A DNA stretch of 64,000 nt from a candidate division WWE3 bacterium RIFOXYC1_FULL_40_10 (GTDB lineage: Bacteria; Patescibacteriota; WWE3; UBA101185; UBA10185): contig MEWB01000001.1 of assembly GCA_001773215.1 (NCBI GenBank), positions 806,099 through 870,098 on the forward strand, given 5' to 3'. Numbering within the stretch: the first letter of the stretch is position 1; every line of letters begins with the position of its first letter. A program made the position numbers and the translations under genes. The notes under the pieces are model-generated. The model saw only the letters and a list, made by a program, of their open reading frames with translations. It had not been told where the DNA came from and made no database searches. Below are positions 1 through 64,000 of this stretch, one piece after another.

Positions 1-1710
1 ACTCAATCCATGGAAAAAGCATTACTGGAATTGCGGGAAAAACTGGTCAAGAGTGTTTCAGCCAAACAACAACTAAACAAAGGAAGCGTTAAGTTTGATA
101 TTGCAACTGCGGTTTTATGGGGCAATGTTTTGTATGTTGTAGTAATGGGGGATGCAGATACATTTTTGATGAGAGAAGGAAAAATCAGGCCAATAAACAC
201 CATGTCCGAAGGAAACTTCTCCGCGGCTTCGGGAGTAATAAAAAATGATGAGGTGATAGTACTAGCCACAAAACAATTTTCGGATTTTATTGATCCAATA
301 AAATTACTCACCCAAACTATAGCAACAGGAGAACTAAATTCCGGACAGGCCTGCTTAGTAGCCAAAGTGATAGAAGACACCAGCTTCACGGAAAGTGAAG
401 TGGTAGATTTTGGGATTGAAGAGAACACCCCCTTAAAACATTCTCTTAATACTTCCCGAAGAATAAAGGACTTTTTAAGCAAACTGGCTGGAATTTTTCC
501 GCAAAAAAAGGCCGTAGAAAATACGCCGGGGGGACCAGAAACCAAAAAGAGTACTAGCGAAGAGGTACCTTCTATCGTCAAAAGAACTCTGAGTATAAAG
601 CCGCTATTTTCTTCAATATCTAATTATGTTGAAAATTTAAAACCTGAAAAAACTACGCAACAGGATCTACCATATAGACCAACTATTAAAATACTAAGTA
701 AGCCCGTTACAAAAAAAAGAAAACGCATCCCAAGCATATATCTGTATTATGCAATCCCTGTGATTGGAACACTCATCATAATAGTTATTATCTCTTCCGT
801 AATAAGACACAAGAAAAATCCTGTTCCAGAAACAATACAAGATGCTGTTGAAACATCACCCACGATTCAGGAAGAAAGCAACTCCTTGGGAGAAGAAGAT
901 ATGCTGGAAGACACCTCGAAAGACGCGGAGGATAAAACTCAACGAGTGGGCACAGAAGCATTTTATGACATGTTAATCATAGATCCTGACGCTAAAACAA
1001 ATAGCCTTGTAGCTACTTTAAACGGGGTGGCAGTTGCAGACTCCGAAAAGGGCACCTTATATTATTCGGGAGATGCCCAGGCCGACTTTAAGAAAGCCGA
1101 AAAATCTTACCAAGGAATTAGGTCTATGGCATATTACGATAGTAAATTATCGTTTGCTGATAACTCCGGCTACATTACCCTTAATCCAACAACTTTCGCC
1201 GGTTTGGAAACGCTTTCTAAAGAAGGTCTTGGACTAGTTTCCCCCTATCTAAGCTTTGTATACGGTGTACAGGGAGATAAAATTATTAAATATTCGAAAA
1301 CCGGAACAACTCTTACCGAAACCCTTTGGGCACAAAACGCTGATTTTTATAACGCCAAAGACATGGAAGTAGCCTACAGTATATATCTAATAACTCAGAA
1401 TAATGCCGTGGTTAGTTATACCAGCGGAGAAAAGGATGAGTTTGTTATCAACGGGCTAAGCACACCATTAACAAATCCTACTCAACTAACAACAAGTTTG
1501 GATTTTAGTAACATTTATATAACTGATTACGATAATAGGCGTATAGTGGTAATAGACAAGAAAGGTAATTACATTAAGCAGTACAAAGCGGTAAAACCTT
1601 CAATATGGAAGGACATAAGAAGTATAGGGGTTAATCAGGATGAAGCAACTTTATGGGTGTTGGATGGGACGCGTATTTACAATGTTGACCTAAAGGCTTC
1701 TACACAGTAG
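1..1710 (+). CDS. Membrane protein with an N-terminal PP2C-like Ser/Thr phosphatase-like domain, one TM helix and a C-terminal NHL/beta-propeller-like repeat region; possibly 5'-truncated by the window edge
   Basis: ORF 10..1710; frame is open back to base 1; motif VANVGD-like 'VVMGDADTFLMREGK...T.DH' typical of PP2C; hydrophobic stretch YYAIPVIGTLIIIVIISSVI; C-terminal 'YITDYDNRRIVVIDKKGNY' NHL-like repeats. Confidence 0.45.
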   Translation, partial: TQSMEKALLELREKLVKSVSAKQQLNKGSVKFDIATAVLWGNVLYVVVMGDADTFLMREGKIRPINTMSEGNFSAASGVIKNDEVIVLATKQFSDFIDPIKLLTQTIATGELNSGQACLVAKVIEDTSFTESEVVDFGIEENTPLKHSLNTSRRIKDFLSKLAGIFPQKKAVENTPGGPETKKSTSEEVPSIVKRTLSIKPLFSSISNYVENLKPEKTTQQDLPYRPTIKILSKPVTKKRKRIPSIYLYYAIPVIGTLIIIVIISSVIRHKKNPVPETIQDAVETSPTIQEESNSLGEEDMLEDTSKDAEDKTQRVGTEAFYDMLIIDPDAKTNSLVATLNGVAVADSEKGTLYYSGDAQADFKKAEKSYQGIRSMAYYDSKLSFADNSGYITLNPTTFAGLETLSKEGLGLVSPYLSFVYGVQGDKIIKYSKTGTTLTETLWAQNADFYNAKDMEVAYSIYLITQNNAVVSYTSGEKDEFVINGLSTPLTNPTQLTTSLDFSNIYITDYDNRRIVVIDKKGNYIKQYKAVKPSIWKDIRSIGVNQDEATLWVLDGTRIYNVDLKASTQ

Positions 1711-1738
1711 AATAGCCGCTGTTCCTTAAGATATTATA

Positions 1739-2092
1739 ATGCTAGAAAAGAAATTTATAGCAGATAATCTGCAGAAAACATATTGTTACAAATGCGGAGC
1801 CAGCTTAGCCGGGGCTAAACTTGTAAAGATTACGGAAGCCACGGTTACACTAGTTGCACACGCTGTGTGCCCCGCCTGCAGTGCCGAGAGCATGGTAACT
1901 ATCACTCCTGCGGGAAGCGGGGTTACTCCGGTTATCTCGGATCTTACAGGAGAGGAATATGCTAAATTCATTGATGCAAACATCATTGGATACGATGACG
2001 TGTTAAATTTATATAAAGCTTTAAAGAAGGAGTCCCTATGGAACTTATTGCACACAAAAGAGAAAAAACAGGTAAAAAAACAAAAAATCTAA
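1739..2092 (+). CDS. Small zinc-ribbon protein (two CxxC pairs), hypothetical
   Basis: ORF with CYKCG...CPAC motifs; no clear SD; overlaps rplY start by 55 nt. Confidence 0.35.
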   Translation: MLEKKFIADNLQKTYCYKCGASLAGAKLVKITEATVTLVAHAVCPACSAESMVTITPAGSGVTPVISDLTGEEYAKFIDANIIGYDDVLNLYKALKKESLWNLLHTKEKKQVKKQKI

Positions 2093-2727
2093 GAACTCAA
2101 GGCATTATACCTGCAATTGTATACGGTAATGGTATTGATCCTACAAACATTGAAGTTGCTATTTTGGATTACACAAAGGCCTTTGACGTGTCAGGTGAAA
2201 CGGGACTAATAGACTTAAAAATAAACGGGGATAAGGACATTAAAGTGTTAATAAAAAATACCCAGTTTGATCCTTTAACAGACAGACCTATACACGCAGA
2301 ATTTTTCAAACCAAACTTAAAAGAGAAAACCGAAGCTGAGGTACCGGTATCAGTAGTTGGCGAAGACAGAAATGAGCTTATTAAGAGCGGCAAAGCCCTG
2401 GTTATTACTCTACTGGATGAAATTAGAGTTAGTGCTTTACCAATGGATCTTCCCAGCGAGTTTGAAGTGGATGTTTCCGGGCTAACCGAGATTGGCGATG
2501 GCATAAGCGTTTCCATGCTTAACTACGATAGAACTAAAGTTGAGATTGTAGATCTTGAAGAAGCTGACATAATTGCCAAGCTTGATCACGCTGAAATGCA
2601 AGAAGAGGAAGAAGCACTTGTAACCGAGGAAGAAGCCATTCAACAGATGGAAGCTGTGGCTGAAAAAACCCCTGAAGAAGGTGAAGAAGAATCACCTGAA
2701 AATGCAGGCAAAACCGGCAATAAGTAG
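2038..2727 (+). CDS. rplY: 50S ribosomal protein L25 / general stress protein Ctc form with acidic C-terminal tail
   Basis: N-terminus MELIAHKREKTGKKTKNLRTQGIIPAIVYG matches the L25 family signature; AAGGAG SD 8 nt upstream. Confidence 0.8.
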   Translation: MELIAHKREKTGKKTKNLRTQGIIPAIVYGNGIDPTNIEVAILDYTKAFDVSGETGLIDLKINGDKDIKVLIKNTQFDPLTDRPIHAEFFKPNLKEKTEAEVPVSVVGEDRNELIKSGKALVITLLDEIRVSALPMDLPSEFEVDVSGLTEIGDGISVSMLNYDRTKVEIVDLEEADIIAKLDHAEMQEEEEALVTEEEAIQQMEAVAEKTPEEGEEESPENAGKTGNK

Positions 2728-2890
2728 CTAATGCCGCAAATATCTCTATAGGTTGCTATTACTATCAATTTTTGATATACTCACGATGTAAAAATAACAG
2801 ATGGGAGAGGTGTATCTGTTACATTTTTTCATGATTTTTGCACTTTAAATATATAGTTCAAACAATAAAGTCAGCAGATCTGGAGGATCT

Positions 2891-3730
2891 ATGGATACTT
2901 TAGGTGTAATCTTAAGATTGCCATTCACTCTGATCAGAATCGCACTGTGGATGCTGGTCGGTTTCTTGTTCTTCTGTTTCCTGGCAGTTATACTGCCCTT
3001 CTTCGGAAATATGATGATGCTCTCCAATACAGCATGGGTTTCCATGATTGGAAATGGCGCAGTAAGTTTTGCAGAGTGGTTAAAAATCCAACCGGGCTTT
3101 GACGTCATTTTTCTCCACAAGTTCGATGTGAACGGTGTAATAAAGGCAGGAGAAGATTTGGTGGACGTCTTAAGACGCGGCTGGCCAACTTTCCTGATGC
3201 TTTTCCTGTTCGGATACGTTTCCTACATCCTTTGGAGCATCGCTTATAAGGGTGAAGCACCTGAGAGCGCATCAAATATGTGGGGGATCCTGTACGACCC
3301 GGAAAATATTCTGGGGTCGATCTTCAAAACAGGCTCTGTTTTCGCGTTGATTGGGCTGATTCTCGCTGTTTGGGAAACGGGGAAAGAAAACACAGGCACA
3401 AACTTGATGTATCTCGTGGGGCTCGTGGCATTCTTCCTGATAATCTATTCCAAAAGAAGAGAATTCGCCGGGTTAATTTCTATACCAGGATTAATAATTT
3501 TGGTGATAGGAGTGGGGGTGATGGTCTACGGTGTCGCCACAGGAAATGCGGTGAATGATATGCAAGTCACGCTACCTACTGCAAAGTTTTCTGCATGGGC
3601 GGTCGCTTTCTATCAAGGGTTGCCTACCACATTTAGGATGATCTTTAACTGGATCCTAACCCTGTGCATCGCGATGTGGGGCATGGGCATAACAGCTGGC
3701 AAGAGACATTCGAAAGCCAAGGAGGCTTAG
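2891..3730 (+). CDS. Polytopic membrane protein, hypothetical
   Basis: Multiple hydrophobic helices; GGAGG SD upstream; stop overlaps next start (TAGATG). Confidence 0.55.
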   Translation: MDTLGVILRLPFTLIRIALWMLVGFLFFCFLAVILPFFGNMMMLSNTAWVSMIGNGAVSFAEWLKIQPGFDVIFLHKFDVNGVIKAGEDLVDVLRRGWPTFLMLFLFGYVSYILWSIAYKGEAPESASNMWGILYDPENILGSIFKTGSVFALIGLILAVWETGKENTGTNLMYLVGLVAFFLIIYSKRREFAGLISIPGLIILVIGVGVMVYGVATGNAVNDMQVTLPTAKFSAWAVAFYQGLPTTFRMIFNWILTLCIAMWGMGITAGKRHSKAKEA

Positions 3731-4837
3731 ATGGCAAGACACAACAAGAAAGCCAGACCGGAAGAGGAAGAACCGGGGAATGATATCCCCTCGGAACCTC
3801 CGGAAATACTGGGAGAAAGTACCAAAAGGCGTATAGGCTTTGTTTCAATTGTAGTCTTAGTTTTGGTGACTACCACATTGCTTGGGGTTGGAGGTTTCTA
3901 CGCCCTCGCAGAAGCGGGCGATGCTGACTTCTTCAAGGTAACAACGTTGCTACCGGGAACGCCCTTGTACGAAATCGGGGCAGAAAACCCTTCCACAACG
4001 CTAACTACCGAAGATCAAGCAGGCATGACTATCGGCGCAGGTTCGAGCAGAGAAGCTTTCGGAACTGTGACTATCGGCGGAAAGAAATATGAGTACAAGC
4101 TGAGCGACTTGACCAAGGTCAAGAGCGAAGGCTGGCTCTCAAAAACTGCTGACAAAGCTCAGGAAACCAGAGACGCTCTGAAAACCGGTACTTATAAGCC
4201 TCTAAAGGGCTGGCCGCCAGTGCCTTACTTTGTACTCCTGGGGGTAGCACTATTGCTTGTACTTCCCCGAATCTATAGATATACAATTGAGTATAGCAAT
4301 TACTTCACTGAGGATGTTGTGCTGAAACTCAACGACTCCTCGGGTCTGGAACATACTTACAAGGGAAGCATCAAATACCGCCTAATCGCCCGCGCAGAAT
4401 CTCAATGGCGTCTGAAAAGAGCAGGAATTAGAGCAGTAATGGAGTGGGCAAAGGATATCCAGAGAGCTTACCTTGCAGAAATTGCCCAGGCCACAGCAAC
4501 GAATGATATGTTCGCGGCATGCAGCACCGCAGCGAAGAACATGCTCAAGGAAAGAGCCTTTAAAGCCCTTGAACGTGTTGGTATACAAGTTAGGGAACTG
4601 TACACCGAAGAAGTGGATCCTTCAAAAAGGGCTGAGATGCTCAAGGCCGCACCCCAGGTTAGCATGATAAGAGCTAAGAGTCTGGCTTCTTTCATCCGAG
4701 AACTCACGGGTCAGGCGGAGATGTCTCCAAGCGAGATCCAAAACTTCCTGGAACACAATCAACTGTTGGCAATCGCGCTGATGCAGGAAGGAGAAGGACC
4801 ATTACCTTCGGTAATTTTAGGAGGAGGTAAAGGATGA
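3731..4837 (+). CDS. Hypothetical membrane-anchored protein (charged N-terminus, 2 TM helices, soluble C-terminal domain)
   Basis: AAGGAGG SD; translationally coupled to flanking genes. Confidence 0.55.
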   Translation: MARHNKKARPEEEEPGNDIPSEPPEILGESTKRRIGFVSIVVLVLVTTTLLGVGGFYALAEAGDADFFKVTTLLPGTPLYEIGAENPSTTLTTEDQAGMTIGAGSSREAFGTVTIGGKKYEYKLSDLTKVKSEGWLSKTADKAQETRDALKTGTYKPLKGWPPVPYFVLLGVALLLVLPRIYRYTIEYSNYFTEDVVLKLNDSSGLEHTYKGSIKYRLIARAESQWRLKRAGIRAVMEWAKDIQRAYLAEIAQATATNDMFAACSTAAKNMLKERAFKALERVGIQVRELYTEEVDPSKRAEMLKAAPQVSMIRAKSLASFIRELTGQAEMSPSEIQNFLEHNQLLAIALMQEGEGPLPSVILGGGKG

Positions 4838-5328
4838 AAAGGGTTTTCAAGCAAAACTCAAGGGAAAAAGGCGCAAGAGCGAAACAGACCCCTAAAAAGG
4901 ATCTCCAGCATAACCTAATCCCCACGAAAGGAGGGTTCCAATTACGGGATGTTTTGGGAGGTATTCTCAACAACTCCTTGCTGGTCTGGAGACCCTCATT
5001 AATCCTTATACTGATCTTCCTCTCTGTCATTCCGGTTACCCAAAGAGTAGTCTTGTATGTCTTCACCGGGAATCCAAAGCCGTTGATCTGGTTTATTGGT
5101 TGGTTCAACTGCCCATATATCAGTAGTTTTCCCGGTTCCTGGAACATCTGGCTGGTTCTTTTGGTACTGGCTTTTGGGATAGGATTTTTGGCATATGGAT
5201 TGTTGTGGTCAGTAAGCAGAAAAGCACAAGATGGGGATCTTAGCGCGGATGCAATAACAGCATTCTACGCAGGATATATCATCTTGTTTCTCTTTTCGTT
5301 CACCGACTTTCTGAACATCATTCATTGA
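4834..5328 (+). CDS. Hypothetical small membrane protein
   Basis: GGAGGAGG SD; ATGA overlap with upstream gene; hydrophobic helices. Confidence 0.5.
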   Translation: MKRVFKQNSREKGARAKQTPKKDLQHNLIPTKGGFQLRDVLGGILNNSLLVWRPSLILILIFLSVIPVTQRVVLYVFTGNPKPLIWFIGWFNCPYISSFPGSWNIWLVLLVLAFGIGFLAYGLLWSVSRKAQDGDLSADAITAFYAGYIILFLFSFTDFLNIIH

Positions 5329-5346
5329 ACTATAGTTTCTAAAAAG

Positions 5347-5390
5347 CCCAGGCGTGTTATATACCACCTGGGTTTTCTTTTTTTTATTTG
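5347..5390. terminator. Bidirectional rho-independent terminator between convergent genes
   Basis: Hairpin CCCAGG-N14-CCTGGG followed by T-run TTTTCTTTTTTTTATTT on plus; A-run on the other side. Confidence 0.55.
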
Positions 5391-7642
5391 GGCCACTCGC
5401 TTAAAGCAAGGCAAACCTTATTGTCTTTGTCCAAATTCTCCCAAATGGCTTCCGTCACAAAAGGCATAAAAGGATGCAGCAGTTTTATGCAAGTTAACAT
5501 TACGTGCTTCAAAATCACCAAACCCTTGGTTTTCTCTTCCCCTTCTCTATTTTTCACCAGTTCAATGTACTTATCCGCCACGTCGTGCCAAACAAACTGG
5601 TATACCTCATCACCAGCGAGTTGAAACCTAAGCTTATCGATATGTTTTGTTACAGATTTCACAGTTTTCTCCAAATTTCCCATCATCAACTTATCTTCCT
5701 CAGTTAGATCTAATATATTGTTAATATCCGGTAAAGTACCTTCCAGGGAGTCAATCATCATTATTGTAAAACGGGCCATATTCCACAACTTATTAGCAAA
5801 ATTTCGATACCCTTTAACCTTTGCTTCACTTAATGAAGTGTTTTTAGCCGAAGTGTTTCCTCCTACCAATATCCCCATCCTTAAAGCATCTGCACCGTAT
5901 TTTGCAATATACTCCAAAGGATCTATCACATTTCCCAAACTTTTGCTCATCTTTCGCCCAAACTCATCATCTATTCGGCCATGAACATAAACCTGCTTAA
6001 ACGGGACCTGTTTGCCTAGATACATTCCAAACATTAGCATTCGCGCCAACCAAAAAAACAAGATATCCCACATTGAGTCCATAAATGAAGTCGGATAATA
6101 TTCTTTGAAATCTTCACCGTTTGGGTAATGTAAAGTAGTTAATGGCCACTGCCCAGAACTAAACCAGGTATCAAAGGTATCTGTATCTTGTATAAAATCT
6201 TCCCCCGGCGAAATCCTGCTTACAATGAATTTCGCATCCTTCGGGGCTATAAGTTTTTGTAAGCCTTCTATAACTTGACTCAAACTGAAACCCTGTTTAA
6301 TAAGTTCGGATAATTTCCCGTCATGGGAAATGCCCTTTTCATCAATGAATACTACATGCATGGAAGGGTTTTCTGTGTAGCTATACCAAACAGGAATACG
6401 AATGCCAAAAACTATTTGGCGTGAAACCGGCCAATCCCTTGTATTTTCCAGCCACGTGATCATCTGTTTCTTCCAAGTTGGCTTATTAAACTTCACTTTT
6501 CCTTCCCTAACTGCTTTCAAAGCCTCTTTAGATAGCCCATCCATTTTTATAAACCAGTTTGGCAGGAGCATTGGCTCGATAGGTTTATGATCTTTATAGT
6601 CGACCACGATATTGTGCGTATAGGTTTCATCAACTTTAACCAAAAGTCCTGCGTTTCTTAGATCTTCCGCAATAGCCTTTCTAGCTTCTAATACTTTCAT
6701 CCCTGCATATTTGCCACATAGTTGATTCAACCTTCCATCTAGGCCAATTACACTTATAGCTTCCAGTCCATGACGCAACCCGGCTTCGAAATCCGCGGGG
6801 TCATGTGCAGGTGTTACTTTAACAACACCTGTTCCAAATTCAGGATCAACATAGGAATCAGCAATTACCTTAAGTTTGAAGATCCCCACTAAGCCCTCCA
6901 CCTCAATTTCTTTTCCAATCCATTCCTTATATCTCTCGTCTTTGGGGTTTACTGCAACGGCAGTATCTCCGAATTTTGTCTCCGGTCGTACAGTTGCCAA
7001 TACAAAAGGCCCATACTTAATGTAATACAACGGGTCTTTCTGTTCGATATGTGTAGTTTCCAGATTGCTAAAGGTAGTGCCGTGAAAAGGTGAGTAATTC
7101 ACTAGGTAGTCACTCCTATAAACCAAACCCTCTTTGTACATCCTTTCGAAAGTGTCGTAAACAGTGTTAACCACACGATCATCAAGCATAAAAACCGTTC
7201 TGTCCCAATCGGCAGACATGCCTATTTTTCGTAACTGGTTAACTGCAACATCCGAATTTTGCTTTACGAATTCTAGGATATTGTTAAATAATGTCTGTCT
7301 ATCAAAATCAAATCTGCTTTTTCCTTCTTTTTTTAATTTTCTCTCATATACGACTTGCGTTTCGAATCCCGCATGATCTACACCCGGAAGGTACAAGGTT
7401 TTGAAACCACACATTCTCTTATACCTGGCCATAAGATCTTGGATCGCGTATGTTGCATGGCCACAATGTAAGGCGGCATTAGCATTTGGTGGGGGCATTA
7501 AGACACTAAAGTTTTCGTTTTTAACCTCTAAACCTGCCTTTTTCCTTATTTCAAAAGACTTTTCAGGCGAAAAAACACCGTCATTTTGCCATTTTTGATA
7601 AATTTCATCTTCTATTTTTGTATGATCAAATTTTGTATCCAT
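5384..7642 (-). CDS. valS: Valine--tRNA ligase, short form lacking the C-terminal coiled-coil
   Basis: PPPNANAALHCGHATYAIQDLMARYKRMCGFKTLYLPGVDHAGFETQ matches the ValRS HIGH region; KMSKS present (RKMSKSLGNVIDP); start refined to MDTKFDH with GGGAG SD. Confidence 0.85.
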   Translation of the reverse strand: MDTKFDHTKIEDEIYQKWQNDGVFSPEKSFEIRKKAGLEVKNENFSVLMPPPNANAALHCGHATYAIQDLMARYKRMCGFKTLYLPGVDHAGFETQVVYERKLKKEGKSRFDFDRQTLFNNILEFVKQNSDVAVNQLRKIGMSADWDRTVFMLDDRVVNTVYDTFERMYKEGLVYRSDYLVNYSPFHGTTFSNLETTHIEQKDPLYYIKYGPFVLATVRPETKFGDTAVAVNPKDERYKEWIGKEIEVEGLVGIFKLKVIADSYVDPEFGTGVVKVTPAHDPADFEAGLRHGLEAISVIGLDGRLNQLCGKYAGMKVLEARKAIAEDLRNAGLLVKVDETYTHNIVVDYKDHKPIEPMLLPNWFIKMDGLSKEALKAVREGKVKFNKPTWKKQMITWLENTRDWPVSRQIVFGIRIPVWYSYTENPSMHVVFIDEKGISHDGKLSELIKQGFSLSQVIEGLQKLIAPKDAKFIVSRISPGEDFIQDTDTFDTWFSSGQWPLTTLHYPNGEDFKEYYPTSFMDSMWDILFFWLARMLMFGMYLGKQVPFKQVYVHGRIDDEFGRKMSKSLGNVIDPLEYIAKYGADALRMGILVGGNTSAKNTSLSEAKVKGYRNFANKLWNMARFTIMMIDSLEGTLPDINNILDLTEEDKLMMGNLEKTVKSVTKHIDKLRFQLAGDEVYQFVWHDVADKYIELVKNREGEEKTKGLVILKHVMLTCIKLLHPFMPFVTEAIWENLDKDNKVCLALSEWPK

Positions 7643-7716
7643 AAAAAAACTCCCGCACCAGGCGAGAGACTGTTCATTCAAACACGAGTGCTTTTATAGT
7701 AGGATTATATCACAAC

Positions 7717-8739
7717 ATGATTAATGAACTTAAACACTACGATAAGGTACACATCGAAGATGTTTCTCTTCCGAAAACGGCAAACACGTTTCTAAAAGAA
7801 TCCGATGAAAGACCGGTAGTAAACGAAAATCCCAACACACTATTCGAGCATATTGGACTAGAGCTTAAAAAGCTTTATCTAAGAATCAACCCACCAGAAA
7901 GTGACCCTGTAAATAATGAGACTATGGGAAAAACAATAAATACCGGAATAAATCTTATCAAAGAGGTATTTATCCTAAAGGCATTAGAACTGGCAGGAGT
8001 TAAAGGGGTCCCAAGAGTAATTGATTCGCAAAGTGGTTATGTGGATCGGGGATTATTGCCGGGATATACTTTCGCGAGTGCGCAATTGGAAAAAATTGAG
8101 GGAAAATCACTGGCAGAGAGTCAACTTTTAGATGAGGAAACTGTTTTAAAAATAGGGATAGATACAGCAAAAATTCTGGGAAACATTTACAACAGACACA
8201 TCCTACACAATGACGTGAAACCGGGAAATATTATGCTAACCGAAAATAAAGAAGTCATCGTTGTCGACTTTAACAACGCGAAAATATTGGATTTTGAAAA
8301 CAAAACCCTTACTAATGTCGGAACTGTTACATACAGCCCACCCGAAAAAACGGCTCTGGACGGAGAAGATTCTCAAGGAGTTCGCTATTCGAAGGTTGAT
8401 GTTAGGTCTGATATTTACTCCTTAGCAGTTACTTTAGCCGAAAAAGCGGGAGTATATATATACGTATTAAGTGATAAGTCAATTTTAGATGAAAAAAAAT
8501 ACGAAACTTTTTTGTACATGCTGGAACAAGCAATAGAAGAGGGTAATATCACACAAAAATTTGCAGTTTTTCTACAATGGAATTCTCATCCCCAAAAACA
8601 ATGCAGGTATCCAGATTATGAGAGATTTATTGAAGGCTTACAAATTGTAGGTGATCCTGATAAATCTTCACAGGACCTGTTGAAACACTTAGAAACCTAC
8701 ACCGAACCCCCTGTTGCCAAAAAGGACAAATCAAGCTAA
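7717..8739 (+). CDS. Eukaryotic-like Ser/Thr protein kinase domain protein (atypical: DFN instead of DFG, weak glycine loop)
   Basis: Catalytic loop HNDVKPGNIML, activation segment GTVTYSPPE (APE-like). Confidence 0.55.
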   Translation: MINELKHYDKVHIEDVSLPKTANTFLKESDERPVVNENPNTLFEHIGLELKKLYLRINPPESDPVNNETMGKTINTGINLIKEVFILKALELAGVKGVPRVIDSQSGYVDRGLLPGYTFASAQLEKIEGKSLAESQLLDEETVLKIGIDTAKILGNIYNRHILHNDVKPGNIMLTENKEVIVVDFNNAKILDFENKTLTNVGTVTYSPPEKTALDGEDSQGVRYSKVDVRSDIYSLAVTLAEKAGVYIYVLSDKSILDEKKYETFLYMLEQAIEEGNITQKFAVFLQWNSHPQKQCRYPDYERFIEGLQIVGDPDKSSQDLLKHLETYTEPPVAKKDKSS

Positions 8740-8748
8740 ATTATCCAC

Positions 8749-10008
8749 ATGAGATACTCACAATTAATTGGCCGAACACAAAAAGAAGCTCCAAAAGATG
8801 AAGTTAGCAATAATGCAAGGCTGTTAACACGAGCCGGTTACATCCACAAAGAAATGGCAGGGGTTTACGCCTTTTTACCTTTGGGGTTTAGAGTTTTAAC
8901 CAAATTAATTCATATAATTAGAGAAGAAATGGTAGCTATAGGCGGGCAGGAGGTAAACTTAGGATCTCTTCAAATCCCTGAGTTATGGCAAAAAACCGGA
9001 AGGTGGGACGACAGCGTGATCGATGTTTGGTTCAAAACACACCTGCATAGCGGCACAGAAATAGGCTTGGCAACAACACACGAGGAGCCCCTATCTCAAA
9101 TAATGACTCAGTTCATAAGCTCCTACAAAGACTTACCTTTATACGCATTTCAATTTCAGCTGAAGTTTAGAAATGAGCTTAGATCAAAAAGCGGATTGCT
9201 AAGAACCCGCGAGTTTATCATGAAGGATTTATATTCCTTTTGTAAGAATGAAAAGGAATTAGATGAATTCTACGAAAAAGCACTGCATGCCTACCACAGA
9301 ATATTCGAGAGAGCCGGAATAGGAAAATCGACATATTTAACCTTCGCCAGCGGGGGAGCTTTTAGTAAATATAGCCATGAGTTTCAAACAGTATGCGATG
9401 CTGGGGAAGATACGGTCTATCTAAACGAAACTAAAAAAATAGCCATTAATAAAGAAGTATACAACGCTGAGGTGTTAAACGAGCTTGGAATGGCAAAGGA
9501 TGACTTTAAAGAATGCAAAGCTATTGAAGTAGGAAATATATTTAAACTAGGAACCAAGTATTCCATACCTCTTAATCTCTATTACTCCGATTCGGAAGGA
9601 AATAAACAGCCGGTAGTAATGGGAAGCTACGGCATAGGCCCCGGCAGATTGTTAGCAACTATCGTGGAAACCCACCACGATGAGAACGGAATAATTTGGC
9701 CGAAAAACCTGGCGCCGCATAAGATTCACCTGATAGGGCTAAATTTAGAAGACGAAAATACCAAAAAACGGGTGGCGTTTATCTACGAAAAGTTTGAAAC
9801 CTCGGGCTTCGACGTTTTGTTTGATGATAGAGAAGATATTACGGCAGGCCAAAAGTTTGCCGATGCAGATTTGATAGGGATTCCTTTTAGAGTCACCGTA
9901 TCAAAAAGAACAGGAGATAAACTGGAATTAAAGCTGAGAAACAGCGAGACTACGGAGCTTATGGATTTAGACACTTTGACTTCGAAAATGGTTTTGGAAC
10001 ACGTATAA
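8749..10008 (+). CDS. proS: Proline--tRNA ligase, short form without insertion/editing domain
   Basis: MRYSQLIGRTQKEAP...LLTRAGYIHKEMAGVYAFLPLG is the class II ProRS N-terminus; length 419 aa. Confidence 0.85.
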   Translation: MRYSQLIGRTQKEAPKDEVSNNARLLTRAGYIHKEMAGVYAFLPLGFRVLTKLIHIIREEMVAIGGQEVNLGSLQIPELWQKTGRWDDSVIDVWFKTHLHSGTEIGLATTHEEPLSQIMTQFISSYKDLPLYAFQFQLKFRNELRSKSGLLRTREFIMKDLYSFCKNEKELDEFYEKALHAYHRIFERAGIGKSTYLTFASGGAFSKYSHEFQTVCDAGEDTVYLNETKKIAINKEVYNAEVLNELGMAKDDFKECKAIEVGNIFKLGTKYSIPLNLYYSDSEGNKQPVVMGSYGIGPGRLLATIVETHHDENGIIWPKNLAPHKIHLIGLNLEDENTKKRVAFIYEKFETSGFDVLFDDREDITAGQKFADADLIGIPFRVTVSKRTGDKLELKLRNSETTELMDLDTLTSKMVLEHV

Positions 10009-10013
10009 AACGA

Positions 10014-10043
10014 GGCTCCGCCTTCGGCGGAGCCCTTTTCTTG
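10014..10043 (+). terminator. Rho-independent terminator after proS
   Basis: GGCTCCGCC-TTCG-GGCGGAGCC stem-loop followed by CTTTTCTT. Confidence 0.75.
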
Positions 10044-10069
10044 TGTCAACACAAAAACTCTAGAGAAAC

Positions 10070-10423
10070 TTAGCTTCCTTCTCCCCCACCATATTGTGAT
10101 AAAGGATCGACATTGCCGAAAATATTAACGAATATTCTTCGGATAGCGAATACCAAGAACAAGCCAACTCCGCCAATGGCGGCATAGGTAACCCACTGTT
10201 GTGCTTTATCTATTGCCTGCTTGTCTCCTCTAGAGACAACGTATTGCAAAAAACCGAGTGCCAACATAACTACCACAACACCAAGACCCGCAATCATTAT
10301 CAAGTTGGTAATCCAGGTAAATAATTGGTCTAAGTTTCCTATATCAGCAGCAGGATCAATAGGCTCTGAGGGTATAGTTTGAGCATACACCGGAGTCAAA
10401 ATTTTATTTAATAAGTCCATCAT
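10070..10423 (-). CDS. Pilin-like small two-helix membrane protein (TrbC/VirB2-like topology); paralog of 20506..20847
   Basis: Long leader, then two hydrophobic helices separated by SRGDKQAIDKAQ; shared pattern GL..A.AF.QY..S.GD..A.D.AQ..VT...IRRI with the 20.5-kb gene. Confidence 0.4.
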   Translation of the reverse strand: MMDLLNKILTPVYAQTIPSEPIDPAADIGNLDQLFTWITNLIMIAGLGVVVVMLALGFLQYVVSRGDKQAIDKAQQWVTYAAIGGVGLFLVFAIRRIFVNIFGNVDPLSQYGGGEGS

Positions 10424-10470
10424 AAATTATTTCTTACTTGCCACCTCCCTCGTAGAGTAACCAAATATAT

Positions 10471-10794
10471 CTAAAATCCAACACCACCAAATAACGAGTT
10501 AATTATAACTCTTAGAATAACAACCGACAACAGAATGAAAAGCAGGCCCAAAAGTGCCGATGTCAAATTCTCCGAAGCAGCCTTTGTACTGTTTGGCGAA
10601 CCCTGACTCACCATGAAATCGTATCCTGACTTTACAACCATAGCCACACCGATAAAAATGCCGGCAGGATACAGAATTTTTGCCACAGCACCTATTAAAC
10701 CCTCGATAGATATATCCCTAACCTCCGGAGCCTCTTGGGCAAAAACTAGGAGATTTAGAAGTAGTAGTTCGGTAACAAATATTAATCTCTTCAC
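10471..10794 (-). CDS. Pilin-like small two-helix membrane protein with signal peptide; paralog of 20849..21301
   Basis: Signal peptide MKRLIFVTELLLLNLLVFA, two hydrophobic helices separated by SQGSPNSTKAASE loop. Confidence 0.4.
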   Translation of the reverse strand: MKRLIFVTELLLLNLLVFAQEAPEVRDISIEGLIGAVAKILYPAGIFIGVAMVVKSGYDFMVSQGSPNSTKAASENLTSALLGLLFILLSVVILRVIINSLFGGVGF

Positions 10795-10862
10795 CGTATA
10801 ATATTCTCAAAAAAGTCCTGATATGGCAAACATAACATGATAAAATAAGAAATACACCTGCT

Positions 10863-12647
10863 ATGAAAATTCGTACAACACTAATTATCTCTCTCATGTT
10901 TCTTTTTGGTGCAATAACGCCAACTTACGTTTTGGCAGATGACGAATGTAAGAAAATCGAGGATTTAGATAAGCGCGCCGAGTGTTACGAAGCAAAAATA
11001 GACAAAAAGGAAAGTGAATACAATTCAACTACAAAACAACTGGACGAGATTAGAACGCAAAAAGATAGTATTAATCAAAAAATTCAGGCACTTTCGTCGG
11101 AGCTCAATGTAACTCAGGGACAAATAGACGAAATCGACTCCGAGGTAGATGCCGTTCAGGCCGAATTGGAGATTATCAACGGCAAGATTTTGGATCGCCA
11201 GCAAAAACTGGGAGATAAAATAAATTTAAGAAACCGTATCATAAGAAGCTATTTTATAAAAAGAGTCGAAAGTGAAATTACCCTGTTTTTAATGAATAAC
11301 GGTTTTGAAAATGCCTCGTTTAACTACGCTTTTAGCAAGGCCGCAAATAATGAGACAAAGAAACTAATAGAAGGTTTAAATTTTGAAATAAGCAATTTCG
11401 AAGCCGATAAGGCTGAATCTCTGGAACTTAAGAATGACTTGGAAAATAGTTTAGCAAGCCTGGCCAAGTTAAGAGCTGATTTAGCCACTAAAAAGAACCA
11501 ACAACAAGAAGAATTTAAGGAAACTGTAGCAGACGAGACTAAAACAATTAATAAATTATCAAATCTCCAAAATGAAATTGACGAATTATCGGCTAAACAA
11601 CAGGATATCTTGAAACAAAAGTATGGGGATGAGTATGGATCAGTGGGAGATTTTGAATCTCCAACAGCTTCAACACCAAGCCCACCCTTTAAACCTGCAT
11701 TTGCGGCATTCAGTTACGGTGCGTATACACACTACAAAGGCATGAGCCAATACGGAGCTAAAGGACGAGCTGACAAAGGAGATGACTACAAGGAAATTTT
11801 GAAATTCTACTATAAAGTGGATGCTAAGGAAAAAGACGACTTTCCCAGCAAATTGTGTGTTGAAGGATACGGTGACCTAAGCTTCTCCAAATACCTCTAC
11901 GGCATAGCCGAAATGCCAAGCGACTGGCCAGATGAGGCCTTAAAGGCCCAGGCTATAGCGGCTCGTTCTTATGCGTACCGTTACTACAAAGCCGGAAAGT
12001 GTATTTGTACAACTCAAAGCTGCCAAGTTTATTCCAAGAGCAAAAGCGACAACCCACCTTCAAAATGGAAAAGCGCTGTTGACGATACTGAAGGTATCAT
12101 TTTGGACAACGACATAGTTGCCTATTATTCATCAACAACCGGTGGCTACATTGATAATGTGGGATGGGATACGGAATGCGGTAGCTCTTCTTGTTGGCCA
12201 AGCAAAGCCTATGAAAAGAGTTCTCCCTGGTTTTACAAGGCATGGTATACAAAAAGCTATAACAACAGTGACTCCTGTGGAAGAGGGCACCCTTGGCTTT
12301 CGGAAAAAGAAATGGCGGATATTTTAAATGCGTATGTGGTTTGGAACAAAGGCAACAATAGTGATAGAGACCACATTTCTCCTGTAACAACAAATTGTTG
12401 GGGGGGAGATCCCTACTCACTTGATGAGATGGCCGATAAGGCTGGGGATTATGGAACCAAATACACTAAAGTAACTTCAATAGATGTTGAAGTAAGTAAC
12501 GGGGGATACACTTCAAATGTTACTTTAAGAACCGATAATGGAACTGTTTCAGTTAACGGCGAGACATTTAAAACTGTTTTTAACTTAAGAGCTCCCGGAT
12601 ATTTATCAATAAAAAGCAAGCTTTTCGACATGGAAAAACGCGAATAA
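10863..12647 (+). CDS. Secreted coiled-coil protein with C-terminal SpoIID/LytB-type peptidoglycan-remodelling domain
   Basis: Signal peptide; ~250-aa coiled-coil; KYLYGIAEMPSDWPDEALKAQAIAARSYAYRYY ... SSTTGGYIDNVGW matches the SpoIID/LytB domain signature. Confidence 0.65.
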   Translation: MKIRTTLIISLMFLFGAITPTYVLADDECKKIEDLDKRAECYEAKIDKKESEYNSTTKQLDEIRTQKDSINQKIQALSSELNVTQGQIDEIDSEVDAVQAELEIINGKILDRQQKLGDKINLRNRIIRSYFIKRVESEITLFLMNNGFENASFNYAFSKAANNETKKLIEGLNFEISNFEADKAESLELKNDLENSLASLAKLRADLATKKNQQQEEFKETVADETKTINKLSNLQNEIDELSAKQQDILKQKYGDEYGSVGDFESPTASTPSPPFKPAFAAFSYGAYTHYKGMSQYGAKGRADKGDDYKEILKFYYKVDAKEKDDFPSKLCVEGYGDLSFSKYLYGIAEMPSDWPDEALKAQAIAARSYAYRYYKAGKCICTTQSCQVYSKSKSDNPPSKWKSAVDDTEGIILDNDIVAYYSSTTGGYIDNVGWDTECGSSSCWPSKAYEKSSPWFYKAWYTKSYNNSDSCGRGHPWLSEKEMADILNAYVVWNKGNNSDRDHISPVTTNCWGGDPYSLDEMADKAGDYGTKYTKVTSIDVEVSNGGYTSNVTLRTDNGTVSVNGETFKTVFNLRAPGYLSIKSKLFDMEKRE

Positions 12648-12701
12648 TCCTGACAATACAAGTTAGAAGTTTTAATAACAAAACGCAAATTGCTTTATCA
12701 T

Positions 12702-12710
12702 TGTGGATAA
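12702..12710. promoter_or_regulatory. Perfect DnaA box (TGTGGATAA, reverse orientation) upstream of dnaA
   Basis: Exact 9-mer in the dnaA promoter region. Confidence 0.5.
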
Positions 12711-12759
12711 CTTAGTTACCATTTTAGCTACTGCCTAAAATTTTCTACCAAAACTAGCA

Positions 12760-14157
12760 ATGACCAACCAAACAGCTCAAAATTTAGAGGAACTGTGGGC
12801 TTCTATACTGGGGGAAGCTCAGCTTAATATTGCTCCTGCCATATTTAACTCCTTTGTGTCACGCACGAGCCTGGATTCAATTGTGGATAATAGAGCCATT
12901 GTTGCCTGTTCCGACTCAATGGTTAAAAGCAACGTAGAAAAAAAGGCAAAACAAGAGCTTCTTGCTGCTCTAAACAAACGCTCCCAGAAAAAACTTGACC
13001 TTGAGTTAATCATTAAAAAAGTTAAGGCTAAAACTCTCGATACAGGACCTGTTGGGCCTCTATTCACTCCACCCAGGGACGAGGAAATAGTAGTTAAAGA
13101 AAAGCAACTTCAAGCGGGGTTAACTCCAAAATATACTTTTGAAAATTACATTTTAGGAGGGCACAACAATTTGGCGCATGCTATTGCTGTGGCAGTGGCA
13201 ACCAGGCCGGGGGAGCAATACAATCCAGTATTCTTTCACTCGGGAGTAGGTCTGGGAAAAACCCATCTTTTACAAGCAATAGGGAATAATATTCTTAGAA
13301 ACCACCCTGCCACAAAGATTATTTATACAACAGGGGAAACTTTCACAAACGAGTTAATCGATGCAATACAAAGCGGAAAGGCAGGTAAAAAGTCGAAATA
13401 TACTACAAACGAGTTTCGAAACAGGTACCGTCACGCTGATGTTTTTTTAATAGACGATGTTCAATTTATTATTGGAAAAGACGCTACTCAAGAGGAACTG
13501 TTCCACACGTTTAACTCCTTATACATGTCGGGAAAGCAGATCGTTATAACTTCGGATCGTCCTCCAAGCGAGTTCAAAAATTTGGCGTCTCGCATAACTT
13601 CCCGCTTTGCCATGGGAATAATTGCCGATATCCAAAAACCCGGATTCGAGGAACGTGTTGCAATACTACGAGCGCGGCGAGATTTCTTAGGGGAAGACAT
13701 TTCCGACGAAATAATTAGTTATATTGCTCAAAACATTAGTTCAAACATTAGAGAACTCGAGGGTGCTTATATGCAAGTTTCTGTGAAGGCTCATTCCAAT
13801 AACATGCAACCAACTGTAACCATGGCTGCGGAAGCTTTGGGACAAAGTTATAGAGAGACAAAGAAACCTACAGTAAATATCAATGAGGTATTAAAGGCTG
13901 TGTGCAATTATTATTCGGTAAATATTCCGGATATCAAAGGCCCAAGAAGACATAAAGAAATAGTTATTCCCCGCCAAGTTGCGATGTATCTTATGAAAGA
14001 GTTTACAGAAACACCTTACATTGCAATCGGGGATTTACTAGGGGGAAGGGATCATACAACAATAATGCACGGCGCTGAAAAAATACATCAAAAAGTAACT
14101 GAAAAAGGAAAAATCTATACCGATGTTGCTAACATCAAACAAACTTTGGGCTATTAA
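12760..14157 (+). CDS. dnaA: Chromosomal replication initiator protein DnaA
   Basis: AAA+ Walker A GVGLGKTHLLQAIGN, YTFENYILGGHNNLAHAIA, C-terminal DNA-binding domain. Confidence 0.9.
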   Translation: MTNQTAQNLEELWASILGEAQLNIAPAIFNSFVSRTSLDSIVDNRAIVACSDSMVKSNVEKKAKQELLAALNKRSQKKLDLELIIKKVKAKTLDTGPVGPLFTPPRDEEIVVKEKQLQAGLTPKYTFENYILGGHNNLAHAIAVAVATRPGEQYNPVFFHSGVGLGKTHLLQAIGNNILRNHPATKIIYTTGETFTNELIDAIQSGKAGKKSKYTTNEFRNRYRHADVFLIDDVQFIIGKDATQEELFHTFNSLYMSGKQIVITSDRPPSEFKNLASRITSRFAMGIIADIQKPGFEERVAILRARRDFLGEDISDEIISYIAQNISSNIRELEGAYMQVSVKAHSNNMQPTVTMAAEALGQSYRETKKPTVNINEVLKAVCNYYSVNIPDIKGPRRHKEIVIPRQVAMYLMKEFTETPYIAIGDLLGGRDHTTIMHGAEKIHQKVTEKGKIYTDVANIKQTLGY

Positions 14158-14160
14158 AAA

Positions 14161-14189
14161 ACCCGGGTAGTTTTGAATTAACCACCCGG
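14161..14189. terminator. Hairpin terminator between dnaA and the convergent minus-strand gene
   Basis: CCCGGGT-N15-ACCCGGG flanked by an A-run on plus (T-run for the minus-strand gene). Confidence 0.45.
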
Positions 14190-14196
14190 GCATGCT

Positions 14197-14607
14197 TTAC
14201 AAATTCTTTATAACCACCGTGTGGTTATCCGGATCAAGCCCAATCACAAAGTATTTCTCAATACCAATGTTAACTGCCTCTCCAGTAGCGATACTCTGCC
14301 CTTTAAGATCAACGGAACCTTTAAAGGTACAATAAGCTCTGGGATTTCTCATGATAGTGCGAAGATCGCTGGCTGAGATACTCAGTCCTTCCTTGAGAAC
14401 AAAACACTCCCACTCCTTATTGTTCTCGTTCCCAATCACATTGACTTGAATAACTCGATAAGCACCAACTAAAAAAAGCGCCATCATAATTACCGCTACA
14501 ATAGCAACTAACCCTGAAAAAACCCACACCGGACTTAATAAATTAGTCATCAAAAGCCTCCTATCTATAGTTTTAGACATTATAGCAATAAACGAGAGAC
14601 TCATCAA
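14197..14607 (-). CDS. Hypothetical membrane-anchored protein
   Basis: N-terminal TM helix; no recognisable domain. Confidence 0.45.
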   Translation of the reverse strand: MMSLSFIAIMSKTIDRRLLMTNLLSPVWVFSGLVAIVAVIMMALFLVGAYRVIQVNVIGNENNKEWECFVLKEGLSISASDLRTIMRNPRAYCTFKGSVDLKGQSIATGEAVNIGIEKYFVIGLDPDNHTVVIKNL

Positions 14608-14946
14608 CTATAGGACAACCATACACTCCCTATAGCTAACCAATGTGCATAACAGAGAATTACTATACAGGTTAATGTGGGTAAGTAGGCATTTTTCTCC
14701 ACATAGATATCTACATGAAAAACAGCCTTGTACACACTAGAAAAATAAAGCGGGTAAAGGAAAAGAAACATTTGGGCATAAGAGGGACACTGGGAATCTC
14801 AAGTTGAAGTTATCTACAACAAACAATGTTATTATTAACCACAGTTACAAGATTATTTGAGAGTATCCACTTATAAACAGTATTAATACTAAGACTACGT
14901 ATTATATATACAAATTTATTATTACCTAATTTGTGGATACACAGGT
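14608..14946. promoter_or_regulatory. Candidate oriC: AT-rich 340-bp non-coding region with several DnaA-box-like 9-mers and an AT-rich unwinding-like tract
   Basis: TTATCTACA (14810-14818), TATCCACTT (14864-14872), TGTGGATAC (14932-14940), AT tract 14901-14931; adjacent to dnaA. Confidence 0.4.
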
Positions 14947-16146
14947 ATGTTTTATACAACACTCGCTTTAGCTAAATTAACAACACTGATAAGTAAACTA
15001 TTAAATATAGGGGCAGGATCCACATGGCCCGGACATGTTGCTCTTAGAGTTTATCCAAATCTATTTAGAGATAGCCATTTTAGGTTTAATAAAGGGTTAA
15101 TACTTATCACAGGTACCAACGGTAAAACCACTACAGCCAAGCTCTTATCTATGTCCTTAAGGAATTTGGGCAACTTTGTTGTCACAAACAGCAGTGGTGC
15201 AAATTTGCTAAACGGCATTGCCTCTGCTTTTTTATTGCAGTTTAGCTTAACAAAGAAATTTGATTATGGAGTGTTTGAGGTTGACGAGGCTGCGTTTCCA
15301 AAACTTTTAGAACAGACCAGCCCTAATGTGGTTTTTTTGCTTAATATCTCTAGGGATCAGCTGGATCGCCATTGGGAACCGGATTTAGTTTTTGAAAGGT
15401 GGGTAACTGCCTTAAAGAATACCACTCCCCTACCCTATATAATTGCTGATTCTGAGGAGCCAAAATTTGGTTTGATGGCAACTCTACTAGATGAAGATAA
15501 AATAACATTCTTTGATAAAGATTCCCCTCTTAAACTACGTTCTCATAAGGTGTTTTATAACGATAAAGATTTAGGCTCTAGCAATTTGGCCGGTGAATTT
15601 AACCGCAAAAATCTTAATGCCGCCGCAAAAGCGATGGCTTTGCTTGGTTTTAGTTATAAAGACGTTGTTGCTTCACTAAAAGACTTCAGTTTCGCTTATG
15701 GAAGAGGGGAAAAAATTGAGTTTAAGGGCAAGGATTTTAGGATTTTATTGGCCAAAAACCCAAAAAGCTTTAATACTAACCTGGATGATTTGCTAGATCC
15801 TTCGGGGGATGCGATCCAAGCCTTCCCTGAAGCATTACTGTTTATTTTAAACGATAACATCCCTGATGGGAGAGATATCTCATGGATTTACGATATAAAT
15901 CCTATAAAACTTAAAGAAGTATGTAAGGATAAGGCAGTTTTCGTTGCAGGCACTAGATGCTTTGACATGGCGGTAAGACTGCAATATGCCGGTGTTTTTA
16001 TTGACAAAGCCAATGTAGATAAAGAAATAGCCGAAGTATTAAAGCGACTAGCTTCAAAAACGGAACTAAAGAATGTTACGGTATTACCAAATTATTCTTC
16101 TATGCTTGCTTTTAGGAAGTTAGTTTTGGGACGAAGTATTTTATGA
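14947..16146 (+). CDS. murT: Lipid II isoglutaminyl synthase, Mur-ligase-like subunit MurT
   Basis: ITGTNGKTTTAKLL P-loop of the Mur ligase family; MurT-like N-terminus; ATGA overlap with the downstream GatD-like gene. Confidence 0.7.
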   Translation: MFYTTLALAKLTTLISKLLNIGAGSTWPGHVALRVYPNLFRDSHFRFNKGLILITGTNGKTTTAKLLSMSLRNLGNFVVTNSSGANLLNGIASAFLLQFSLTKKFDYGVFEVDEAAFPKLLEQTSPNVVFLLNISRDQLDRHWEPDLVFERWVTALKNTTPLPYIIADSEEPKFGLMATLLDEDKITFFDKDSPLKLRSHKVFYNDKDLGSSNLAGEFNRKNLNAAAKAMALLGFSYKDVVASLKDFSFAYGRGEKIEFKGKDFRILLAKNPKSFNTNLDDLLDPSGDAIQAFPEALLFILNDNIPDGRDISWIYDINPIKLKEVCKDKAVFVAGTRCFDMAVRLQYAGVFIDKANVDKEIAEVLKRLASKTELKNVTVLPNYSSMLAFRKLVLGRSIL

Positions 16147-16892
16147 GTACTACTAAATTAACAATTGGATACTTATACAAGGAAGAAATGAATTTGTACG
16201 GAGATAATGGAAATATAGAAGTAATGCTAGACAGAGCTCGGAGAAGAGGGATTCAAACCGAGGTTATTGTGATTGATACAACAACAAATCCAAATGACCC
16301 TAGCTTGAAAGGAGTGAATTTTATGTTTATGGGGGGAGGTTCTGATTATTCTCAACGGGAAACTTACCAGGACTTTATAACTAACAAAAAGCAATTGTTA
16401 CAAAGCTATGTGGAAGAAGGAAAGACAGGATTATATATTTGCGGCGCTTATCAACTAATGGGCAATTATTACAAATCTGCAGACGGCTCTGTGTTAAAAG
16501 GATTGGAAATTTTTGATATTTACACTCAGCATTTTGGGTATTCTAAACAAAGGTGTACAGGGAACGTTTTAGCCGAACTTACAAATAGTGCTATTAAGGG
16601 TCCCACTTCTGTTGTAGGTTTTGAGAATCATGGTGGTAGAACTTACCTTGGTACCGGTTGTAAGCCTTTTGCCACATTAAAGTTTGGGTTTGGCAACAAT
16701 GGCGAAGATAATACTGAGGGCTTGCTATACAAAAACAGCTTGTGCACTTATCTTCATGGACCTCTTGTAGCCCGTAATCCACACATAGCCGATTATTTAT
16801 TAGCCAAAGCCCTAAATGTTGATAAACTGGAACAATTGGATGACTCTCTTATATACGATGCCCACACTGCCTCAACAAAATTGAAGCAATGA
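16143..16892 (+). CDS. gatD: Lipid II isoglutaminyl synthase glutaminase subunit GatD (CobQ-type glutamine amidotransferase)
   Basis: CobB/CobQ-like GATase motifs (GGGSDYSQ, ICGAYQLMG, HGG); always paired with murT. Confidence 0.7.
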   Translation: MSTTKLTIGYLYKEEMNLYGDNGNIEVMLDRARRRGIQTEVIVIDTTTNPNDPSLKGVNFMFMGGGSDYSQRETYQDFITNKKQLLQSYVEEGKTGLYICGAYQLMGNYYKSADGSVLKGLEIFDIYTQHFGYSKQRCTGNVLAELTNSAIKGPTSVVGFENHGGRTYLGTGCKPFATLKFGFGNNGEDNTEGLLYKNSLCTYLHGPLVARNPHIADYLLAKALNVDKLEQLDDSLIYDAHTASTKLKQ

Positions 16893-18106
16893 AAGCAAAA
16901 AAACTATTTTTTTTATTAATACTGTTGCTCCCGCTAAATTTGGGAAAACACTTTGTAATAAAAGATTCCTATGTTTTGGGTTTATTAATAGATTATTTGA
17001 TTCCCACGATATTCGTTCAAGACATCTTGGTTTTTTTGATAATTCTTTTTTGGGTAAGCGATCTTGTAAAAAAAGGCTCCTTGACCCAAACTGCACTAAG
17101 CCTGATAAGTAAGAACTCTGTAAAACTTCTGGTGTTCTTTATTTTTAGTGTATTTTTATCTGTATTAGATTCACAAAGAATTTGGCCATCACTGTATTCA
17201 TTTTTACGCCTCACCCTCTATTCAATCTTGGCTTTGTATATAGCTAAAGAATATAATTTTGAGCAAGATGCCAGAAAGACGATTGCGTTGTTCCTGGTGT
17301 CTGTCTTTTTAGTGGCAGTACTTGGTTTAGCTCAGTTTGTAAATAAAGGGTCTGTTTTTGATAATTACTTGTTTTTTGGTGAACAGCCTTACTCGCTGTC
17401 TACTCCTTTAGTTGCTAAAGACAGCTTTTTTGGAAGGCCTGTTTTGCCTCCGTATGGGCTTTTTAGGCATCCTAATATTCTTAGTGTGTTCTTGGTTTTT
17501 GCTATTTACTTGTGCATCAGGTTTGCCACAAGAACCAAACTAAAATTTTTAGCTCTATTTGTTATGTTTTCGGTGTTTCTTGCTACGCTAAGTTACTTTT
17601 CCTGGCTGTCTTTAGTAGTTATTTTTTCTCTGGAATTATTTAGCAAAGAGCAGACGGCCAAGATCCCACTGTATGTTTGTTTACTCATATTTCCTTTTAT
17701 TTTCTTATTTTTTCCAAAGCTGCTGCCTTTTCAACAGAACATATCTTATTTAAGAAGAGAAGAGTTTTTAAAGTCGGCATATTATCTTTTTTTGGAAAAA
17801 CCATTGTATGGGGTGGGACATAACAATATAACTCTAGTTGTAGAAAAATATATGAATGTACCCCATGATTTACGTTTTACCCAGCCTGTGCACAATGTTT
17901 CTGCTTTAATTGCCGCTGAATCAGGGTTGTTTAGTTTTATATTTTATATCTTGTTTGTGGGGAATTTATTTGTAAGAAAAAAGAACCCAACTATTCAATT
18001 ATTGCTTGTTGCTGTAGTGTTTCTTAGTGGGTTCGATCATTACTTTTTTACTATTCATCAAACTCAATTGCTTTTCTGGATAGTTGCAGGACTGTCATTA
18101 GTCTGA
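16889..18106 (+). CDS. O-antigen ligase (WaaL/Wzy_C)-like polytopic membrane protein
   Basis: About 10 TM helices; GVGHNNITLV...PVHNVSALIAAESGL resembles the Wzy_C conserved loop. Confidence 0.5.
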   Translation: MKAKKLFFLLILLLPLNLGKHFVIKDSYVLGLLIDYLIPTIFVQDILVFLIILFWVSDLVKKGSLTQTALSLISKNSVKLLVFFIFSVFLSVLDSQRIWPSLYSFLRLTLYSILALYIAKEYNFEQDARKTIALFLVSVFLVAVLGLAQFVNKGSVFDNYLFFGEQPYSLSTPLVAKDSFFGRPVLPPYGLFRHPNILSVFLVFAIYLCIRFATRTKLKFLALFVMFSVFLATLSYFSWLSLVVIFSLELFSKEQTAKIPLYVCLLIFPFIFLFFPKLLPFQQNISYLRREEFLKSAYYLFLEKPLYGVGHNNITLVVEKYMNVPHDLRFTQPVHNVSALIAAESGLFSFIFYILFVGNLFVRKKNPTIQLLLVAVVFLSGFDHYFFTIHQTQLLFWIVAGLSLV

Positions 18107-18113
18107 AATAATA

Positions 18114-19460
18114 GTGAAGATGAAATTAAATAGAAAACTGCTCACTATTTTATTGTTGCTAGTTCTTCCTGTTTTTCTTACAGCCTGTACCTTAAAAGAT
18201 ATCCCCCTAATAGGCGGACTTTTTGGCGGAGGAACCGGTCCTGCTAAGAAACCTACTACAATAACAATGTGGGGCCTTTGGGAGCAGGGTGACGTAATGG
18301 ATGCCGCCATAGCTAAATACAAAGAAAAGAATCCCCAAATTAACGTGGTCTACGATGACAGAACAATCACGGATCTTGGCAGCTATAAAGAGACTGTTGC
18401 AAGCAGAACGTCCCAACCAGATTTTACTGATGTTGTTTTGGTCCACAATTCCTGGGTAGGGCAACTTTCCTCTGGTTTAGATCCGGTCCCGCCCGAAGTT
18501 TTTACTTCGGAGCAGTACTCGAATGCCTTTTACCCTTCTGCAGTTCAAAGTGCTAAGGTTGGGGAGCAATTATTCGCAGTACCCCTATTTTATGATGGGA
18601 TTGCTTTGGTTTATAACAAAGACCATTTTGATTCAATTGGGCAGAAAAACCCTCCTACTTCCTGGGAGGAATTCCGAAGAATAGCCGAAAGACTCACTGA
18701 TGTTGAAGATGATCGTTCTGGAAATGCCGTGAAGGTAAATAGATATGGGGCAGCTATAGGGACCGCAGATAATATAGATTTCTTTCCCGATATTTTAAGT
18801 GCCTTATTTCACCAAGCGGGGGCTTTAATTCCTAATGACTTTGAGAAACAGAAATCTCAGGATGCGTTGTCGTTTTATGTTAAATTTGCCAAGGATTATA
18901 GAGTGTGGAGTAGCGATATGCCCGAAGCCTCAAAAGCTTTTGCAGCGGGTAAGGTTTCCATGATTTTCGTACCTTCCTGGAATTTGGCGGACATCTTAAT
19001 GGCCCGTCCTGATATGAATATAGGAGTAGCTCCTCTTCCGCAAATTTCTACCAATCCCGAGGATCATGTTAGTAATGCTAGCTTTTGGATGTTGGCCGTA
19101 CCAGCTGGTAGCAAAAATAAAAGTACAGCTTGGGATTTCATCAAATTCTTGGCTAGTGAAGATGCCCAGTTAACAATTCATAGCGAAGCTTTAAACTATC
19201 GAATTTATGGAGCTCCTTATAGTTTGAAATCGCTAAAAACGCAGTTGATCTCAAGTGAATATCTTGAACCCATACTTAGACAAGCAGATTCGTGCGGAGG
19301 AGTGTGCAATACCACATCAGCTATCAGTTTGTTGTCGGGTAGATCAGGTAATGTTAAGCAAGTAGGTTTACTGAGGGATGCGGTTAATAAACTGCTAACC
19401 GATCCTAAAGTAACTCCTTTAGATGCCCTAAAAGAAGCCAAAGCTGCATTTTTCAAATAA
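18114..19460 (+). CDS. Extracellular solute-binding lipoprotein (ABC transporter SBP family 1, sugar-type), orphan
   Basis: Lipoprotein signal LTACTL; TITMWGLWEQGD... typical SBP_bac_1 N-terminus; no permease or ATPase adjacent. Confidence 0.6.
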   Translation: MKMKLNRKLLTILLLLVLPVFLTACTLKDIPLIGGLFGGGTGPAKKPTTITMWGLWEQGDVMDAAIAKYKEKNPQINVVYDDRTITDLGSYKETVASRTSQPDFTDVVLVHNSWVGQLSSGLDPVPPEVFTSEQYSNAFYPSAVQSAKVGEQLFAVPLFYDGIALVYNKDHFDSIGQKNPPTSWEEFRRIAERLTDVEDDRSGNAVKVNRYGAAIGTADNIDFFPDILSALFHQAGALIPNDFEKQKSQDALSFYVKFAKDYRVWSSDMPEASKAFAAGKVSMIFVPSWNLADILMARPDMNIGVAPLPQISTNPEDHVSNASFWMLAVPAGSKNKSTAWDFIKFLASEDAQLTIHSEALNYRIYGAPYSLKSLKTQLISSEYLEPILRQADSCGGVCNTTSAISLLSGRSGNVKQVGLLRDAVNKLLTDPKVTPLDALKEAKAAFFK

Positions 19461-19477
19461 TTTGTTAAACTTCCGTT

Positions 19478-20473
19478 ATGATTATATTAGGAATCGAAAC
19501 ATCATGCGATGAAACTGCCGCCGCTTTAGTTGAAAACGGCGTAAAGGAATTATCAAGCGAAATAGCTTCATCCAAGGATTTTCACGAAAAAACAGGAGGT
19601 ATAGTGCCTGAAATTGCCGCCAGAAAGCAATTAGAATGCATCGTTCCGGTCATTGAGTCGACCCTAAAAAAGGGGAATGTTAAGCCTGCTCAACTAGATG
19701 CCATTGCAGTAACCGTTGGTCCGGGTTTAATTGGGTCATTAATTGTTGGAGTTGAGTCAGCGAAGGCTTTATCTTTGGCGTGGCATAAACCTGTTGTTCC
19801 CGTTAATCACTTGGTAGCACACATATATGCTAATTTTATCGGAGGAGGAGTTATTGAATTTCCCTTTGTGGCTTTGTTAGTAAGTGGCGGCCACACCGAC
19901 CTAATCTTATTACGAGCTCATGATGATTTTGACTATTTAGGGGGAACGTTGGATGATGCCGCCGGAGAAGCTTTTGATAAAACCGCCCGCCTGATAGGAA
20001 TTTCTCGATATCTGGGAGGTGCTAAATTGTCGAAACTTGCTTCAACCTGTGAAAAAAATACTTTGTCTGGAAGGTTACCGCGACCGCTACTTCACGACAA
20101 CAGCCTGGATTTTTCATTTTCGGGGCTTAAAACAGCAGTAAAAAGACTTTATGAAACAGAACACCCCGATGTATCCTGTATCTCAAAGGAATTTGAAACA
20201 GCTGTTGTGGATGTGTTAGTTGAAAAAACTACTAAGGCTGTAAAAAGGTGTGGGGTTAAAAGCGTGTTGTTAGGGGGCGGTGTTGCTGCAAATATGTTTC
20301 TGAGGGAGGCTTTAAAAGGCAAATTGAGTGAAATAGGGGTGTCTCTGCATGTTCCTTCTTTAGACCTGTGTACGGATAATGCTGTGACCGTGGCATCCCG
20401 AGCATTTTTCGCCCACACTCCCCTGCCGTTATCGAGTATAGTGGCAAACCCCTCGTTAGGTTTTATGGACTAG
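19478..20473 (+). CDS. tsaD: tRNA N6-adenosine threonylcarbamoyltransferase TsaD
   Basis: MIILGIETSCDETAAALVENG... and the Kae1/TsaD family His motifs (HLVAHIYA). Confidence 0.85.
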   Translation: MIILGIETSCDETAAALVENGVKELSSEIASSKDFHEKTGGIVPEIAARKQLECIVPVIESTLKKGNVKPAQLDAIAVTVGPGLIGSLIVGVESAKALSLAWHKPVVPVNHLVAHIYANFIGGGVIEFPFVALLVSGGHTDLILLRAHDDFDYLGGTLDDAAGEAFDKTARLIGISRYLGGAKLSKLASTCEKNTLSGRLPRPLLHDNSLDFSFSGLKTAVKRLYETEHPDVSCISKEFETAVVDVLVEKTTKAVKRCGVKSVLLGGGVAANMFLREALKGKLSEIGVSLHVPSLDLCTDNAVTVASRAFFAHTPLPLSSIVANPSLGFMD

Positions 20474-20505
20474 TATTAAAGCTAGCTTTTATGTAAAATT
20501 TACAT

Positions 20506-20847
20506 ATGAACCAACCTTCTGGTCCTTTTGATATGCTTAAAGACGTTGTCGGAGAATCGGAAATACCCGCGCCCGGTCATATTACTTCAGTTTGGGATAT
20601 CGCCGCGGCAATCGCAAATTTTATGACTCTTATGGCTGCCGGATTGGCAATCGCCGGATTGGCTTATGCCTTTGTACAGTATGCGACCAGTCAGGGAGAT
20701 CCTAAAGCTGTGGATAGGGCTCAAAAGGCTGTTACAGGGTCTGTGGTGGCCTTCGTTGTCACTTTTTTGCTGTGGTCTATCCGAAGAATAATAATTGGTA
20801 CCTTAACGCAAGAAGGAGTATATATCGGAAATGATCCGGGGATTTAA
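20506..20847 (+). CDS. Pilin-like small two-helix membrane protein (TrbC/VirB2-like topology) with ~35-aa leader
   Basis: Two hydrophobic helices separated by ATSQGDPKAVDRAQKAVTG; paralog of 10070..10423. Confidence 0.4.
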   Translation: MNQPSGPFDMLKDVVGESEIPAPGHITSVWDIAAAIANFMTLMAAGLAIAGLAYAFVQYATSQGDPKAVDRAQKAVTGSVVAFVVTFLLWSIRRIIIGTLTQEGVYIGNDPGI

Positions 20848-20848
20848 T

Positions 20849-21301
20849 ATGAAGAACATAATAACTTTTTTAGTAACCATAGCTTTTATTTCAACCCTAA
20901 CGGGTTCGTATGCTCAGGCAACTTGGAGAGATTATTGTGAGTTGGAAGCAACTTCCCAAGACCCTCCTCCAGAGGCTATTATATGCCCGATAGGTAAACT
21001 TCTTACTATTGGAGTATATGCTGTGGGGGCAGTTTTTGTAGCTGTTATGGCTTTTGGCGCTTGGAAAATGTCGATGGCTTTGGGAGATGCCCGTGCTTTG
21101 GAGGGGGCTAAGATGACCTGGACTTATGCAGTAATGGGCCTTTTTATTGTATTGGCCTTTTTTGGGTCTTTTTCTATGATATCAGGCATGCTTGGAATTC
21201 GAAGTGATACCTTTATTGCCACTCCGGAAGCTTTGGTAGATAAAATGGCAGAAGGCTTGTCTAATCTTCTGGAAGTAGCTCAAGTAACAACCACTCCGTA
21301 A
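20849..21301 (+). CDS. Pilin-like two-helix membrane protein with signal peptide; paralog of 10471..10794
   Basis: Start refined to MKNIITFLVTIAFISTL (signal peptide) directly after the upstream stop; two helices separated by ALGDARALEGAK. Confidence 0.4.
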   Translation: MKNIITFLVTIAFISTLTGSYAQATWRDYCELEATSQDPPPEAIICPIGKLLTIGVYAVGAVFVAVMAFGAWKMSMALGDARALEGAKMTWTYAVMGLFIVLAFFGSFSMISGMLGIRSDTFIATPEALVDKMAEGLSNLLEVAQVTTTP

Positions 21302-21309
21302 GTCTAAAT

Positions 21310-21765
21310 TTATTTATAAAGTCCTCCCTCAAGAAATTCGGTTTCAATCGTGGGCATAATATCGATTTTATTTACACTAATTTCGTAGCTTTTAGTTTTG
21401 GTTAAGGTCACTTTATATGTGTTTTTTCCTACAGGCACGTATTCGGGAGCCACATAAACTACAATTGTTGAGTTTCTATCGATCCTACTGCTAAATTTTA
21501 GAGGGGGCTCTATTGAGACACTTATGTCCTCGTCTTCGATATCTCTGTCTAAATAAAATTTCAAAATGAGAGCGGCTCCCCTATCAAGTTCTATATCTTC
21601 TAATATTTCAGGAGAGGTCTTTAGTACAACAGGGTCTCTTATATTTACCTGTTTATAATTTGGTGTGATGTTTTCTCCTCCAGGGTTTATAAGATTCCAA
21701 AAGTACCAAAATCCCCCGATGATTGCTGTCAATATTATTAGTCTTAATATATTTTTTTTATCCAT
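21310..21765 (-). CDS. Bitopic membrane protein: N-terminal TM helix plus ~110-aa beta-rich extracytoplasmic domain (VirB8-like topology, speculative)
   Basis: Start refined to MDKKNILRLIILTAIIGGFWYFW with AGGTAGGAAG SD; 5 nt downstream of the giant gene stop. Confidence 0.45.
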   Translation of the reverse strand: MDKKNILRLIILTAIIGGFWYFWNLINPGGENITPNYKQVNIRDPVVLKTSPEILEDIELDRGAALILKFYLDRDIEDEDISVSIEPPLKFSSRIDRNSTIVVYVAPEYVPVGKNTYKVTLTKTKSYEISVNKIDIMPTIETEFLEGGLYK

Positions 21766-21770
21766 ACTTC

Positions 21771-24700
21771 CTACCTTGATGGAGCGATGCAAACGTGTGA
21801 TTCAGGAACCACTTGATCTCCGTCTATTGTTAATTCTACATGAACATGGTCGTATATGGCGCCTGTGGGGTAGGGTGAAAGTACTGTACCTATTTGGTCC
21901 CCAGGTGAAAATGATCCTGATGGACATGAAACCAAATGGGATACCCCCATCTCATATTTTCCTTCATCACCGTCTCCTATAAAACCCGCCATAACACCGG
22001 CAGAGGCGCCTTTATACGTTAAATTCCAACATCTTGACGAATCCCATGTTGTTACGCCCCCAATAGAAGGCGCAATTGCTGTGTAGTCGGATGTGTTAGG
22101 GTGTACATCTACAGCATATCCCCAACCATCTCCAAGAGGGCTTTGATCAGAGCACCAGTTATTAGAGTTATAAGGGCCTTTAATTTTATCCGGCCACTGT
22201 GGTATAGAGTAGGAGCATTCGTAATTACATGAATCCCTGTCAACATGACCGCACCAATAATCATTTGATCCATGGGCGTACATATCTGCCTCATTTCCGG
22301 CATAGGAGTGTCCCCATCCGGCTCTAGTGTAATGCTCTAAAACGCAGGGGTAATCTCCGGTTTCTTCTTCCGCAGGGCAAACCGGATTTCCTGAATCATC
22401 TTGATCACATGCATCTCCTTTTTCAGTGTTCGGGCAACATTGGTCATTGCAGCAAATGCCTTCGCAGTCCTCTTCGCAGGAACCTTCCTCCGGAGGCTCA
22501 GCCACCTTACAGACCTTGTCAGGTGCACATGTGGCCTCCTCATCGCAGCATATTGGGTTGCTGGCACAGCTTTGTCCCGTTGGAATACACTTTTCTTTCA
22601 TTGGAGGATAAATGCTAAAAGTAGCGTGAGCTTCTCCTTGTACACTCGGTATTGGGGGGTCTTCCGATGTTCCCGGAATATCTATTGTGGCAGTCGCTAC
22701 TATTCTGGAATTCATTTTTCCTAGCGCTTTTTTTCCATTGTTTGCCGGCATTTTAATTGGCGTCTCCGAATTGGTTGCAAATGCCGACGTGCTAATGCCT
22801 CCTCCGTCTGTATACACAACGCTTACATCGCCATTCAGATCTATCTGTTCTACAACCAAAGTGTATCCTGCGGAACCCTTTATTCGGGTTAAATCGATTT
22901 TTGGTTCAACGACTAACTCATACCTAGCCTCAGTTCCCTCACTTGTATATGGTTCGGGGGGGTTAGTAATATCCACGCCGTTATGGGTTACTATCACGTC
23001 TAGTCGAACATCAGCTACTTGTGTGATTGAGCCGGTAGCTGCATCGAGTACGGAAGAGTCGGAGTTTGAGGCTAGTTGTTTGTTTGCATCCGCATACCGT
23101 ATTTCGTTAATTAAGACACCTTCTTGGTCTTCCGCTAAATTAGAAAACCATTTAGTAGGATCAAGCGGTGACAGTGCTGACCCTATAATAGTTTGAAGAA
23201 GAATCACAAACAACGCCATTGGAGCCATAATTAAAAGAGTTATATACGAAAGGGTTTTAATTATTTGTTGAATTTGTTTATCTACTGCTCTGAAAGCTTT
23301 TGTGAGGTCGCCTGTAGCGATACCCGAAATCAAATCCTTGCCAAACACAAGAGTTTTCTTAAAAAGTATTCGCAGGATCGGAACTAAAAATTTTTCTACC
23401 AGCGGAGCTAAAAAGGCCCCAATACCCCCGGTTAAAGCCCCCAATCCAAACTTTAACCCAAGCTTAAGCAAAAGCTTACTCAGCATGTTCTTAATTGCAG
23501 TTGATAATCCTCTAAATGCGGCACCGAAAACCTTGGTTAGACCCTCGAAACCCAATTCCTGTAAGCGGTCCTGCCACCCGGGGATCATCATTAGCCACTT
23601 TCCTATCGCGTACCTTTTCCCCCCAATTACTACGCCAAAATTTTTTATAGCCGTTTGAACCTGGTTAAGTTTTGACCAAACTCTCTGAAGGTGTCCTATA
23701 TATTTTGTTGTTATTTTGAAGGTATCCGGATTGGCATTCTCCCTTTTTAAGGCATAATAGAGAGCAAGCATAAAACCTTCGCTATCTAAATCCGCACCAT
23801 TAAACTTATTTAAGCCCCGTAAATAATCCTTAAATTCTTTCAGTTGCTTGTCAAAATATGCGCCGTCTTCAGCTGATAGTTTTATTCCCAAAGCTTGAAA
23901 TATAGCCAAGCGGGTAGCATTGTCTGAAAACTTGGCTTTTTCTGCCAACAAAGACGCCAAAAGCTTTGGATCCAAGTGCATCAAGTCCCCCATTAAGTGT
24001 GTAGCATTAGATGTTCTCGCAGCATCTCCGCTTCCGACGACAAATTCGAAAATTTTATCTCCAAGCATTCCGTTCGCGGTGATATTTACGCCATTTACAA
24101 GCCTTAAAGCTTCTTGCCTATTCTTTTCAAGTTTTGCATAAATTGTAGAGTTTAATCTTTTTAGGTAATCTTCTTCCGATTCGTTTTTTAGCTTTTCTAA
24201 TACCAACTTTGATCTTACGCGTTTATAATATTCGGCATCCTCTTCCCATCGCCACTCTTTTGTCAACGGATCCTTTACCCTGACCTTAGCCAAGGTTCCC
24301 TTTGCGGCCTTATTTCGGTAACTTAAATTTATTCCATGCGATAAATCCGCGTTTCCCAGCTTAACATCGAATTTGTACTGGTGCCCAGAGCCCAAATTAT
24401 CAGTGTTTTCCCTTTCGTCTACTATCAGGCCAAAATAGTGAGTTCTTTTAAGGGTTCTATCAATTATTGTTCCTGTAGTGACCTTGTCGACCCATGGTTT
24501 AAGAACTTTATTGTATAGATGTCTCTGTACCAGTTTTCCCTCGGCCAAATCGTCTATTAACTGTTCACAATCGCGCTGTATACGCTCTGTTTGCTCTCCC
24601 CTAAGTAAAGCCATAACCTTTTTGGATCTGGTTCCATCGGCTTCTTGCAAAATATCCGCCATTCCTCTCGCACCCCTTTTTGAGTAAATTAGGCCGTTTT

Positions 24701-26348
24701 CTATTCTTAAGTCAAACTCTCTTTTTAGATTAGGCCCCAAGAATTCATCCCCGCCTTCAAGTTTTCTTCCGCGGTAGGTTACGTTATCGATCAAAGCGTG
24801 TTGAACTCTCGCTGCGCTTCTTACATCGGCGCCTTTTATGGAAGCCCCAATGTCTTGGTATACTCCTGTTACTTTCTTTTTGTTGTCCGAAACTATACTT
24901 CCGGCAGAATCCCTCTCTACAAACCGGGTTAAGTTACTTCTTACACCATCTACTTTTTTGTCTAGTTTCTCAACATATCCTTCCAGATTTGACAAGTAAC
25001 CATTATGCTTATTGGTTACAGCCCTTAGTTCGGCTATTCTGGCTCTCACATCGGCTGTTCTTTCTTGGACTTGTTCCAGAGTTCCCGATCCGCATCTCAA
25101 AATCTTATCCCCCTCTATCTTGACGCCAATTTCCTGATCGGTGACAGTTGCCCACTTTGTAGGATCGGGTGCTCTCCCCTCAGCTTTAGCTTTATTAAGT
25201 TCTGCTTTTTGTTTCTCCCCTAATACTCGTATTCTGATGTTTTCAATATTCTGCAGTGTTTTGTCTCTAAGCTCATCCGACATTACTTCATCAGGATTCA
25301 CAATCCAGTCGTTTTTGGTTTTTAGTAAGTTTGCGATGGGAGCGGAGGCGTCTGCTTGGCTATAGATACCCAAAAATCCCTTTTGTAGTCCATGTTCCCC
25401 TCTTGCCTCTTCAAGAGCGGCCAGGGATTTTGATAGTGCCAATTCTTTTTGAAATACGGCAAATTGAGTTTGATCATGGGCACTTGAACCTGCTAATACA
25501 CTCGAGAGTTCTTGTTCTATAGCGTCAAAAGAAGCTACTCTAACTTTGTCCTGTGCCATTCCTCTGGTAAATTTTACTTTCTCAAAGGCTTCAAGATTTA
25601 TCATCTTGGCGGCCACATCTCCAAAGGCGGCATCCAGTTCCAAATCCCTGCTTCTTTGGATCGGATCACTGGACTTTCCCAAATACAAAGGGTTAGCTGT
25701 TCCGGCAGGTTCTCCAAGAGCCCTGCCTCCCTTCGAGCGGGCTTCCGCGATTGCTCTTTCAATTCCAGACATCGAGTGCTCTTTGCCTTCGTCATCTACC
25801 CAAGAAACGTATTCGTTTTTTAGTAGGGTTTCTTCCCACGCATCCTTGCTGTATTTGGTGGCAAAATCTCCAAAGTTGCTTTTAGCTAAATCTTTCACAT
25901 CCACACCTGTTCCTGCTTTCACCCAGTCGTTAAGGGTGTTCTTTACCTGAGTCTTGAAATTTTCACTAACAGTTCCTTTGCCGGAAACCCAGTCCAGTGG
26001 ATTTAACGAAAGGTTCACACCAAATGCTCCCGGAAGTTCACCGTAGTCATAATCGTAGAATTCACCAATATCCGAATTTACAGGTTTAATAGTTGCTTTG
26101 AGTTTGTTTTTAAAGTCATTAATTATTTCATCCCTAATCTGCCCGGGAAGTCCCTCTATGTCAAAAGCCATATCATCTATTGCTTGTGTAAAATCTGCAA
26201 AAGGGTACTCGATAGGTTTTACATAATCTCTGGGTTGAAACGGTTTTGGTTCTTTTTCTCCTTGGTAATAACCGGGGTAAAAGGGACTCATACCGGTTTT
26301 ATCGGCGGGTTCCGGTATATATCCTGCATAAAAGGGGTTTACTGCCAT
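21771..26348 (-). CDS. Giant 1,525-aa membrane protein: ~1,000-aa N-terminal coiled-coil-rich cytoplasmic region, TM cluster, extracellular Cys-rich module and C-terminal M23/LytM-like peptidase domain
   Basis: No signal peptide; hydrophobic helices about 1,000-1,100 aa in; Cys-rich CCDEEATC...SCEEDCEGICCNDQCC; C-terminal GYAVDV...GVSHL...GDQIGTVLSPYPTGAIYDHVHVEL resembles the M23 HxxxD/HxH region. Confidence 0.55.
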   Translation of the reverse strand: MAVNPFYAGYIPEPADKTGMSPFYPGYYQGEKEPKPFQPRDYVKPIEYPFADFTQAIDDMAFDIEGLPGQIRDEIINDFKNKLKATIKPVNSDIGEFYDYDYGELPGAFGVNLSLNPLDWVSGKGTVSENFKTQVKNTLNDWVKAGTGVDVKDLAKSNFGDFATKYSKDAWEETLLKNEYVSWVDDEGKEHSMSGIERAIAEARSKGGRALGEPAGTANPLYLGKSSDPIQRSRDLELDAAFGDVAAKMINLEAFEKVKFTRGMAQDKVRVASFDAIEQELSSVLAGSSAHDQTQFAVFQKELALSKSLAALEEARGEHGLQKGFLGIYSQADASAPIANLLKTKNDWIVNPDEVMSDELRDKTLQNIENIRIRVLGEKQKAELNKAKAEGRAPDPTKWATVTDQEIGVKIEGDKILRCGSGTLEQVQERTADVRARIAELRAVTNKHNGYLSNLEGYVEKLDKKVDGVRSNLTRFVERDSAGSIVSDNKKKVTGVYQDIGASIKGADVRSAARVQHALIDNVTYRGRKLEGGDEFLGPNLKREFDLRIENGLIYSKRGARGMADILQEADGTRSKKVMALLRGEQTERIQRDCEQLIDDLAEGKLVQRHLYNKVLKPWVDKVTTGTIIDRTLKRTHYFGLIVDERENTDNLGSGHQYKFDVKLGNADLSHGINLSYRNKAAKGTLAKVRVKDPLTKEWRWEEDAEYYKRVRSKLVLEKLKNESEEDYLKRLNSTIYAKLEKNRQEALRLVNGVNITANGMLGDKIFEFVVGSGDAARTSNATHLMGDLMHLDPKLLASLLAEKAKFSDNATRLAIFQALGIKLSAEDGAYFDKQLKEFKDYLRGLNKFNGADLDSEGFMLALYYALKRENANPDTFKITTKYIGHLQRVWSKLNQVQTAIKNFGVVIGGKRYAIGKWLMMIPGWQDRLQELGFEGLTKVFGAAFRGLSTAIKNMLSKLLLKLGLKFGLGALTGGIGAFLAPLVEKFLVPILRILFKKTLVFGKDLISGIATGDLTKAFRAVDKQIQQIIKTLSYITLLIMAPMALFVILLQTIIGSALSPLDPTKWFSNLAEDQEGVLINEIRYADANKQLASNSDSSVLDAATGSITQVADVRLDVIVTHNGVDITNPPEPYTSEGTEARYELVVEPKIDLTRIKGSAGYTLVVEQIDLNGDVSVVYTDGGGISTSAFATNSETPIKMPANNGKKALGKMNSRIVATATIDIPGTSEDPPIPSVQGEAHATFSIYPPMKEKCIPTGQSCASNPICCDEEATCAPDKVCKVAEPPEEGSCEEDCEGICCNDQCCPNTEKGDACDQDDSGNPVCPAEEETGDYPCVLEHYTRAGWGHSYAGNEADMYAHGSNDYWCGHVDRDSCNYECSYSIPQWPDKIKGPYNSNNWCSDQSPLGDGWGYAVDVHPNTSDYTAIAPSIGGVTTWDSSRCWNLTYKGASAGVMAGFIGDGDEGKYEMGVSHLVSCPSGSFSPGDQIGTVLSPYPTGAIYDHVHVELTIDGDQVVPESHVCIAPSR

Positions 26349-26405
26349 ACTTAGTTATTCTATAATAATTATGTTGTAATTGTACCTCATTTTAAGGGTT
26401 AATTT

Positions 26406-27734
26406 ATGAGTTTTTTTAGAAGACTGCCTTACATTTTTAGCTTGTTATTAATACTAGCTCCTGTGTTGTCGACCCCGGTACTCGCTGCAAAATGCGACTT
26501 GCCTCAATGCGAACTAGAAAAAAAATCATCAAGATTTAGAATTTCCAAGTTTGGTATTAACCTACCAAACATGATAGGACAGGCAATCGAATCAATTCCC
26601 GAGGTACTTTTCGATGCTATATCCGGCAGGACTCTTACCGAGGTTGTTCAGTGTGAGGATAAACTCAGGGCCAAGGTAGGACTAACTGGAGATGTAGGGT
26701 GGGATCCTGCCTTTGGTTCTTCAGAGGAGGTTTGTAAAGCAGTGGCAGGAGAGATAGCGTTTTTCGGTGGTTTTGGGACAAGCCCTATTCCCGGAAGTGC
26801 CCTAGGCATGGCATATGGTTTAGAGCATGGTTTAAAATCCACTCCCCCTCCGGTTAACCTTGCTTATTTTTGGAATCGCACCATAGAGGACCTTCCGATA
26901 GCTAACAAGGCATTAGCGGCCGATGTGCAGTACAATTCACCTCTCCTAGATGTTTTTTACTCGTTATGGCAATTATCCCGAAATGTATCCCTGGCTCTTA
27001 TGTCGGTAATATTGCTTGTAATAGGCATAATGATCATTTTACGAAAAAAAGTGAACCAGCAGGCTGTTGTTACAATTCAGTATGCCATTCCAAGGATAGT
27101 AGTGTCATTTATATTAATACTGTTTAGCTATCCCATAGGTGGTATTATGGCAAGTTTAGGGTGGAATTTGTTTTCCAATGCATGGAGGATAGTATTCGAG
27201 TTTATGGGGGATAATATCTCCGCCCCTGTTGATGCGACAGGGAAAATTATGGGTTTTTCGGGGGCTTTTTCCCTCCTTGCCATTGTGGTATCTGGCGTTT
27301 TGTTCTTTAGCGGAGCAGGAGTGGTCTTGCTTACGTTTGCTATAGGATTACTAATAGTTCTTATTCTGATGTTTGTGTATCTTAGCGTTAAAGCATTTCT
27401 AATCTATTTAAAACTCATCATGTCGATAATGTCTGCACCTATAGAGTTTGTTATAGCCGCAATACCAGGCAGTGAAACCAGAATATCCGCTTGGTTCAAA
27501 CGTATGGCCATCTATGTACTTACTCTGTTTGGGATGGGGGCAATGGTTCCTATAGGAATTCTGGTTAGTTTCAAACTGCTGGAAGGTTCTGTAAACGCCA
27601 ATCAGCTGGGGTGGGGCTACCTAATAGGCATGTTCGGCCCTGTGTTTGCTATTCTTTACTGCTTTGGTGCTGCAATTAGAATGGAAACAACAATAACTAA
27701 GTTTATCGATCCTGACTCACTAAAGAAGAGATAG
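26406..27734 (+). CDS. Polytopic membrane protein with signal peptide, ~180-aa extracytoplasmic N-domain and at least 6 TM helices (VirB6/TrbL-like topology, inferred)
   Basis: Signal peptide ending VLAAKC; Cys-containing N-domain; dense TM helices in the C-terminal 250 aa. Confidence 0.4.
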   Translation: MSFFRRLPYIFSLLLILAPVLSTPVLAAKCDLPQCELEKKSSRFRISKFGINLPNMIGQAIESIPEVLFDAISGRTLTEVVQCEDKLRAKVGLTGDVGWDPAFGSSEEVCKAVAGEIAFFGGFGTSPIPGSALGMAYGLEHGLKSTPPPVNLAYFWNRTIEDLPIANKALAADVQYNSPLLDVFYSLWQLSRNVSLALMSVILLVIGIMIILRKKVNQQAVVTIQYAIPRIVVSFILILFSYPIGGIMASLGWNLFSNAWRIVFEFMGDNISAPVDATGKIMGFSGAFSLLAIVVSGVLFFSGAGVVLLTFAIGLLIVLILMFVYLSVKAFLIYLKLIMSIMSAPIEFVIAAIPGSETRISAWFKRMAIYVLTLFGMGAMVPIGILVSFKLLEGSVNANQLGWGYLIGMFGPVFAILYCFGAAIRMETTITKFIDPDSLKKR

Positions 27735-27737
27735 AGC

Positions 27738-30700
27738 TTATTTACAAGCGTTTAGTATCTCGCTTATTTTGCCCCCTGCTGCGTAAACAGCATAATCCGG
27801 GTTGCCGCTATTGTATTCACCCTCAAGGTATACCGGCCAATAATTAAGTGATTTCATGGCTCCTGCCGTTATTTCCCAAGAACCGGGACCCATTCCCATC
27901 CAACTATCGTAATTGCAGGTGTTAGGTGCATCTCCCATCACCTGCTCACTAGCGTATCTTTCTGCAAAGTTTCTGATACCTGCCGCTGTAACATATGCAG
28001 AGTCTAGGAAGTTGCATCTGTGTGCCGTTTCTCCTCTTCCCATAGAAACCGTGTTTAATGCATCATAGGCTGTTCCGAAGGTATTTCCGGGGTCATTGCG
28101 CGTTTTAATATTTTCAAAGGCAGGCCCTGTTAGATAAAAAGGACCTTGTTCATTATAGTTTAGATCGTTACAGTAATAAGTTTTTCCGTTGCGTGTTTTC
28201 ACGTATTTGTCTAAGCTCGACCACCAGGGAGTTGTTCCAACCTGAATCGAGCTTAAACTCCAAATCAGATTTTGCTCTTCTCTACTGATATTGCTGGCAA
28301 GGCTGATACGGCTTTCCGGTTTTGATATGTCTCCCTGTTTCCAGTAGTCCGCAAAGTCGTTCAACCCTCCGGTTATCTTCATCTGTGCCAATAACAGCGA
28401 TGCAGGAACCTGGAAAGCGTTTGCTGCCCCTTGAAGAACTTTTACAAAAGTTGGGGAAAACGTGTAGGTAGCAGGATCTACACCTAATGCCGTTTTGCAG
28501 GCTGCTGTGTTTAAAGCTGAAAGTCCACATCCCGGAACGAGTTTGTCCAGATCAGCCTCTGCAGGATTAGGGACATCTTTAAGTGAGCAATCCCATCCAT
28601 AATCAAGAGTGTTGGTAGAACAAACATTTGGAGTAGGATATTCGATATCAGGTGCGTATCTTCCGTCTGTCGCGTATTCCTGCATTTCCTGGTATTTAAC
28701 TCCTGATCCGGGGGCCTTATCCTTTTCAACACCAATTGGTGTAGTTCTCTGCTCTGTTCCTGCTACATCTTCCGCGGTAGACATTGCAGGTATATTAAAT
28801 CCCCCTGCAACCATAGTTACGTCGATGGGCATACAATAACTTGGGTCGTCACTCACCGGGCAGTACTCACCTACTTCTCCAATAGATCTCGGGTTTTTCA
28901 ATGCCAGGTACTCGGCTCCAAGCATGGACTCTGTGTAAGGGTAGTCATCCGGTTCTTCTTCTGTCTCTGTAGCGTCCGATGCCTGCTCATTTTCTGCATT
29001 TTGTCTTTGTGGCACAATATCCATAGTAGCCATCATTTCGGCCGAGCCATCACACTCTTTAAATTTGCCCTGTGCCCCAAACGGCCCTGCTACTTGAACG
29101 GTGCAATAAACTTCATCTGATACATACCAGGCGTTAGGACACTGATACTGTTTCCCGGGTTCCGAGTTACCGTTCTTATCTTCGCACTCGCCTGTTGCAC
29201 AGCATTCATTTGTCCCTGCCAAGCAGTTTTGCGGCGAGGGGGTATCACCTTTACAGGTGCTGGCGCATATATTGCCGGGATCTCCACTTCCGCAGCCACT
29301 TTCACAGCAAACACTCACGTTTTCGTTACCCTCACCATTTACCGGACAACACGTGTGATCACATTCCTTATCGCAACTTTTTCCCTCCGGAGCTTTATCT
29401 ATTAGAGTTGTTTTTTGTTTCCAGGCACAATACACCCATTCGAATTTATTGCAGCTGCTTTCGTTTACACCGTCCCCTGGCTTTTTACAGTCAACCGGTC
29501 TGCAAGTCCTGCTTATAGGTACATTGGGTCCCATTTTCTCTCCATTGATTGTAACTTCTCTTCCTATGTTTATGTCCTCCGTGAAAGGCAGTTTTTTATC
29601 ATCCTCATCAGAGCCCGCGTCCTCATCCCCGCAGTATTCATTCATTGGTATTACCGTCCCAAACTTTTCTGCCACTTTTGAGCTATGGTCTTCTCCTCTA
29701 GGTTTGTTGCTGTTATCTCCGAGCCCATTTCCCCAAGGATAACAGTAATTTTCTCCCCAAGGGGATACGACCCTATCATCTTTAATTTGTGTTTTAAAGG
29801 TAGAGTCATTGGCGGGTAACGGAAAGAATTTAGCAAAACTTTCCTCAGTTACAGCTTCATAAACACTTCCCCCATCCTCAGTTTCTATGTGATTGTAGTT
29901 GACAATAAAGTTATCCATTGGTTCAGGACGTAACTCAGCAATTGTCCCGCCTCTGTCGAAGAAGTTCTTGTATTTGGCTGTTTTACCTTGTAACAAAAGG
30001 AGAAACTGTTCAATAACGGTAAATCCGCTTACCTTTATTTCTCCACTACCTGCAGAAGCATTCATTACTGCATCATACAGATGCGTTCCTGCGCTTTTAG
30101 CCTTTTCTAGTAAGTCCCCATCCAGTTCAAGAAGCTTTTCAGATCTATTAATTGCTGCGGTGGTGTATCTGATATCCGAGGTTCCCATCGAGGCGGGGTC
30201 AGTTGGAGGTGCAGGGGTATTCGCTTGAGGATTTTGCAAATAGTGATGTTCGTCCAGTTGTACTACACCTGTTTCATCATCTATATATTCATTTGATCTA
30301 TAAAATTCCAATTCGTTATCCTTACTTATAATTATCGAATTAATCTTATCCTTTAAATTGTTAGCATTAGAAAGCATGCAGTAGGTTTGAATTTCGCCTC
30401 CAAACTTAACCAGGGGATAATCTTCTCTATATAGTAAGTCTGTGAATGCGGGGTCGTCTTTTACACCAAAGCCCATGGTGGTGGTGTCGGTAAACTTGGG
30501 ATCTATCGGATAGCTTTCCTGGGATACAGTAAGCCCTTCTGCGTCGGAGATATCTTTTATATTTGATGAAATTTGTGCCCCAAAAGTTACCGAGCCCTTT
30601 CCTTCTTCTGGGTTTGAAGCGGGGTCGTTTTTGTAGCCACCAAAAACAATAGCATTGCCGCTTTTTAAGGGATCTTGGCTTTCCATTAGGGCACCTAGCG

Positions 30701-32300
30701 GATCGCTCTTTGATGGATCTGCGGGGTTTGCTTGATAAGAAGACCCTACAATGCCGTAGGTGCTGGATGAAAGTGCGGTGCCTGCCTTGGCGCTGTAATA
30801 CATTAGCATTTCAGGGCTCCAATAGTCGCTTCCCAAAGAGCACTCGCCGCCGCCGCAATCCGGATCCCACGGTTTTTTAATTTGGCTAATTTTCACTTCT
30901 TCGTCAGTATCAGGCTTAACGCAAATCACAGGGTCATACCCGGTTTCAACGTAATATTTATCCCAAATATCTTCAAAAGTGTTATAGCTGCTTAAGGACA
31001 CCCCGGGTCCTGTTGTAGTCATTTCGCTTCGATATTCTTCAGTGTCCTTTGTGGGGTCAGGAAGGTCCTCCGGATTAACTCCGTAATTTATTCCAAAAGG
31101 ATCAGTGCACTTTTTGTATGTTTCACAACTTATTCTTGGGAAAGTGTCGGGATCTAGGAACTTTCTTATCTTTATTCCCAAGCCCTCATTTTCCTGTAAA
31201 CACATTCCAAAATGTGTTTGATTAAAGGCATAAGTAGCATTTGGATTTTGGGCATATCCAACCAATTCTAATCTAAAAGTCATTTCCCGTGGAAATAGCA
31301 TAACCGCCTTAGCAGGTAATGCCGGGTAGAATGACTCAATTACATAAGGTTTCGCCTTATTTTCACCTTCTATGCCTCTAGTGTAAGTGTCCAGCTCGTA
31401 TTTATCAGGGTCGCCGGTATCACACATGTTTTTCCACCAAATATCTTGACTTCGCCTGTCATATGTTAATGTTTTGCAGTCTTTTGACCAAAAGGAACCC
31501 TGATGGACAGATCCGGAGTTTGCTGCCCCCGCTATTACACTTGGCACTTTAGCAAAAATGTCCTCATAGTTATTTGGCGTAAACCTTTGGTCAGCCCTTT
31601 TTACGCCGCCTACAAAAGTGGTCTCTATTACTGTTTGATTCTTTTTAGCTTCTGATATTTCAACTGTAGACGGCACCTTTCCGGTTCCTTGGTTTCCCAT
31701 GTCGCAGTTAATATGAACGTTACCCTTTAGGTCCATTATGCGAAATATTGATGGGGCAGGAGGAGGTGTGGCTGGGTCCCGGACAGCTATATCATTCGGG
31801 CATCTGGAGTAAATACTAAGATACGGATAGCTTTGAGTGGAATCCAAGCGGATGATGTCATCTAAATCATAAGTGCCGTCTTCCCGCTCGCAAGCCGTAA
31901 CTAAGTATCTAATTTGCTGGCCGCCGACTACTCTCATTGGGCAGTAAAAATAACCGTCTTCGTTCGAATAAGTAGAACAATAAGGGTGAATGATGTTGCC
32001 GTCTAGCTTACATGTAGGCGAGGAAGGATCACATTCGTATATAAACACAGATACGTTTGGGACACCCTTATGTGACATTTGCATATTCCCTGACGCGGCA
32101 GACATAGCCTCGTCTTCTTCAAAAGCTTCTTCAGGATCGTGGCTTCGAATAATCCCGCATACAGAATTTTCATTTCCATTTGCCGGTTTAGGGCACCTTG
32201 AGCCTTCAATAAATTGGGAATCGTACATATTTTCGGCTAGGGTTTGTGTTCCAAACGCAAACAACAGGAATAATGTAACTAAAACCGCTTTATATTTCAT
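27738..32300 (-). CDS. Giant 1,520-aa secreted Cys-rich protein (signal peptide, no TM) with a C-terminal globular domain of uncertain type, possibly lysozyme/transglycosylase-like
   Basis: Signal peptide MKYKAVLVTLFLLFAFGTQTLA; central module SCDKECDHTCCPVNGEGNENVSVCCESGCG homologous to the module in the 1,525-aa neighbour; C-terminal 'VPASLLLAQMKITGGLN' weakly SLT-like but lacks the catalytic Glu. Confidence 0.5.
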   Translation of the reverse strand: MKYKAVLVTLFLLFAFGTQTLAENMYDSQFIEGSRCPKPANGNENSVCGIIRSHDPEEAFEEDEAMSAASGNMQMSHKGVPNVSVFIYECDPSSPTCKLDGNIIHPYCSTYSNEDGYFYCPMRVVGGQQIRYLVTACEREDGTYDLDDIIRLDSTQSYPYLSIYSRCPNDIAVRDPATPPPAPSIFRIMDLKGNVHINCDMGNQGTGKVPSTVEISEAKKNQTVIETTFVGGVKRADQRFTPNNYEDIFAKVPSVIAGAANSGSVHQGSFWSKDCKTLTYDRRSQDIWWKNMCDTGDPDKYELDTYTRGIEGENKAKPYVIESFYPALPAKAVMLFPREMTFRLELVGYAQNPNATYAFNQTHFGMCLQENEGLGIKIRKFLDPDTFPRISCETYKKCTDPFGINYGVNPEDLPDPTKDTEEYRSEMTTTGPGVSLSSYNTFEDIWDKYYVETGYDPVICVKPDTDEEVKISQIKKPWDPDCGGGECSLGSDYWSPEMLMYYSAKAGTALSSSTYGIVGSSYQANPADPSKSDPLGALMESQDPLKSGNAIVFGGYKNDPASNPEEGKGSVTFGAQISSNIKDISDAEGLTVSQESYPIDPKFTDTTTMGFGVKDDPAFTDLLYREDYPLVKFGGEIQTYCMLSNANNLKDKINSIIISKDNELEFYRSNEYIDDETGVVQLDEHHYLQNPQANTPAPPTDPASMGTSDIRYTTAAINRSEKLLELDGDLLEKAKSAGTHLYDAVMNASAGSGEIKVSGFTVIEQFLLLLQGKTAKYKNFFDRGGTIAELRPEPMDNFIVNYNHIETEDGGSVYEAVTEESFAKFFPLPANDSTFKTQIKDDRVVSPWGENYCYPWGNGLGDNSNKPRGEDHSSKVAEKFGTVIPMNEYCGDEDAGSDEDDKKLPFTEDINIGREVTINGEKMGPNVPISRTCRPVDCKKPGDGVNESSCNKFEWVYCAWKQKTTLIDKAPEGKSCDKECDHTCCPVNGEGNENVSVCCESGCGSGDPGNICASTCKGDTPSPQNCLAGTNECCATGECEDKNGNSEPGKQYQCPNAWYVSDEVYCTVQVAGPFGAQGKFKECDGSAEMMATMDIVPQRQNAENEQASDATETEEEPDDYPYTESMLGAEYLALKNPRSIGEVGEYCPVSDDPSYCMPIDVTMVAGGFNIPAMSTAEDVAGTEQRTTPIGVEKDKAPGSGVKYQEMQEYATDGRYAPDIEYPTPNVCSTNTLDYGWDCSLKDVPNPAEADLDKLVPGCGLSALNTAACKTALGVDPATYTFSPTFVKVLQGAANAFQVPASLLLAQMKITGGLNDFADYWKQGDISKPESRISLASNISREEQNLIWSLSSIQVGTTPWWSSLDKYVKTRNGKTYYCNDLNYNEQGPFYLTGPAFENIKTRNDPGNTFGTAYDALNTVSMGRGETAHRCNFLDSAYVTAAGIRNFAERYASEQVMGDAPNTCNYDSWMGMGPGSWEITAGAMKSLNYWPVYLEGEYNSGNPDYAVYAAGGKISEILNACK

Positions 32301-32368
32301 AAATCAGTCTAAATTATAACCTACGGCTATTCGATACCAAAGGCCTTTTAACCTGATAGAATAACGGT

Positions 32369-32836
32369 ATGGCATTACTATTAGTAAAAAATAGAAAAGC
32401 ACTGTTCGACCACAGCCTTGTTGAAAAATACACGGCCGGTATTGTATTGGAAGGATACGAGGTTAAAGCGATAAAAGAAGGGAAAGCCAACTTCGAAGGA
32501 TCTTATGTGAGGATACTCGACGGAGAGCCTTTCGTTGTGAATATGTACATAGGAAAATACTCAGCCCAAAGCCAGCCTTTTGAGGAATTGAGAGCCAGGG
32601 AGAGTCGCAAATTGCTATTAAACGGCAAAGAAATTGAGGAAATATATAAAGAGTTAGATCAAAAAGGGAAAACCGCAGTTCCACTAGCCTTAATTTTAGA
32701 CAACAATCGAATTAAGCTTGAGTTTGCTATCGTTAAAGGGCGCAAGGACTATGAGAAAAAAGCAGTAGCTAAGGAAAAGCAGGTTTTAAAAGATTTAGAA
32801 AGAGAATCGAAAGAGGTACGCAAGCTGGTTTTTTGA
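32369..32836 (+). CDS. smpB: SsrA-binding protein SmpB
   Basis: KALFDHSLVEKYTAGIVLEGYEVKAIKEGKANFEGSYV conserved SmpB core. Confidence 0.85.
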   Translation: MALLLVKNRKALFDHSLVEKYTAGIVLEGYEVKAIKEGKANFEGSYVRILDGEPFVVNMYIGKYSAQSQPFEELRARESRKLLLNGKEIEEIYKELDQKGKTAVPLALILDNNRIKLEFAIVKGRKDYEKKAVAKEKQVLKDLERESKEVRKLVF

Positions 32837-32848
32837 TAATATTAATTA

Positions 32849-33901
32849 ATGCCTAATGAAACATTTGAATCTCCAAGACACGAAATTGATCTAAGCTCTT
32901 ACTCGGAGAAAGAATTAATAGATCCTTTTAGATATTCACATAGAAAGCTAGCTCCCCAGGAGGAGGATCACCTTAAGAGGGAAATGCTCTCGCGTATCAG
33001 TGACCCAAAGAAACTGGATGCTTTGTTGGATGAACTCACTCTTAGTTCTGCTGGTTCAGACGGTATTGGGAGAAAATATCCGTTTAATGTTAATAAAGAA
33101 AAACTCGAAGGCTTGAGAAAGATGATAGATCAGGAATTGGACAAGCGTTATGGTATCGACGCAAAAACAGGTGCTCCTTTGGGGACTGAGAATAAGGAGG
33201 AAGATACAATGTACCAATGGTGGCCTAGTAGTGAAGATTTAGCTGCGGCGGATGAAGATGAGAGAGAGCGGTTTATGGATGCTAGAAGGGCAGCTATGCC
33301 GAAAGGTATTGCCCAGCGACAGAAATTTATTAAAAAACAGGGGTTAGAACCAGGGGATGAGAGGCTTGACGGGAATAAAAGAAAACCGGCAAGAGTTACA
33401 CTAAAAAAACATAAACAACCCTTTGATGATGGTGATCACTACGATCCTACTGCTGTTAAGCAGAAAGTAATAAAGCAGGCTCACGGGGAGGAAGTTGTGG
33501 AGTCACTAGCTGATTCCAGGGAAAAAGAATCGCAAATGAGTCAGGAGGACATGTATGCAGAGGATGAAACAGAGCCCTCTTATAATCTTAGGAGAGATTT
33601 TATTTCAGGGATGAAGGAGGCGGATAAAGATAGCTGGTTGAAGCCGTGGAGGGATGGTAACCTGGAGGGCCCACTGAGTTGGAAAGCTGCTACGGAAGAC
33701 AGCATGCAGGAGCCTCAAGCCGAAACGGATAGTTTTGATGCAAGTGATGAAGACTATATGAAGGGGACGAAAATGTCCAAAACCGGAGATCCAGAAGAAT
33801 TTGACCTGTACCGCACAATAGGAAAAAGGGGTTTGGAGCCTGAGATGCGGGCTCGTAAGGGCAGAAGGGTGCCTCAAGGTGAAATAACCACCCTCGTGTA
33901 A
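32849..33901 (+). CDS. Highly charged, likely disordered hypothetical protein
   Basis: 350-aa ORF rich in E/D/K/R, no hydrophobic segments. Confidence 0.45.
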   Translation: MPNETFESPRHEIDLSSYSEKELIDPFRYSHRKLAPQEEDHLKREMLSRISDPKKLDALLDELTLSSAGSDGIGRKYPFNVNKEKLEGLRKMIDQELDKRYGIDAKTGAPLGTENKEEDTMYQWWPSSEDLAAADEDERERFMDARRAAMPKGIAQRQKFIKKQGLEPGDERLDGNKRKPARVTLKKHKQPFDDGDHYDPTAVKQKVIKQAHGEEVVESLADSREKESQMSQEDMYAEDETEPSYNLRRDFISGMKEADKDSWLKPWRDGNLEGPLSWKAATEDSMQEPQAETDSFDASDEDYMKGTKMSKTGDPEEFDLYRTIGKRGLEPEMRARKGRRVPQGEITTLV

Positions 33902-33941
33902 AAAAAGATCCATAGGATATGTATATAAATCCTATGGATCT
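33899..33941 (-). terminator. Terminator: perfect 13-bp inverted repeat with 10-nt loop, T-run on the minus strand
   Basis: AGATCCATAGGAT-N10-ATCCTATGGATCT at 33906-33941; A6 on plus (T-run for the minus-strand gene 33951..35573). Confidence 0.6.
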
Positions 33942-33950
33942 AGAGTCTGG

Positions 33951-35573
33951 CTACTTACCGGTGCTCACATCGACATTAATGTTTCCCTGTGTACACACGC
34001 TTGCGGGAACGGCCGTCCAATCTATAGTGATCAATCCGGCGGAGGCTAAAAGAATCAGCTCCTCGCAGGATACCCCGTCTTCCAAGTTCACCAAGGCTTT
34101 GATCATATTCAGGGTTTGCTCAAACTCCGCAGCTTGAGCCATTACCATCTGAAGTCTGGCTTCGGATGCAGCTTTTTCAGCCTCGGCAATCTTAATAGCG
34201 TCCTGCTGTTTTTGCAGGGCTAATTCAGATTCTGCCGCCGCAGTACGCAAAGCATCGTCATTAAAATTGCGGCTTCTGATGTTAACGTAGGTGATGATCA
34301 ACGGAATACCTTTTCCGTCGATACCCTCTTGGATTTTTTTCTGAGTCCTACTTTCACACTCAGCCTTTCCTTCGGGGCTTTCCAGTTGCTCCTGGTTCAT
34401 ACCAGAGCACACGGAACGCAGATTGTCGCGTGTTGGGCCCTCGACGTTGTCGATAACGGCTTTAATGAGATCTCCAAAATTTCTGAACATCTCAAGTTTC
34501 GCCGGACTGCCTTTTGGATCCAATACCCGCACTCCAACATCCACGTTGAATTCTGCTTGCCGATCACTGTCTGCAAAATTAATGCGGGTGATAACAGTTC
34601 CGCATTGAATAGGTGCCGATTGACATGCCGTATCGTAGTTTTCGTCGAACACTTTTGTATCAAGCGTTCTGTAACGAAGCTCCTCTAGGGTATAAATCTT
34701 TGTGAGGATAGGCACGGTATTAAAATGAGTGCCCGGGGATAGATACACCACGGTTCCGTCACTCTCGACGAAGATGCCGAATTGGCTAGACCCGACTTGT
34801 ACCGCTTTGTCCAGATTCCACCGGGATTTCATTTCCTCCATGTATACCCCAGGATTGGGAATCCGGAACTCATACTTGCCGTCATTGGTCATTCTCCAGG
34901 CGAGTTCATCGACTCCGACGACCAGGTAAGGTTCTACTTGCCAGTTCTTCATGAACTGATCAGGGTAGATGCCCGGAGCGTTAAGTATTTGAATAGTACC
35001 ATCGGTTTTCTGATTCCATGCCAGTTGTCCCTGCTCAATTTTTAATGCATGCTCTATTTCCCATCCTTCAATGGGAACTCGATAGCACTCTGTTTGGGCA
35101 ATTCGAACAATCATTTTGCCGGGTTCATTTTCTTTCGCCAAATACTCATATTGGTATGCGATTTGACCCGGTCTTAGGCACAAAGCATCTTTGATCAGTA
35201 ATTCGTCGTCCCCCTGGGGGATATTTTTGTATACCCTTGGGGGCAAATTGACAGGCTTGCCTTGGTAATGAATGACACCAATTTGGAAGGTGCCGACTTT
35301 AAGTCGATTCACCTGCTGGTATCCGGCAGTTTGCTTTGAGGAGGAAATATACTTAGCATCTCCCCAGATCTCAACAAATTTTGCCAGATCAGCATCATCC
35401 AAGGTTACTGGATCCCTGCCGTTCAAGAAAGTTTTCAGAGCCGCTACGCTTTCAATAGACTCGTAGCTATCCTGCACCTTCACGTAGAAGGTTTCCACTT
35501 TAGCGGTACAGGCCGCTAAAAGCATGTTAATCAATATCACAACCACAATAAAAAACCGTGCTTTGTTTTTCAT
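33951..35573 (-). CDS. Secreted lipoprotein, hypothetical (C-terminal Ala/Glu-rich helical segment)
   Basis: Start refined to MKNKARFFIVVVILINMLLAAC (lipobox) with AAGGAG SD 7 nt upstream. Confidence 0.5.
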   Translation of the reverse strand: MKNKARFFIVVVILINMLLAACTAKVETFYVKVQDSYESIESVAALKTFLNGRDPVTLDDADLAKFVEIWGDAKYISSSKQTAGYQQVNRLKVGTFQIGVIHYQGKPVNLPPRVYKNIPQGDDELLIKDALCLRPGQIAYQYEYLAKENEPGKMIVRIAQTECYRVPIEGWEIEHALKIEQGQLAWNQKTDGTIQILNAPGIYPDQFMKNWQVEPYLVVGVDELAWRMTNDGKYEFRIPNPGVYMEEMKSRWNLDKAVQVGSSQFGIFVESDGTVVYLSPGTHFNTVPILTKIYTLEELRYRTLDTKVFDENYDTACQSAPIQCGTVITRINFADSDRQAEFNVDVGVRVLDPKGSPAKLEMFRNFGDLIKAVIDNVEGPTRDNLRSVCSGMNQEQLESPEGKAECESRTQKKIQEGIDGKGIPLIITYVNIRSRNFNDDALRTAAAESELALQKQQDAIKIAEAEKAASEARLQMVMAQAAEFEQTLNMIKALVNLEDGVSCEELILLASAGLITIDWTAVPASVCTQGNINVDVSTGK

Positions 35574-35719
35574 TCGACTCTCCTTGTCGTAATAAAAGGA
35601 TAATCCTCTAAACAGAGGAATTTGGGCTATTTTACAGCATTCTGTGAGCCCAGTCAACCTATAGGGTTGAACTACCGCCTGATAAATGCTAGAATTCGAT
35701 CACTTTACAAAGGAGAGTT

Positions 35720-36052
35720 GTGATGAAAAATTACACAAAGTCGTTGTTGATTCTAGTACTAGTAGGCATTCTTGTGTCGTGTGTCCCGGGTCCTATCGAT
35801 TCGATATCTCAGGCTACGCGCGTTCCAAAGGAAGATGTTAGGACTTATGAGCCGTTTATGGCAGGATATACTGCCTACAACGTTCCTGTGACGGATCTCT
35901 CGGGGTTTTCAAGTTCTTATAATTCGTTGCTCATGGTCGTATTTGTTCCGAACTTCAGCACAACAGGCCCGACATTGCAGTGTGTGTTTATGAAAGTATA
36001 CTCTGGCGGCGGTCCTTCCTGTGTAGTTCTGCAAGCAACATCAGACCGATAA
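35720..36052 (+). CDS. Small secreted/lipoprotein, hypothetical
   Basis: AAGGAG SD; signal peptide LVGILVSC. Confidence 0.5.
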   Translation: MMKNYTKSLLILVLVGILVSCVPGPIDSISQATRVPKEDVRTYEPFMAGYTAYNVPVTDLSGFSSSYNSLLMVVFVPNFSTTGPTLQCVFMKVYSGGGPSCVVLQATSDR

Positions 36053-36074
36053 TTTTAAATCCCCAAGCGGATAT

Positions 36075-37145
36075 CTAGTTTTCTGCTTGGGGTATTTTTG
36101 CGGCCAATTGCCCGCAACCCCCTTCTATTCCAACTCCGAAGCTTTGTCTTAAAGTGTTTTGAATGCCAAGTTTATCCAGAGTTTTCGTAAATATTTCTAC
36201 TCTTTTTGTGGAAGGGGTATTAAAGTGCTTTTCCGTTTGGCCAGGGTGAAATCTTATTAAATTAACATGATACAAGTAACTTTTTTCGCCTTGCTTTTTA
36301 ATTAGTCTAGCAAGTTCTTCGGCATGCCCAATAGAATCATTCACATTTTCAAGCAAAATATATGCAATAAACACCCGTTTGTTAGTTTTCTCGACGAATT
36401 CTTTTAGAGATAACATAACATCATTTATAGGATACATTTTTGTGATTGGCATCAGCTCCAACCTTTGTTCATCGAAAGGGGAGTGTAGGCTAAATGCCAG
36501 TTTTACCTCGGGAAATTCTTGTTGCAGTCTTTTTATGCCCGGAATAATCCCCACAGTTGAAACACTAACGTGTCTTTTTCCAAATCCCAAGCCTTCTTTG
36601 CTCGTAATTATCTTTAAAGCATCAAAAACGTTTGGATTGGCAAATGGCTCCCCCATGCCCATAAATAGAATATTGTTAATTTCCTGGCCATTACCCAAGA
36701 AGAACAGTATTTGGTCGGTTATTTCATCTACAGATAAGTTTCGCGTAAAACCAAGTTTCCCTGTGGTACAAAAAGTACATCCTAAAGCGCATCCCACCTG
36801 TGAGGATATGCACAAGGAATTATGAACGTAATCTCGGGAATCATTTGGTTGAAATGACATTAAAACTGCTTCAATTTTACAACCGTCTGTTGTTTGGAAT
36901 AGCACTTTGGTTGCCTGCTCCTCTTTTGATTCTGTAACTTTTGTGAGTGTTAGCGCCGAATCTCCCATTTCCGACACCAAGTTATTACGCAGTTCCAAGG
37001 GAAGCGATGTCATGGCCGAATAGGAAAACTTGTAGTTTTTATATATTTCTCCCAATATCTGCTTACCCCGATAAGAGGGGGAATTTGTTTTGGTCAATAT
37101 TTCTGCTATTTTGGTAGCTCTTGTGCGTAACAATTCAATTTCCAT
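36075..37145 (-). CDS. rlmN: 23S rRNA/tRNA (adenine-C2)-methyltransferase RlmN (radical SAM)
   Basis: CxxxCxxC radical-SAM motif CALGCTFC within GCALGCTFCTTGKLGFTRNLSVDEI; RlmN/Cfr family layout. Confidence 0.8.
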   Translation of the reverse strand: MEIELLRTRATKIAEILTKTNSPSYRGKQILGEIYKNYKFSYSAMTSLPLELRNNLVSEMGDSALTLTKVTESKEEQATKVLFQTTDGCKIEAVLMSFQPNDSRDYVHNSLCISSQVGCALGCTFCTTGKLGFTRNLSVDEITDQILFFLGNGQEINNILFMGMGEPFANPNVFDALKIITSKEGLGFGKRHVSVSTVGIIPGIKRLQQEFPEVKLAFSLHSPFDEQRLELMPITKMYPINDVMLSLKEFVEKTNKRVFIAYILLENVNDSIGHAEELARLIKKQGEKSYLYHVNLIRFHPGQTEKHFNTPSTKRVEIFTKTLDKLGIQNTLRQSFGVGIEGGCGQLAAKIPQAEN

Positions 37146-37212
37146 TGGGGAGATTATACCAGTAAATATAAAAAAACCGCTGGAGTAATAAGTTCCAGCG
37201 GTTAGAACACTA

Positions 37213-37638
37213 TCAATATACTTTTTCTATCCGTAAGGTGCGTATTTCCCCCTCAACTTGGATATGAGTGTGATATTCCCATTCACTTTCCTCGAACATA
37301 GTCTGTCTGAAGCGGAGCAAAGCAATGCATAACACGCCCCCGCCATGGCCATCTGAATCATCCAAAACAATCTCAACAGGCTTTCCGTTTTCATCGAATC
37401 TAATGGCTATCTTTGCTTGTTGGTTAAAAACGTTTTCGAATAAATTAGCTTGCTTCTCGACGGGTGTTGTAAGCAGAAACCTTCTTACTGCGGCCCGATT
37501 GTCCACCAGTTCGATCCCGGTTGTCTTGTCCCCCACATAACATCTAAGTGGTCTTCCCGCGCATTCTCCGGGTGACACTACCTGCAACACATCTTTACCG
37601 AACAGAAACATTCTTGCAACAAAGGGTTTTAATTTCAT
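37213..37638 (-). CDS. Hypothetical protein
   Basis: Start refined to MKLKPFVARMF with GGAGG SD. Confidence 0.45.
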   Translation of the reverse strand: MKLKPFVARMFLFGKDVLQVVSPGECAGRPLRCYVGDKTTGIELVDNRAAVRRFLLTTPVEKQANLFENVFNQQAKIAIRFDENGKPVEIVLDDSDGHGGGVLCIALLRFRQTMFEESEWEYHTHIQVEGEIRTLRIEKVY

Positions 37639-37754
37639 GCTACCTCCAGAGTTATATGTATTATAGGTTATTATTACAGAAAAAACAACCACGCTTTGAC
37701 GAGCCGATAGTATTTGTAGTATAATCCATCTAATTCAAATAAAGGAGGTCTATT

Positions 37755-38174
37755 ATGACAGATCAGAAAAATGATGAGGGAAAGGAACTTCTTCATAACC
37801 TGTTCGTAGTTACGCTTTTCGCAGTGAGGCAACCGGAGATACGATGTAATTTGTCTCGCTTTCGGCACATGCTGTCAGGTCCCTTAAATGAGGTTTGGCG
37901 CAATGAGTGGGCACCCCTACATGTTCCCGAGTGGTACTATTCCGGGGAAGCAATGAAAGAGAAATTGGTTGATGTTCTTGTTGCTCACTATGTTGAGCTT
38001 ACCATCCTGCCTGGTTATTGCGGAGACTTTGGTAGTGAGGTAAGAATGATTGAATCCCTCGCGGTTCAATTGCAACCTCTTCCGGAACACCTGTCCGAGT
38101 GGGATGCTCAGTGGGAGAGCGTGATCATACCTAAGATAATTTCTATGGCCAAGGAACGTGGTATTGATCTGTAA
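37755..38174 (+). CDS. Hypothetical protein
   Basis: AAGGAGG SD; followed by a strong terminator. Confidence 0.5.
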   Translation: MTDQKNDEGKELLHNLFVVTLFAVRQPEIRCNLSRFRHMLSGPLNEVWRNEWAPLHVPEWYYSGEAMKEKLVDVLVAHYVELTILPGYCGDFGSEVRMIESLAVQLQPLPEHLSEWDAQWESVIIPKIISMAKERGIDL

Positions 38175-38185
38175 ATAAGTTTCGC

Positions 38186-38219
38186 AAAGCCCGGATACTT
38201 TAACTCCGGGCTTTTTTTG
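38186..38219 (+). terminator. Rho-independent terminator
   Basis: AGCCCGGA-N9-TCCGGGCT followed by TTTTTTT. Confidence 0.7.
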
Positions 38220-38268
38220 TGGAAAAAATACCTCTCCCGATAAATAGAGAGAGGTTTAAAGCCGTCCA

Positions 38269-38742
38269 TTAAGGAGTCAAGATCATTCCTTCGTTGGCCA
38301 AATCGTTTAACACTTCAAGAAATATTTCCGTACTTTCAAACTTCAAGGCTTTTTGAAGAAAACCTACTTTTTTTGGATTAATATAGGCGGGTTTGCCTTT
38401 CAGCACCTTTTCTATAATTGTCTGCTTTAGAGCACTCTTTAAAGCCTTTTCCGGATCCAGGTGTTCAACCAAACAGTCATTACCCAAGCCCATCCGCAGA
38501 TACTTAACTAGTTCCTTTGTCTCAACGAGATCAGAGGAGAATATTAGGTTCTTACCATGCTTTCCGCCGCATGGAAAACCAAGATTTTCTAAAGCCTTTT
38601 GGTTTGAGGGATGAGCCACCAAATGCATTCCGATAATACCTAAACAGGCCTCGGACTCGTGAGTGGCAACAACAATCTGCTCAGGCGAAACAACAATCTG
38701 CTCCGGCGGAAGATCGTTTTGGAGTAAAATTTTGTAAGGCAT
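38269..38742 (-). CDS. Hypothetical protein containing an in-frame 21-bp tandem duplication (PEQIVVS/PEQIVVA)
   Basis: Start refined to ATG at 38742 with AAGGAGG SD; direct repeat 38668-38709. Confidence 0.45.
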   Translation of the reverse strand: MPYKILLQNDLPPEQIVVSPEQIVVATHESEACLGIIGMHLVAHPSNQKALENLGFPCGGKHGKNLIFSSDLVETKELVKYLRMGLGNDCLVEHLDPEKALKSALKQTIIEKVLKGKPAYINPKKVGFLQKALKFESTEIFLEVLNDLANEGMILTP

Positions 38743-38866
38743 AAACACCTCCTTTGGGTGCTGAATTGTAGATTTTGCTTATTATATCAAAAAGTCTGAA
38801 CCCAATCAAACTATAGGGTGTGAAGCGGTACTTGGAGGTTAGACGTATACTTATCATCAGGAGTAT

Positions 38867-39661
38867 ATGAAAAAATACTGGGTTTTGTTTAAATCCTATC
38901 TATCTGCAAGCTTAGAATATCGTGGGGCCCTTTTTACTTGGCTGCTCGTAGAACTAGTTTCTTTATCCTCTGCCACTTTTTTATGGTTGGCCGTTTTTCG
39001 AACCAATCAAACTGTTGGAGATTACGACTTTGGGCGAATTGTATCTTACTATCTTTTAGTACCGGTAATTGGGGGATTTACCTCTATTTTTGTTAGTGAG
39101 CATTTGCCCCGAAAAATAAAAGACGGTGCCATCTCAATCGACTTGCTAAAACCTTATAGCATTTCGGCAATAAATTTGCTTAACCAGTTTGGTATTAAGC
39201 TTACGCAGTTAACAATAAAACTACCCGCTTATTTGTTTGCAGGTATATTTTTCACCCATTTTTTTAATATTCATCTCCAACTAATTTACCTGCCCTTAGC
39301 ATTATTTATTTGTATATTTTCCTATCTTTTGCACTTTTATTTGGATTTAGCTTTAAGTTATTTGGCTTTTTGGGTTGATGATACATGGTCATTTGGGCTA
39401 ATAAAAACGGTAGCCTTGATGGTTTTCGGAGGTTTGTCCTTTCCTTTAGACCTGGTTCCCCAAAATTTCCGTTTATTGTTTGATTTGTTGCCCTTTAAAT
39501 ACATATATTTCTATCCTGTAAAAGTGGCCCAAGGCGGTATGCCTGCGAACCAGCTTGTTAGCCAGCTCGTAGTTTTGTTAACGTGGTTAGTGTTTTTCTT
39601 TATCCTTGGAAAATTGCTTTGGTTCAAAGGAATTAGAAAGTACGGTGCGTATGGCAACTAA
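38867..39661 (+). CDS. ABC-2 family transporter permease-like membrane protein (ABC2_membrane_6-like)
   Basis: N-terminus LFKSYLSASLEYRGALFTWLL typical of this permease family; 6 TM helices. Confidence 0.5.
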   Translation: MKKYWVLFKSYLSASLEYRGALFTWLLVELVSLSSATFLWLAVFRTNQTVGDYDFGRIVSYYLLVPVIGGFTSIFVSEHLPRKIKDGAISIDLLKPYSISAINLLNQFGIKLTQLTIKLPAYLFAGIFFTHFFNIHLQLIYLPLALFICIFSYLLHFYLDLALSYLAFWVDDTWSFGLIKTVALMVFGGLSFPLDLVPQNFRLLFDLLPFKYIYFYPVKVAQGGMPANQLVSQLVVLLTWLVFFFILGKLLWFKGIRKYGAYGN

Positions 39662-40454
39662 ATTAAGAAAATATCTAAAGTTATACCTAAAGCTAGCCAA
39701 GTTTTCAGCATCTCTCGAAATGGAGTATCGATTTTCATTTATCCTGGAAGTTTTTGTTGAGGTGGCTTTCTTTTTTGTAACGTTATTTGGTATGCGAGTG
39801 GTTTATTGGAACGTTTCGGAAATTGCGGGATGGCATTTTAATGAGCTTTTGGTGTTGCTTGGAGTGAATATGGTTTTTACCGAGTTAGTTTTAGGCTTTG
39901 TCTTTATTTATAATTTGAGGGAACTGCCTTTCAAAATTGCAAAAGGGGATTTGGACATGATTTTACTAAAGCCCATCAATTCTCAGTTTTCAGTGTCTTT
40001 GTGGAGACCTTATTTCGCGTTGTTCCCTAGTGCGCTGGCCGGAATAGTTGTGGCTGTTGTAGGTTTTACAAGAGGTGGTTTTGCTTTCAATCCTATTATG
40101 TTTTTGCCTTTTTTACTTATTTTTAGCTGTGGCTTAGTTATTGCCTATTCCATAGGGATGCTAATTTCAACGCTTTCGATGTGGTTTATTAACGCCACGC
40201 CTTTACCCATGTTGGCACAGCAACTTTTGTTTGTAGCAAGAAATCCGTACAGTGTGTTTTCAGGTGCTTGGAGAATTATATTTTTAACTTTTTTACCGAT
40301 AGCTTTTATGGCTAGTTTTCCCGCTTCTACATTGCTTGGGAAGTTGGAGCTTTGGTGGTTACCGGCGAGTGTGGCATTAGCCGTAGTTTTTTTATGGGGC
40401 TCTAATGTGTTTTGGAAATTTGCATTGAAAAAATACTCGGGTGCTAGTTCGTAA
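39651..40454 (+). CDS. ABC-2 family transporter permease-like membrane protein (paired with upstream gene)
   Basis: MATKLRKYLKLYLKLAKFSASLEMEYR same N-terminal signature; overlaps the upstream gene end. Confidence 0.5.
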   Translation: MATKLRKYLKLYLKLAKFSASLEMEYRFSFILEVFVEVAFFFVTLFGMRVVYWNVSEIAGWHFNELLVLLGVNMVFTELVLGFVFIYNLRELPFKIAKGDLDMILLKPINSQFSVSLWRPYFALFPSALAGIVVAVVGFTRGGFAFNPIMFLPFLLIFSCGLVIAYSIGMLISTLSMWFINATPLPMLAQQLLFVARNPYSVFSGAWRIIFLTFLPIAFMASFPASTLLGKLELWWLPASVALAVVFLWGSNVFWKFALKKYSGASS

Positions 40455-40457
40455 TAT

Positions 40458-40848
40458 TGGTGGAGATGGCGGGAATCGAACCCGCGTCTTGGTACCGTTC
40501 TCAGTATAAACACTACAAGCTTAGCCAAAAATTATCTTAATACAGGCAAGGTTTTTGGCGACCTAATCCTGTAAGCAGGCAAAATTTGTGTGGTTATTCC
40601 ACTTAAAAACAAAAGCTATGCCACAACTTATGTTTCGCACCCCGGTTTTATAAGACCTAGCAACCCCTCCGGGTAGAAGCGGTTAGATCTTGCACCCTAA
40701 TATTAGGCTGCAACACTTGCGAAGGCTGGAACGCCTACGAAAGCATCTGCCATTTGATCGGCATTTATAGTTTTGTACCTTTTATAGAAGTGGTACGCTT
40801 CTGCTTGCATTCATAAGGAAAAGTATCAATCAAAGCCTGTACATCCCC
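40458..40848 (-). ncRNA. ssrA: tmRNA (SsrA), ~391 nt, predicted tag ADAFVGVPAFASVAA
   Basis: 3' end ACGCGGGUUCGAUUCCCGCCAUCUCCACCA nearly identical to E. coli tmRNA; 5' end GGGGAUG pairs with it to give G3:U70; internal frame ends GUU GCA GCC UAA; 480-bp ORF-free region. Confidence 0.75.
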
Positions 40849-40938
40849 AGAGCTGTTTCCTACAATTTGTATTATAACATGGAAAGTGACTTGCACCTTA
40901 TAGTGTGATAAAATTCATGCAAATCCAAGGAGGATGAG

Positions 40939-41241
40939 ATGAAAAGTAAAATCAAATTGTCTGCTATCTTGATTTTGTCTGCGCTTATCGGAGCAACTAT
41001 CCCAATGTTTACGCTTTGGGGAGACTTTGGGAATGCAACTAACCTCAATATATTTGCAGGTGGCTTTGTTTCGCTATTGTTTTCAGTGCTTCTATATTGG
41101 GGTTACAGCCGAACTTGGGTTACCCGCCCGTCGTTTGACACACTTATGAACACTCCCGCAGGAAATTGGGTTGTTGGCGCTAACGTGATCTTTTATATGA
41201 TAGGGACGATCATCTGCTTCGTGGCGATTCTATTAGCCTGA
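40939..41241 (+). CDS. Small membrane protein, hypothetical
   Basis: AAGGAGG SD; three hydrophobic helices. Confidence 0.5.
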   Translation: MKSKIKLSAILILSALIGATIPMFTLWGDFGNATNLNIFAGGFVSLLFSVLLYWGYSRTWVTRPSFDTLMNTPAGNWVVGANVIFYMIGTIICFVAILLA

Positions 41242-41417
41242 TGTTCCTTGGCCTGCAAATTTTCTTGCAGGCCTTTTAGTTTCCATTTTTATTAGAATTT
41301 CCCTACTTGATGAAGTATCCAGCGTTAGTATACTAGAGGATGTTAGCGATCTATTACTATAAGGCTTGGTCTTGATTTGTATGATAACTATGCGGTGCGT
41401 GGGTTTGTGGATAACAT

Positions 41418-42065
41418 ATGGAAAACTTATTAAATCTCATATTTCCCCCAAAATGTTTATTTTGCTCCTCTACCGGTGCTATATTTTGCGAAGTTTGTTT
41501 AGGAAAATGTGTGGTATTAAATCAGATAGAAACTCTTAAGAACCAGGGATTTAATTTTGAACTTAAGTTGCTCTCGATATTTTCTTATGAAGGCTTGGTT
41601 AGATTGTGCATCAAAAAATCTAAATATCAGGCCAAGCAGTTTGCAGCTCTCAAAGTGTTGGCTTCTAGGGGTGTTACCTACTTAAAGCCATATTCCAGTT
41701 TCTTTGGAAATTTCTATGTTATGGCTGTTCCGCCATCGGAAAACAATTTAAGTAAAAGGGGGTTTAATCAGGCCGATGTAATTGTTCATGTTCTAGCAAA
41801 AAACTTGCCTATAAGAACTTTCAGTAAAAACCCATTACATAGGTTAAAAGCTACAGTTTCTCAACACTCAAAATCCAGAGTAGAGAGATTCAACACACTT
41901 AAAGATGCTTTTTGGGCGGATGCCTCACTTGTTGCGGGGAAAAACATATTGTTGGTTGATGATATTTGCACATCAGGTGCAACTTTTTTTGAATGTGCTA
42001 AGGCATTGAAGCGTGCGGGAGTGAAATCTATTGGCTGTTTTGCTTTATCTAGGAGGCTTTTATAG
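41418..42065 (+). CDS. comFC: ComF family phosphoribosyltransferase-domain protein (ComFC-like)
   Basis: N-terminal Cys-cluster PPKCLFCSS...CEVC and C-terminal PRTase motif ILLVDDICTSGAT. Confidence 0.7.
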   Translation: MENLLNLIFPPKCLFCSSTGAIFCEVCLGKCVVLNQIETLKNQGFNFELKLLSIFSYEGLVRLCIKKSKYQAKQFAALKVLASRGVTYLKPYSSFFGNFYVMAVPPSENNLSKRGFNQADVIVHVLAKNLPIRTFSKNPLHRLKATVSQHSKSRVERFNTLKDAFWADASLVAGKNILLVDDICTSGATFFECAKALKRAGVKSIGCFALSRRLL

Positions 42066-42080
42066 TATAATGGCGAATGT

Positions 42081-42170
42081 GGAGGGATGGCAGAGTGGCC
42101 AAATGCGACGGTTTGCTAAACCGTGCCCGGTTTACTGGGCCCGTGGGTTCGAATCCCACTCCCTCCGCCA
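42081..42170 (+). tRNA. tRNA-Ser (anticodon GCU), type II with long variable arm, CCA encoded
   Basis: Acceptor GGAGGGA/TCCCTCC, G73, anticodon loop TTGCTAA, T-loop GGTTCGAATCC; TATAGTATAAT -10 element upstream. Confidence 0.85.
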
Positions 42171-42296
42171 GTAATTTGCGATAGGCCTTTAGCGTCTTGG
42201 GCAAATTGCTTGATGAAGCAAGTGGATTCGAATGCCGCAGCCGCGACGGCGGCGAGGCGGGGTCGACGGGATCGCCAGTAGGCGAGAACCGGTGAC

Positions 42297-42317
42297 CGAA
42301 TCCCACTCCCTCCGCCA
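42297..42317 (+). repeat. Exact 21-nt direct copy of the tRNA-Ser(GCU) 3' end (att-like)
   Basis: CGAATCCCACTCCCTCCGCCA identical to 42150-42170. Confidence 0.8.
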
Positions 42318-42333
42318 CATGTGCCCTATAGTA

Positions 42334-42362
42334 TTGACTTTTTCTAGGTTTTACCCTATAAT
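42334..42362 (+). promoter_or_regulatory. Consensus sigma70-like promoter (TTGACT-17-TATAAT) for the 42442 ORF
   Basis: -35 42334-42339, -10 42357-42362. Confidence 0.6.
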
Positions 42363-42441
42363 TACGGTATAAATGTTTTCCAACTAACCTTGCTTCTCTT
42401 GCCACTAGAGAAACATTGTATTGCCCAGATAGGAGGAATAA

Positions 42442-42798
42442 ATGGCGAAAATTAGTATTACTGCCACGTATGGTCACGCGCGAAATGGCGAGAACACTGT
42501 GCAAATGGCTGATGTTTCACTGCCGTTTGTAACTTGTGATGAGGCATTCTCGCATCCGTCTCTCGAGAATAAGTACAAGGGCGAACTTGTACAAATAGAT
42601 ACCCCAGCGGGTTTAATTTATGTGGATGGTTCAGGAGAGGTGGTTTTACCAAGGGCAATGGAAGTTACTTTGTGGGATCCCAAGCTACAAGTGGGCTTGG
42701 CCACTTTTGTAACTACTTATTTTAAGATCCACCGGTTGCTTATGCTTACGATTAAAATAGATGGGGACAATCAAGCACTGGTATTTAGAATTAAGTAG
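42442..42798 (+). CDS. Hypothetical small protein (cassette ORF 1)
   Basis: AGGAGG SD; no recognisable domain. Confidence 0.45.
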   Translation: MAKISITATYGHARNGENTVQMADVSLPFVTCDEAFSHPSLENKYKGELVQIDTPAGLIYVDGSGEVVLPRAMEVTLWDPKLQVGLATFVTTYFKIHRLLMLTIKIDGDNQALVFRIK

Positions 42799-43036
42799 GT
42801 AGGACACTACCTCAGAGAAAAAGAAAAATTCTTAAATACAGGGTTTACCAGTGAAGTTTATTGGCGAGTTACCAAGATTCTATGAATCAATAACTCAAAC
42901 GACCCAACATTAGATATACTCTAAAAAGGAGAATCAAATGTTGGGGCCTAAACAGAGTCTTTCATTTATGGAAGATTGCGATTAGGTTATAACTACTAAA
43001 TTTTTTTACTGACCAATAGATATTTTCCAATATCAC

Positions 43037-43053
43037 CCCACATTCTCCGCCAT
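43037..43053 (+). repeat. Degenerate copy (13/17) of the tRNA-Ser 3'-end repeat
   Basis: CCCCACATTCTCCGCCA with shared upstream TTCCAA flank. Confidence 0.5.
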
Positions 43054-43146
43054 TCATCAAAATCAGTACTTCTTGAAGTATTCGTAAGTTCTAACATTTT
43101 ACTAGTTCATATTATTTTGGAACTATGTAAATGCTATACTAATCTT

Positions 43147-43284
43147 ATGTTAGGTAGTTTAGGATTAATTCCTTTTATAAAACGGGATAAACCAGGGGGA
43201 AACACTCCTTTGCACAAATTTTTGGCTGTAGCTTTGGTTGTTGGTGCTGGTTTGTTAGTGATTTACTTCATATCAAAGATATAG
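43147..43284 (+). CDS. Possible 45-aa small membrane peptide (cassette ORF 2), not in the ORF track
   Basis: ATG..TAG with hydrophobic LAVALVVGAGLLVIYFI; low confidence. Confidence 0.25.
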   Translation: MLGSLGLIPFIKRDKPGGNTPLHKFLAVALVVGAGLLVIYFISKI

Positions 43285-43297
43285 GTCTTGGAGAAAA

Positions 43298-43333
43298 AAG
43301 TTCCAAGTGCGTCCCACTCCCTCCGCCATGTAT
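43298..43333 (+). repeat. ~36-nt repeat unit containing an exact 17-nt tRNA-Ser 3'-end copy (43312-43328)
   Basis: AAAGTTCCAAGTGCGTCCCACTCCCTCCGCCATGTA. Confidence 0.75.
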
Positions 43334-43448
43334 CAATATCATTGCTACGGCAATCTTTCTTTAGTTCCAATATCACGGGTTTTTTTCGTAATTCCCTTCT
43401 TGTGAAAAATATATTAATATGTTTTTACATACACCCAAAGGAGAAAAT

Positions 43449-43661
43449 ATGGTTACTTTTAATCCCTACGATTTGAGCCACATTGCTTGTTTAACCGAAT
43501 GGTTTAATGATAGGAGAAGCTCTGGGCATCGTCCGTTTCCATTCTTAAGCCTTGCTACAGTTAATTCTACCACCAAGCCCACAATAGCTAGGGGTTTGTT
43601 GAAGGCAGATACTCCCTCAGAAGGCGATGTTAAGAAGAGTGAAGGCGAGGGTTTAGGTTAA
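43449..43661 (+). CDS. Hypothetical small protein (cassette ORF 3)
   Basis: GGAG SD before ATGGTTACT; ORF-track 43419 start shortened. Confidence 0.35.
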   Translation: MVTFNPYDLSHIACLTEWFNDRRSSGHRPFPFLSLATVNSTTKPTIARGLLKADTPSEGDVKKSEGEGLG

Positions 43662-43751
43662 TGACTTACATGCCCCTTTATTTGCTAAAATATTAGCTTA
43701 TTAAAGGGGTTTTGTATTGTTTTGATTAAAATAGTTCCCAGTGCGTTCCAT

Positions 43752-43787
43752 GCTCTTCACCATGTAAAAGTACAGGGTCCTTTAGCG
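43752..43787 (+). repeat. Degenerate copy of the 36-nt repeat unit
   Basis: ATAGTTCCCAGTGCGTTCCATGCTCTTCACCATGTA, ~27/36 identical to 43298-43333. Confidence 0.6.
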
Positions 43788-43807
43788 GCAACCGGAGGAA
43801 GGCTAAG

Positions 43808-43836
43808 TTGACAATATGCAAAACCTATAGTATAAT
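43808..43836 (+). promoter_or_regulatory. Consensus sigma70-like promoter (TTGACA-17-TATAAT) for the 43882 ORF
   Basis: -35 43808-43813, -10 43831-43836. Confidence 0.65.
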
Positions 43837-43881
43837 TAACTAGCATTCCTTCGAACACCTATAAAAATACGGAGAGATTGT

Positions 43882-44133
43882 ATGAATGAGAATAAGAGAG
43901 CAATTTCGGATTTTTGCACGGCGGTTGTGCTCACAATCGCAGTGGTGCTTCTGTTCCTGGGAAAGTTTATTCCCACCCCGGCGGAAGTTGTACTACGCAT
44001 CGTTGAAGTAATATGCGCCGGTATTGGCTCAATTCTTCTTTTTCAGCTGAAGAAAAACAGCCAGGCCATGTTCTTAGCTATGGTAGTAGCCATATCGTTC
44101 ACTACCATGTTGCTGACGCTTACTATCCAGTAG
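43882..44133 (+). CDS. Small two-helix membrane protein (cassette ORF 4)
   Basis: GGAGAG SD; hydrophobic helices. Confidence 0.45.
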   Translation: MNENKRAISDFCTAVVLTIAVVLLFLGKFIPTPAEVVLRIVEVICAGIGSILLFQLKKNSQAMFLAMVVAISFTTMLLTLTIQ

Positions 44134-44251
44134 ACAGCCTTTGTTTCAGAAGTAGCCCCCAAGTGGTTTTGCCATCTGGGGGTTTTTTGCTTTTAATGCT
44201 ATTATCCACTAATAAATCAATTGTGAATAAACCAGAGAGAGAGGAGAAACC

Positions 44252-44866
44252 ATGGCAAGAATTGTTAATCCTACACCCGGAGATCCTTTTGGAGAAGGAC
44301 ACCTATGCGATTATTTGCGAGAATCTATTTGGCTGAATACAAATTCAGGCATACATTATCTGTTACCAAAACCTTACGAGTACGCAGATTTTGAAATACT
44401 AAGCTTGGACCCGGCAAAACTGGTTCCCTTGGCGAAATACGTATTAAGAGGAAATCTGGCTATCTTAGAGTCCCTAGAAAAAGAATTGTTGCCTGAGGGC
44501 TTCGACATTTTTAACCTGCGGGGTATGGTGCAAATAGATGAAAACAACCTAATTTGCCCGCCCATTATAGAGGTTTGGCACCAAGATCCTCACAAGTACG
44601 ATGGTCGCAAGGTAATAGTTGACGGTTTACACCGCTGTTATATTGCACACAAAAGGGGAATTGCAATAACATGCGTTTTGATTTCGGGGAAAATATCCAG
44701 CGATTTACCGGTGTTGCCCTTAACGTGGAATGATGTTTTGGAACAAGACTCTGTTCCCAAAGACAAGCGTAACTACCATCCCGGGATACCACCACCATGG
44801 AAACCTCATGAGGTTTATAGACAGACGTTTCCGGGGTCTACAGGACCAAGAATGCCAAAAATCTAG
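44252..44866 (+). CDS. ParB-like N-terminal (ParB/Srx nuclease-fold) domain protein
   Basis: IIEVWHQDPHKYDGRKVIVDGLHRCYIAHKRGIAITCV resembles the ParB N-domain DGxHR...A motif. Confidence 0.45.
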   Translation: MARIVNPTPGDPFGEGHLCDYLRESIWLNTNSGIHYLLPKPYEYADFEILSLDPAKLVPLAKYVLRGNLAILESLEKELLPEGFDIFNLRGMVQIDENNLICPPIIEVWHQDPHKYDGRKVIVDGLHRCYIAHKRGIAITCVLISGKISSDLPVLPLTWNDVLEQDSVPKDKRNYHPGIPPPWKPHEVYRQTFPGSTGPRMPKI

Positions 44867-45018
44867 TTTTGGAAAAATTACCCAGTAGTTAGCTAGAGAT
44901 CTAATTGCTGGGTTTTTCGTTATTAGAGTGAACTTACTAGGATATCCAAGATCTTTGACTTATGTGATAAAATCAGGCATATCAGAAAGACATACCAATA
45001 CAAATAGGAGAGTGTCTT

Positions 45019-45351
45019 ATGTACTTCGGAAAAGATTTTTGGATGATACCCTACTATGACAAAACCGGGGTGGACGTTCGTGGCAAGCTGAAGGAAATGG
45101 GGTTCAAAATCGGGCGACTGTATAACGATATCCTTTGTATGGTAAACCCACCGGCTGGGTGGAAGGCAGAACAAGCGGACAGAGAAAAGCCGGTAATAGT
45201 GCCCCAAGCGTATCCTTCAACCAGTGTGGAGTGGACTGACGGGTACATTCTTTTCGATCAGGAGGGCAATCCTCGAATTCAGGCGACTCACTATCATAGT
45301 GATGAGGAAGATTTGGAGGACGAGGACACCGGCTGGTTAGTGTTTGTTTAA
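45019..45351 (+). CDS. Hypothetical protein with acidic C-terminus
   Basis: ORF with upstream GGAGAG. Confidence 0.4.
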   Translation: MYFGKDFWMIPYYDKTGVDVRGKLKEMGFKIGRLYNDILCMVNPPAGWKAEQADREKPVIVPQAYPSTSVEWTDGYILFDQEGNPRIQATHYHSDEEDLEDEDTGWLVFV

Positions 45352-45418
45352 AGTAAGGGAGGATGTTGAGATAACTTCAAAGCATCCTTTTTCATTTCTT
45401 TAGTGATACTATTAGTTT

Positions 45419-46264
45419 ATGGTTGCTCTCGATGGTGAAAAACAATTACAGGAATACCTTAGTGGAGAGGATGTAATGGCACTCTTGGAGGTGGCAAGCA
45501 AATCTTTGGCAGACAAATCGCCGGAAGATAGATCTGCGGAAGTTCAACACAACTGTCGTTACACACTTCCCGGTTTAGAGTACTTTGGTGCTGACCATGC
45601 TTATAATAGCGACCACCCGCAATTTGCTTTAATGAAGAAAAGTTTTCAAGAATTCGTCGATAAATATCCTAATCCCGTCGTTTTAGTGGAGTCATCCTTG
45701 CCCAGGCAATCACCTGATAGTGAATCAGCTATAGCAAGAGACGGAGAACGAGGGTTTGTAGCATTCCTCGCAAGAGAAAGAGGAATTGCCGTCGAATGCC
45801 TGGAGCCTAGCCGTAAAGACGAAATTGAATATCTCCAGAAATATTTTAGCGAAGAACAAATTGAATGCTACTACTTCTTGCGGGCTATAAGGGGTTACCA
45901 GCTACCTCGGGCCGAAGGATCCTCGAAGGTAGAATTTGACGTATTAGCAAGAAGTATCCTGGCTCACCACGAGACTATGTATGGGAAGTTGGCAGGGTGG
46001 GAACATTTTGGGTTTAACTTGGAACATCTTAGGCGTATATATAACGAACTAACAGGAGAACCCTTGGATTTTTATAAAGGTGTTGATGTTGACCCTAGAG
46101 GAGATGCAAGCGTTATTAACCAAGTAGCCAATAAATGCTCACTCTACCGAGATTTTTGCCACTTAAGAACCATTAAGGAGCAACTTGAGGCGGGAAACCA
46201 GGTTTTTGTAGTAAATGGCAAAGAGCATGCTGTAATCCAAAAGGCGGTATTAGAAAGACTCTAA
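45419..46264 (+). CDS. Hypothetical protein (281 aa)
   Basis: Clean ORF, no recognisable motif. Confidence 0.45.
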   Translation: MVALDGEKQLQEYLSGEDVMALLEVASKSLADKSPEDRSAEVQHNCRYTLPGLEYFGADHAYNSDHPQFALMKKSFQEFVDKYPNPVVLVESSLPRQSPDSESAIARDGERGFVAFLARERGIAVECLEPSRKDEIEYLQKYFSEEQIECYYFLRAIRGYQLPRAEGSSKVEFDVLARSILAHHETMYGKLAGWEHFGFNLEHLRRIYNELTGEPLDFYKGVDVDPRGDASVINQVANKCSLYRDFCHLRTIKEQLEAGNQVFVVNGKEHAVIQKAVLERL

Positions 46265-46296
46265 GTTTTTTTCGCTCCAAATGGTACTATATACTC

Positions 46297-46875
46297 ATGA
46301 GGTTAAGTAATATAACTGATTTTTTTAGTATCACTCAGAAAGATTCGAGAAAGCAGGCAGAAAAGGAACAGGTTTTAGAGAAAAAAACTTTAGGCCCAAA
46401 AGAAATTTTCATGGAGTGGACTGCAGCTTCCCGGCCACACAAAGATTTTATAAATATAAAGCTGTCCAGATCCCTCACCATCATCGCGCTTTTTGTAGGT
46501 TTCTTGCTTGTATTAATGAAAGAATTCGTTCTTATTTTTTTTGTGGCAAGCATTTACTTTATTCTGTATGTATTATCAAAATTCAGCCCCGAACAAGTTC
46601 ATTACGAAATAAGTAATCACGGAGTTTCTTATGGGGATGATATGTATTATTGGGAAGAGTTAAAGCAATTCTTCTTTATGAGCAACTCAGGATTCGATAT
46701 TTTGGCTATTGATACCTTTGTAGGTCTTCCAGGCAGACTTTTCCTTACAATTGATGCTCGCCAAAAAGAAGCTTTACACAAGTTCTTAGTGGAGAAAATA
46801 CATTATATCGAGGTTGAGCCCAAAAACGTTTTTGATAACCTTTATTCAAAAATATCCTCTAAAATAAAATTCTAA
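46297..46875 (+). CDS. Hypothetical membrane protein (N-in, two TM helices, C-terminal domain)
   Basis: Hydrophobic LTIIALFVGFLLVLM / LIFFVASIYFILYVL. Confidence 0.45.
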   Translation: MRLSNITDFFSITQKDSRKQAEKEQVLEKKTLGPKEIFMEWTAASRPHKDFINIKLSRSLTIIALFVGFLLVLMKEFVLIFFVASIYFILYVLSKFSPEQVHYEISNHGVSYGDDMYYWEELKQFFFMSNSGFDILAIDTFVGLPGRLFLTIDARQKEALHKFLVEKIHYIEVEPKNVFDNLYSKISSKIKF

Positions 46876-46936
46876 AAAAACCGCGACAGCTTTGTTAATT
46901 GCAATCGCGGGGTCTCTGCTATAATGGGCTAGTTGT

Positions 46937-47012
46937 GCACCCGTAGTTCAGAGGATAGAACGCAAGGTTGCGGACCTTGAAGTCGGGGGTTCGAATCCCT
47001 CCGGGTGCACCA
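46937..47012 (+). tRNA. tRNA-Arg with anticodon GCG (unusual; ACG expected)
   Basis: Cloverleaf: acceptor GCACCCG/CGGGTGC, A73, anticodon loop TTGCGGA, T-loop TTCGAAT, CCA encoded. Confidence 0.7.
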
Positions 47013-47026
47013 GAAAAGTGGTGTTG

Positions 47027-47359
47027 CTAATCCCAAATTACGAATCTCTTTTCGTGGGGGTCTTCAGTTAGAGGTCTTAACCTTCCACTTATGATCGCTT
47101 TGTTACTATCTATAATGGAGGCGAAAAACCCGGACCAAAGAGACAGATGTTGGTTTATTTCCAGGCAATCCCAAGTATCTGGAATTACCATATAATAACC
47201 ACCCTGCTCTATCACTACTTGAGTCAACTTTTCTCCCACTTCCCCGGGTTTATTTAAAAGGTTTTCAAAATAAAATCTGTCGGTTTCGTTTGGAAAAACC
47301 TGAACCTTTTTCACACCAGCAAGTATTTTACCTAGAGACTGAATGTGCAACCGTAACAT
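47027..47359 (-). CDS. Hypothetical protein
   Basis: ORF between two tRNAs. Confidence 0.4.
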   Translation of the reverse strand: MLRLHIQSLGKILAGVKKVQVFPNETDRFYFENLLNKPGEVGEKLTQVVIEQGGYYMVIPDTWDCLEINQHLSLWSGFFASIIDSNKAIISGRLRPLTEDPHEKRFVIWD

Positions 47360-47468
47360 GCTTTCTCTCCTTTAGTTCCATGATTGGCTTTCTTATCTCA
47401 TATTCACATTAATATATCAAACCTGTCTAAGTATAGATTATATTGTATAATTCAGCCGAAAAGGTTTT

Positions 47469-47545
47469 TGGGCCGTTAGCTCAGTTGGTAGAGCGCTGCA
47501 TTCGCATTGCAGAGATCGCCGGTTCGATTCCGGCACGGTCCACCA
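47469..47545 (+). tRNA. tRNA-Ala (anticodon CGC) with G3:U70
   Basis: Acceptor GGGCCGT/ACGGTCC (G3:T70), anticodon loop TTCGCAT, T-loop TTCGATT, CCA encoded. Confidence 0.85.
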
Positions 47546-47629
47546 GGGGTCTAATAAAATTAGACTTCAATTGCTTTTTACCTATTAACGCTATAAGATC
47601 AATACAATTCCAACGAAAGGATGGTAATA

Positions 47630-47944
47630 ATGGCTCAAACTTGGGAACCTATTCTTGTGTATACAGCAGAAGTTAAGTGCAGAATCACACTTGTACGAGC
47701 ATGGAAGCCTGACAATATGCAAAACGGATTACATCTAACTTTTGAGGTTTTTCCTAACCTGGGTTTCACGGAAACTGGTGTGGACCAATCTGTGTGGAAA
47801 CGCAAAGTACAGGAATACGTCTTTTCACTTGGGGCCCAATTAACCGGCCTAAGTGCAAAAGATTTCTGTGAAATTGGATGGAGTGTAGGTCCTTGTATTA
47901 CGATTTGCACAAGCAAGGCTCCGAAAAAACAAGTAGTGTTGTAA
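47630..47944 (+). CDS. Hypothetical protein
   Basis: AAAGGA SD 9 nt upstream of ATGGCT. Confidence 0.4.
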   Translation: MAQTWEPILVYTAEVKCRITLVRAWKPDNMQNGLHLTFEVFPNLGFTETGVDQSVWKRKVQEYVFSLGAQLTGLSAKDFCEIGWSVGPCITICTSKAPKKQVVL

Positions 47945-48131
47945 CAGTCGCGCAAACAGGCTCTAGGACTTATATTTCCCAGGCCTGTTTTTTTATATAA
48001 AGGTGCTGGAGCTGCTCCGGAGGGTTATCGCTATTCGAGTTGTGGTTGTTATCACAGGGAAATTCCTTGGGGTTTTGTTGTGTAAGAGCTGCTCTAGCGT
48101 TAGAGCTGCTCTCCGGTGATACACTTATCAT

Positions 48132-48848
48132 ATGGCTAAAAGTGAACTACCCACCGACATAAATACCCTTGCGGAAAAAGTTATTAATTACAACGAGAAT
48201 ATACTGGGGGCACCTTGGAAAGCTTCCCCTGAGGAGCCTTACGCTCTTAGGAATTTAAACCCCGACAGGTCACAAGATACTCAAAAAATTAGGGATATGG
48301 ATCGACACCCGGAAACACTTAAGTGGATGGATCCGGGAAAGCCGGCTTCTGTGGAGGAATTGAGGTATTTTATGGAATTAAACCCGAGCGCAGAAGTGGA
48401 TCCAAGAATAATGTGGGCAGTAGTAAATAAGAAAAACGAAATTCTGGGTTGGGTCCAGTTCTACCCCGACGAACACGTGGAGCGATTTAAGGGAATATAT
48501 GACTTGCCCGAAAACGCTTTGGTGTTAGAAGTTAGTTATTGCAAAAACCTAGTCACATGGCCGAAATACAAACACTTCATAAGGGAGAGGGACAACCTTA
48601 ACGGGGAAGCCTATCAGGGAGTGGCTGTCAACGGTCTCAAACAATCAATTATCCGAATAAGTCAAATTGAGAAGGGGATGACCGCTGATGGAAAACCTGC
48701 AAGGCCAATATTTTTGACGGCTTATATGGATCCTACTAACATGCCTTCGGAAAAGGTTGTCGAAAAAAATGGGTTTGAGAACTTGGGAGAAATGCCCTAC
48801 GACGAAGATGGTTTTATGGTAAATGTCTGGATCAAGAAATTGGATTAG
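48132..48848 (+). CDS. GNAT-family N-acetyltransferase-like protein (tentative)
   Basis: C-terminal 'SEKVVEKNGFENLGEM' resembles the GNAT motif-B/coenzyme-A-binding region. Confidence 0.4.
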   Translation: MAKSELPTDINTLAEKVINYNENILGAPWKASPEEPYALRNLNPDRSQDTQKIRDMDRHPETLKWMDPGKPASVEELRYFMELNPSAEVDPRIMWAVVNKKNEILGWVQFYPDEHVERFKGIYDLPENALVLEVSYCKNLVTWPKYKHFIRERDNLNGEAYQGVAVNGLKQSIIRISQIEKGMTADGKPARPIFLTAYMDPTNMPSEKVVEKNGFENLGEMPYDEDGFMVNVWIKKLD

Positions 48849-50277
48849 GTTTGACTTCCTGGCAACTGTAAACAAACACAACCGGAATACCTTTTGGTCC
48901 AAAGGTCTTTTCCAGCTTGTTGCAATAGGTCCCCACACTGATGGGTCTATCAAAATCCACGCTTTCTACCACATAATTCACCTGGGGTGAAAATTCCCGC
49001 GTTCGCTTGCCTTTGTGAAAATAAGAAAACGCCTCGTAATTATTTGGAATAAACACTACCTCATCCCTTGGCTTAGTGTTTAAATACATCGCTGCTTGGG
49101 CAAAATACTCGCCACTGTTTTCATAAAACCCGGTTTTTAGGGCAATTTGTTCAGAACCTGATATTGGAGAGTAGAACGCTGAATACACCGGTGAGTATTT
49201 GTAAATCCCGAACACTAATATAAAAAAGTGTGTGACAAGCAGTAGCGCTATTAACTTAGTATTAAGCTGGTTTAGTGCGAATACAGCTAACAATACAATA
49301 GATGGAAACAAGATTATTGAGTATCTATCAATTTTCTTGTCGGCTAAAGTCAAAACCACGAGTAATAACGAAAAGAACACTTTAAGCCACAGTGGGCTCT
49401 TTTTATTCGTCAGGCTCATGATGGCTAAAAATAGTGTGACGGCGCTCAGCTTAAAAAATAATATTATTGGGTAGTAGAATAACGATTTGAAACCTGTGAA
49501 ATACTGTCCCCGAATATCTTCTCCGACCGCTTTTGTAACAGCGATAAGCAAATTGGTTCCAACTTCCAAAGGTGCCGCTCCAAAAGCAGGGAAAAGTAAA
49601 ACGAAAACGAGTATAAAAGTTGTAAAAATGGTGAGTAGTGGTTTTATTGCACGTTTCCTTAAGATAACAACACAGGTAATGATAATAAACACCGCGAAAA
49701 TTAACGAAGTTAGCTTTGATAACACAGCTAGTGCTAATAGCCCTCCCGATAGGATAGCTAGGAGTGGATTCTTTTTGTTTATATATACAAAAAAAGCTAA
49801 CATAGCTGTAAATCCAAAGTAGGTCTCTAGCGAAGTGAGATGCACCCAACGATCGATTCCTAAAAGATAGGGTTCAGTTGCAATAAAAAATGAGTACAAC
49901 AGTGATATGCGCTTTCCGTACATAATCCTCAGTAATTGCGTTTGGAGCAAGAGTAGTGCAAAAAGTGTAAAAGTGATTAATTGCTGGGTCTGCCGGTTAA
50001 TTTTTACATACTCATCTGAATTTTCCAGGTATGGCCAGCTTTTATTCAGTTGGAAATTTATCGCATCCAGCCACATCAGGGTTACTCCAGGTTGGTAGTG
50101 TTGATAGGTTTCTTTGTAATTTGCAGTCTTAATTGCCTCCAAAAACTTGATGGATCTTCGATGCCATCTAGCTGCGTCGGAGTTGGAAATATCATTTCCC
50201 AAGCTATGAAGCCGTAGTCCTAAAAAAAGTGCAAATGTGAAGGCTAATAATAGCCAATATTTGTTGGAGATAGTCAT
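48832..50277 (-). CDS. GT-C fold membrane glycosyltransferase (PMT/ArnT family 39/83-like), paralog 1
   Basis: ~12 TM helices, N-terminal loop with DxD-like acidic residues. Confidence 0.5.
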   Translation of the reverse strand: MTISNKYWLLLAFTFALFLGLRLHSLGNDISNSDAARWHRRSIKFLEAIKTANYKETYQHYQPGVTLMWLDAINFQLNKSWPYLENSDEYVKINRQTQQLITFTLFALLLLQTQLLRIMYGKRISLLYSFFIATEPYLLGIDRWVHLTSLETYFGFTAMLAFFVYINKKNPLLAILSGGLLALAVLSKLTSLIFAVFIIITCVVILRKRAIKPLLTIFTTFILVFVLLFPAFGAAPLEVGTNLLIAVTKAVGEDIRGQYFTGFKSLFYYPIILFFKLSAVTLFLAIMSLTNKKSPLWLKVFFSLLLVVLTLADKKIDRYSIILFPSIVLLAVFALNQLNTKLIALLLVTHFFILVFGIYKYSPVYSAFYSPISGSEQIALKTGFYENSGEYFAQAAMYLNTKPRDEVVFIPNNYEAFSYFHKGKRTREFSPQVNYVVESVDFDRPISVGTYCNKLEKTFGPKGIPVVFVYSCQEVKPNPIS

Positions 50278-50328
50278 CTAGCAAATTATACTTGATGTTG
50301 TCACGTACATGGTAAAATTGCCGTGCGC

Positions 50329-50419
50329 GGAGGGATACCGAAGTGGCCATACCGGGCTGGTCTCGAAAACCAAGCGTGGGGCAACCCACACGAGAGTTCG
50401 AATCTCTCTCCCTCCGCCA
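50329..50419 (+). tRNA. tRNA-Ser (anticodon CGA), type II
   Basis: Acceptor GGAGGGA/TCCCTCC, G73, anticodon loop CTCGAAA, long variable arm, T-loop GTTCGAATC. Confidence 0.8.
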
Positions 50420-50429
50420 GCAAAAGTGC

Positions 50430-50807
50430 TTATTTTTCCAGAATTTTACTTACGTATTCGTCATCTAGTCCCAGCTTTTTTAGTGCTTTGATGCTGGGTT
50501 TGTAACGATAGTGCTCGATGTCTATATTCAGATTAGGTTTAACAGCCACGCCTTCTTTTTCAAGTAAACTCTTTTGTAATAGTGGGGCATCCGGACTTAA
50601 GCCCTTGATACTTATCCTTCCCGCGTTGTTGATTACTCTCCACCAGGGTACGTTTACCTCACTTTCGCCCAGGCTGTGCAATATCCACCCGATTTGCCGA
50701 GCAGCTTGGGGAACGCCGACCATTAGCGCGATTTGCCCATAACTGGCAACCGTGCCCTTTGGGATTAATTTTATGGCCGCCAAAACATTGCTTTTAAACG
50801 GGGACAT
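50430..50807 (-). CDS. Alkyltransferase-like (ATL) protein of the Ogt/MGMT DNA-binding family lacking the catalytic Cys (PWWRV instead of PCHRV)
   Basis: GTVASYGQIALMVGVPQAARQIG...VPWWRVIN. Confidence 0.65.
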   Translation of the reverse strand: MSPFKSNVLAAIKLIPKGTVASYGQIALMVGVPQAARQIGWILHSLGESEVNVPWWRVINNAGRISIKGLSPDAPLLQKSLLEKEGVAVKPNLNIDIEHYRYKPSIKALKKLGLDDEYVSKILEK

Positions 50808-50854
50808 AGTATTATTCTACACACCAAATCCGAAACAGCGATAGGAGTGAAAAC

Positions 50855-51106
50855 ATGTCGGACACTTTAGATAAGTTTAAAAAATCTGTGCAAACGTTGG
50901 TATCTGAGTTGGAAGTTAAATCCCCTCAGGCGGCAAAAGTGATTAAGGAATGGATTGAACTGCTTGCCGACGAAACCAAGTCTGATCAAGCCGAGGCAAA
51001 AATTAAGGAGCTTCCTAAAATGAGTGAGTTGTCATATGAGGCCATGGATATTCTTGCCGAGATTATTTCCCAAGCAAGTATGTATCAAATGAGTTTGTCC
51101 CGGTAA
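50855..51106 (+). CDS. Hypothetical small helical protein
   Basis: GGAG SD. Confidence 0.4.
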   Translation: MSDTLDKFKKSVQTLVSELEVKSPQAAKVIKEWIELLADETKSDQAEAKIKELPKMSELSYEAMDILAEIISQASMYQMSLSR

Positions 51107-51155
51107 AAAGAAAAGCCCCCGAAAATCTTTACAGAAATTCGAGGGCGATTTTTGT

Positions 51156-52019
51156 CTAGAAGAGCAGGAATGAAGCGATCGAAATTACCAGGACAGATAA
51201 AAGGGTGATCACAACCTTCCCCTTCACCGTTATAATTCCATCGGGCCAGCTGATTTCGATTGGGCCATTGTGATCAACCACCAGGCTTGAGCGGTTATTT
51301 GTATGAGTGGTTTCCTGCTTTGGGCTCACAACAGGTACCTTTGGCGCTGTAGGCTTTTTAACAGCCGCTTTTCCTCTGGGCTTGCGCTCAGGTCCGTGTC
51401 CAAAACCTTCCAGCCAGTAGTAGGTCGCTCGGTTATACTGCTGCTTCCGAATCCCTTTCGCGGTGCTTTCCTTAAGTGCCCTGCTTACAATTACCATCCG
51501 CTGCGACTTTGTTAACTCGGTGCCTAGTGCCTTGCCAATTTCTTCAAAAATCTGTGAACCGGTGATGTTGGGAGAGACGTTGCTTACTCTTTTGATAAAA
51601 TACTCAACAGAGTCGAACTTTTCTTCGGGATTTGGTTGATTTTCCATCGATTTCTCCTTGTCTTGATCTGCACACCCTTTACAGGTGTACGTAGAGTGTC
51701 CGTTGACTATTCCCGCCCGTGCAATAACAAAATTGCCCCCCGTTGTCGTTAGCTCGTAACCGTTAAGGCTCTCCCACAGAGCTTTCCAGATATCCCTAGG
51801 GACATTCTCGTCGATGCCAAGACGCAAAGATTTGACCTTAACCCTACTGGAATAATCTGAGTAAAAGGTGTTGTAGGAAAGAGTTTTTTCTCTTCCGCCT
51901 CTTTGGGTTCGGGGTCTGACCATGTTGCAGTGATCCACAATGATCACTGCTATCTGCTTTTGTGCATCCTCCAGAAACGATTCCTGGATGCTGCTTCCTG
52001 GCGCTTGTGTAGGTGCCAT
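51156..52019 (-). CDS. Hypothetical protein with C-terminal TM anchor
   Basis: GGAGGAG SD; C-terminal ITLLSVLVISIASFLLF. Confidence 0.45.
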   Translation of the reverse strand: MAPTQAPGSSIQESFLEDAQKQIAVIIVDHCNMVRPRTQRGGREKTLSYNTFYSDYSSRVKVKSLRLGIDENVPRDIWKALWESLNGYELTTTGGNFVIARAGIVNGHSTYTCKGCADQDKEKSMENQPNPEEKFDSVEYFIKRVSNVSPNITGSQIFEEIGKALGTELTKSQRMVIVSRALKESTAKGIRKQQYNRATYYWLEGFGHGPERKPRGKAAVKKPTAPKVPVVSPKQETTHTNNRSSLVVDHNGPIEISWPDGIITVKGKVVITLLSVLVISIASFLLF

Positions 52020-52095
52020 CTTCTCCTCCTATCTTAGAATGACTTTATTGTTTTTGGATTATAACTGGAAGTGGTGTACTTTGTAAAGCTCTAGG

Positions 52096-53586
52096 TTATT
52101 GTGCGTTGCAGTTATCGAATACTAAAATAAACCTATCTTTGAAGTATTGTAAGTTTTTCTTTTCGCAAACGGATTCTAAACCCTGGAGTGTGAGTAGATT
52201 TGTATCGTAAAGACCGTCACCGGAACCCCACTGGATTGTGTCCACTGCCAGATAGACAAATTTTTTCAATCCTGTGTTTCTTAGACTTGTCACAACATCA
52301 GTTAGTGTAGCCTTCAGATAATCGGTATTACCTTCAATAGCCAGGATAGTAGAAGTGATCGTTTTATCGGTATTTTGAGTTTTGATAAATGGGTTAATTG
52401 GGATTGCGTTAGTGTTGTTAGGATAAAACCCTATTTTCCTAACATAACCTGATACTGAACTTCTATACAACACACCGGTAGGTTCAGGGCCCGCTAATTG
52501 GCTGACGAACTGGCTCTCCTTTGCGTAGTTGAGATGTGCCTTGTTACTAGTTATATGAGCCAAAATTCCATTTAATGATGCTACAACCAATATTATAGGT
52601 ATCAGGTATTTGGATTTAATATTAAAGTGGTGTATTAAGGATTCCATACCTTGTCCACACAACAAAATAAACATGAATGAAAAAGGAGCGAAATATCTGT
52701 TTCTCACAATCACATTGTCTATAATACCTGCTAGAAAACCGAATAATAGAAAGAGTAGCATTGTCTTTTGGTATACGGTCTTTTTTTCCAATAGTAATAG
52801 TGCCGAGAAAGCAAATCCCATGAGTATAAAACAGATATCAGAAAAGTGATCAGTTCCTATGGTCGTCCAACTAACGGCTGAATACACAAGCGAGACAATA
52901 GTGGGTTCTCTATAATTTTGCCAGTCTAACCTATGGTTGTTATTGATGTACTGTCTTGCTCCAAATAAAAGTACGTAAGCCATGAAAATAATGCCTGCAA
53001 AAAAGAGAGGCAAGAATCTTTTGAAGGTAATTTTTTGTATAGTAGCTATACAAAGCAGAATTGCAATATATACGAAATTAAGATAGCCAAAAAACAGTGC
53101 AATAATCGCGAATAAAGTTAATGCAATTAAGTACTTGTATTCGAGATTTTCTTGAAATTTAAGCAAAACAAAAAAGGCTATTATAAACAAAGGTAACGTG
53201 ACAGCATCCTGTTTTACATTTGGGGCAATGCTCGTCCACAGAGGGCTTACAGCGAACAATGCTAATCCAAAATACAGGTTGTACTTTTCCAGTACTTTAT
53301 TTTTGTCTGCCCAGGCAATTGCCAGGGCGAGGGCTATTGTACTCATAGAAATAAACAATATCCTTGTAAGAAGTGGGTATTCGACAGGGAAGAGTTTTAG
53401 AAACAGATAAATGCCTGGAGGGTGCGGTTCTGTAGAAATTGTATCCATCAATTGGGTAATTGGCTGTTTGCTTATGTCGGTGAGAATAATTTCGTCATGC
53501 CAATAACTAGTTCCCATGATCAATGTAGTCAGTAGTACCCCAACCAAACCCACTATTATCATAATTTGGAGCGTTTTCTTGGTCAC
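52096..53586 (-). CDS. GT-C fold membrane glycosyltransferase (PMT/ArnT-like), paralog 2
   Basis: Polytopic; HDEIILTDI / WHDE N-loop motif. Confidence 0.5.
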   Translation of the reverse strand: MTKKTLQIMIIVGLVGVLLTTLIMGTSYWHDEIILTDISKQPITQLMDTISTEPHPPGIYLFLKLFPVEYPLLTRILFISMSTIALALAIAWADKNKVLEKYNLYFGLALFAVSPLWTSIAPNVKQDAVTLPLFIIAFFVLLKFQENLEYKYLIALTLFAIIALFFGYLNFVYIAILLCIATIQKITFKRFLPLFFAGIIFMAYVLLFGARQYINNNHRLDWQNYREPTIVSLVYSAVSWTTIGTDHFSDICFILMGFAFSALLLLEKKTVYQKTMLLFLLFGFLAGIIDNVIVRNRYFAPFSFMFILLCGQGMESLIHHFNIKSKYLIPIILVVASLNGILAHITSNKAHLNYAKESQFVSQLAGPEPTGVLYRSSVSGYVRKIGFYPNNTNAIPINPFIKTQNTDKTITSTILAIEGNTDYLKATLTDVVTSLRNTGLKKFVYLAVDTIQWGSGDGLYDTNLLTLQGLESVCEKKNLQYFKDRFILVFDNCNAQ

Positions 53587-53640
53587 AGCTTAATATTATA
53601 CATAAATACACTCCAACTATGTTAAAATTCACTGGATCGT

Positions 53641-53730
53641 GGAGGGATCGCATAGTGGCCTAGTGCGCAGTCCTGGAAAGACTGTATGGGGGTGACCTCA
53701 TCGCGGGTTCAAATCCCGCTCCCTCCGCCA
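53641..53730 (+). tRNA. tRNA-Ser (anticodon GGA), type II
   Basis: Acceptor GGAGGGA/TCCCTCC, G73, anticodon loop CTGGAAA, T-loop GGTTCAAATCC. Confidence 0.85.
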
Positions 53731-53760
53731 GACTACGCTTCGCTTCGTCTGGCAGGCAAG

Positions 53761-55440
53761 CTATTTGGGACACCATCCGACGACTTTGATTTCGGTTCCA
53801 TCCAAGGAATATAGGGGCGAGGAAACGGTATATTCAGCTACTACATTCCTGTTTTCACTAGCTACTACCGGGATTGATAATTTCTTTCTTTGTTCCTGTA
53901 TCTTTGGTGGAAGTCCAAAACTTTTAAGTAAAAATAAGTCGGTATTTTCCAGTAGTTTGGAGAGTGCGGTAGGGTTTTTTTCTGTTGGTTCTATTTCTGT
54001 ATAGCAGAGAAAATTTGCAAGCGAATCAATATAAGTAAGCCCTGTGAAATCGCCGGTTTTCTTGGTCACAACATGTTTTGTAAAAGTTCCGTTAACGTAA
54101 ATTTTAGTTTTTACACCGGTTTTTGATGTAATATCGCTTGCGGTCTGCCACTTGGCTTTTATTGTGTTAAAGTAGTCGTAGTTTAATATTACCGATATCC
54201 CAGCTAACAAAAGTAAAAATCCCCCTGCTTTCCATGTATTTAGAGGGGTTTTACCTATGTTGTAGGCTAGATATAACAGAGTAGCAATGAACAATGGCAA
54301 AAAGTATCGGTCATATAAATCATTTGGAAAAAGCAAAATGCTCAATGAACCTAGAACTGTTAAGCCAAGGAAGAAATTAGTCGTGTCCGGTTTATATTTA
54401 AGCAAGAGAACAAGAAACTTAGCTGAAGCAACTCCAATAATTAACGACAACAATACTTTTGTGGTTTGGTGGCTCAAGATATTCAACACGAAAACCGGTT
54501 CGTGTTTAGCGTACAAACCTTCGGTGTATAAGATATTGCCTACAAAAAAAACATTTAATTTGTAAGTTAGGTATACCAAAGGTATTGCGAGTAACAAAGT
54601 GAGGAGTGAGTTTTTCTTGGATAGTGGTTTAACTGCGTATACCAAAGGGGATAAAAAGAAGCCAAAGTAAATTACAAAAGTTAACAATTCCATAATTCGC
54701 GAAGGAATATCCCGAATTCTGATCAAATCCGAGGTTAATTTTACAAGTATTCCGGTACTATCAGCCGAGTATCTCGGATAAAGCAAGGATAGTGAAAAGA
54801 ATAGCGCGAATACCACTACACCTGCCCAGAAGTTCATGTTCAGGCGTTCTTTTTCGGTAAAGTGCTTGTATGCTTTAACTGTCACATATGCAATAAAAGG
54901 AACTACCCCCGCCTGGCGAATTAATACAGAAAAAGAACTAAATATTATTCCAAAGAACTCGTCTCTTTTGTTTGAAGTGGCTATACCTCGTGAAAAAAAG
55001 AATAAAGACCAAGTAAACAGTGCCAAAAAAGGAATGTCAGTCATAAAAATTGCGCTCAAGTGAAAAATTAGTGGATTAAACGCTGTCATCAGCAGTACAA
55101 AATACATAAGCTTTTTGGGTAGTTCAAAGAACCGGATAATCATGTAGACCCCTGTTAATAGAAAAATCGCCGAGGCAACTGAGGTAAGTTTGAGAAGTGT
55201 GTGAGAAAAGCCGAATAGTAAAGATGCAAAGTAACCGATAAAGGCTTGTAGTATAAGAACAGCATCGGTGTTTGCCTGTATCCTCCAGACATGGTTAATA
55301 AAAGCTTCAACCTGCCTGCTGTGAGCCCATTCATCGTTTACGACAAATTCGCCGAAGGGATTGATGGCCAATAGAGTAATAATGTACAAGGAAATTACAT
55401 AAAAAAGTGGGTTTGAGAACAGAGTTGCTAGTTTTTTCAT
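53761..55440 (-). CDS. GT-C fold membrane glycosyltransferase-like polytopic protein, paralog 3
   Basis: About 13 TM helices plus C-terminal soluble domain. Confidence 0.45.
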   Translation of the reverse strand: MKKLATLFSNPLFYVISLYIITLLAINPFGEFVVNDEWAHSRQVEAFINHVWRIQANTDAVLILQAFIGYFASLLFGFSHTLLKLTSVASAIFLLTGVYMIIRFFELPKKLMYFVLLMTAFNPLIFHLSAIFMTDIPFLALFTWSLFFFSRGIATSNKRDEFFGIIFSSFSVLIRQAGVVPFIAYVTVKAYKHFTEKERLNMNFWAGVVVFALFFSLSLLYPRYSADSTGILVKLTSDLIRIRDIPSRIMELLTFVIYFGFFLSPLVYAVKPLSKKNSLLTLLLAIPLVYLTYKLNVFFVGNILYTEGLYAKHEPVFVLNILSHQTTKVLLSLIIGVASAKFLVLLLKYKPDTTNFFLGLTVLGSLSILLFPNDLYDRYFLPLFIATLLYLAYNIGKTPLNTWKAGGFLLLLAGISVILNYDYFNTIKAKWQTASDITSKTGVKTKIYVNGTFTKHVVTKKTGDFTGLTYIDSLANFLCYTEIEPTEKNPTALSKLLENTDLFLLKSFGLPPKIQEQRKKLSIPVVASENRNVVAEYTVSSPLYSLDGTEIKVVGWCPK

Positions 55441-55484
55441 TAACCCCAGAATACTACGCAGCGTATGTTTTGTATAATCACACT

Positions 55485-56039
55485 ATGCTGGTTTTTACTA
55501 ATGTCTTTTTTATACTACTGCTGCTAGGACTATGTGCTTGGATGCTGGATCAGTTCCAAACGTTGGTCACTATGGAGGCACCTTGGGTTAAAACTCCAAA
55601 TGAAGTTCTTGACCAAATTGCCGAGAAAATAACGATTAAGCCAGGTGATATCGTTTACGACTTGGGTTGTGGGGACGCCCAGGTTTTAATTCAACTGGCC
55701 AAAAAAAATCCTAACGCCACTTTTATTGGCGTAGAGAAGCTCAATTATGTTTGTGCCTTGGCATGGCTAAAAATAAAGAAAGCCGGGTTACACAACGTAA
55801 TTATCAAAAAAGGAGATCTATATAAGTTATCTATCAAAGATGCAACACACATCTATTTATGGATTTATCCCCAAATGGTGAATAAAATACTCCCCAAATT
55901 AGAGCGCGAACTTACCCAGGGAGTGACGGTCTATTCGATGGACTTTCCTTTTCATGGCAAGGATCCGGTAGCTGTATACGACTTGAGTGGAGTTAAGAAC
56001 AAAAGTTACGCCAGAAAGCTGTTTGAGTATCGATTTTAG
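55485..56039 (+). CDS. Membrane-anchored class I SAM-dependent methyltransferase
   Basis: Motif I VYDLGCGDAQVLIQLA; N-terminal TM helix; start refined to ATG 55485 just downstream of a TATAAT element. Confidence 0.6.
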   Translation: MLVFTNVFFILLLLGLCAWMLDQFQTLVTMEAPWVKTPNEVLDQIAEKITIKPGDIVYDLGCGDAQVLIQLAKKNPNATFIGVEKLNYVCALAWLKIKKAGLHNVIIKKGDLYKLSIKDATHIYLWIYPQMVNKILPKLERELTQGVTVYSMDFPFHGKDPVAVYDLSGVKNKSYARKLFEYRF

Positions 56040-56102
56040 TGGTGTTATCACATCATACTTTAGCACATTGACTATTACAATATACATTGGTATATATTAG
56101 TA

Positions 56103-56426
56103 ATGCTTTCCAAAATTGATTTAACAAAAATCGAGGAAATTTCAGCCAGAGTCTTTGATCAGAAGTTTGATCAGAAGTTTGATCAAAGATTTGACAAGAA
56201 GTTTGATGAAAAGTTTGGCCCTGCATTTTATAAGCATATGGACTTTTATGTTGAAACAAAGCTCAGAGGATTAATTTCCGACGAAATAAAAAAACAAGTT
56301 GGAAATTTGCCAACGAGAGACGAATTTTACGAACGAATGGACAAACTAATTTCTGAAGTGGCTTTTTTCAGGCAAGAGTATCCGCTTATTATGGCCAGAC
56401 TAGATCAAATCGCCCGAGTAGAGTAG
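56103..56426 (+). CDS. Hypothetical protein with (FDxK)5 repeat encoded by five 12-nt tandem repeats
   Basis: Repeat 56154-56213. Confidence 0.45.
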   Translation: MLSKIDLTKIEEISARVFDQKFDQKFDQRFDKKFDEKFGPAFYKHMDFYVETKLRGLISDEIKKQVGNLPTRDEFYERMDKLISEVAFFRQEYPLIMARLDQIARVE

Positions 56427-56439
56427 CTCTGGTTCTTTT

Positions 56440-58227
56440 TTGCCCGATGTGGTATACCAAAACTCAATGGATGCAGTAGCTCAAATAAAACAAAGCCTTG
56501 ATATTGTTGATGTTGTTGGGGGATATGTAAGTCTCAAAAAGTCAGGGCGAAATTACAAGGGCGTTTGTCCCTTTCATAGTGAAAAAACTCCTTCTTTTAT
56601 GGTAAATCAGGAGCTGCAGATATTCAAATGCTTCGGCTGTGGCCAAGGTGGGGATATTTTCACCTTTGTGGAACAAATGGAGGGTTTGGATTTTGGTCGA
56701 ACACTAGAATTGTTGGCAGATAAGGCAAATATCAAACTTGAAAAAAAAGATTTTGATGTTCATTCCCAGCTCAAAAACAAAATATATAAAATCAACGAAA
56801 CAGCAGCGAGGTTTTTTAATTACTTGCTAACTAAACATTCATTGGGGAAAAAAGGGCTTTTGTACCTAAAGGACAAAAGACGATTAGAGGATGGAACTAT
56901 TGAAACTTTTTTACTAGGTTATGCCCCTGATTCTTGGGATACATTGCTGAAATTCCTGATAAAAAAAGGCTTCTCCGCAGCCGAGGTTATGCAAGCGGGG
57001 TTAGTGGTTCCCCGAAAAGGCGACGGTTCCGGTTATTACGACAAGTTTAGGGGAAGGATAATATTCCCATTCTTCGAGAGTGACGGAAAAATCGTGGGTT
57101 TTACAGGCAGAACAGTGATAGATCAGGAACCGAAGTATCTAAACTCTCCTGAGACGCCTGTATTTAATAAAAGTAATTATCTTTATGGTTTAGATAAGGC
57201 CAGAACAGCAATAAAAAAGCAAGGGGCAGTATTCGTAGAAGGGCAGGTTGATGTTATTTCAGCTCATCAAGCCGGAATCAAGAATGTTATTGCCACAACA
57301 GGCACTGCTTTGACTACCGGCCAATTAAACTTGCTAGCCCGATATACTAAAGACGTTACTTTATGCTTCGACTCAGATGAAGCGGGAATTTCGGCCACAA
57401 AAAGAGCTGTAGATTTGGCCGAGAAGCAAGGATTCAATATAAAGGTTGTGTCTATTCCTGCACCCTATAAAGACATTGATGAAATGTTGGGTAAAGATGT
57501 ACTTGGGGTTAAAAGAGGGCTGGAGAGCGGGGTGCCTGCCTATGATTTCTTTTTGGCCGATGCTCTAAAACGTTTTGATAAAAGCTCGGGGACAGGTAAA
57601 AAGAAGATAGTAGAAGCTCTTGCGCCAATTTTCGGGAAAATTTCCAGCCCTGTTCTCGCTGACCACTATCAAAAGAAAATAGCTGAAGAATTGGATATTT
57701 CTCCTGAAAATCTGGAAAAAGCTATGAGATTTGACAAAAAAGGTTATCTTACCGAAGAAACAGTATCCGGTTCGGAACCTTTTGTAGCCTTAGAAAACAC
57801 ACCGGAGCGGTATCTTATAACGCTTTTGATGGCTTCGGGTATTGACACTATAGGTGATTTTGTGTATAAGCTATCTTCAGAAGATTTCGTTGACCCGGTT
57901 GCAAGAGCCGTACATATACACATCCAAAAGCTATTTAAACCTGATTCCACTAAGTTTAATATCGAGGATGTTATAAATTCAGTCGAGGAAGAATATAAGG
58001 ACCCGGTGTTGGAAATGTATGTACTGTCTGGGGACTATGCCCAAAGCGATAAAACTTTAATAGCTATGCTTAAGTCTGCGTATCAACGGGTAAAAGGAAT
58101 TTCTGTAAAACGAAAACTTAAGTCGTTAACTGAGAAAATTAAGCTAGCCGAGCTTAGTGGTTCCGAAAAAGACGTAAAAAGACTAACGGAAGAGTTCTCT
58201 GAGTTGTCTAGAGAGCTAATTATTTAA
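56440..58227 (+). CDS. dnaG: DNA primase DnaG
   Basis: CHC2 zinc finger CPFHSEKTPSFMV...CFGCGQGGD; TOPRIM region EGQVDVISAHQAG. Confidence 0.85.
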   Translation: MPDVVYQNSMDAVAQIKQSLDIVDVVGGYVSLKKSGRNYKGVCPFHSEKTPSFMVNQELQIFKCFGCGQGGDIFTFVEQMEGLDFGRTLELLADKANIKLEKKDFDVHSQLKNKIYKINETAARFFNYLLTKHSLGKKGLLYLKDKRRLEDGTIETFLLGYAPDSWDTLLKFLIKKGFSAAEVMQAGLVVPRKGDGSGYYDKFRGRIIFPFFESDGKIVGFTGRTVIDQEPKYLNSPETPVFNKSNYLYGLDKARTAIKKQGAVFVEGQVDVISAHQAGIKNVIATTGTALTTGQLNLLARYTKDVTLCFDSDEAGISATKRAVDLAEKQGFNIKVVSIPAPYKDIDEMLGKDVLGVKRGLESGVPAYDFFLADALKRFDKSSGTGKKKIVEALAPIFGKISSPVLADHYQKKIAEELDISPENLEKAMRFDKKGYLTEETVSGSEPFVALENTPERYLITLLMASGIDTIGDFVYKLSSEDFVDPVARAVHIHIQKLFKPDSTKFNIEDVINSVEEEYKDPVLEMYVLSGDYAQSDKTLIAMLKSAYQRVKGISVKRKLKSLTEKIKLAELSGSEKDVKRLTEEFSELSRELII

Positions 58228-58266
58228 TAAATTCTGATACAATTTACATACTAAATTTAAAAACTT

Positions 58267-59379
58267 ATGCCAAGAAAAAAGAAAATCGATAAAACAGAAG
58301 CAGGGAACATGAACCTTAGTGAAAAGGACATGCAAAAGATTGTTACAAGAGGTAAAAAGCAAGGTTACCTATCTCTTGATGATGTGTTGGAATTATTTCC
58401 AAAAGCTGAGGAAGATATAGAATTGTTGGATTCCCTTTACGAGAAGCTGGCAGAAGCTGGTGTTAGTGTGTTTGACATCCAATCAGAAAAGGATGCCGCG
58501 AAGATCTCATCCATAGAAGATATCGACTTTTCAAAAATTAAACTGGACAAAACAACTTCTTCGGATCCGGTAAGAATGTATTTAAAGGAAATAGGAAACC
58601 ATGATTTACTAAATGCAGAAGAGGAAGTGGTATTAGCCAAAAAGGCTGAAAAAGGAGACGAAATTGCAGCAGCTCATTTGGCAAGAGCCAATCTGAGGCT
58701 GGTTGTATCTATCGCAAAAAAATACATGGGAAGGGGCTTGCAGTTTTTAGACCTCATCCAGGAGGGGAATATAGGTTTAATGAGGGCCGTTGATAAATTC
58801 GACTGGAGAAGAGGTTTTAAATTTTCTACATATGCAACTTGGTGGATTCGCCAAGCTATTACCCGTGCCATTGCTGATCAAGCCAAAACTATCCGTATAC
58901 CTGTTCACATGGTTGAAACGATAAATAAATACAAAAAGATTGAGCGCCAGCTTGAGCAAAAATACGAGCGCCCTCCCACTCCCGAAGAAGTTGCCAAGGT
59001 AATGGGAATTGAGCCCGAAAAAGCACATGAGATAGTGAAAATTTCTCAAGAAACCGCTTCCTTGGAGACTCCTGTTGGGAAAGAGGAAGATACCAGACTT
59101 AAAGAATTTATAGAAGATGAAACCTCGTTGTCACCTTTTGAGGCGGCGAGCAGGGATTTGTTAAAAGGCCATATCGGAGAGGTTTTGCACACACTAAACC
59201 CACGAGAACAGCGTGTGTTGGAATTGAGGTTTGGATTAAAAGACGGTAGAACCAGAACTTTAGAAGAAGTAGGCAAGGAGTTTGGAGTTACGAGAGAACG
59301 TATCAGGCAAATAGAAGCAAAAGCTTTGCGAAAACTCCGCCATCCCTCAAGAAGCAAGCGTTTAAGAGATTATCTATAA
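58267..59379 (+). CDS. rpoD: RNA polymerase sigma-70 factor RpoD
   Basis: Region 2 [44 protein letters not shown]; region 4 [13 protein letters not shown]...TLEEVG. Confidence 0.9.
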
Positions 59380-59387
59380 AATAGAAA

Positions 59388-59418
59388 AGGTCTCCGTGTA
59401 GTTATGCCACGAAGACCT
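59388..59418. terminator. Bidirectional hairpin terminator between rpoD and the convergent small-ORF operon
   Basis: GGTCTCCGTG-N9-CACGAAGACC imperfect hairpin; T-run on the minus strand. Confidence 0.5.
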
Positions 59419-59431
59419 GTGTACTAGCTTC

Positions 59432-59716
59432 CTATTTTTTTTCCACATCTATCACAAGTAAGCTTTGCAGTTCCCCTTTCCGTTGTTCTAACCAGGGAGC
59501 CTCGGATACAACCACGGTTCTTTTCTCATGGTTCCATCCATGTACTTCAAAGGGACTCTTATATCCCCTAAATGACCGCAGACAAACGTATATGCGACTT
59601 TGTAACTTGATTTGTTCCCAAACGTATTCCCAGTCCGCAAGGCGGGTTTCGGCCAGAGGTATTTCGAAACCTAGCTTGTCGTACAAAAGAACTATTAGCA
59701 CCTTTTCAACTGTCAC
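59432..59716 (-). CDS. Small hypothetical protein, tandem paralog C
   Basis: Shares G..VV.E.P.L....G...SL.I..EK pattern with 59737..60021. Confidence 0.45.
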   Translation of the reverse strand: MTVEKVLIVLLYDKLGFEIPLAETRLADWEYVWEQIKLQSRIYVCLRSFRGYKSPFEVHGWNHEKRTVVVSEAPWLEQRKGELQSLLVIDVEKK

Positions 59717-59736
59717 ACTGCACCTCCTTTAGCATG

Positions 59737-60021
59737 TTATAACTGGATTGGTTTCTCGATTCCGATGACTAGCGAGAATCCACGAAGGTCAAGATTTAAG
59801 TGTGGGGACTCTACCACCAGAAGCGTTCCATTTTTCTCGTTGTAATCCAAAACTTGGAATTTTTCAAAAAACAGGCCCTGGGCTGTGCGAAGACCGATAT
59901 GAGCAATATGTGGACATTCTTCAGTTAGTTCTAGCCAGGCCTTCTTACTGATGTGCCCCAAAACGGGAGTTGATCCCAACGGTCCCACCATATGAACAGT
60001 AATCATTTTGTCTGTAGGCAT
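59737..60021 (-). CDS. Small hypothetical protein, tandem paralog B
   Basis: Paralog of 59432..59716. Confidence 0.45.
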   Translation of the reverse strand: MPTDKMITVHMVGPLGSTPVLGHISKKAWLELTEECPHIAHIGLRTAQGLFFEKFQVLDYNEKNGTLLVVESPHLNLDLRGFSLVIGIEKPIQL

Positions 60022-60037
60022 GCCGCGCTCCTTATTG

Positions 60038-60334
60038 CTATACCTCGAACTGACAGTTTACTTTGATGTCAATCACCGGATCTTCGGACTGCACTTGGTT
60101 GTTAGGCTCTTTCGCTAAGCGGACCACAACCTTTTCTTCCCCCATGAATTGGGCATATTTAATGTAGAATCTTTTCTCGGGGTGAGGTCTGTGCGCGTTT
60201 GATTTGTTCGGTTTTAAGACAATGTACCCGGTAGAATACTTGATTTGTTCTAAGAATGCTTTCCTTCCGATTGTTCCTAGCAGTATCGGAAGGCCATCGA
60301 AGACGGCATCTACATACACCTTAACTCTTGCCAT
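60038..60334 (-). CDS. Small hypothetical protein, tandem paralog A (more divergent)
   Basis: Similar size and C-terminal EEKVVVRLAKEP.. pattern. Confidence 0.4.
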   Translation of the reverse strand: MARVKVYVDAVFDGLPILLGTIGRKAFLEQIKYSTGYIVLKPNKSNAHRPHPEKRFYIKYAQFMGEEKVVVRLAKEPNNQVQSEDPVIDIKVNCQFEV

Positions 60335-60375
60335 ATCTGCTCCTTATAATATAGGTTATGCTGATTTTACAAGGT

Positions 60376-61932
60376 TTAAAGTCTTTTGTAAATGTACACG
60401 TCTGATAAAGGTATAAGGTTTGGTTTTGGCAAAACAAAGCTATTTATAAGGGAAAATTTACTTGGATCACTAACTAGCAACTCAAAGTTCTTCCAGGCCT
60501 TTGCGTATTCTGGGTAAGTTGTCGCCACAATGCTTTTCCTAAAGTTTTCCAGTGGGCGAGACGAAAGGATTACGTAATCATATCTTTCGGGATTTTCGGG
60601 GTAAAAAAGGGACGCGCCCTTTGATTCGTAAACCTGGAACTGTTTTACATCCCCGCCTTTTAATTTGTTCATGGGATCCAAGCCTTCCTCGGTATAAACA
60701 AGAACCGGTGCCAGCTCAGGGAGGTTATCCTTAGCCCAGATGTAAGCCTCTGATTTTGGTGTATTTCTTTGAAATTGAGCTAGAAGCAAAATTGTATTTT
60801 GAAGGTAATACCCTGCCGTCAAAACAACTGCGATCACCCCAAAGTTTCTTACAGCCTTTTTGGAATCTTGGATCAAGTGTACTATACCGTATGCTGCATA
60901 CATGATTACGATCGGAAGTATGGGGAGCAGCCACCTGTCCACTCTTCGGGACTGGATCGAGTAGAAAGCGAAATAAACTAAGATATTTAGCGTCATAAAG
61001 ATATGAATTACTCTTGTAGTCTTGTCAGTCGCTTTCAAGGTTTTGAGTTTCCCGTAAAGAGAAAATACTAGTATTGGTAAAGTCGTCATAAATGAAAGTC
61101 CGACTAGATATTTATAAGGGCTGTGATCCACTGAATCAAAAACCAGTCCGCCTTCTACCCATAACATCTTGGCTATTCTAAATGCAAAATCTTGTATAAA
61201 AACAATTGAAAAAGGGTTGGTGGCCATGAAAGCGGCAATCGAAGTAAAAAGAAAACCCAACAAGCTTGTAACACTATTCTTTTTGAAATATACGTAAAAG
61301 AACAAAGGCAATGATATTAAGGCAGTAATTTTTGTGCCCACTGCTAAGCCAAAAAATACGCCTGCAAAAGAAGTGAGAAGGTTGTCGTTTTTGTTAGTGT
61401 AGCCCTCGTTAAGAAAAACAAATGAGATGCCTAGTAATAGGGTTAAAAAAATATCCTGATTTACATAATGGGCATGAACTATCAATTTCCAATTTAATGC
61501 CAACAGCGCGAATGTTAATAAACTAACTCCAAATGGTTGTTTGGAACCTTTAAATACTCGATGAGCTAAGATAGCGTAAACAATACAGACACCGAACGAA
61601 ATAAGCGCGTTTATGCTTCTCATAAACACGTAAAGGTCCATTTTTTGGGTTATGTCGCTAACCTTGTTATAAACCATTACGAGTGCTGTTAAAAAGTAGG
61701 TAGGAACAGTTCCGTAAACGTAGGAAATGGGAATGAATTCCTGGTAATTTTTGTTGGCAATAATCGATTTAAAGTCGTAGGTGTACTTTATTGCCAGTTC
61801 GGCAACTTCTGGTTCATCAGCGTAAAAGCTGTGAGGAAGCCCAAATTCTATGTGGTAAAATCGCCACCATAGTCCAAGTCCCCCGAAAAGCAGGATCGTA
61901 GCTACTGATGCAAGTTTTCTTAACGATAGCAT
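60376..61932 (-). CDS. GT-C fold membrane glycosyltransferase (PMT/ArnT-like), paralog 4
   Basis: Polytopic; N-loop FYADEP motif. Confidence 0.5.
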   Translation of the reverse strand: MLSLRKLASVATILLFGGLGLWWRFYHIEFGLPHSFYADEPEVAELAIKYTYDFKSIIANKNYQEFIPISYVYGTVPTYFLTALVMVYNKVSDITQKMDLYVFMRSINALISFGVCIVYAILAHRVFKGSKQPFGVSLLTFALLALNWKLIVHAHYVNQDIFLTLLLGISFVFLNEGYTNKNDNLLTSFAGVFFGLAVGTKITALISLPLFFYVYFKKNSVTSLLGFLFTSIAAFMATNPFSIVFIQDFAFRIAKMLWVEGGLVFDSVDHSPYKYLVGLSFMTTLPILVFSLYGKLKTLKATDKTTRVIHIFMTLNILVYFAFYSIQSRRVDRWLLPILPIVIMYAAYGIVHLIQDSKKAVRNFGVIAVVLTAGYYLQNTILLLAQFQRNTPKSEAYIWAKDNLPELAPVLVYTEEGLDPMNKLKGGDVKQFQVYESKGASLFYPENPERYDYVILSSRPLENFRKSIVATTYPEYAKAWKNFELLVSDPSKFSLINSFVLPKPNLIPLSDVYIYKRL

Positions 61933-62018
61933 AAGGCAAATTATACTATCTGTGCGTAATTACTGCCTGGGTTATTTTGAGCTATACTTGTTCAATGTCC
62001 AATAACTATGAGACACCA

Positions 62019-64000
62019 ATGATGGTTCAATACAATGAGTTAAAATCCCATTATTCGGATTGTATTCTGTTTTACAGATTAGGTGATTTTTACGAAATGT
62101 TTAACGAAGATGCGAAAATCGGCGCTGAAATTTTGGATATTACACTTACAAAAAAAGCACTGGGAAAAGACGGAAATATTCCAATGGCAGGAGTTCCGTA
62201 CCACGCGGTAGATTCTTATATTTCAAAGTTAGTTAAGGCGGGATACAAGATTGCACTTTGCGAGCAGTTAACGGAGCCAAAAGCGGGGGAGTTAGTAGAA
62301 AGAGGCGTAGTGCGTATTATTACTCCGGGAACTTTGTTGGACGATGTATCTCTTCAAAAAAAAGAAAATAATTATATCTGCTCCTTTTATTTTGAAAAGA
62401 ATTTGCTGGGGGTTGCAATTGCCGATATTTCAACGGGGGTATTTTATTCATCTCAATATTCGGCTGATAATTTTGGTAATTTTGTGTTAAACGATTTGTT
62501 TAAATATTCTCCGGCCGAGTGCGTTTTACCGGAAGTTTTATATAACAACCCACAGATACTTAAAGTGTTAAAAGTTCATAAAAATATGAATATCTTTCGA
62601 TATTCCCAATGGGACGATTCGATTTCGATTGTTAGAAATCACTTTTCTGATGTATACCTGCGCAGTGCCGGTTTTACGGATTTATCGGCGGCTCAAAAAG
62701 TTTCGAGCGGTTTACTCTCGTATTTAAAATACACTCAAAACGGAAATATAGATCACATTAGAGATCTGAAAATGCTGGTGAGCGATGAAATTTTGGATTT
62801 AGACAGGTCTACGATTGCAAATTTAGAACTGATAAAAAATTTAAGTGATGAGTCAAAAAGAGGAACATTGGTAAGTTTTTTGGATAAAACTAAAACTCCT
62901 ATGGGAGGAAGATTATTAAGAAACTGGGTGATCAAGCCAAGTTGTAACAAAAAGGAGATTACTAACAGATTATCGGCGGTTGAAGAACTGGCTAAAAGTA
63001 AAAAGGCAAAAAATCTTGAGGATTTGCTGGCAGGCATTTGTGATATAGAAAGACTAATTGCACGATTATCCGTTGGAAGAGGAAATCCAAAAGACCTTGT
63101 AATGTTGAAACAGGCTTTGTGGTTGGCAAAAAAGCTTACAACTGGGGTAAACGCCTATAAGGCAACAAAGCTTAAGACTCTGTCGGTGGGAATCGGCAGA
63201 AAACTTGAAACATTAGCTTTATACATTGATAAAACAATATCCGATGACCCTCCTTTTGATCCTAAATCCTTGGGTGTAATAACAAAAGGAGTAAATGCTG
63301 ATTTAGACAAACTTAGAACTACAGTGGAAAAAAGCAAATATTTTATTTCGGATTTGGAAGCAAAAGAAAGAAAAAAAAGCGGAATTAATTCACTAAAAGT
63401 TAAATTTAATCAGGTTTTTGGCTATTATATCGAGATTACTAAATCCAATTTAGACTCAGTACCGGAAAATTATATTCGTAAGCAAACTCTTGTTAATGCA
63501 GAAAGGTACATAACTCCTGAATTAAAAGAGCATGAGGAAATAATACTAACCGCTCAGGAAATAATGCAAAAATTGGAGACCGCCATTTTTCTAGATGCAG
63601 TCGAAAAGGTTTTAGCTAATACTTCGGATATTCAACATCTGTCTACAAAAATCGCAGAATTCGACTGCTTGTATTCGTTTGCACGGCTGGCTAAGGAAAA
63701 AGATTTGGTTAAACCAAAAATAACTCTTGATAATGAGATAGAAATAGTAGACGGCAGGCATCCAATGGTTGAAGAAAATATGGAAGAAATACTGTTTGTT
63801 CCAAACGATACTTTATTGAATTCTTCCGATCATCAGTTGTTATTAATAACAGGCCCCAATATGGCGGGAAAGTCTGTTTATATAAGACAAACGGCATTAA
63901 TTGTTTTGATGGCTCATATAGGGTGTTTTGTCCCTTGCAAAAGAGCAAAAATAGGGCCTACGGATAAAATATTTGTTCGAAGTGGGGCTTATGACGCGAT
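62019..64000 (+). CDS. mutS: DNA mismatch repair protein MutS (5' part; continues beyond the window)
   Basis: N-terminal mismatch-binding domain MMVQYNELKSHYSDCILFYRLGDFYEMFNEDA; Walker A ITGPNMAGKS near the window end; open frame to base 64000. Confidence 0.85.
   Translation, partial: MMVQYNELKSHYSDCILFYRLGDFYEMFNEDAKIGAEILDITLTKKALGKDGNIPMAGVPYHAVDSYISKLVKAGYKIALCEQLTEPKAGELVERGVVRIITPGTLLDDVSLQKKENNYICSFYFEKNLLGVAIADISTGVFYSSQYSADNFGNFVLNDLFKYSPAECVLPEVLYNNPQILKVLKVHKNMNIFRYSQWDDSISIVRNHFSDVYLRSAGFTDLSAAQKVSSGLLSYLKYTQNGNIDHIRDLKMLVSDEILDLDRSTIANLELIKNLSDESKRGTLVSFLDKTKTPMGGRLLRNWVIKPSCNKKEITNRLSAVEELAKSKKAKNLEDLLAGICDIERLIARLSVGRGNPKDLVMLKQALWLAKKLTTGVNAYKATKLKTLSVGIGRKLETLALYIDKTISDDPPFDPKSLGVITKGVNADLDKLRTTVEKSKYFISDLEAKERKKSGINSLKVKFNQVFGYYIEITKSNLDSVPENYIRKQTLVNAERYITPELKEHEEIILTAQEIMQKLETAIFLDAVEKVLANTSDIQHLSTKIAEFDCLYSFARLAKEKDLVKPKITLDNEIEIVDGRHPMVEENMEEILFVPNDTLLNSSDHQLLLITGPNMAGKSVYIRQTALIVLMAHIGCFVPCKRAKIGPTDKIFVRSGAYDA

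Follow-up and report, generated by a model that had tools for sequence, protein, structure and literature searches.

In the dnaA region of the candidate division WWE3 bacterium RIFOXYC1_FULL_40_10, an uncultured member of the candidate phyla radiation, two genes for small proteins lie back-to-back with a gene for a secreted coiled-coil protein carrying a SpoIID/LytB domain. An earlier reading of this DNA (the sequence-only reading) had proposed that pilin-like subunits are paired here with a wall-opening enzyme or, alternatively, that the small proteins are holin-like, and the question that the locus raises is which of these descriptions fits. We analyzed a 64-kb stretch of the 897-kb genome (the window) together with 73 loci from WWE3 and Microgenomates that contain a homolog of the SpoIID gene, each with an upstream gene, and 85 loci in which we examined the 8 kb around the arrays of pilin-domain genes. 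The open reading frames of the pair and of its divergent neighbor lie exactly where the sequence-only reading had placed them (Table 1; the small proteins are named here by the first coordinate of their genes). The explanation that we favor, and hold to be probable if well short of certain, is that the locus is a pilin array of the Patescibacteria type, split in this genome, and that the SpoIID protein most likely opens peptidoglycan for a fiber or for pilin ectodomains.

Table 1. Features of the window, numbered from its first nucleotide
Feature	Position	Strand	Basis
Intrinsic-terminator-like hairpin, bidirectional, ending proS and the pilin operon	10013..10035		9-10 bp GC-rich stem
VirB2-like pilin-domain protein, 117 aa, array position 2	10070..10423	-	PF18895 E 1.2e-5
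Pilin-domain protein, SpoIID-proximal, 107 aa, array position 1	10471..10794	-	PF18895 E 1e-3
Divergent intergenic region, 68 bp, putative back-to-back promoters	10795..10862		Promoter-like sites
Secreted coiled-coil SpoIID/LytB-family protein, predicted lytic transglycosylase, 594 aa	10863..12647	+	PF08486, TIGR02669
Pilin-domain protein, 113 aa, array position 3	20506..20847	+	PF18895 E 6.3e-6
Pilin-domain protein, 156 aa, array position 4	20831..21301	+	Family HMM E 4e-31; Pfam E 0.24
Single-pass membrane protein, 160 aa	21310..21792	-	Downstream of giant gene; position conserved
Giant protein, 1525 aa	21771..26348	-	18-member ortholog family adjoining array
Polytopic membrane protein, 442 aa, candidate VirB6/TrbL-like channel subunit	26406..27734	+	Conserved beside giant gene, 20 loci
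Secreted Cys-rich giant protein, 1520 aa, no recognizable domain	27738..32300	-	C-terminal conservation

At the level of profile HMMs, the small proteins of the window belong to the VirB2/TrbC-like T4SS_pilin family. The pilin-like status proposed for 10070 and 10471 was borne out by PF18895 matches at or just below the gathering score of 26.6 bits (25.8 and 19.6 bits, respectively); 20506, at 26.6 bits, just reaches the cut-off, and 20831 scores 11.9. That none of these scores exceeds the gathering threshold counts against our preferred explanation. All four proteins, however, strongly match a family HMM built from themselves and their relatives, and P0001, a WWE3 protein 100% identical to 10070, carries PF18895.6 in the database's precomputed Pfam annotation. 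An orthologous long pilin from locus L004 reaches 25.9 bits, and 20506 has a weak match (E 1.6e-5) to NF045849, the Mbov_0395 pilin-like conjugal transfer protein of a mycoplasma ICE. The family profile recovers about 30,666 cluster representatives; the member in L087 adjoins PrgI/VirB3 and a TrbL_3/VirB6 protein, and in L086 and L089 members form arrays of 5-6 genes beside a protein that weakly matches PF04956 (TrbC).

The window proteins also resemble VirB2, TrbC and TraA pilins in size (about 100 aa) and in their predicted hydrophobic two-helix hairpin with a short polar basic loop. The AlphaFold2 (AF2) model of 10070 is a hairpin (residues 31-63 and 68-102, helix pLDDT about 76-85) with the loop SRGD, the loop pattern S.GD..A...AQ is conserved across alignments of the family, and the pilin-domain proteins are thus modeled to adopt a hairpin fold. 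Prediction of signal peptides, which the sequence-only reading had suggested, gave a classical one on 10471 (VFA/QE, the slash marking the cleavage site), followed directly by the pilin domain, and another on 20831, which has a helical extension at its C-terminus; 10070 has a short leader with a conserved VYA/Q site, and 20506, which ends in DPGI, has no signal peptide. Three of the four proteins have a leader with an Ala/Gln-type cleavage motif (VYA/Q, VFA/Q and SYA/Q), as in VirB2, and they may be processed and polymerize as VirB2 does. The solved pilins, however, gave no significant match to the window proteins, either by sequence or by structure, and unlike the diderm systems theirs belongs to a monoderm and comes with no VirB5, VirB7, VirB9 or VirB10. 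When the hairpin model was compared with the PDB using Foldseek, nothing was found at E<=0.001 (best E 2.6), and the Aeropyrum pernix conjugation pilus 8dfu appeared only at rank 31 (E 8.6, TMt 0.62). This result weighs against our preferred explanation, but because helical hairpins are non-specific, Foldseek is uninformative for the pilin fold.

A rival explanation is that the small proteins are holins, with the SpoIID or M23 proteins as the lysins of a prophage-type lysis cassette; small two-transmembrane proteins do lie beside wall hydrolases here, and the suggestion of the sequence-only reading is the sole basis for it. No holin family in PHROGs matched at E<=0.1, tblastn against 50,697 phage records and 72,556 plasmids gave no match, and IMG/VR contained no relative of the SpoIID protein. 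Moreover, the genes are chromosomal, with dnaA, proS and tsaD as neighbors, the positions of the array are conserved across a phylum-level group, and the window contains no phage structural genes. These negatives, taken with the conserved chromosomal context, effectively refute a lysis cassette, to which we give hardly any credence.

The sequence-only reading had treated 10070/10471 and a second pair of genes some 10 kb away as paralogous pairs. Paralogy held for 10070 and 20506 (BLASTP E 1e-11, 39% identity across 62 aa, including the motif that had been quoted), and 10070 also aligns with 10471 (E 4e-4); no pairwise alignment was obtained between 10471 and 20831, the gene for which probably starts at 20849, giving 150 aa (as in P0008, 150 aa). 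The pairs themselves were recast by comparison with relatives, where the four genes are mostly contiguous. In most WWE3 relatives (L006-L011, L014, L017-L020, L023, L030 and L033) the order is VirB6-like gene, gene for a giant hydrolase-tipped protein, pilin genes 4-3-2-1, divergent SpoIID gene. Orthologs of 10070 occupy the same array position in 13 loci, those of 20506 adjoin position 2 and those of 20831 are found at position 4. As judged from these gene orders, 10070/10471 and 20506/20831 are two halves of one ancestral array and not duplicated pairs, and a rearrangement near the origin split the four-gene array in this lineage. (Note that we could not derive a single inversion from the block orders, and thus we state only that the array is split.) It follows that the claim that both loci adjoin a wall hydrolase counts as one observation on a split array and not as two independent cases.

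The protein encoded divergently from the pair is, as its profile scores indicate, a SpoIID/LytB-family protein (PF08486 E 2.9e-19, 69.9 bits against a cut-off of 23; TIGR02669 109.9 bits against 83.3), in agreement with what had been claimed for it. Behind a signal peptide come two helices (residues 35-143 and 148-254), each about 105 residues long, which in the AF2 model form a long antiparallel hairpin N-terminal to the enzyme domain. The SpoIID structures 4rwr, 5i1t and 5txu match the domain in permuted order (E 3e-7 to 3e-5): the GHGVGMSQ segment, canonically C-terminal, lies at residues 287-333, ahead of the N-part at 339-395, and the de-permuted sequence aligns colinearly to SpoIID across the artificial junction. 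These alignments argue that the catalytic domain is circularly permuted. The AEMP..EALKAQAIAARSYA block aligns with the SEMN..EALKAQALAARTF block of 4rwr, E350-M351-P352 (aligned with SEMN) are invariant across 44 homologs, and the SpoIID motifs YSSTTGGY and GMSQYGA are conserved. The 594-aa protein thus shares with SpoIID/LytB of Bacillus and Clostridium a domain that scores above curated thresholds; it differs from sporulation SpoIID in that the GMSQYGA segment precedes the catalytic N-part, in being fused to some 220 residues of coiled-coil hairpin and in coming from a non-sporulating organism in which we identified no SpoIIP or SpoIIM homologs.

We next consider how regularly the two kinds of gene occur together. 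Among the 73 loci, which share ancestry so that the counts are not independent events, a pilin-domain gene is immediately adjacent to and divergent from the SpoIID gene in 55 and lies within 8 kb in 61, with none upstream in 12. Pilin domains are encoded by 205 of 517 genes upstream of SpoIID versus 0 of 528 downstream. The divergent gap is similarly short in relatives (median 54 bp; no longer than 250 bp in 53 of 56 loci), and many of these loci have a TGnTATAAT-like box there; in the window, putative promoter sites are a TG-extended -10-like site at 10818-10846 (plus strand) and a minus-strand site at 10829-10800, and the terminator-like hairpin on the far side of the pilin genes has T-runs on both strands. 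The pair is kept in 31 flanking contexts in WWE3 and several Microgenomates lineages, with SpoIID identities of 34-63%. The divergent pilin-SpoIID adjacency is therefore conserved, and the co-occurrence of pilin-like proteins and wall enzymes across genomes, which the sequence-only reading had proposed to check, was found. Because roughly three in four related genomes show the same pairing, we take it to be a real module, and the counts support a linkage of pilin-family proteins to a wall-cleaving enzyme beyond chance. (Of note, a P-loop protein of 738-746 aa is encoded downstream of SpoIID in L069 and L085 only.)

Could this arrangement simply be inherited synteny with no functional coupling, the SpoIID protein being a housekeeping peptidoglycan-remodeling or division hydrolase that an FtsEX-like partner controls via the coiled-coil hairpin, as for EnvC, PcsB and RipC? 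We consider this doubtful, yet it is to be taken seriously. Genes downstream of SpoIID (c2, c6, the 600-aa w10 family and SmpB) are likewise conserved, in 46-48 loci, and the 12 loci with no upstream pilin gene are compatible with it; those loci, together with the arrays in L086 and L089, which belong to other lineages and have no SpoIID gene, also speak against our preferred explanation. The pair, however, outlasts changes of the flanking genes on both sides, and the adjacent gene is specifically of the long pilin-domain subfamily, always divergent and with a very short gap. As to the enzyme, the 594-aa protein shares with EnvC, PcsB, RipC/RipA and CwlO a signal peptide, an antiparallel coiled-coil hairpin and a C-terminal hydrolase domain. 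This layout, a further point against our explanation in that it is the layout of FtsEX-controlled division hydrolases, was recovered by Foldseek with the AF2 model, whose hits at E 0.04-0.5 include PcsB, the N-domain of RipA and, at E 0.04, EnvC as solved in complex with FtsEX (8tzl_E). There is a weak NCBIfam match to the PcsB coiled coil, some homologs carry the JGI name "CwlO-like", and with 2636 proteins at E<=1e-10 this is a very large family. The Foldseek matches are non-significant (E >= 0.04), however, the catalytic domain is SpoIID and not LytM, CHAP or NlpC/P60, and a non-exhaustive search found no FtsE or FtsX among the window proteins scanned or in the loci.

On its other side, the ancestral array would have been flanked by the genes for the giant and VirB6-like proteins. 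The 1525-aa protein has an N-terminal helical part of about 900 aa with no signal peptide, a transmembrane cluster at about 900-1060 and a Cys-rich region. Its orthologs bear CHAP, M23 or HExxH modules (among the 18 members, CHAP in 4, M23 in 2 and C39_2 in 1). The M23 domain that had been assigned at 21.8 kb did not emerge as such: Pfam and PDB sequence searches with the window protein gave no match, and the assignment is indirect, by homology of its C-terminus to the C-termini of the L023 (E 4e-7) and L016 (E 2e-6) proteins. PF01551 (M23) matches the C-terminus of the L023 giant at E 1.2e-4, below the cut-off, and the L017 giant at E 1.9e-8, and the window protein has an H-V-H-V-E motif close to its C-terminus; by such transitive homology only, its C-terminal domain may be a divergent M23-like one. 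The giant family resembles PrgK of pCF10, TraG of pIP501 and VirB1 analogs in being membrane-anchored, in its CHAP and M23 modules and in lying beside T4SS-like genes, and PrgK/TraG-type hydrolases are presumed to open the wall locally (PMC12102498), as we propose here. Unlike PrgK and TraG, the giants are 1000-1500 aa long, some 900 aa of which form a cytoplasmic N-part, and they lack an SLT domain; glycan cleavage would come from the separate SpoIID-family protein and not from an SLT or lysozyme domain.

The 442-aa protein has a signal peptide, an ectodomain of about 190 aa and multiple transmembrane helices. Its family aligns in hhalign with a TrbL_3 (PF19590) protein that neighbors a pilin and PrgI (probability 88%, E 2.8e-6), over 36 columns only, a basis for VirB6 status that counts against our preferred explanation. 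Searches of Pfam, NCBIfam and the PDB with the 442-aa protein gave no match, the giant family did not match TrbL_3, and for both proteins sequence or profile searches of Pfam, NCBIfam and the PDB gave only coiled-coil noise. The gene for the 160-aa protein corresponds by position to small genes that in relatives separate the pilin array from the giant gene, but no sequence homology to them was detected, and Pfam gave no match. In the 1520-aa protein, for which domain searches gave no matches, the C-terminal region (residues about 1236-1495) has homologs in L011, L014, L018 and L020, in the corresponding gene that adjoins the VirB6-like gene. We found no VirB4/VirD4-type ATPase in the window, nor one less than 8 kb from an array in any of the 85 loci, where all open reading frames of at least 350 aa were searched for the Walker-A motif; this, too, counts against our preferred explanation.

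The member of the array nearest SpoIID is usually unlike the others. In 45 of 55 loci it is at least 200 aa long, with an N-terminal ectodomain of 100-550 aa and the pilin domain at the extreme C-terminus; orthologs in L001, L003, L004 and L005 have 545-572 aa and a C-terminal pilin domain. In the window, 10471 has lost the Cys-rich N-terminal ectodomain of its relatives. These features raise the possibility, which we consider unlikely, that the pilin hairpin anchors Cys-rich ectodomains in the membrane for display, or acts as a scaffold for them, and positions or regulates SpoIID and the giant peptidase, so that the wall is breached independently of VirB4 and no pilus is made. The prevalence of ectodomain-bearing proximal members would fit such a role, as would the several Microgenomates loci in which a single long member is the sole pilin-domain gene beside SpoIID, and the lack of a nearby ATPase. 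SpoIID-family enzymes require a partner amidase or peptidase, as in SpoIID/SpoIIP, and SpoIIM scaffolds SpoIID/SpoIIP in the engulfment machine of Bacillus; the CHAP and M23 modules of the neighboring giant would match that need. However, short ectodomain-free members dominate the arrays (median 129 aa), family members elsewhere adjoin T4SS core genes, and the proximal member of the window has been kept intact despite the loss of its ectodomain.

Returning to the split pilin array with a wall-opening SpoIID enzyme, we infer pilus formation, co-regulation and the wall-opening role as follows. The pilin proteins would insert into the membrane as two-helix hairpins and, by analogy with VirB2, polymerize into a surface fiber or conduit. 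The short divergent promoter region would be common to the SpoIID gene and the pilin array. The SpoIID-like lytic transglycosylase is the most likely cutter of glycan strands, letting the fiber or the ectodomains of long pilins through peptidoglycan that may be the cell's own or its host's, and probably works with the CHAP/M23-type peptidase module of the giant protein.

Earlier work has already described VirB2-like pilin arrays in Patescibacteria, where they often lie near dnaA and where S. epibionticum cannot do without them (PMC12102498, PMC10633639, PMC12857230). Those arrays (S. epibionticum SEML1_0006-0019; Quinonero-Coronel et al. 2025) belong to the same PF18895 family as the window proteins and, like them, consist of tandem divergent paralogs, about 25-35% identical, encoded on the chromosome close to dnaA with no relaxase or coupling protein nearby and with peptidoglycan hydrolases in the vicinity. 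In contrast to them, the WWE3 cluster and the 8 kb around it contain no VirB4, VirB3 or VirB8, the array of this genome is in two parts, the proximal member is normally a long ectodomain-pilin fusion, and the neighbor is a coiled-coil permuted SpoIID protein that the array literature does not mention. In the part of the PMC12102498 supplement available to us we found no WWE3 genome, the one string match being a Levybacteria genome with the same sample code; WWE3, which lies outside NCBI's "Patescibacteria group", thus seems absent from the published pilin-array survey. A literature search for SpoIID together with Patescibacteria found no paper, and three features appear unreported: the conserved SpoIID partner of the arrays, the circular permutation of that partner, and the proximal long pilin with its ectodomain.

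For annotation of such genomes, the two loci of the window are best read as one rearranged system. Few machineries have been shown to be indispensable to Patescibacteria living as epibionts, and a T4SS-like system with a pilin array is one of them (PMC10633639, PMC11665869); surveys report that most lack wall hydrolases of the VirB1 type, whose role other glycosidases may fill (PMC12102498). The SpoIID enzyme encoded back-to-back with the WWE3 and Microgenomates arrays offers a concrete candidate for this absent wall-opening activity, and the proximal pilin, where it bears an ectodomain, is a candidate for an adhesin or a tip subunit. It is also conceivable, if improbable, that the long pilin, the permuted SpoIID protein and the giant with its swappable CHAP, M23 or HExxH heads form a self-contained, VirB4-independent module for envelope breaching and adhesion. 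If so, a VirB2-like hairpin would have been re-used outside the canonical T4SS in WWE3 and Microgenomates, and ultrasmall epibionts would cut peptidoglycan, their own or their host's, with a module analogous to SpoIID/SpoIIP/SpoIIM.

The sequence-only reading had claimed three genes between positions 10070 and 12647, and the ORF list places all of them exactly there, with the SpoIID gene divergent from its pilin-like neighbors. Candidate division WWE3 bacterium RIFOXYC1_FULL_40_10 encodes, on a contig of ~897 kb, a hypothetical protein with 100% identity to the 10070 product. Because the window also carries dnaA (12760-14157), proS, leuS, tsaD, smpB, dnaG, and rpoD, it is ordinary origin-proximal chromosome rather than a mobile element; it further encodes a MurT-type Mur ligase, with a partner gene downstream of the ligase gene. 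Between proS and the pilin operon lies a GC-rich hairpin with T-runs on either strand (10013-10035), which could be a bidirectional intrinsic terminator. A separate gene between leuS and proS (7717-8739) encodes a Ser/Thr protein-kinase-domain protein (Pkinase E-value 5.6e-16) and was not found at the equivalent position in the relatives examined.

Pilin-domain genes and the SpoIID gene of the window, from the ORF list
Feature	Coordinates	Strand	Length and remarks
Pilin-domain gene	10070-10423	(-)	117 aa
Pilin-domain gene	10471-10794	(-)	107 aa
SpoIID gene, divergent from 10471	10863-12647	(+)	594 aa
Pilin-domain gene, second locus	20506-20847	(+)	113 aa
Pilin-domain gene, second locus	20831-21301	(+)	156 aa; start probably 20849

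In a Pfam search the four small proteins matched PF18895 (T4SS_pilin) with E-values of 1.2e-5, 1e-3, 6.3e-6, and 0.24, the best scores from the window lying at or slightly below the gathering score of 26.6 bits; PF18895 is also present in the database's precomputed annotation of the protein identical to 10070. The 20506 protein matched the model of a mycoplasma ICE 'Mbov_0395 pilin-like conjugal transfer protein' with an E-value of 1.6e-5, which is under the cut-off of that model. As for the proposed paralogy of 10070/10471 with 20506/20831, 10070 and 20506 are clear paralogs (E-value 1e-11, 39% over 62 aa) and contain the motif originally quoted; 10471 is more distant from 10070 (E-value 4e-4) and could not be aligned pairwise with 20831, but an HMM built from the four small proteins and their relatives unites all four in one family. 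When the whole protein library was searched with a profile of this family, ~30,666 cluster representatives were recovered at E<=1e-3. Many relatives contain tandem pilin domains, with 2-8 per polypeptide and lengths of up to ~1000 aa (library matches P0141-P0287, P0016, and P0017). Judging from these sequences, arrays may also exist as fused multi-hairpin proteins, which could be either real fusions or gene-calling artefacts.

AlphaFold2, supplied with a 20-sequence alignment, predicts a helical hairpin (residues 31-63 and 68-102, pLDDT ~80 within the helices) joined by a conserved S-R-G-D loop. A search of the PDB with this model using Foldseek gave no significant match, as expected for a bare hairpin. 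That the hairpin is a membrane scaffold and forms no pilus strikes us as quite improbable. A (V/S)(Y/F)A|Q junction follows the leader at array positions 1, 2, and 4, and a C-terminal ..PGF, ..VGF, or ..DPGI ending is found at positions 1 and 3 (IPGF/G in Microgenomates). These conserved terminal motifs, putative processing sites, are reminiscent of those of VirB2/TrbC.

Using the SpoIID protein as query against one genome per GTDB species, we recovered 80 loci belonging to WWE3 or Microgenomates (Collier-, Davies-, Woese-, Levy-, Curtiss-, and Roizmanbacteria), all matches being full-length with 34-63% identity; look-ups of pilin homologs contributed five more loci. ORFs were called in every locus and then scanned with the pilin HMM. 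The proposed co-occurrence with a hydrolase was borne out for SpoIID: among the 73 loci with at least one upstream gene, a pilin-domain gene is immediately adjacent to and divergent from the SpoIID gene in 55, and lies within 8 kb of it in 61. Pilin-domain genes make up 205 of the 517 genes upstream of SpoIID and 0 of the 528 downstream. The divergent gap has a median of 54 bp and is no longer than 250 bp in 53 of 56 loci. In six Levybacteria-like loci a LytR_C-like gene adjoins SpoIID in place of the pilin gene, and two pilin arrays from other lineages (L086 and L089) have no SpoIID neighbor. The alternative suggestion that the small proteins are holins was rejected, since searches of PHROGs holins, phages, plasmids, and IMG/VR were all negative and the context is chromosomal and conserved.

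The catalytic part of the 594-aa partner belongs to the SpoIID family (PF08486, E-value 2.9e-19; TIGR02669, SpoIID_LytB, 110 bits with a cut-off of 83). AlphaFold2 (44 sequences) predicts an N-terminal signal/anchor helix, then a hairpin of two ~105-residue helices (35-143 and 148-254), which a disordered linker connects to the catalytic domain (279-594). The catalytic domain is well predicted, and in its catalytic-site block a Glu-Met-Pro is invariant across the 44 homologs. The order of segments is opposite to that in SpoIID structures, as the GHGVGMSQ-type segment that ends canonical SpoIID (here 287-333) precedes the N-terminal catalytic block (339-395). Since moving residues 270-319 to the C-terminus renders the alignment with SpoIID structures colinear across the artificial junction, we infer that the catalytic domain (residues ~270-594; window 11670-12647) is circularly permuted relative to the solved structures. 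Note that the permuted layout, with the GMSQYGA segment ahead of the catalytic N-part, is kept in the 44 aligned homologs.

The main competing explanation is that the SpoIID protein is a housekeeping division hydrolase whose synteny with the pilins is passive. A coiled-coil hairpin joined to a hydrolase is the architecture of FtsEX-controlled enzymes, and the genes downstream of SpoIID are conserved too; Foldseek of the full model listed mostly coiled coils, with EnvC (from the FtsEX-EnvC complex), the RipA N-domain, and PcsB among them, none of which was significant. The pilin-SpoIID pair is, however, retained in 31 distinct combinations of outer flanking genes, which argues against simple inertia, even though the loci are phylogenetically related rather than independent samples. 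We consider the housekeeping explanation unlikely, though it deserves to be taken seriously.

It had also been proposed that two pilin loci each sit independently beside a hydrolase. In 14 loci (L006-L011, L014, L017-L020, L023, L030, and L033) the order is instead a homolog of 26406 (the gene of the 442-aa polytopic membrane protein), a homolog of 21771 (the giant protein gene), a small gene, homologs of 20831, 20506, 10070, and 10471, and then the divergent SpoIID gene, and alignments resolve four distinct orthologous array positions. Because this arrangement is widespread, the contiguous array is probably ancestral. The placement of proS beside the 10070-type gene, with dnaA on the downstream side of SpoIID, is confined to the window and L001-L005, its closest relatives; a rearrangement near the origin would have divided the array 2+2 in this lineage. 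With the two loci read as one split array, the argument from two hydrolase neighbors reduces to a single cluster. A ~600-aa family with an N-terminal cytoplasmic domain, one TM helix, and a C-terminal NHL/beta-propeller-like ectodomain (window 10-1710; L006:10672-12486) is conserved in 46 loci, where its gene lies downstream of SpoIID at a distance of two to three genes and follows those of 190-aa and 80-aa membrane proteins; in the window this gene is relocated ~9 kb away, and the 190-aa and 80-aa genes are not seen beside SpoIID.

The array member encoded beside SpoIID has a median length of 285 aa and a maximum of 647 aa, reaching 200 aa or more in 45 of 55 loci, and its pilin domain is C-terminal in every case; for the remaining array members the median is 129 aa. 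Microgenomates proximal members share the motifs RYA.CD.CGLC, W..C..CLY, Y..LGC, and C-terminal ..IPGF/G. Among the nearest relatives of the window the proximal member measures 545-572 aa and carries a Cys-rich ectodomain, which separates signal peptide and hairpin (long orthologs of 10471 are L001:6327-7964, L004:2078-3796, and L005:4855-6552), whereas that of the window is the shortest of 56. Comparison of these lengths indicates that an N-terminal Cys-rich ectodomain of ~430 aa was deleted in frame from 10471.

The giant protein family (18 orthologs; 21771-26348 in the window, others in L006-L034) ends in C-terminal heads that include CHAP (4), M23 (2), C39-like (1), and HExxH-containing (~8) types, and these look as if swapped on a conserved N-terminal/TM chassis. 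The M23 enzyme proposed at 21.8 kb fared less clearly: the head of the window's giant has no direct match in Pfam or PDB searches, but BLAST relates it to those of L023 and L016 (E-values 4e-7 and 2e-6), the former of which matches M23 (E-value 1.2e-4), making the assignment plausible, if indirect. The 442-aa membrane protein had no match in the databases searched; hhalign paired it with a TrbL_3/VirB6-like protein of L087, itself a neighbor of a pilin and PrgI, at 88% probability (E-value 2.8e-6) over a stretch of 36 columns. The adjoining 27738-32300 encodes a 1520-aa secreted Cys-rich protein in which Pfam, NCBIfam, and PDB sequence searches found no domain; conservation with its equivalent in relatives is confined to the last ~260 aa. 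Neither the window nor the surroundings of the arrays in the compared loci yielded a VirB4-like P-loop protein. Large P-loop proteins (738-746 aa) occur near SpoIID in two loci only (L069:14838-17054 and L085:10019-12259), ~5-7 kb downstream of it, and have GATGSGKS, an FtsK/VirB4/VirD4-like motif, at about residue 410; in both loci the pilin-domain gene points the same way as SpoIID instead of diverging from it.

VirB2-like pilin arrays as such are already known. Arrays of 2-11 genes, ~25% identical, were described in 2025 as common among Microgenomatia and Saccharimonadia and as often close to dnaA, with VirB1 homologs seldom linked to them and other glycosidases as possible substitutes (PMC12102498); WWE3 is absent from the part of that survey's genome table considered here. 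The array of S. epibionticum is essential (PMC10633639) and has been highlighted in reviews (PMC12857230, PMC11665869). A search of the available literature for SpoIID together with Patescibacteria found no paper; NCBI places WWE3 outside its Patescibacteria group. What the window adds to the known arrays is a conserved SpoIID-family partner, an apparent circular permutation of that partner's catalytic domain, a proximal pilin that bears an ectodomain, and an array that is split in this genome.

Follow-up and report, generated by a model that had tools for sequence, protein, structure and literature searches.

Cysteine-rich stretches in two giant envelope proteins of a WWE3 bacterium: probable disulfide-bonded spacers, one of them in an M23-fold protein family found beside type IV secretion genes

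Two giant proteins encoded close together in the genome of a candidate division WWE3 bacterium each contain a short stretch crowded with cysteines and acidic residues, which raises the question of what these stretches are and whether they descend from one module. The DNA analysed (the window) is 64,000 nucleotides long, and its source is an uncultivated member of the CPR (Patescibacteria). The two proteins, both encoded on the minus strand together with all their parts described below, are Protein A (1525 aa; 21771-26348; NCBI hypothetical protein A3K34_04510, candidate division WWE3) and Protein B (1520 aa; 27738-32300; UniRef name 'SCP domain-containing protein'). A sequence-only reading of the window had quoted Cys-rich sequences from both, and these were confirmed in place: CCDEEATCAPDKVCK corresponds to Protein A aa 1267-1281 (nt 22506-22550), SCEEDCEGICCNDQCCPNTEKGDACDQDD to Protein A aa 1290-1318 (nt 22395-22481), and SCDKECDHTCC...STCKGD to Protein B aa 975-1019 (nt 29244-29378). 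When a six-frame translation was scanned by window, these proved to be the densest Cys regions inside long ORFs, with 10 and 8 Cys per 40 aa; one short non-genic segment of 79 aa also has 8 Cys per 40 aa. To our knowledge, bacteria of the monoderm type seldom have dense Cys modules in the proteins that they export. The reading that we favour, at a probability of roughly 0.55, is that the Cys stretches serve as small spacer modules, probably held together by disulfide bonds, in exported parts of two WWE3 envelope proteins.

Protein A begins with a long N-terminal part without a signal peptide, followed by a hydrophobic anchor, a beta-rich region, the Cys-rich stalk and a C-terminal M23-fold domain. 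The anchor region (aa 976-1051; 23196-23423) matches the conserved GGxxAFLAPLxEK hairpin-like segment and the last transmembrane helix of the homologs P0002, P0007 and P0018; Protein A is most likely membrane-anchored, with a topology that is predicted. Only 2 Cys fall in aa 1-975, and 22 follow the last hydrophobic segment, of which the stalk has 14 and the M23 domain 8. The stalk occupies aa 1254-1324, between the beta-rich region and the M23 domain, and is made of two units. Unit 1 (aa 1254-1280; 22509-22589; CIPTGQSCASNPICCDEEATCAPDKVC) has the framework C-6-C-5-CC-5-C-5-C, with knottin-like spacing, and unit 2 (aa 1291-1324; 22377-22478; CEEDCEGICCNDQCCPNTEKGDACDQDDSGNPVC), in which the motif flagged in the sequence-only reading sits, has the 8-Cys framework C-3-C-3-CC-3-CC-8-C-9-C. 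An AlphaFold2 (AF2) model of the module, built on a shallow alignment, reached a pLDDT of 40-69 and gave no confident fold. The near-identical strain variants P0030 and P0033 show zero substitutions in the Cys modules and are thus uninformative on constraint.

A homologous-protein search with full-length Protein A as the query returned Protein A itself as the only match; Protein A, Protein B and the Cys modules matched nothing in Pfam (even at E<=10), NCBIfam or PHROGs, and neither Protein A nor Protein B as a single sequence matched the PDB (E<=10 for Protein B). With a family profile, all PDB matches were M23 or LytM-type chains (best E 0.002). The AF2 model of the C-terminal domain (aa 1335-1525; 21774-22346) has a pLDDT of about 90, and in a Foldseek search of the PDB its top 34 matches were all LytM-fold chains, mostly M23 peptidases, with probabilities up to 1.00. 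Together, profile, AF2 and Foldseek identify a divergent domain of the M23/LytM fold. Six residues are invariant in the family (H1359, D1414, H1471, H1501, H1503 and E1505 in Protein A numbering); H1501-V-H1503 and H1471, invariant in 28 sequences, align to the HLH/HL of M23 chains in the PDB.

The domain resembles LytM, lysostaphin, Csd and ShyA of the M23 family in its fold, its HxH pair (H1501, H1503), a His at the catalytic position (H1471) and an invariant Asp (D1414), but it differs from them in lacking a His at D-4, in having four conserved Cys (1335, 1378, 1399 and 1520) and in going undetected by the Pfam model. At the gathering score of PF01551 Protein A gave no hit, and the homolog P0015 scored 14.2 bits (E=0.051) against the M23 model, the cutoff being 28.7. 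No match to the HxxxD zinc-ligand motif was found in the family, in which a Gly stands at D-4 of the invariant D1414 (consensus YGYAxDV). Since the canonical HxxxD His is not at that position, the catalytic competence of the domain is putative. The invariant H1359, located 55 residues upstream of D1414 in the family-specific motif HGSNxYW, may stand in for the missing His.

The genetic context of Protein A shows that it belongs to a type IV secretion system (T4SS) locus family. In other Patescibacteria its homologs adjoin genes for pilins and for VirB6-like, PrgI, TraC-like and VirB4 proteins near dnaA, a conserved MPF-FATA-like T4SS neighbourhood of which loci L002, L003 and L006 have the full set. 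The window and the locus L015 share pilin genes, a small ORF and the Protein A gene, and the window contains the VirB6-like gene as well; no PrgI, TraC-like or VirB4 gene was found within the 64 kb. In L015 the order is TsaD, pilin, pilin, small ORF, Protein A ortholog. In the window, a VirB2-like T4SS pilin gene recognised by PF18895 (20506-20847, plus strand) is followed by a second VirB2-like pilin gene, pilin-like by homology to genes of L003 and L006 (20831-21301, plus strand), and by a small gene of 160 aa downstream of Protein A (21310-21792, minus strand), which is conserved by synteny and has counterparts of 154-171 aa in the related loci L001-L006 and L015. Between Protein A and Protein B lies a gene for a polytopic membrane protein (26406-27734, plus strand) that has no Pfam hit and is assigned as VirB6-like by synteny and topology; its product is 30-39% identical to that of the gene adjoining Protein A homologs in other Patescibacteria. 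Together, these data indicated that Protein A is a member of an unannotated M23-fold family conserved beside VirB6-like and pilin genes.

Comparison within this family places the Cys stretch. In the syntenic ortholog of L015 (P0006), the position of the two-unit stalk of Protein A is taken by a longer Cys stalk of four units (about 150 aa), whose unit directly ahead of the M23 domain reads C-4-C-4-CC-7-CC-4-C-6-C and whose unit 2 aligns Cys for Cys with unit 1 of Protein A. Among the 26 further representatives of the family, 0-4 Cys precede the M23 domain in this stretch: a beta-sandwich-like spacer fills it in 9 of the 26, the membrane anchor runs into a short linker in 12, and the remaining 5 are N-terminal fragments that show no spacer. 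The slot is thus filled differently across lineages, by a Cys stalk, a beta-sandwich-like spacer or a short linker, which identifies it as a variable spacer slot. In that loose sense the word 'exchangeable', applied earlier to the module, is a fair one for the Protein A family.

Protein B is a secreted orphan with 50 Cys. Its only hydrophobic segment is a signal-like one at the N-terminus, read by eye as a predicted signal peptide (MKYKAVLVTLFLLFAFGTQTLA; 32235-32300). The Cys-dense region spans aa 933-1083 (29052-29504) and holds 20 Cys, among them an 8-Cys unit at aa 976-1012 (29265-29375; CDKECDHTCCPVNGEGNENVSVCCESGCGSGDPGNIC) with the framework C-3-C-3-CC-12-CC-3-C-8-C and a knottin-like 6-Cys unit at aa 1016-1054 (29139-29255) with the framework C-9-C-6-CC-4-C-14-C. 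The stretch from aa 976 to 1054 therefore contains the two frameworks of Protein A in reversed order, and it precedes a linker rich in acidic residues, after which comes a C-terminal part of ~400 aa that is uncharacterised. No relative of Protein B was found in searches of genome contigs, viral contigs, phages and plasmids. Despite its UniRef name, no CAP/SCP domain was recovered from the whole protein or its segments (no Pfam family and no PDB chain at E<=10), and an AF2 model of aa 925-1520 from the single sequence had a pLDDT of 33, with no confident fold. An SLT/lysozyme-like domain at its C-terminus, suspected from the look of the sequence, was dropped as a candidate. The position of Protein B after the VirB6-like gene suggested a diverged PrgI-like gene; this was rejected, as the gene lies on the opposite strand and BLASTP and phmmer found no similarity to the PrgI-like proteins of L002, L003 and L006.

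Whether the two stretches are homologous was assessed by sequence comparison. The common 11-residue motif is SCEEDCEGICC in Protein A and SCDKECDHTCC in Protein B; the pattern C-x2-[DE]-C-x3-CC occurs in the window in these two proteins only, and the back-translated pattern S-C-[DE]-[EK]-[DE]-C-[DE]-x2-CC has these two sites only in the window, against 0 expected from 100 shuffles. In the pairwise alignment that had been proposed as a check, full-length BLASTP ranked the Cys regions first at 24.3 bits and E=0.11, and the modules alone gave E=0.016 over 23 residues. The Smith-Waterman score of 68 had p=0.03-0.06 in composition-preserving shuffles and p=0.095 with Cys positions fixed; for the best ungapped 11-mer p was 0.009, rising to 0.064 when Cys were kept in place, and for the run of Cys spacings in common it was 0.078. 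Both C-C-CC-CC-C-C and C-C-CC-C-C are found in Protein A, Protein B and L015, although these frameworks were defined post hoc, after the sequences had been seen, and shuffling yields the 8-Cys framework in 4.5% of Protein B modules and 7.4% of Protein A modules, the 6-Cys framework in about 4.5% of the former and 5.6% of the latter, and each framework at 0.045-0.13 per module across the three proteins. The shuffle tests thus lie at about p=0.01-0.1, or 0.06-0.095 with Cys fixed, and every alignment statistic is marginal. Similarity beyond Cys composition, the absence of which had been named as the refuting result, was not demonstrated, and the description of the modules as 'clearly homologous' is not supported. 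These tests have low power: the stalk of Protein A against that of its true syntenic ortholog (L015/P0006) is also non-significant (z=1.6, p=0.07), so that the non-significance between Protein A and Protein B does not exclude homology.

The chance that the two stretches are independent low-complexity Cys/acidic linkers, alike through convergence or coincidence, is a substantial one, somewhat short of even. It is in keeping with the BLASTP E value and shuffle p of 0.03-0.1, with the reversed order of the units, and with the rest of the two proteins, which by BLASTP have no common sequence outside the Cys stretch. In 596 Gb of species-representative genomes the strict back-translated motif has 8 sites, none in CPR and most interrupted by stop codons, which by our own estimate of the information in the pattern (roughly 38 bits) is about chance level. 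Against it stand the best 11-mer, which is unusual for its composition, the equally non-significant comparison of orthologous stalks, and the co-occurrence of both frameworks in the three proteins, for which the product of shuffle frequencies is 0.002-0.013 if they are independent. The 33-nt stretches that encode the motif in Protein A and Protein B differ at many positions, and the copies are thus not recent duplicates. A shared origin of the two modules is less likely than not, and common ancestry of the stretches cannot be shown. Of the 'shared Cys-rich module', what stands is a Cys-dense acidic stretch, the 11-residue motif and two frameworks in common, and what lacks support is the clear homology; the further suggestion that the two giants have a function or an origin in common finds no support outside the stretch, given that one belongs to a T4SS-locus family and the other has no detectable relative.

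In favour of disulfide-bonded spacers, the CC doublets and the intervals of 3-9 residues between Cys agree with those of known disulfide-rich frameworks, among them the C-C-CC-C-C consensus. The distribution of Cys fits export, as most of those in Protein A lie past the last transmembrane segment and the counts are even (2, 22, 14 and 8 in the parts of Protein A; 50 in Protein B and 20 in its dense region); the placement of both modules outside the cell, as proposed earlier, is consistent with this and with the signal-like segment of Protein B, and remains a prediction. MdbA-like thiol-disulfide oxidoreductases, with VKOR alongside, are enriched in the genomes of CPR bacteria (PMC6744442), which makes extracytoplasmic disulfide formation plausible in the group. 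Against the reading count the low pLDDT of both modules, their lack of any Pfam match, the marginal similarity between them, the post hoc definition of the frameworks, and a scan of window ORFs in which no Dsb, MdbA or VKOR gene was seen. The sequences, the frameworks, the M23 fold, the T4SS synteny and the variability of the slot are observed; from them we infer topology, bonding by disulfides, the role as a stalk and any shared origin of the two modules. In Protein A, the two-unit stalk would act as a spacer between the membrane anchor with its beta-rich region and the predicted M23-fold peptidoglycan peptidase; it would keep the catalytic domain a set distance away from the membrane and would withstand proteolysis. 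Protein A itself is most likely the cell-wall hydrolase of the T4SS machine, and would cut the cell's own wall or that of a host.

Metal binding, as a metallothionein-like module or a Zn/Fe cluster serving to sequester or sense metal on the cell surface, would account for the high content of Cys and Asp/Glu and for the single His of the Protein B motif (CDHTCC), and the RIFOXY sample names show that the organism was sampled from a subsurface aquifer. CC and C-x3-C spacings occur in metallothioneins too. We nevertheless regard it as improbable: His are few, arrays of CxxC or CxC, as usual in Zn ribbons or metallothioneins, are absent, the same slot is a beta-sandwich-like spacer or a short linker in 21 of 26 other members (the other 5 being fragments), the Cys counts are even, and the predicted location is extracytoplasmic, in a lineage rich in MdbA/VKOR (PMC6744442). 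Somewhat less remote, yet still unlikely, are binding or toxin-like knottin modules that recognise the host envelope or inhibit host enzymes in an epibiotic lifestyle. Rapid divergence and the change from 2 to 4 units between orthologs are typical of interface modules, and according to PMC12102498 epibiotic growth required T4SS genes in the only Patescibacteria system that was tested. Knottin-like C-C-CC-C-C spacing recurs in Protein A, Protein B and L015: unit 1 of Protein A (aa 1254-1280) and two L015 units lie within the published loop-length consensus, and Protein B aa 1016-1054 fits only if the first loop is allowed 9 residues. This likeness is one of spacing, as no known family of knottins, toxins or inhibitors came up as a match (Pfam, E<=10) and no confident fold was obtained, and knottins are free peptides, whereas the units here are internal parts of giant envelope proteins.

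The spacer reading, if the Cys are indeed disulfide-bonded, would mean that the envelope machinery of this CPR lineage is fitted with stalks braced by disulfides. The Cys stretch fills a variable spacer slot in a way specific to its lineage and is therefore of limited general importance, and the identification of the Protein A family is the more useful by-product. PMC12102498 describes Patescibacteria T4SS of this gene set, notes VirB1 homologs with Peptidase_M23, and places essential genes for peptidase and lysozyme beside virB4; Protein A is a candidate for the cell-wall hydrolase that, according to the same paper, VirB1 profile searches mostly missed near virB4. It resembles the monoderm VirB1 analogs PrgK, TraG of pIP501, TcpG and CwlT as a membrane-anchored hydrolase fold in a monoderm-type T4SS locus, and differs from them in having no SLT, CHAP or NlpC/P60 domain; its N-terminal part of roughly 1000 aa and its Cys-rich stalk are not among the features reported for known T4SS hydrolases in the literature excerpts consulted. 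A far bolder proposal, to which we give little credence, is that the C-C-CC-CC-C-C and knottin-like units are an undescribed family of bacterial disulfide-rich mini-domains that move as cassettes among giant WWE3/Patescibacteria envelope proteins, and form rigid stalks, or tips for recognising a host, which evolve fast and place T4SS-associated wall-degrading domains against the host cell.

The C-C-CC-CC-C-C order of the 8-Cys unit presumably resembles that of granulin-type ladders and framework XI of the I-superfamily conotoxins, and nothing argues for common descent with either. A granulin contains 12 Cys, among them four CC doublets; the units here have 8 Cys with two doublets and matched neither PF00396 nor any other Pfam family at E<=10. 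With framework XI, the units of Protein A, Protein B and L015 share the order of single and double Cys and differ in loop lengths.

The giant protein A (1525 aa; 21771-26348, minus strand) is registered at NCBI as hypothetical protein A3K34_04510 from candidate division WWE3 of the CPR/Patescibacteria. An exhaustive HMMER search with residues 1060-1525 returned 27 distant cluster representatives, all of which match A through its last ~190 residues; the M23-like domain is encoded at 21774-22346 on the minus strand. Members of the family were also located on related Patescibacteria loci, at 10001-13405 of L002, 10001-13279 of L003, 5024-8305 of L006 and 82-3789 of L015. Invariant in the C-terminal domain are H1359 (HGSNxYW), D1414 (YGYAxDV), H1471, H1501-x-H1503 and E1505, and the domain carries four conserved Cys. 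The canonical HxxxD His is not present in the family, which has Gly at D-4 and instead an invariant His in the family-specific HGSNxYW motif; the Pfam M23 model stayed below threshold against A. The PDB matches of the family profile were exclusively M23 or LytM-type chains (best E 0.002), AF2 modelled the domain of A with a pLDDT of ~90, and the top 34 PDB matches of this model in Foldseek all had the LytM fold (LytM, lysostaphin, Csd, ShyA and similar). The C-terminal domain of A is a divergent M23-fold domain, and the A family is an unannotated (no Pfam hit), membrane-anchored one with such a domain at its C-terminus.

The A homologs P0007, P0018 and P0024 (cluster representatives) lie near dnaA/dnaN within a conserved cluster that runs VirB2-like pilins (PF18895), small ORF, A homolog, ~450-aa polytopic protein, PrgI, TraC-like protein and VirB4-type ATPase, and that corresponds to the Patescibacteria T4SS of PMC12102498. 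The window holds the VirB2-like pilins (20506-21301), the small ORF (21310-21792) and, beyond A, a polytopic VirB6-like gene (26406-27734) sharing 30-39% identity with its counterparts. Comparison of 26406-32300 with 4173-9928 of L002 and 3996-9937 of L003 showed that the VirB6-like gene is followed by the second giant, B, on the opposite strand, where the relatives have PrgI, TraC-like and VirB4 genes; none of these three was found across all 64 kb. In the Patescibacteria T4SS near dnaA, the A family keeps a conserved place beside the pilin and VirB6-like genes, and it is a candidate for the cell-wall hydrolase that in most cases escapes VirB1 profiles at such loci (PMC12102498). We consider this T4SS-associated M23-fold family a more useful finding than the Cys-rich stretch of A. 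Two more small ORFs that are similar to L006's VirB2-like pilins (10073-10426 and 10474-10806, both minus) were seen just upstream of a SpoIID-domain gene (10863-12647), ~10 kb from the pilin pair beside A.

A Cys-rich stretch ahead of the M23 domain was found in only 2 of the 28 representatives, A and P0006, with 0-4 Cys at this position in the remaining 26. Nine of these have a beta-sandwich-like spacer ("TYxITVTAKxGxLTNI"), in 12 the membrane anchor passes into a short linker, and five are N-terminal fragments with no visible spacer. P0006 is itself a fragment at a contig edge, and a metagenome scan recovered its full gene (1235 aa) on L015, where the gene order is that of the window (TsaD, pilin, pilin, small ORF, A) and the ortholog carries a ~150-aa Cys stalk of four units at the same position as in A. 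The stalk position is a variable slot within the family.

The Cys-rich peptides that the sequence-only reading had pointed out in both giants are real, and mapped to 22395-22550 in A and 29244-29378 in B (1520 aa; 27738-32300, minus strand). Residues 1254-1324 of A contain 14 Cys and residues 933-1083 of B contain 20; when the window is translated in all six frames, no other stretch within a long ORF is as dense in Cys (10 per 40 aa in A, 8 in B), although one short 79-aa non-genic segment also attains 8 per 40 aa. The motif C-x2-[DE]-C-x3-CC occurs within the window in A and B only, and the back-translated strict motif has two sites there (A and B) against 0 expected. That reading had further held the two modules to be clearly homologous and exchangeable. 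In a full-length BLASTP of A against B the Cys regions did rank as the top pair (24.3 bits, E=0.11), and the modules alone gave a shorter alignment of 23 residues (E=0.016), while significance beyond composition was marginal. The Smith-Waterman score of 68 was matched by 58/2000 shuffles of both modules, by 127/2000 of B alone and by 190/2000 in which Cys were fixed and the remaining residues shuffled; the best ungapped 11-mer pair, SCEEDCEGICC/SCDKECDHTCC, was matched in 26/3000 shuffles and 192/3000 with Cys fixed, and the shared run of three Cys spacings in 234/3000. The alignment test is itself weak: comparing the stalk of A with that of its true ortholog yields z=1.6 and p=0.07. Judged from the sequences, the A-B similarity seems to exceed composition only marginally, and the 33-nt stretches coding for the common motif have diverged at many sites, so that no recent copying or exchange took place. 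Clear homology is therefore unsupported; a common origin of the modules, their homology being unproven, is possible but rather doubtful. Among 596 Gb of species-representative genomes, the strict motif (~38 bits) had eight matches, about the chance expectation by our own estimate, most of them interrupted by stop codons and none in CPR, and the exact motif is therefore no widespread signature. A second short resemblance was noted between EEETGDYP (A aa 1327-1334, ~22344-22367), directly preceding the M23 domain, and EEEPDDYP (B aa 1114-1121, ~28935-28958), in the acidic linker after the Cys region.

A, B and the L015 ortholog have in common a knottin-like 6-Cys framework and an 8-Cys C-C-CC-CC-C-C framework. 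In order, the frameworks are C-6-C-5-CC-5-C-5-C and C-3-C-3-CC-3-CC-8-C-9-C in A; C-6-C-6-CC-3-C-9-C, C-7-C-5-CC-5-C-4-C, a 4-Cys unit and C-4-C-4-CC-7-CC-4-C-6-C in L015; and C-3-C-3-CC-12-CC-3-C-8-C and C-9-C-6-CC-4-C-14-C in B. Each framework turns up in 4.5-13% of composition-matched shuffled modules, and their co-occurrence is suggestive, but they were defined post hoc. The nearest analogies would be knottins, ladders of the granulin or framework-XI type, and the spacers found in T4SS hydrolases of monoderm bacteria. The 6-Cys unit of A has loop lengths within the knottin range, and that of B only if a longer first loop is allowed; the 8-Cys units, with two CC doublets each, fall short of the 12-Cys granulin framework with its four doublets, and the modules matched no Pfam family at E<=10. 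As the most likely reading, we infer that the Cys stretches would form disulfide-bonded mini-domains serving as rigid spacers, which is plausible given that Cys are concentrated in exported parts (2 in residues 1-975 of A versus 22 past the last TM), that all Cys counts are even, and that CC doublets, typical of disulfide-rich frameworks, are present. A spacer role also agrees with the slot being filled by a beta-sandwich-like spacer or short linker in 21/26 other members, and disulfide formation with the enrichment of MdbA-like oxidoreductases with adjacent VKOR in CPR genomes (PMC6744442). Against this reading count the lack of a confident AF2 fold for either module and of an oxidoreductase gene among the window ORFs scanned; the modules might possibly bind metal instead, or be host-binding or toxin-like.

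B has a signal-peptide-like N-terminus, no further hydrophobic segment, and 50 Cys distributed over its full length. No relatives were found in genome, viral, phage and plasmid collections or PDB sequences, and AF2 from the single sequence gave no confident fold. UniRef names it 'SCP domain-containing protein'; neither Pfam (E<=10) nor PDB sequence search returned a CAP/SCP match for the whole protein or its segments. Elsewhere in the window, a 568-aa protein (33951-35657, minus) has 11 Cys and a hydrophobic segment at its N-terminus; it matches PHROG 200 'lipoprotein' (E 2e-13) but no Pfam family. A tmRNA gene (40458-40848, minus; 116.5 bits) lies ~8 kb from smpB (32369-32836, plus), and four tRNA genes are located at 42081, 46937, 47470 and 53641.

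Follow-up and report, generated by a model that had tools for sequence, protein, structure and literature searches.

Wall hydrolases of type IV secretion systems

Cell-wall hydrolases encoded with Gram-positive type IV secretion systems (T4SSs) place an N-domain inside the cell and the hydrolase outside, as in PrgK (PMC12857230). PrgK has an intracellular N-domain, a transmembrane (TM) helix at residues 254-274, and extracellular LytM, MUR and CHAP domains (PMC11323569). PrgK (pCF10, Enterococcus; a DELTA-class VirB1-like protein) and TraG (pIP501) are encoded with Gram-positive-type (MPF-FATA) T4SS genes. Both carry CHAP; in PrgK the muramidase is active and the LytM domain is degenerate. In peptidase family M23, LytM His260 and LasA His81 are accessory histidines 30 residues before the HxH motif, and the spacing of the H(x)nD motif varies (n=12 in LasA, n=7 in gp13) (PMC9662197).

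A further likeness is found in Southlakia epibionticum (Saccharibacteria), where SEML1_0007 (1,113 aa) belongs to SEML1_0006-0019, an essential T4SS cluster. A fold, that of a DD-peptidase, is assigned to no more than residues 951-1105 of SEML1_0007, and among the neighbours of its full-length fold is an M23-domain protein (Wang 2023 Table S2). The gene is essential by Tn-seq (Wang 2023 tables).

The gene and its neighbourhood

The gene described here lies in a 64-kb stretch of DNA (the window) from candidate division WWE3 bacterium RIFOXYC1_FULL_40_10. WWE3 are ultra-small bacteria of the candidate phyla radiation. An earlier reading made from the sequence alone (the sequence-only reading) had called a 1,525-aa open reading frame, and this is borne out (Table 1). 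The product is identical to NCBI 'hypothetical protein A3K34_04510' from the same organism. It is an unannotated, predicted membrane-anchored member of a WWE3 type IV secretion/pilus gene cluster. The protein itself has no library match. An exhaustive search recovers 81 relatives at E<=1e-3, collinear along the entire length; the reading frame is therefore not due to chance.

Table 1. Features of the locus, in window coordinates; aa positions refer to the 1,525-aa protein
Feature	Position	Strand	Basis
Two overlapping VirB2-like pilin genes (113 aa, 20506-20847; 156 aa, 20831-21301)	20506..21301	+	PF18895, NF045849, homology
Downstream partner gene, ~151 aa	21310..21765	-	ATG, Shine-Dalgarno, weak profile match
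Complete CDS, 1,525 aa + stop codon	21771..26348	-	ATG start, uninterrupted ORF
aa 1-930, predicted intracellular, almost all-helical, unknown fold	23559..26348	-	family collinearity, conservation, AF2
aa 931-1032, basic juxtamembrane region, pI 10.3	23253..23558	-	hydropathy; weak Pfam matches in relatives
aa 1033-1058, TM helix LSYITLLIMAPMALFVILLQTIIGSA	23175..23252	-	hydropathy, charge and Cys asymmetry
aa 1059-1245, acidic beta-rich spacer, predicted extracellular	22614..23174	-	alignment, tail lengths
aa 1246-1335, acidic Cys-rich module, 15 Cys, pI 4.05	22344..22613	-	composition, family comparison
aa 1336-1525, divergent M23/LytM-fold predicted metallopeptidase ('HGSN-type')	21774..22343	-	alignment, profile, AF2, Foldseek
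H1359	22272-22274	-	invariant in 40 homologues
D1414	22107-22109	-	invariant in 40 homologues
H1471	21936-21938	-	invariant in 40 homologues
H1501	21846-21848	-	invariant in 40 homologues
H1503	21840-21842	-	invariant in 40 homologues
442-aa protein, signal peptide, ~6 TM helices	26406..27734	+	divergently transcribed; position and topology
1,520-aa secreted protein, signal peptide	27738..32300	-	kept at same position in WWE3 loci without adjacent VirB4 operon

The family gene is syntenic with T4SS genes. The order SpoIID, VirB2-like pilin array, ~160-aa partner, family gene and divergent VirB6-like gene is conserved in 27 loci from genomes and 5 from metagenomes. In all family-bearing loci the gene stays paired with the VirB6-like gene and the pilin array despite other rearrangements, and in five related loci (L001, L016, L022, L023, L029) PrgI(VirB3), TraC-like/TrsD and VirB4 directly follow the module. 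In the window, the pilins match PF18895 (T4SS_pilin) and NF045849 (pilin-like conjugal transfer protein) and are homologous to annotated pilin arrays. The 442-aa protein, separated from the 1,525-aa gene by a divergent spacer of 57 nt, is a VirB6/PrgH analogue by position and topology. It has no Pfam match; its orthologues elsewhere lie directly upstream of PrgI-TrsD-VirB4. The 1,520-aa secreted protein has no Pfam or PDB match. VirB4, TrsD and PrgI are not found in the 64-kb window by tblastn, and the putative link to the ATPase operon in the RIFOXYC1_FULL_40_10 genome is one of orthology with other loci alone. Genes for murT/gatD and other wall functions occur nearby in the window. The locus is near dnaA, in agreement with published Patescibacterial T4SS loci (PMC12102498).

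The partner gene starts at an ATG 5 nt past the stop codon of the 1,525-aa gene, with an AGGAAG-like Shine-Dalgarno sequence in front of it; the two genes are translationally coupled. The partner product is anchored in the membrane at its N-terminus and carries a small extracellular domain. Nearly every locus has an equivalent anchored protein of 150-210 aa after the family gene; these form one conserved family, common to loci of the M23 and zincin types, to which the ~151-aa product gives only a weak profile match (E~0.007, 21-sequence set).

The sequence-only reading saw no other phage genes in the flanks. This is true, but the type IV secretion genes there (two VirB2-like pilins and the VirB6-like protein) were missed. 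Its analogy to conjugation VirB1-like hydrolases was essentially right: the module is a conserved T4SS/pilin module, contiguous with PrgI-TrsD-VirB4 in the five loci above. The setting differs from that of PrgK and TraG in that the gene and the VirB6-like gene are transcribed divergently, and the gene is not downstream of VirB4; SEML1_0007 likewise differs in lying directly downstream of VirB4.

Membrane topology

Charged residues characterise the first ~930 residues, which are nearly all helix in the AlphaFold (AF2) model (pLDDT 64, pTM 0.67); to this extent the ~1,000 charged, coiled-coil-prone residues of the sequence-only reading hold good. The best-conserved parts are aa 1-175, 600-650 and 876-900, with the family consensus MAxNPxxxxxYPGYYPG at the N-terminus. 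This region contains only two cysteines and lacks Walker A and HExxH motifs, and the N-domain has neither a PDB fold match nor a sequence match among solved structures. The N-terminus has no hydrophobic signal peptide, as had been noted before.

Three or four hydrophobic helices had been placed at aa 1,000-1,100. A hydrophobic cluster does exist, but it lies at aa ~940-1058 and holds one strong TM helix: in family-averaged hydropathy, aa 1033-1058 is the single strong conserved helix (KD 2.44; family mean 2.36). Residues 940-1000 are weakly hydrophobic, Gly-rich, basic and amphipathic (family consensus ATGG), and weak Gly-zipper Pfam matches occur in the juxtamembrane region of two relatives; aa 931-1032 either associates with the membrane or forms a marginal helical hairpin. 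The TM helix is predicted to be oriented N-in/C-out, since it is basic on its N-side (pI 10.3) and acidic on its C-side (pI 4.0-4.6). Cysteines are distributed asymmetrically, 22 of the 24 being C-terminal to the helix. The 'inverted topology' that struck the sequence-only reading is the usual one for Gram-positive T4SS hydrolases, PrgK among them, with N-domain inside, a single TM helix and outer hydrolase domains including a LytM/M23 fold. The predicted intracellular part is ~1,030 residues, as against ~250 in PrgK.

The outer domain

Two regions separate the TM helix from the C-terminal domain; in relatives this distance is ~30-40 residues. The spacer (aa 1059-1245) is common to zincin- and CHAP-type members of the family, is missing in most M23-type members, and has no PDB or Pfam match. 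The Cys-rich module, which had been recognised from sequence, is found within the family only in the 1,525-aa protein.

The C-terminal domain has the M23 fold with all catalytic residues conserved. A profile built from 40 homologous C-terminal domains was searched against the PDB. M23/LytM proteins make up its top 7 matches and 12 of the top 20; ShyA, NMB0315, LytU, LytM, SpoIIQ, TagE, zoocin A and DipM are retrieved, and the block xHL...G.IG...HxHxE..G..V.P aligns with M23 structures. The AF2 model of the domain (pLDDT 86.3, pTM 0.86) gives, in a Foldseek search of the PDB, 39 top matches which are all of M23/LytM fold at probability ~1.0, including LasA, LytM, LysTt72, Csd1/2 and lysostaphin. 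The Pfam M23 model has no match at all in the 1,525-aa protein; the same domain in relatives scores 17-22 bits, below the gathering cut-off of 28.7 bits.

With family M23 (LytM, lysostaphin; M23A LasA) the domain shares the beta-sheet LytM fold, the HxH motif, the accessory His 30 residues upstream and an Asp on the equivalent strand. Both motifs named in the sequence-only reading are real: 'GVSHL' (with H1471, the accessory His) and 'DHVHVEL' (H1501-x-H1503) align to ShyA, NMB0315 and LytM. E1505 is almost invariant in the 40 homologues. There is no HxxxD; the family instead has YG[YF]AxD, with an invariant Gly (GxAxD) at the canonical His position. The predicted first His ligand belongs to an invariant HGSNxYW motif and sits 54 residues further upstream, so that H(x)nD is interrupted by a ~50-residue Cys-containing insert (n=54). 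Relatives at the equivalent locus, L029 and L024, have the contiguous motifs SHGGYAAVD and SHKIIDAID, in which the His aligns to H1359 and the Asp to D1414; H1359 is a putative zinc ligand. The domain is expected to bind zinc and to act as a peptidase. Its conserved catalytic residues set it apart from the degenerate LytM of PrgK; the protein has no glycosidase domain (SLT or muramidase), the active part of PrgK and VirB1. Beyond the M23 fold, no sequence similarity to PrgK or TraG is detected.

Exchange of the outer domain

The outer domain is swapped modularly across the family. Among 65 members it is M23-like in 28, an HExxH zincin in 19, CHAP in 8, and none or other in 10; C39+CHAP also occurs in related members. 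Both CHAP and M23 are known types of cell-wall peptidase, and CHAP is shared with PrgK and TraG. One of the ten without a recognisable enzyme, L029, has a canonical M23 tail by eye. Since these ten exist, wall hydrolysis may not be the conserved function, which may sit in the N-domain instead. A neighbour-joining tree of the N-part has at least five switches of outer domain (for example, CHAP-type L003 is nested inside a zincin clade), but it rests on sequences 20-25% identical and is not robust. The same slot in L024 and L029, two more distant loci, holds shorter proteins with an N-region, a TM helix and a canonical M23 domain. A positional counterpart in the Gottesmanbacteria locus L025 stops at its own TM helix, and homology to the family is not detected (E 0.3).

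By its published fold assignments, SEML1_0007 resembles the 1,525-aa protein: it is a long 'hypothetical' beside Patescibacterial T4SS genes, in which only ~155 C-terminal residues are assigned, to a peptidoglycan peptidase. Its head has the Hedgehog/DD-peptidase (M15-like) fold and not M23; the M23-bearing fold neighbours suggest, by analogy, the same swappable-head design.

Proposed role and alternatives

Our verdict is that the protein is a variant of the Gram-positive-type T4SS-associated cell-wall hydrolase. It is probably a bitopic, single-pass, wall-cutting component of the M23 type in a Patescibacterial (WWE3-lineage) type IV secretion/VirB2-pilus apparatus. We infer its topology, the role of its N-domain and whose wall is cut (the cell's own or the host's). 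The ~1,030 N-terminal residues would form a helical scaffold in the cytoplasm, with one TM helix crossing the membrane and an acidic ectodomain of spacer and Cys-rich stalk bearing a zinc endopeptidase of M23/LytM fold. The peptidase would cleave peptidoglycan peptide cross-links beside the machine, opening a passage through the wall for channel and pilus, in the role of the membrane-anchored VirB1-like hydrolases (PrgK, TraG) of Gram-positive conjugation systems. A different enzyme, for which the syntenic SpoIID-like protein is a possible candidate, would cleave the glycan strands. The large N-domain might dock the peptidase to the machine, either on its cytoplasmic side or in the membrane (VirB4, VirB3 or the VirB6-like protein); docking is conjecture, because no solved structure shows detectable similarity to the N-domain.

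Exchange of the C-terminal enzyme behind ~1,000 conserved N-terminal residues would also fit a host-directed weapon or 'drill' attacking host or competitor peptidoglycan, or a T4SS-delivered polymorphic effector whose head is changed to match the wall. This is unlikely, although it has some weight. The two CHAP-type loci, with distant N-parts, have in common a distinct small downstream protein, a T4SS is essential for the epibiotic growth of a cultured Patescibacterium, and Xanthomonas has bacteria-killing T4SS effectors with wall-hydrolase domains. The head switches point the same way, subject to the weakness of the tree. However, the strong TM helix, basic cytoplasmic flank and Cys-poor 1,030-aa N-domain argue for a resident membrane protein rather than a secreted one; no known toxin-delivery N-domain is detected, and a partner family common to M23- and zincin-type loci is unlike a head-specific immunity protein. 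Less likely again is a housekeeping, membrane-anchored wall or division endopeptidase without a part in secretion, like membrane-anchored LytM factors or the SpoIIQ/SpoIID machinery, lying beside pilins by chance near the replication origin. The conserved SpoIID-like genes, the nearby murT/gatD and further wall genes, SpoIIQ among the profile matches and the window's lack of VirB4 favour it. Against it stand the tight pairing with the VirB6-like gene and pilin array, the contiguity of that pair with PrgI-TrsD-VirB4 in five loci, and the proteins of the same plan in the slot of L024 and L029.

The sequence-only reading was drawn to phage tail tape-measure proteins, some of which are likewise long and helical, contain an internal hydrophobic stretch and end in an M23 or other wall-degrading domain. 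The likeness is superficial, and neither sequence, profile, fold nor gene context supports kinship; that the protein is a tape-measure protein, or the remnant of a prophage tail module bearing an M23 lysin, is very improbable, and this identity was rejected. Tape-measure proteins are the top BFVD Foldseek matches of the N-domain model, but these are noise (best E 4e-3, probability <=0.23, TM-score 0.07, rmsd 30-50 A). The protein has no PHROG match of any kind and no Pfam tape-measure match, a PHROG scan of five neighbours gives one marginal match (a pilin to an unannotated PHROG, E 0.077), and the scanned window ORFs include no phage gene, tail genes included. Composition is not atypical, IMG/VR holds no close relative, and the chromosomal position beside T4SS genes is fixed in 30+ loci. 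The HGSN-type domain family was found in metagenomic sequences only; every named member is from WWE3, and nearly all of the related loci belong to Patescibacteria.

Genomic context

The gene for the 1,525-aa protein (hypothetical protein A3K34_04510), an ATG-started reading frame that is open throughout, lies in a type IV secretion system (T4SS)/pilus module. smpB is also among the flanking genes, and dnaA is 8 kb from the locus.

Features of the T4SS/pilus locus and its surroundings in the window
Feature	Position	Strand	Remark
Third VirB2-like pilin ORF	10070-10423	-	
SpoIID-domain gene	10863-12647	+	
murT/gatD pair	14947-16892	+	Mur ligase with MurT_C; GATase_3 protein
Two VirB2-like pilin genes	20506-21301		PF18895, NF045849
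~151-aa N-anchored protein	21310-21765	-	translationally coupled to the 1,525-aa gene
1,525-aa protein	21771-26348	-	
Acidic Cys-rich insertion, 1,525-aa protein	22344-22613		aa 1246-1335
442-aa protein	26406-27734	+	signal peptide, ~6 TM helices; divergent from the 1,525-aa gene
1,520-aa secreted protein	27738-32300	-	
Acidic Cys-rich insertion, 1,520-aa protein	~29060-29510		aa ~930-1080

The locus was compared with the contigs of four relatives and with 27 species-representative genome loci, collected by means of the better-conserved 442-aa protein. The common order is SpoIID, three to six pilins, an anchored protein of ~160 aa, the family gene and a divergent homologue of the 442-aa gene. 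What follows takes two forms: either a giant secreted protein, as in the window, or directly PrgI (VirB3-like), TraC-like/TrsD and VirB4. The family gene is thus syntenic with pilins and a VirB6-like gene, and in five other loci (L001, L016, L022, L023 and L029) it is contiguous with PrgI-TrsD-VirB4. Searches of the 64-kb window with tblastn found no VirB4, TrsD or PrgI. Because of its position in T4SS loci, the 442-aa protein is a putative positional and topological analogue of VirB6/PrgH.

T4SSs of Patescibacteria originate in the Gram-positive MPF-FATA type; their loci are often near dnaA and contain arrays of VirB2-like pilins (PMC12102498). Homologues of VirB1 and VirB6 are seldom detectable in them; across the phylum VirB1 was scarce in a published survey, whose authors suggested that its task falls to other hydrolases (PMC12102498). 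The locus in the window matches this published picture. A promoter and terminator scan gave counts at chance level, which were not used as evidence.

The M23 domain

The C-terminal domain of the protein (aa 1336-1525, termed HGSN-type) is a divergent M23 domain. In A3, which aligns 40 homologous C-domains, the invariant residues are H1359 (in HGSNxYW), C1378, C1399, G1410, A1412, D1414, P1427, W1435, H1471, H1501 and H1503; E1505 is almost invariant. When the A3 profile is compared with PDB sequences, M23/LytM proteins make up the top 7 matches and 12 of the 20 best, the remainder being antibody-chain noise. The matches include ShyA (E 0.0037), NMB0315, LytU, LytM, SpoIIQ, TagE, zoocin A and DipM, with the aligned block '..HL....G..IG......HxHxE...G..V.P'. 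The AlphaFold (AF2) model built from A3 is confident (pLDDT 86.3, pTM 0.86). Foldseek comparison of this model with the PDB gives exclusively M23/LytM structures at ranks 1-39 (best E 3.6e-4; probability ~1.0 nearly throughout), including LasA, LytM, LysTt72, Csd1/Csd2, lysostaphin, DipM and ShyA. By model and structural matches, the domain has the beta-sheet core fold of M23/LytM.

In M23 peptidases, the H(x)nD motif supplies His and Asp zinc ligands; of the two His in HxH, the first is catalytic and the second binds zinc. Family hallmarks are H(x)nD, HxH and an additional His ~30 residues before HxH, where n is canonically 3 but is 7 in gp13 and 12 in LasA (PMC9662197). The invariant H1501-V-H1503 lines up with HLH in ShyA and NMB0315, and H1471 is exactly 30 residues ahead of H1501, which is the published spacing of the accessory His. 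The sequence-only reading had picked out GVSHL and DHVHVEL as M23 motifs, and its proposal holds for these elements. HxxxD is absent from the domain. An invariant Gly stands four residues before D1414, where the His is canonically found, giving G1410-x-A-x-D1414, and the only invariant upstream His is H1359, 54 residues before D1414 (n=54).

Shorter proteins in the same locus slot carry contiguous motifs: SHGGYAAVD in L029 and SHKIIDAID in L024. In a MAFFT alignment, the His and Asp of these motifs fall in the H1359 and D1414 columns, and HGSN-type domains have a Cys-containing insert of ~50 columns in between. Because of this correspondence we interpret the domain as an M23 peptidase in which an insertion interrupts the first motif, with H1359 as a candidate zinc ligand. 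All five catalytic positions are conserved, which argues for a predicted active peptidase, in contrast to the degenerate LytM domain of PrgK, the hydrolase of pCF10.

Pfam PF01551 does not match the 1,525-aa protein even at E<=0.1, so its gathering score is not reached. Sub-threshold Pfam M23 matches of 17-22 bits (cut-off 28.7) sit exactly on this domain in four relatives (P0036, P0038, P0040 and P0045). Membership of Pfam M23 is borderline, since the domain has the fold and the catalytic residues but neither the motif spacing nor the score. BLASTP of the C-domain against an approximate lysostaphin sequence gave no significant alignment, which was counted neither for nor against M23. The pattern HGSNxYW...GxAxD...HxH defines a divergent M23 sub-type that is overlooked by current domain models.

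Protein family and membrane topology

Sequence searches of Pfam, PHROGs, NCBIfam and the PDB with the 1,525-aa protein gave nothing meaningful, and word-indexed protein searches, run with the whole protein, the C-domain or the family alignment, yielded at most the protein itself. The family was recovered only by an exhaustive HMMER search with aa 326-1525, which found 81 representatives at E<=1e-3, 22 of them at E<=1e-10. Local full-length comparison shows about 50 of the 81 to be collinear with the query over their full length. Conserved blocks are the N-terminus (aa 1-210, consensus MAxNPxxxxxYPGYYPG), aa 527-670, aa 786-922 and the TM region, followed by a variable tail. Every named cluster member is a 'hypothetical protein' from WWE3/Katanobacteria; related loci are almost all from Patescibacteria. 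The family is previously unannotated.

Residues 1-930 are charge-balanced (138 K/R, 137 D/E). Of the 24 cysteines, 2 lie in this region and 22 beyond residue 1245. By Kyte-Doolittle hydropathy the sole strong hydrophobic helix is aa 1033-1058 (score 2.44; family mean 2.36 over 46 aligned relatives); on its N-terminal side, aa 940-1000 form a basic stretch that is rich in Gly and weakly hydrophobic. The segment before the helix has a pI of 10.3, compared with 4.0-4.6 for the acidic ectodomain. The conserved helix, this shift in pI and the cysteine asymmetry together support a predicted N-in/C-out orientation, that is, a membrane anchor with an extracellular enzymatic domain. The N-terminus is non-hydrophobic, so the absence of a signal peptide noted in the sequence-only reading is confirmed; the long helical N-part and the Cys-rich module were also correctly described. 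The three or four helices placed at aa 1000-1100 were an over-call and slightly off position, as one strong helix and one weak stretch are present.

The protein is a mosaic: it combines a beta-rich spacer of the type that characterises zincin and CHAP members (alignment A6), a private acidic Cys-rich module and the M23 head. The spacer profile has no match in the PDB.

The N-terminal domain is all-helical in an AlphaFold model of moderate confidence (46-sequence alignment; pLDDT 64, pTM 0.67). Foldseek found no neighbour for it in the PDB (best E 0.15), the corresponding profile gave coiled-coil noise alone, and motif scans of the whole protein for Walker A (NTPase) and HExxH (zincin) found none. 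Some family members, such as P0012, L014 and L015, have little or no ectodomain. Their existence, and the conservation of the N-domain, points to a putative role as scaffold or docking part of the secretion machine. At the Gottesmanbacteria locus L025, the slot of the family gene holds a 978-aa protein which ends at the TM helix and has undetectable homology to the family (E 0.3).

Exchangeable heads and the downstream partner

The extracellular C-terminal domains, or heads, were typed in 65 non-identical family members. HGSN-type M23 is the most common (28 members), followed by a HExxH zincin-like module (19) and CHAP, in some cases with an extra C39-like domain (8); no domain was recognised in 10. 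In a neighbour-joining tree of the N-parts, which is only indicative as the sequences are 20-25% identical, head types are mostly distributed by clade, with at least 5 switches. For example, CHAP-type L003 is within the zincin clade and zincin-type L023 is beside M23-type P0054. Four C-terminal states on one N-terminal backbone correspond to the layout of polymorphic toxins, in which a constant delivery part carries a variable C-terminus.

The product of the small downstream gene is N-anchored throughout. One partner family is common to M23- and zincin-type loci, and the ~151-aa protein of the window matches it weakly; two CHAP-type loci share another family. Only the CHAP-type pair differs, so the downstream gene does not change with the toxin domain as an immunity gene would, and a role as immunity protein is rejected for the M23 and zincin types. 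That one family serves both types argues that the downstream protein is a structural partner rather than the immunity half of a toxin pair. This leaves room for cassette exchange of a head with its neighbouring gene.

Comparison with known systems

PrgK has an intracellular N-domain, a TM helix at residues 254-274 and then extracellular LytM-MUR-CHAP domains (PMC11323569). The 1,525-aa protein shares this plan in its predicted topology, as do Gram-positive VirB1-like hydrolases generally (PMC12857230), so the 'inverted' topology remarked on earlier is not exotic; its intracellular part is unusually large compared with that of PrgK. Searches for SLT, lysozyme and muramidase domains in the protein gave no match, and among 47 relatives or domain-sharing proteins a single one has SLT. 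Lacking a glycosidase domain, the protein is, as judged from its sequence, not a member of the VirB1/SLT families. The likeness to VirB1-like hydrolases that had been suggested is therefore retained for T4SS context and PrgK plan and dropped for family membership.

The T4SS cluster SEML1_0006-0019 of Southlakia epibionticum is essential for epibiotic growth. In it, a 1,113-aa 'hypothetical protein', SEML1_0007, adjoins VirB4 (SEML1_0008) and is followed by SEML1_0006, a lysozyme/CHAP protein (Wang 2023). A fold is assigned for residues 951-1105 only (Hedgehog/DD-peptidase), and full-length fold neighbours include 'M23 domain-containing protein' (Wang 2023). From this published description, SEML1_0007 has the design of the 1,525-aa protein: an N-part of ~950 residues without an assigned fold and an exchangeable wall-peptidase head.

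Possible roles

The 1,525-aa protein is probably a peptidoglycan endopeptidase that is anchored in the membrane, associated with the T4SS/pilus and equipped with a giant cytoplasmic scaffold; it would act like a PrgK-type VirB1 analogue. A housekeeping wall enzyme with no tie to secretion is quite unlikely, as the order with pilins and the VirB6-like gene is kept across loci. The likeness to tape-measure proteins raised in the sequence-only reading does not hold up, and a tape-measure protein or prophage remnant is extremely improbable. The protein is blank in PHROGs and Pfam, it does not lie in a tail module, and its neighbours are T4SS and housekeeping genes. That reading had itself stated that the gene is not flanked by other phage genes; none was found among the scanned ORFs of the window, and five neighbours gave one marginal PHROG match (E 0.077, pilin). 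IMG/VR contains no close relative. Tape-measure proteins are the top BFVD matches of the N-domain model, but with a TM-score of 0.07 and probability <=0.23 these are noise of the kind that any long helical protein gives.

A host-directed effector or 'drill' would account for the four exchangeable C-terminal states; there is no head-specific immunity gene for the M23 and zincin types, and we consider this role doubtful. A bolder reading, which we hold to be rather unlikely, makes the family the 'wall-breaching head' that has been missing from the T4SS/pilus feeding apparatus of Patescibacteria. An arm of ~1,000 residues in the cytoplasm would link the head to the VirB4 motor; the extracellular peptidase would be M23-like, CHAP, zincin or, in Saccharibacteria, DD-peptidase, and which of these is carried would be tuned to the chemotype of the host's peptidoglycan. 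If so, the host range of uncultured epibionts would be predictable from head type.

As a T4SS-associated endopeptidase, the family would fill the hydrolase slot of the T4SS in the WWE3 lineage with a large modular protein that has interchangeable peptidase heads. This bears on how Patescibacterial T4SSs work, including their substrates and the crossing of two cell walls. The family offers concrete candidates for interaction, localisation and activity work, and may serve as a marker tying epibiont genomes to host wall types. No concept is overturned: the architecture is an exaggerated PrgK, and is unsurprising given PrgK and SEML1_0007.

Other features of the locus

Orthologues match the 442-aa protein at E 1e-50 to 1e-80, which shows it to be well conserved; Pfam has no match for it. 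In these lineages it is a candidate for the 'missing' VirB6, a component scarce in the published survey. Twelve related loci have a homologue of the 1,520-aa protein (1,260-1,350 aa) in the same place, which is the slot used by PrgI-TrsD-VirB4 in other lineages. Neither this protein nor its C-terminus matches Pfam or the PDB, and Pfam is also blank for seven homologues; it could be an adhesin or belong in some other way to the extracellular portion of the system. Paralogy of the two giants was considered and rejected, the sole match between them being compositional and Cys-rich (E 0.11). Their acidic Cys-rich insertions are absent from the homologues of either giant in other genomes, and suggest a stalk or metal-binding module, specific to this lineage, that the locus has gained twice.

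The listed start of the gene for the ~151-aa partner, a TTG at 21792, is probably wrong, as this gene begins 5 nt past the stop codon of the 1,525-aa gene. Its counterparts in other loci make up a conserved family, one member of which has a weak Big_5 (Ig-like) match.

SpoIID directly abuts the pilin array in most related loci, and in the window it adjoins the third pilin ORF. The module of the window appears to be split by a block containing dnaA, murT, gatD, a Wzy-like gene, a solute-binding protein gene and tsaD. A possible source of the glycan cleavage missing from the M23 protein is SpoIID. The murT/gatD pair implies stem peptides with amidated iso-glutamine, as in Gram-positive peptidoglycan, which bears on the putative substrate of the M23 domain.

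In more distant Patescibacteria, a smaller minus-strand gene is divergent from the VirB6-like gene at L024 (7628-9574), L029 (1610-4024) and L025 (3793-6729). The L024 and L029 products, of 648 or 804 aa, have a TM helix in mid-protein and a canonical M23 tail. The products in this slot at the three loci suggest a phylum-wide T4SS component consisting of N-domain, TM helix and optional peptidase.
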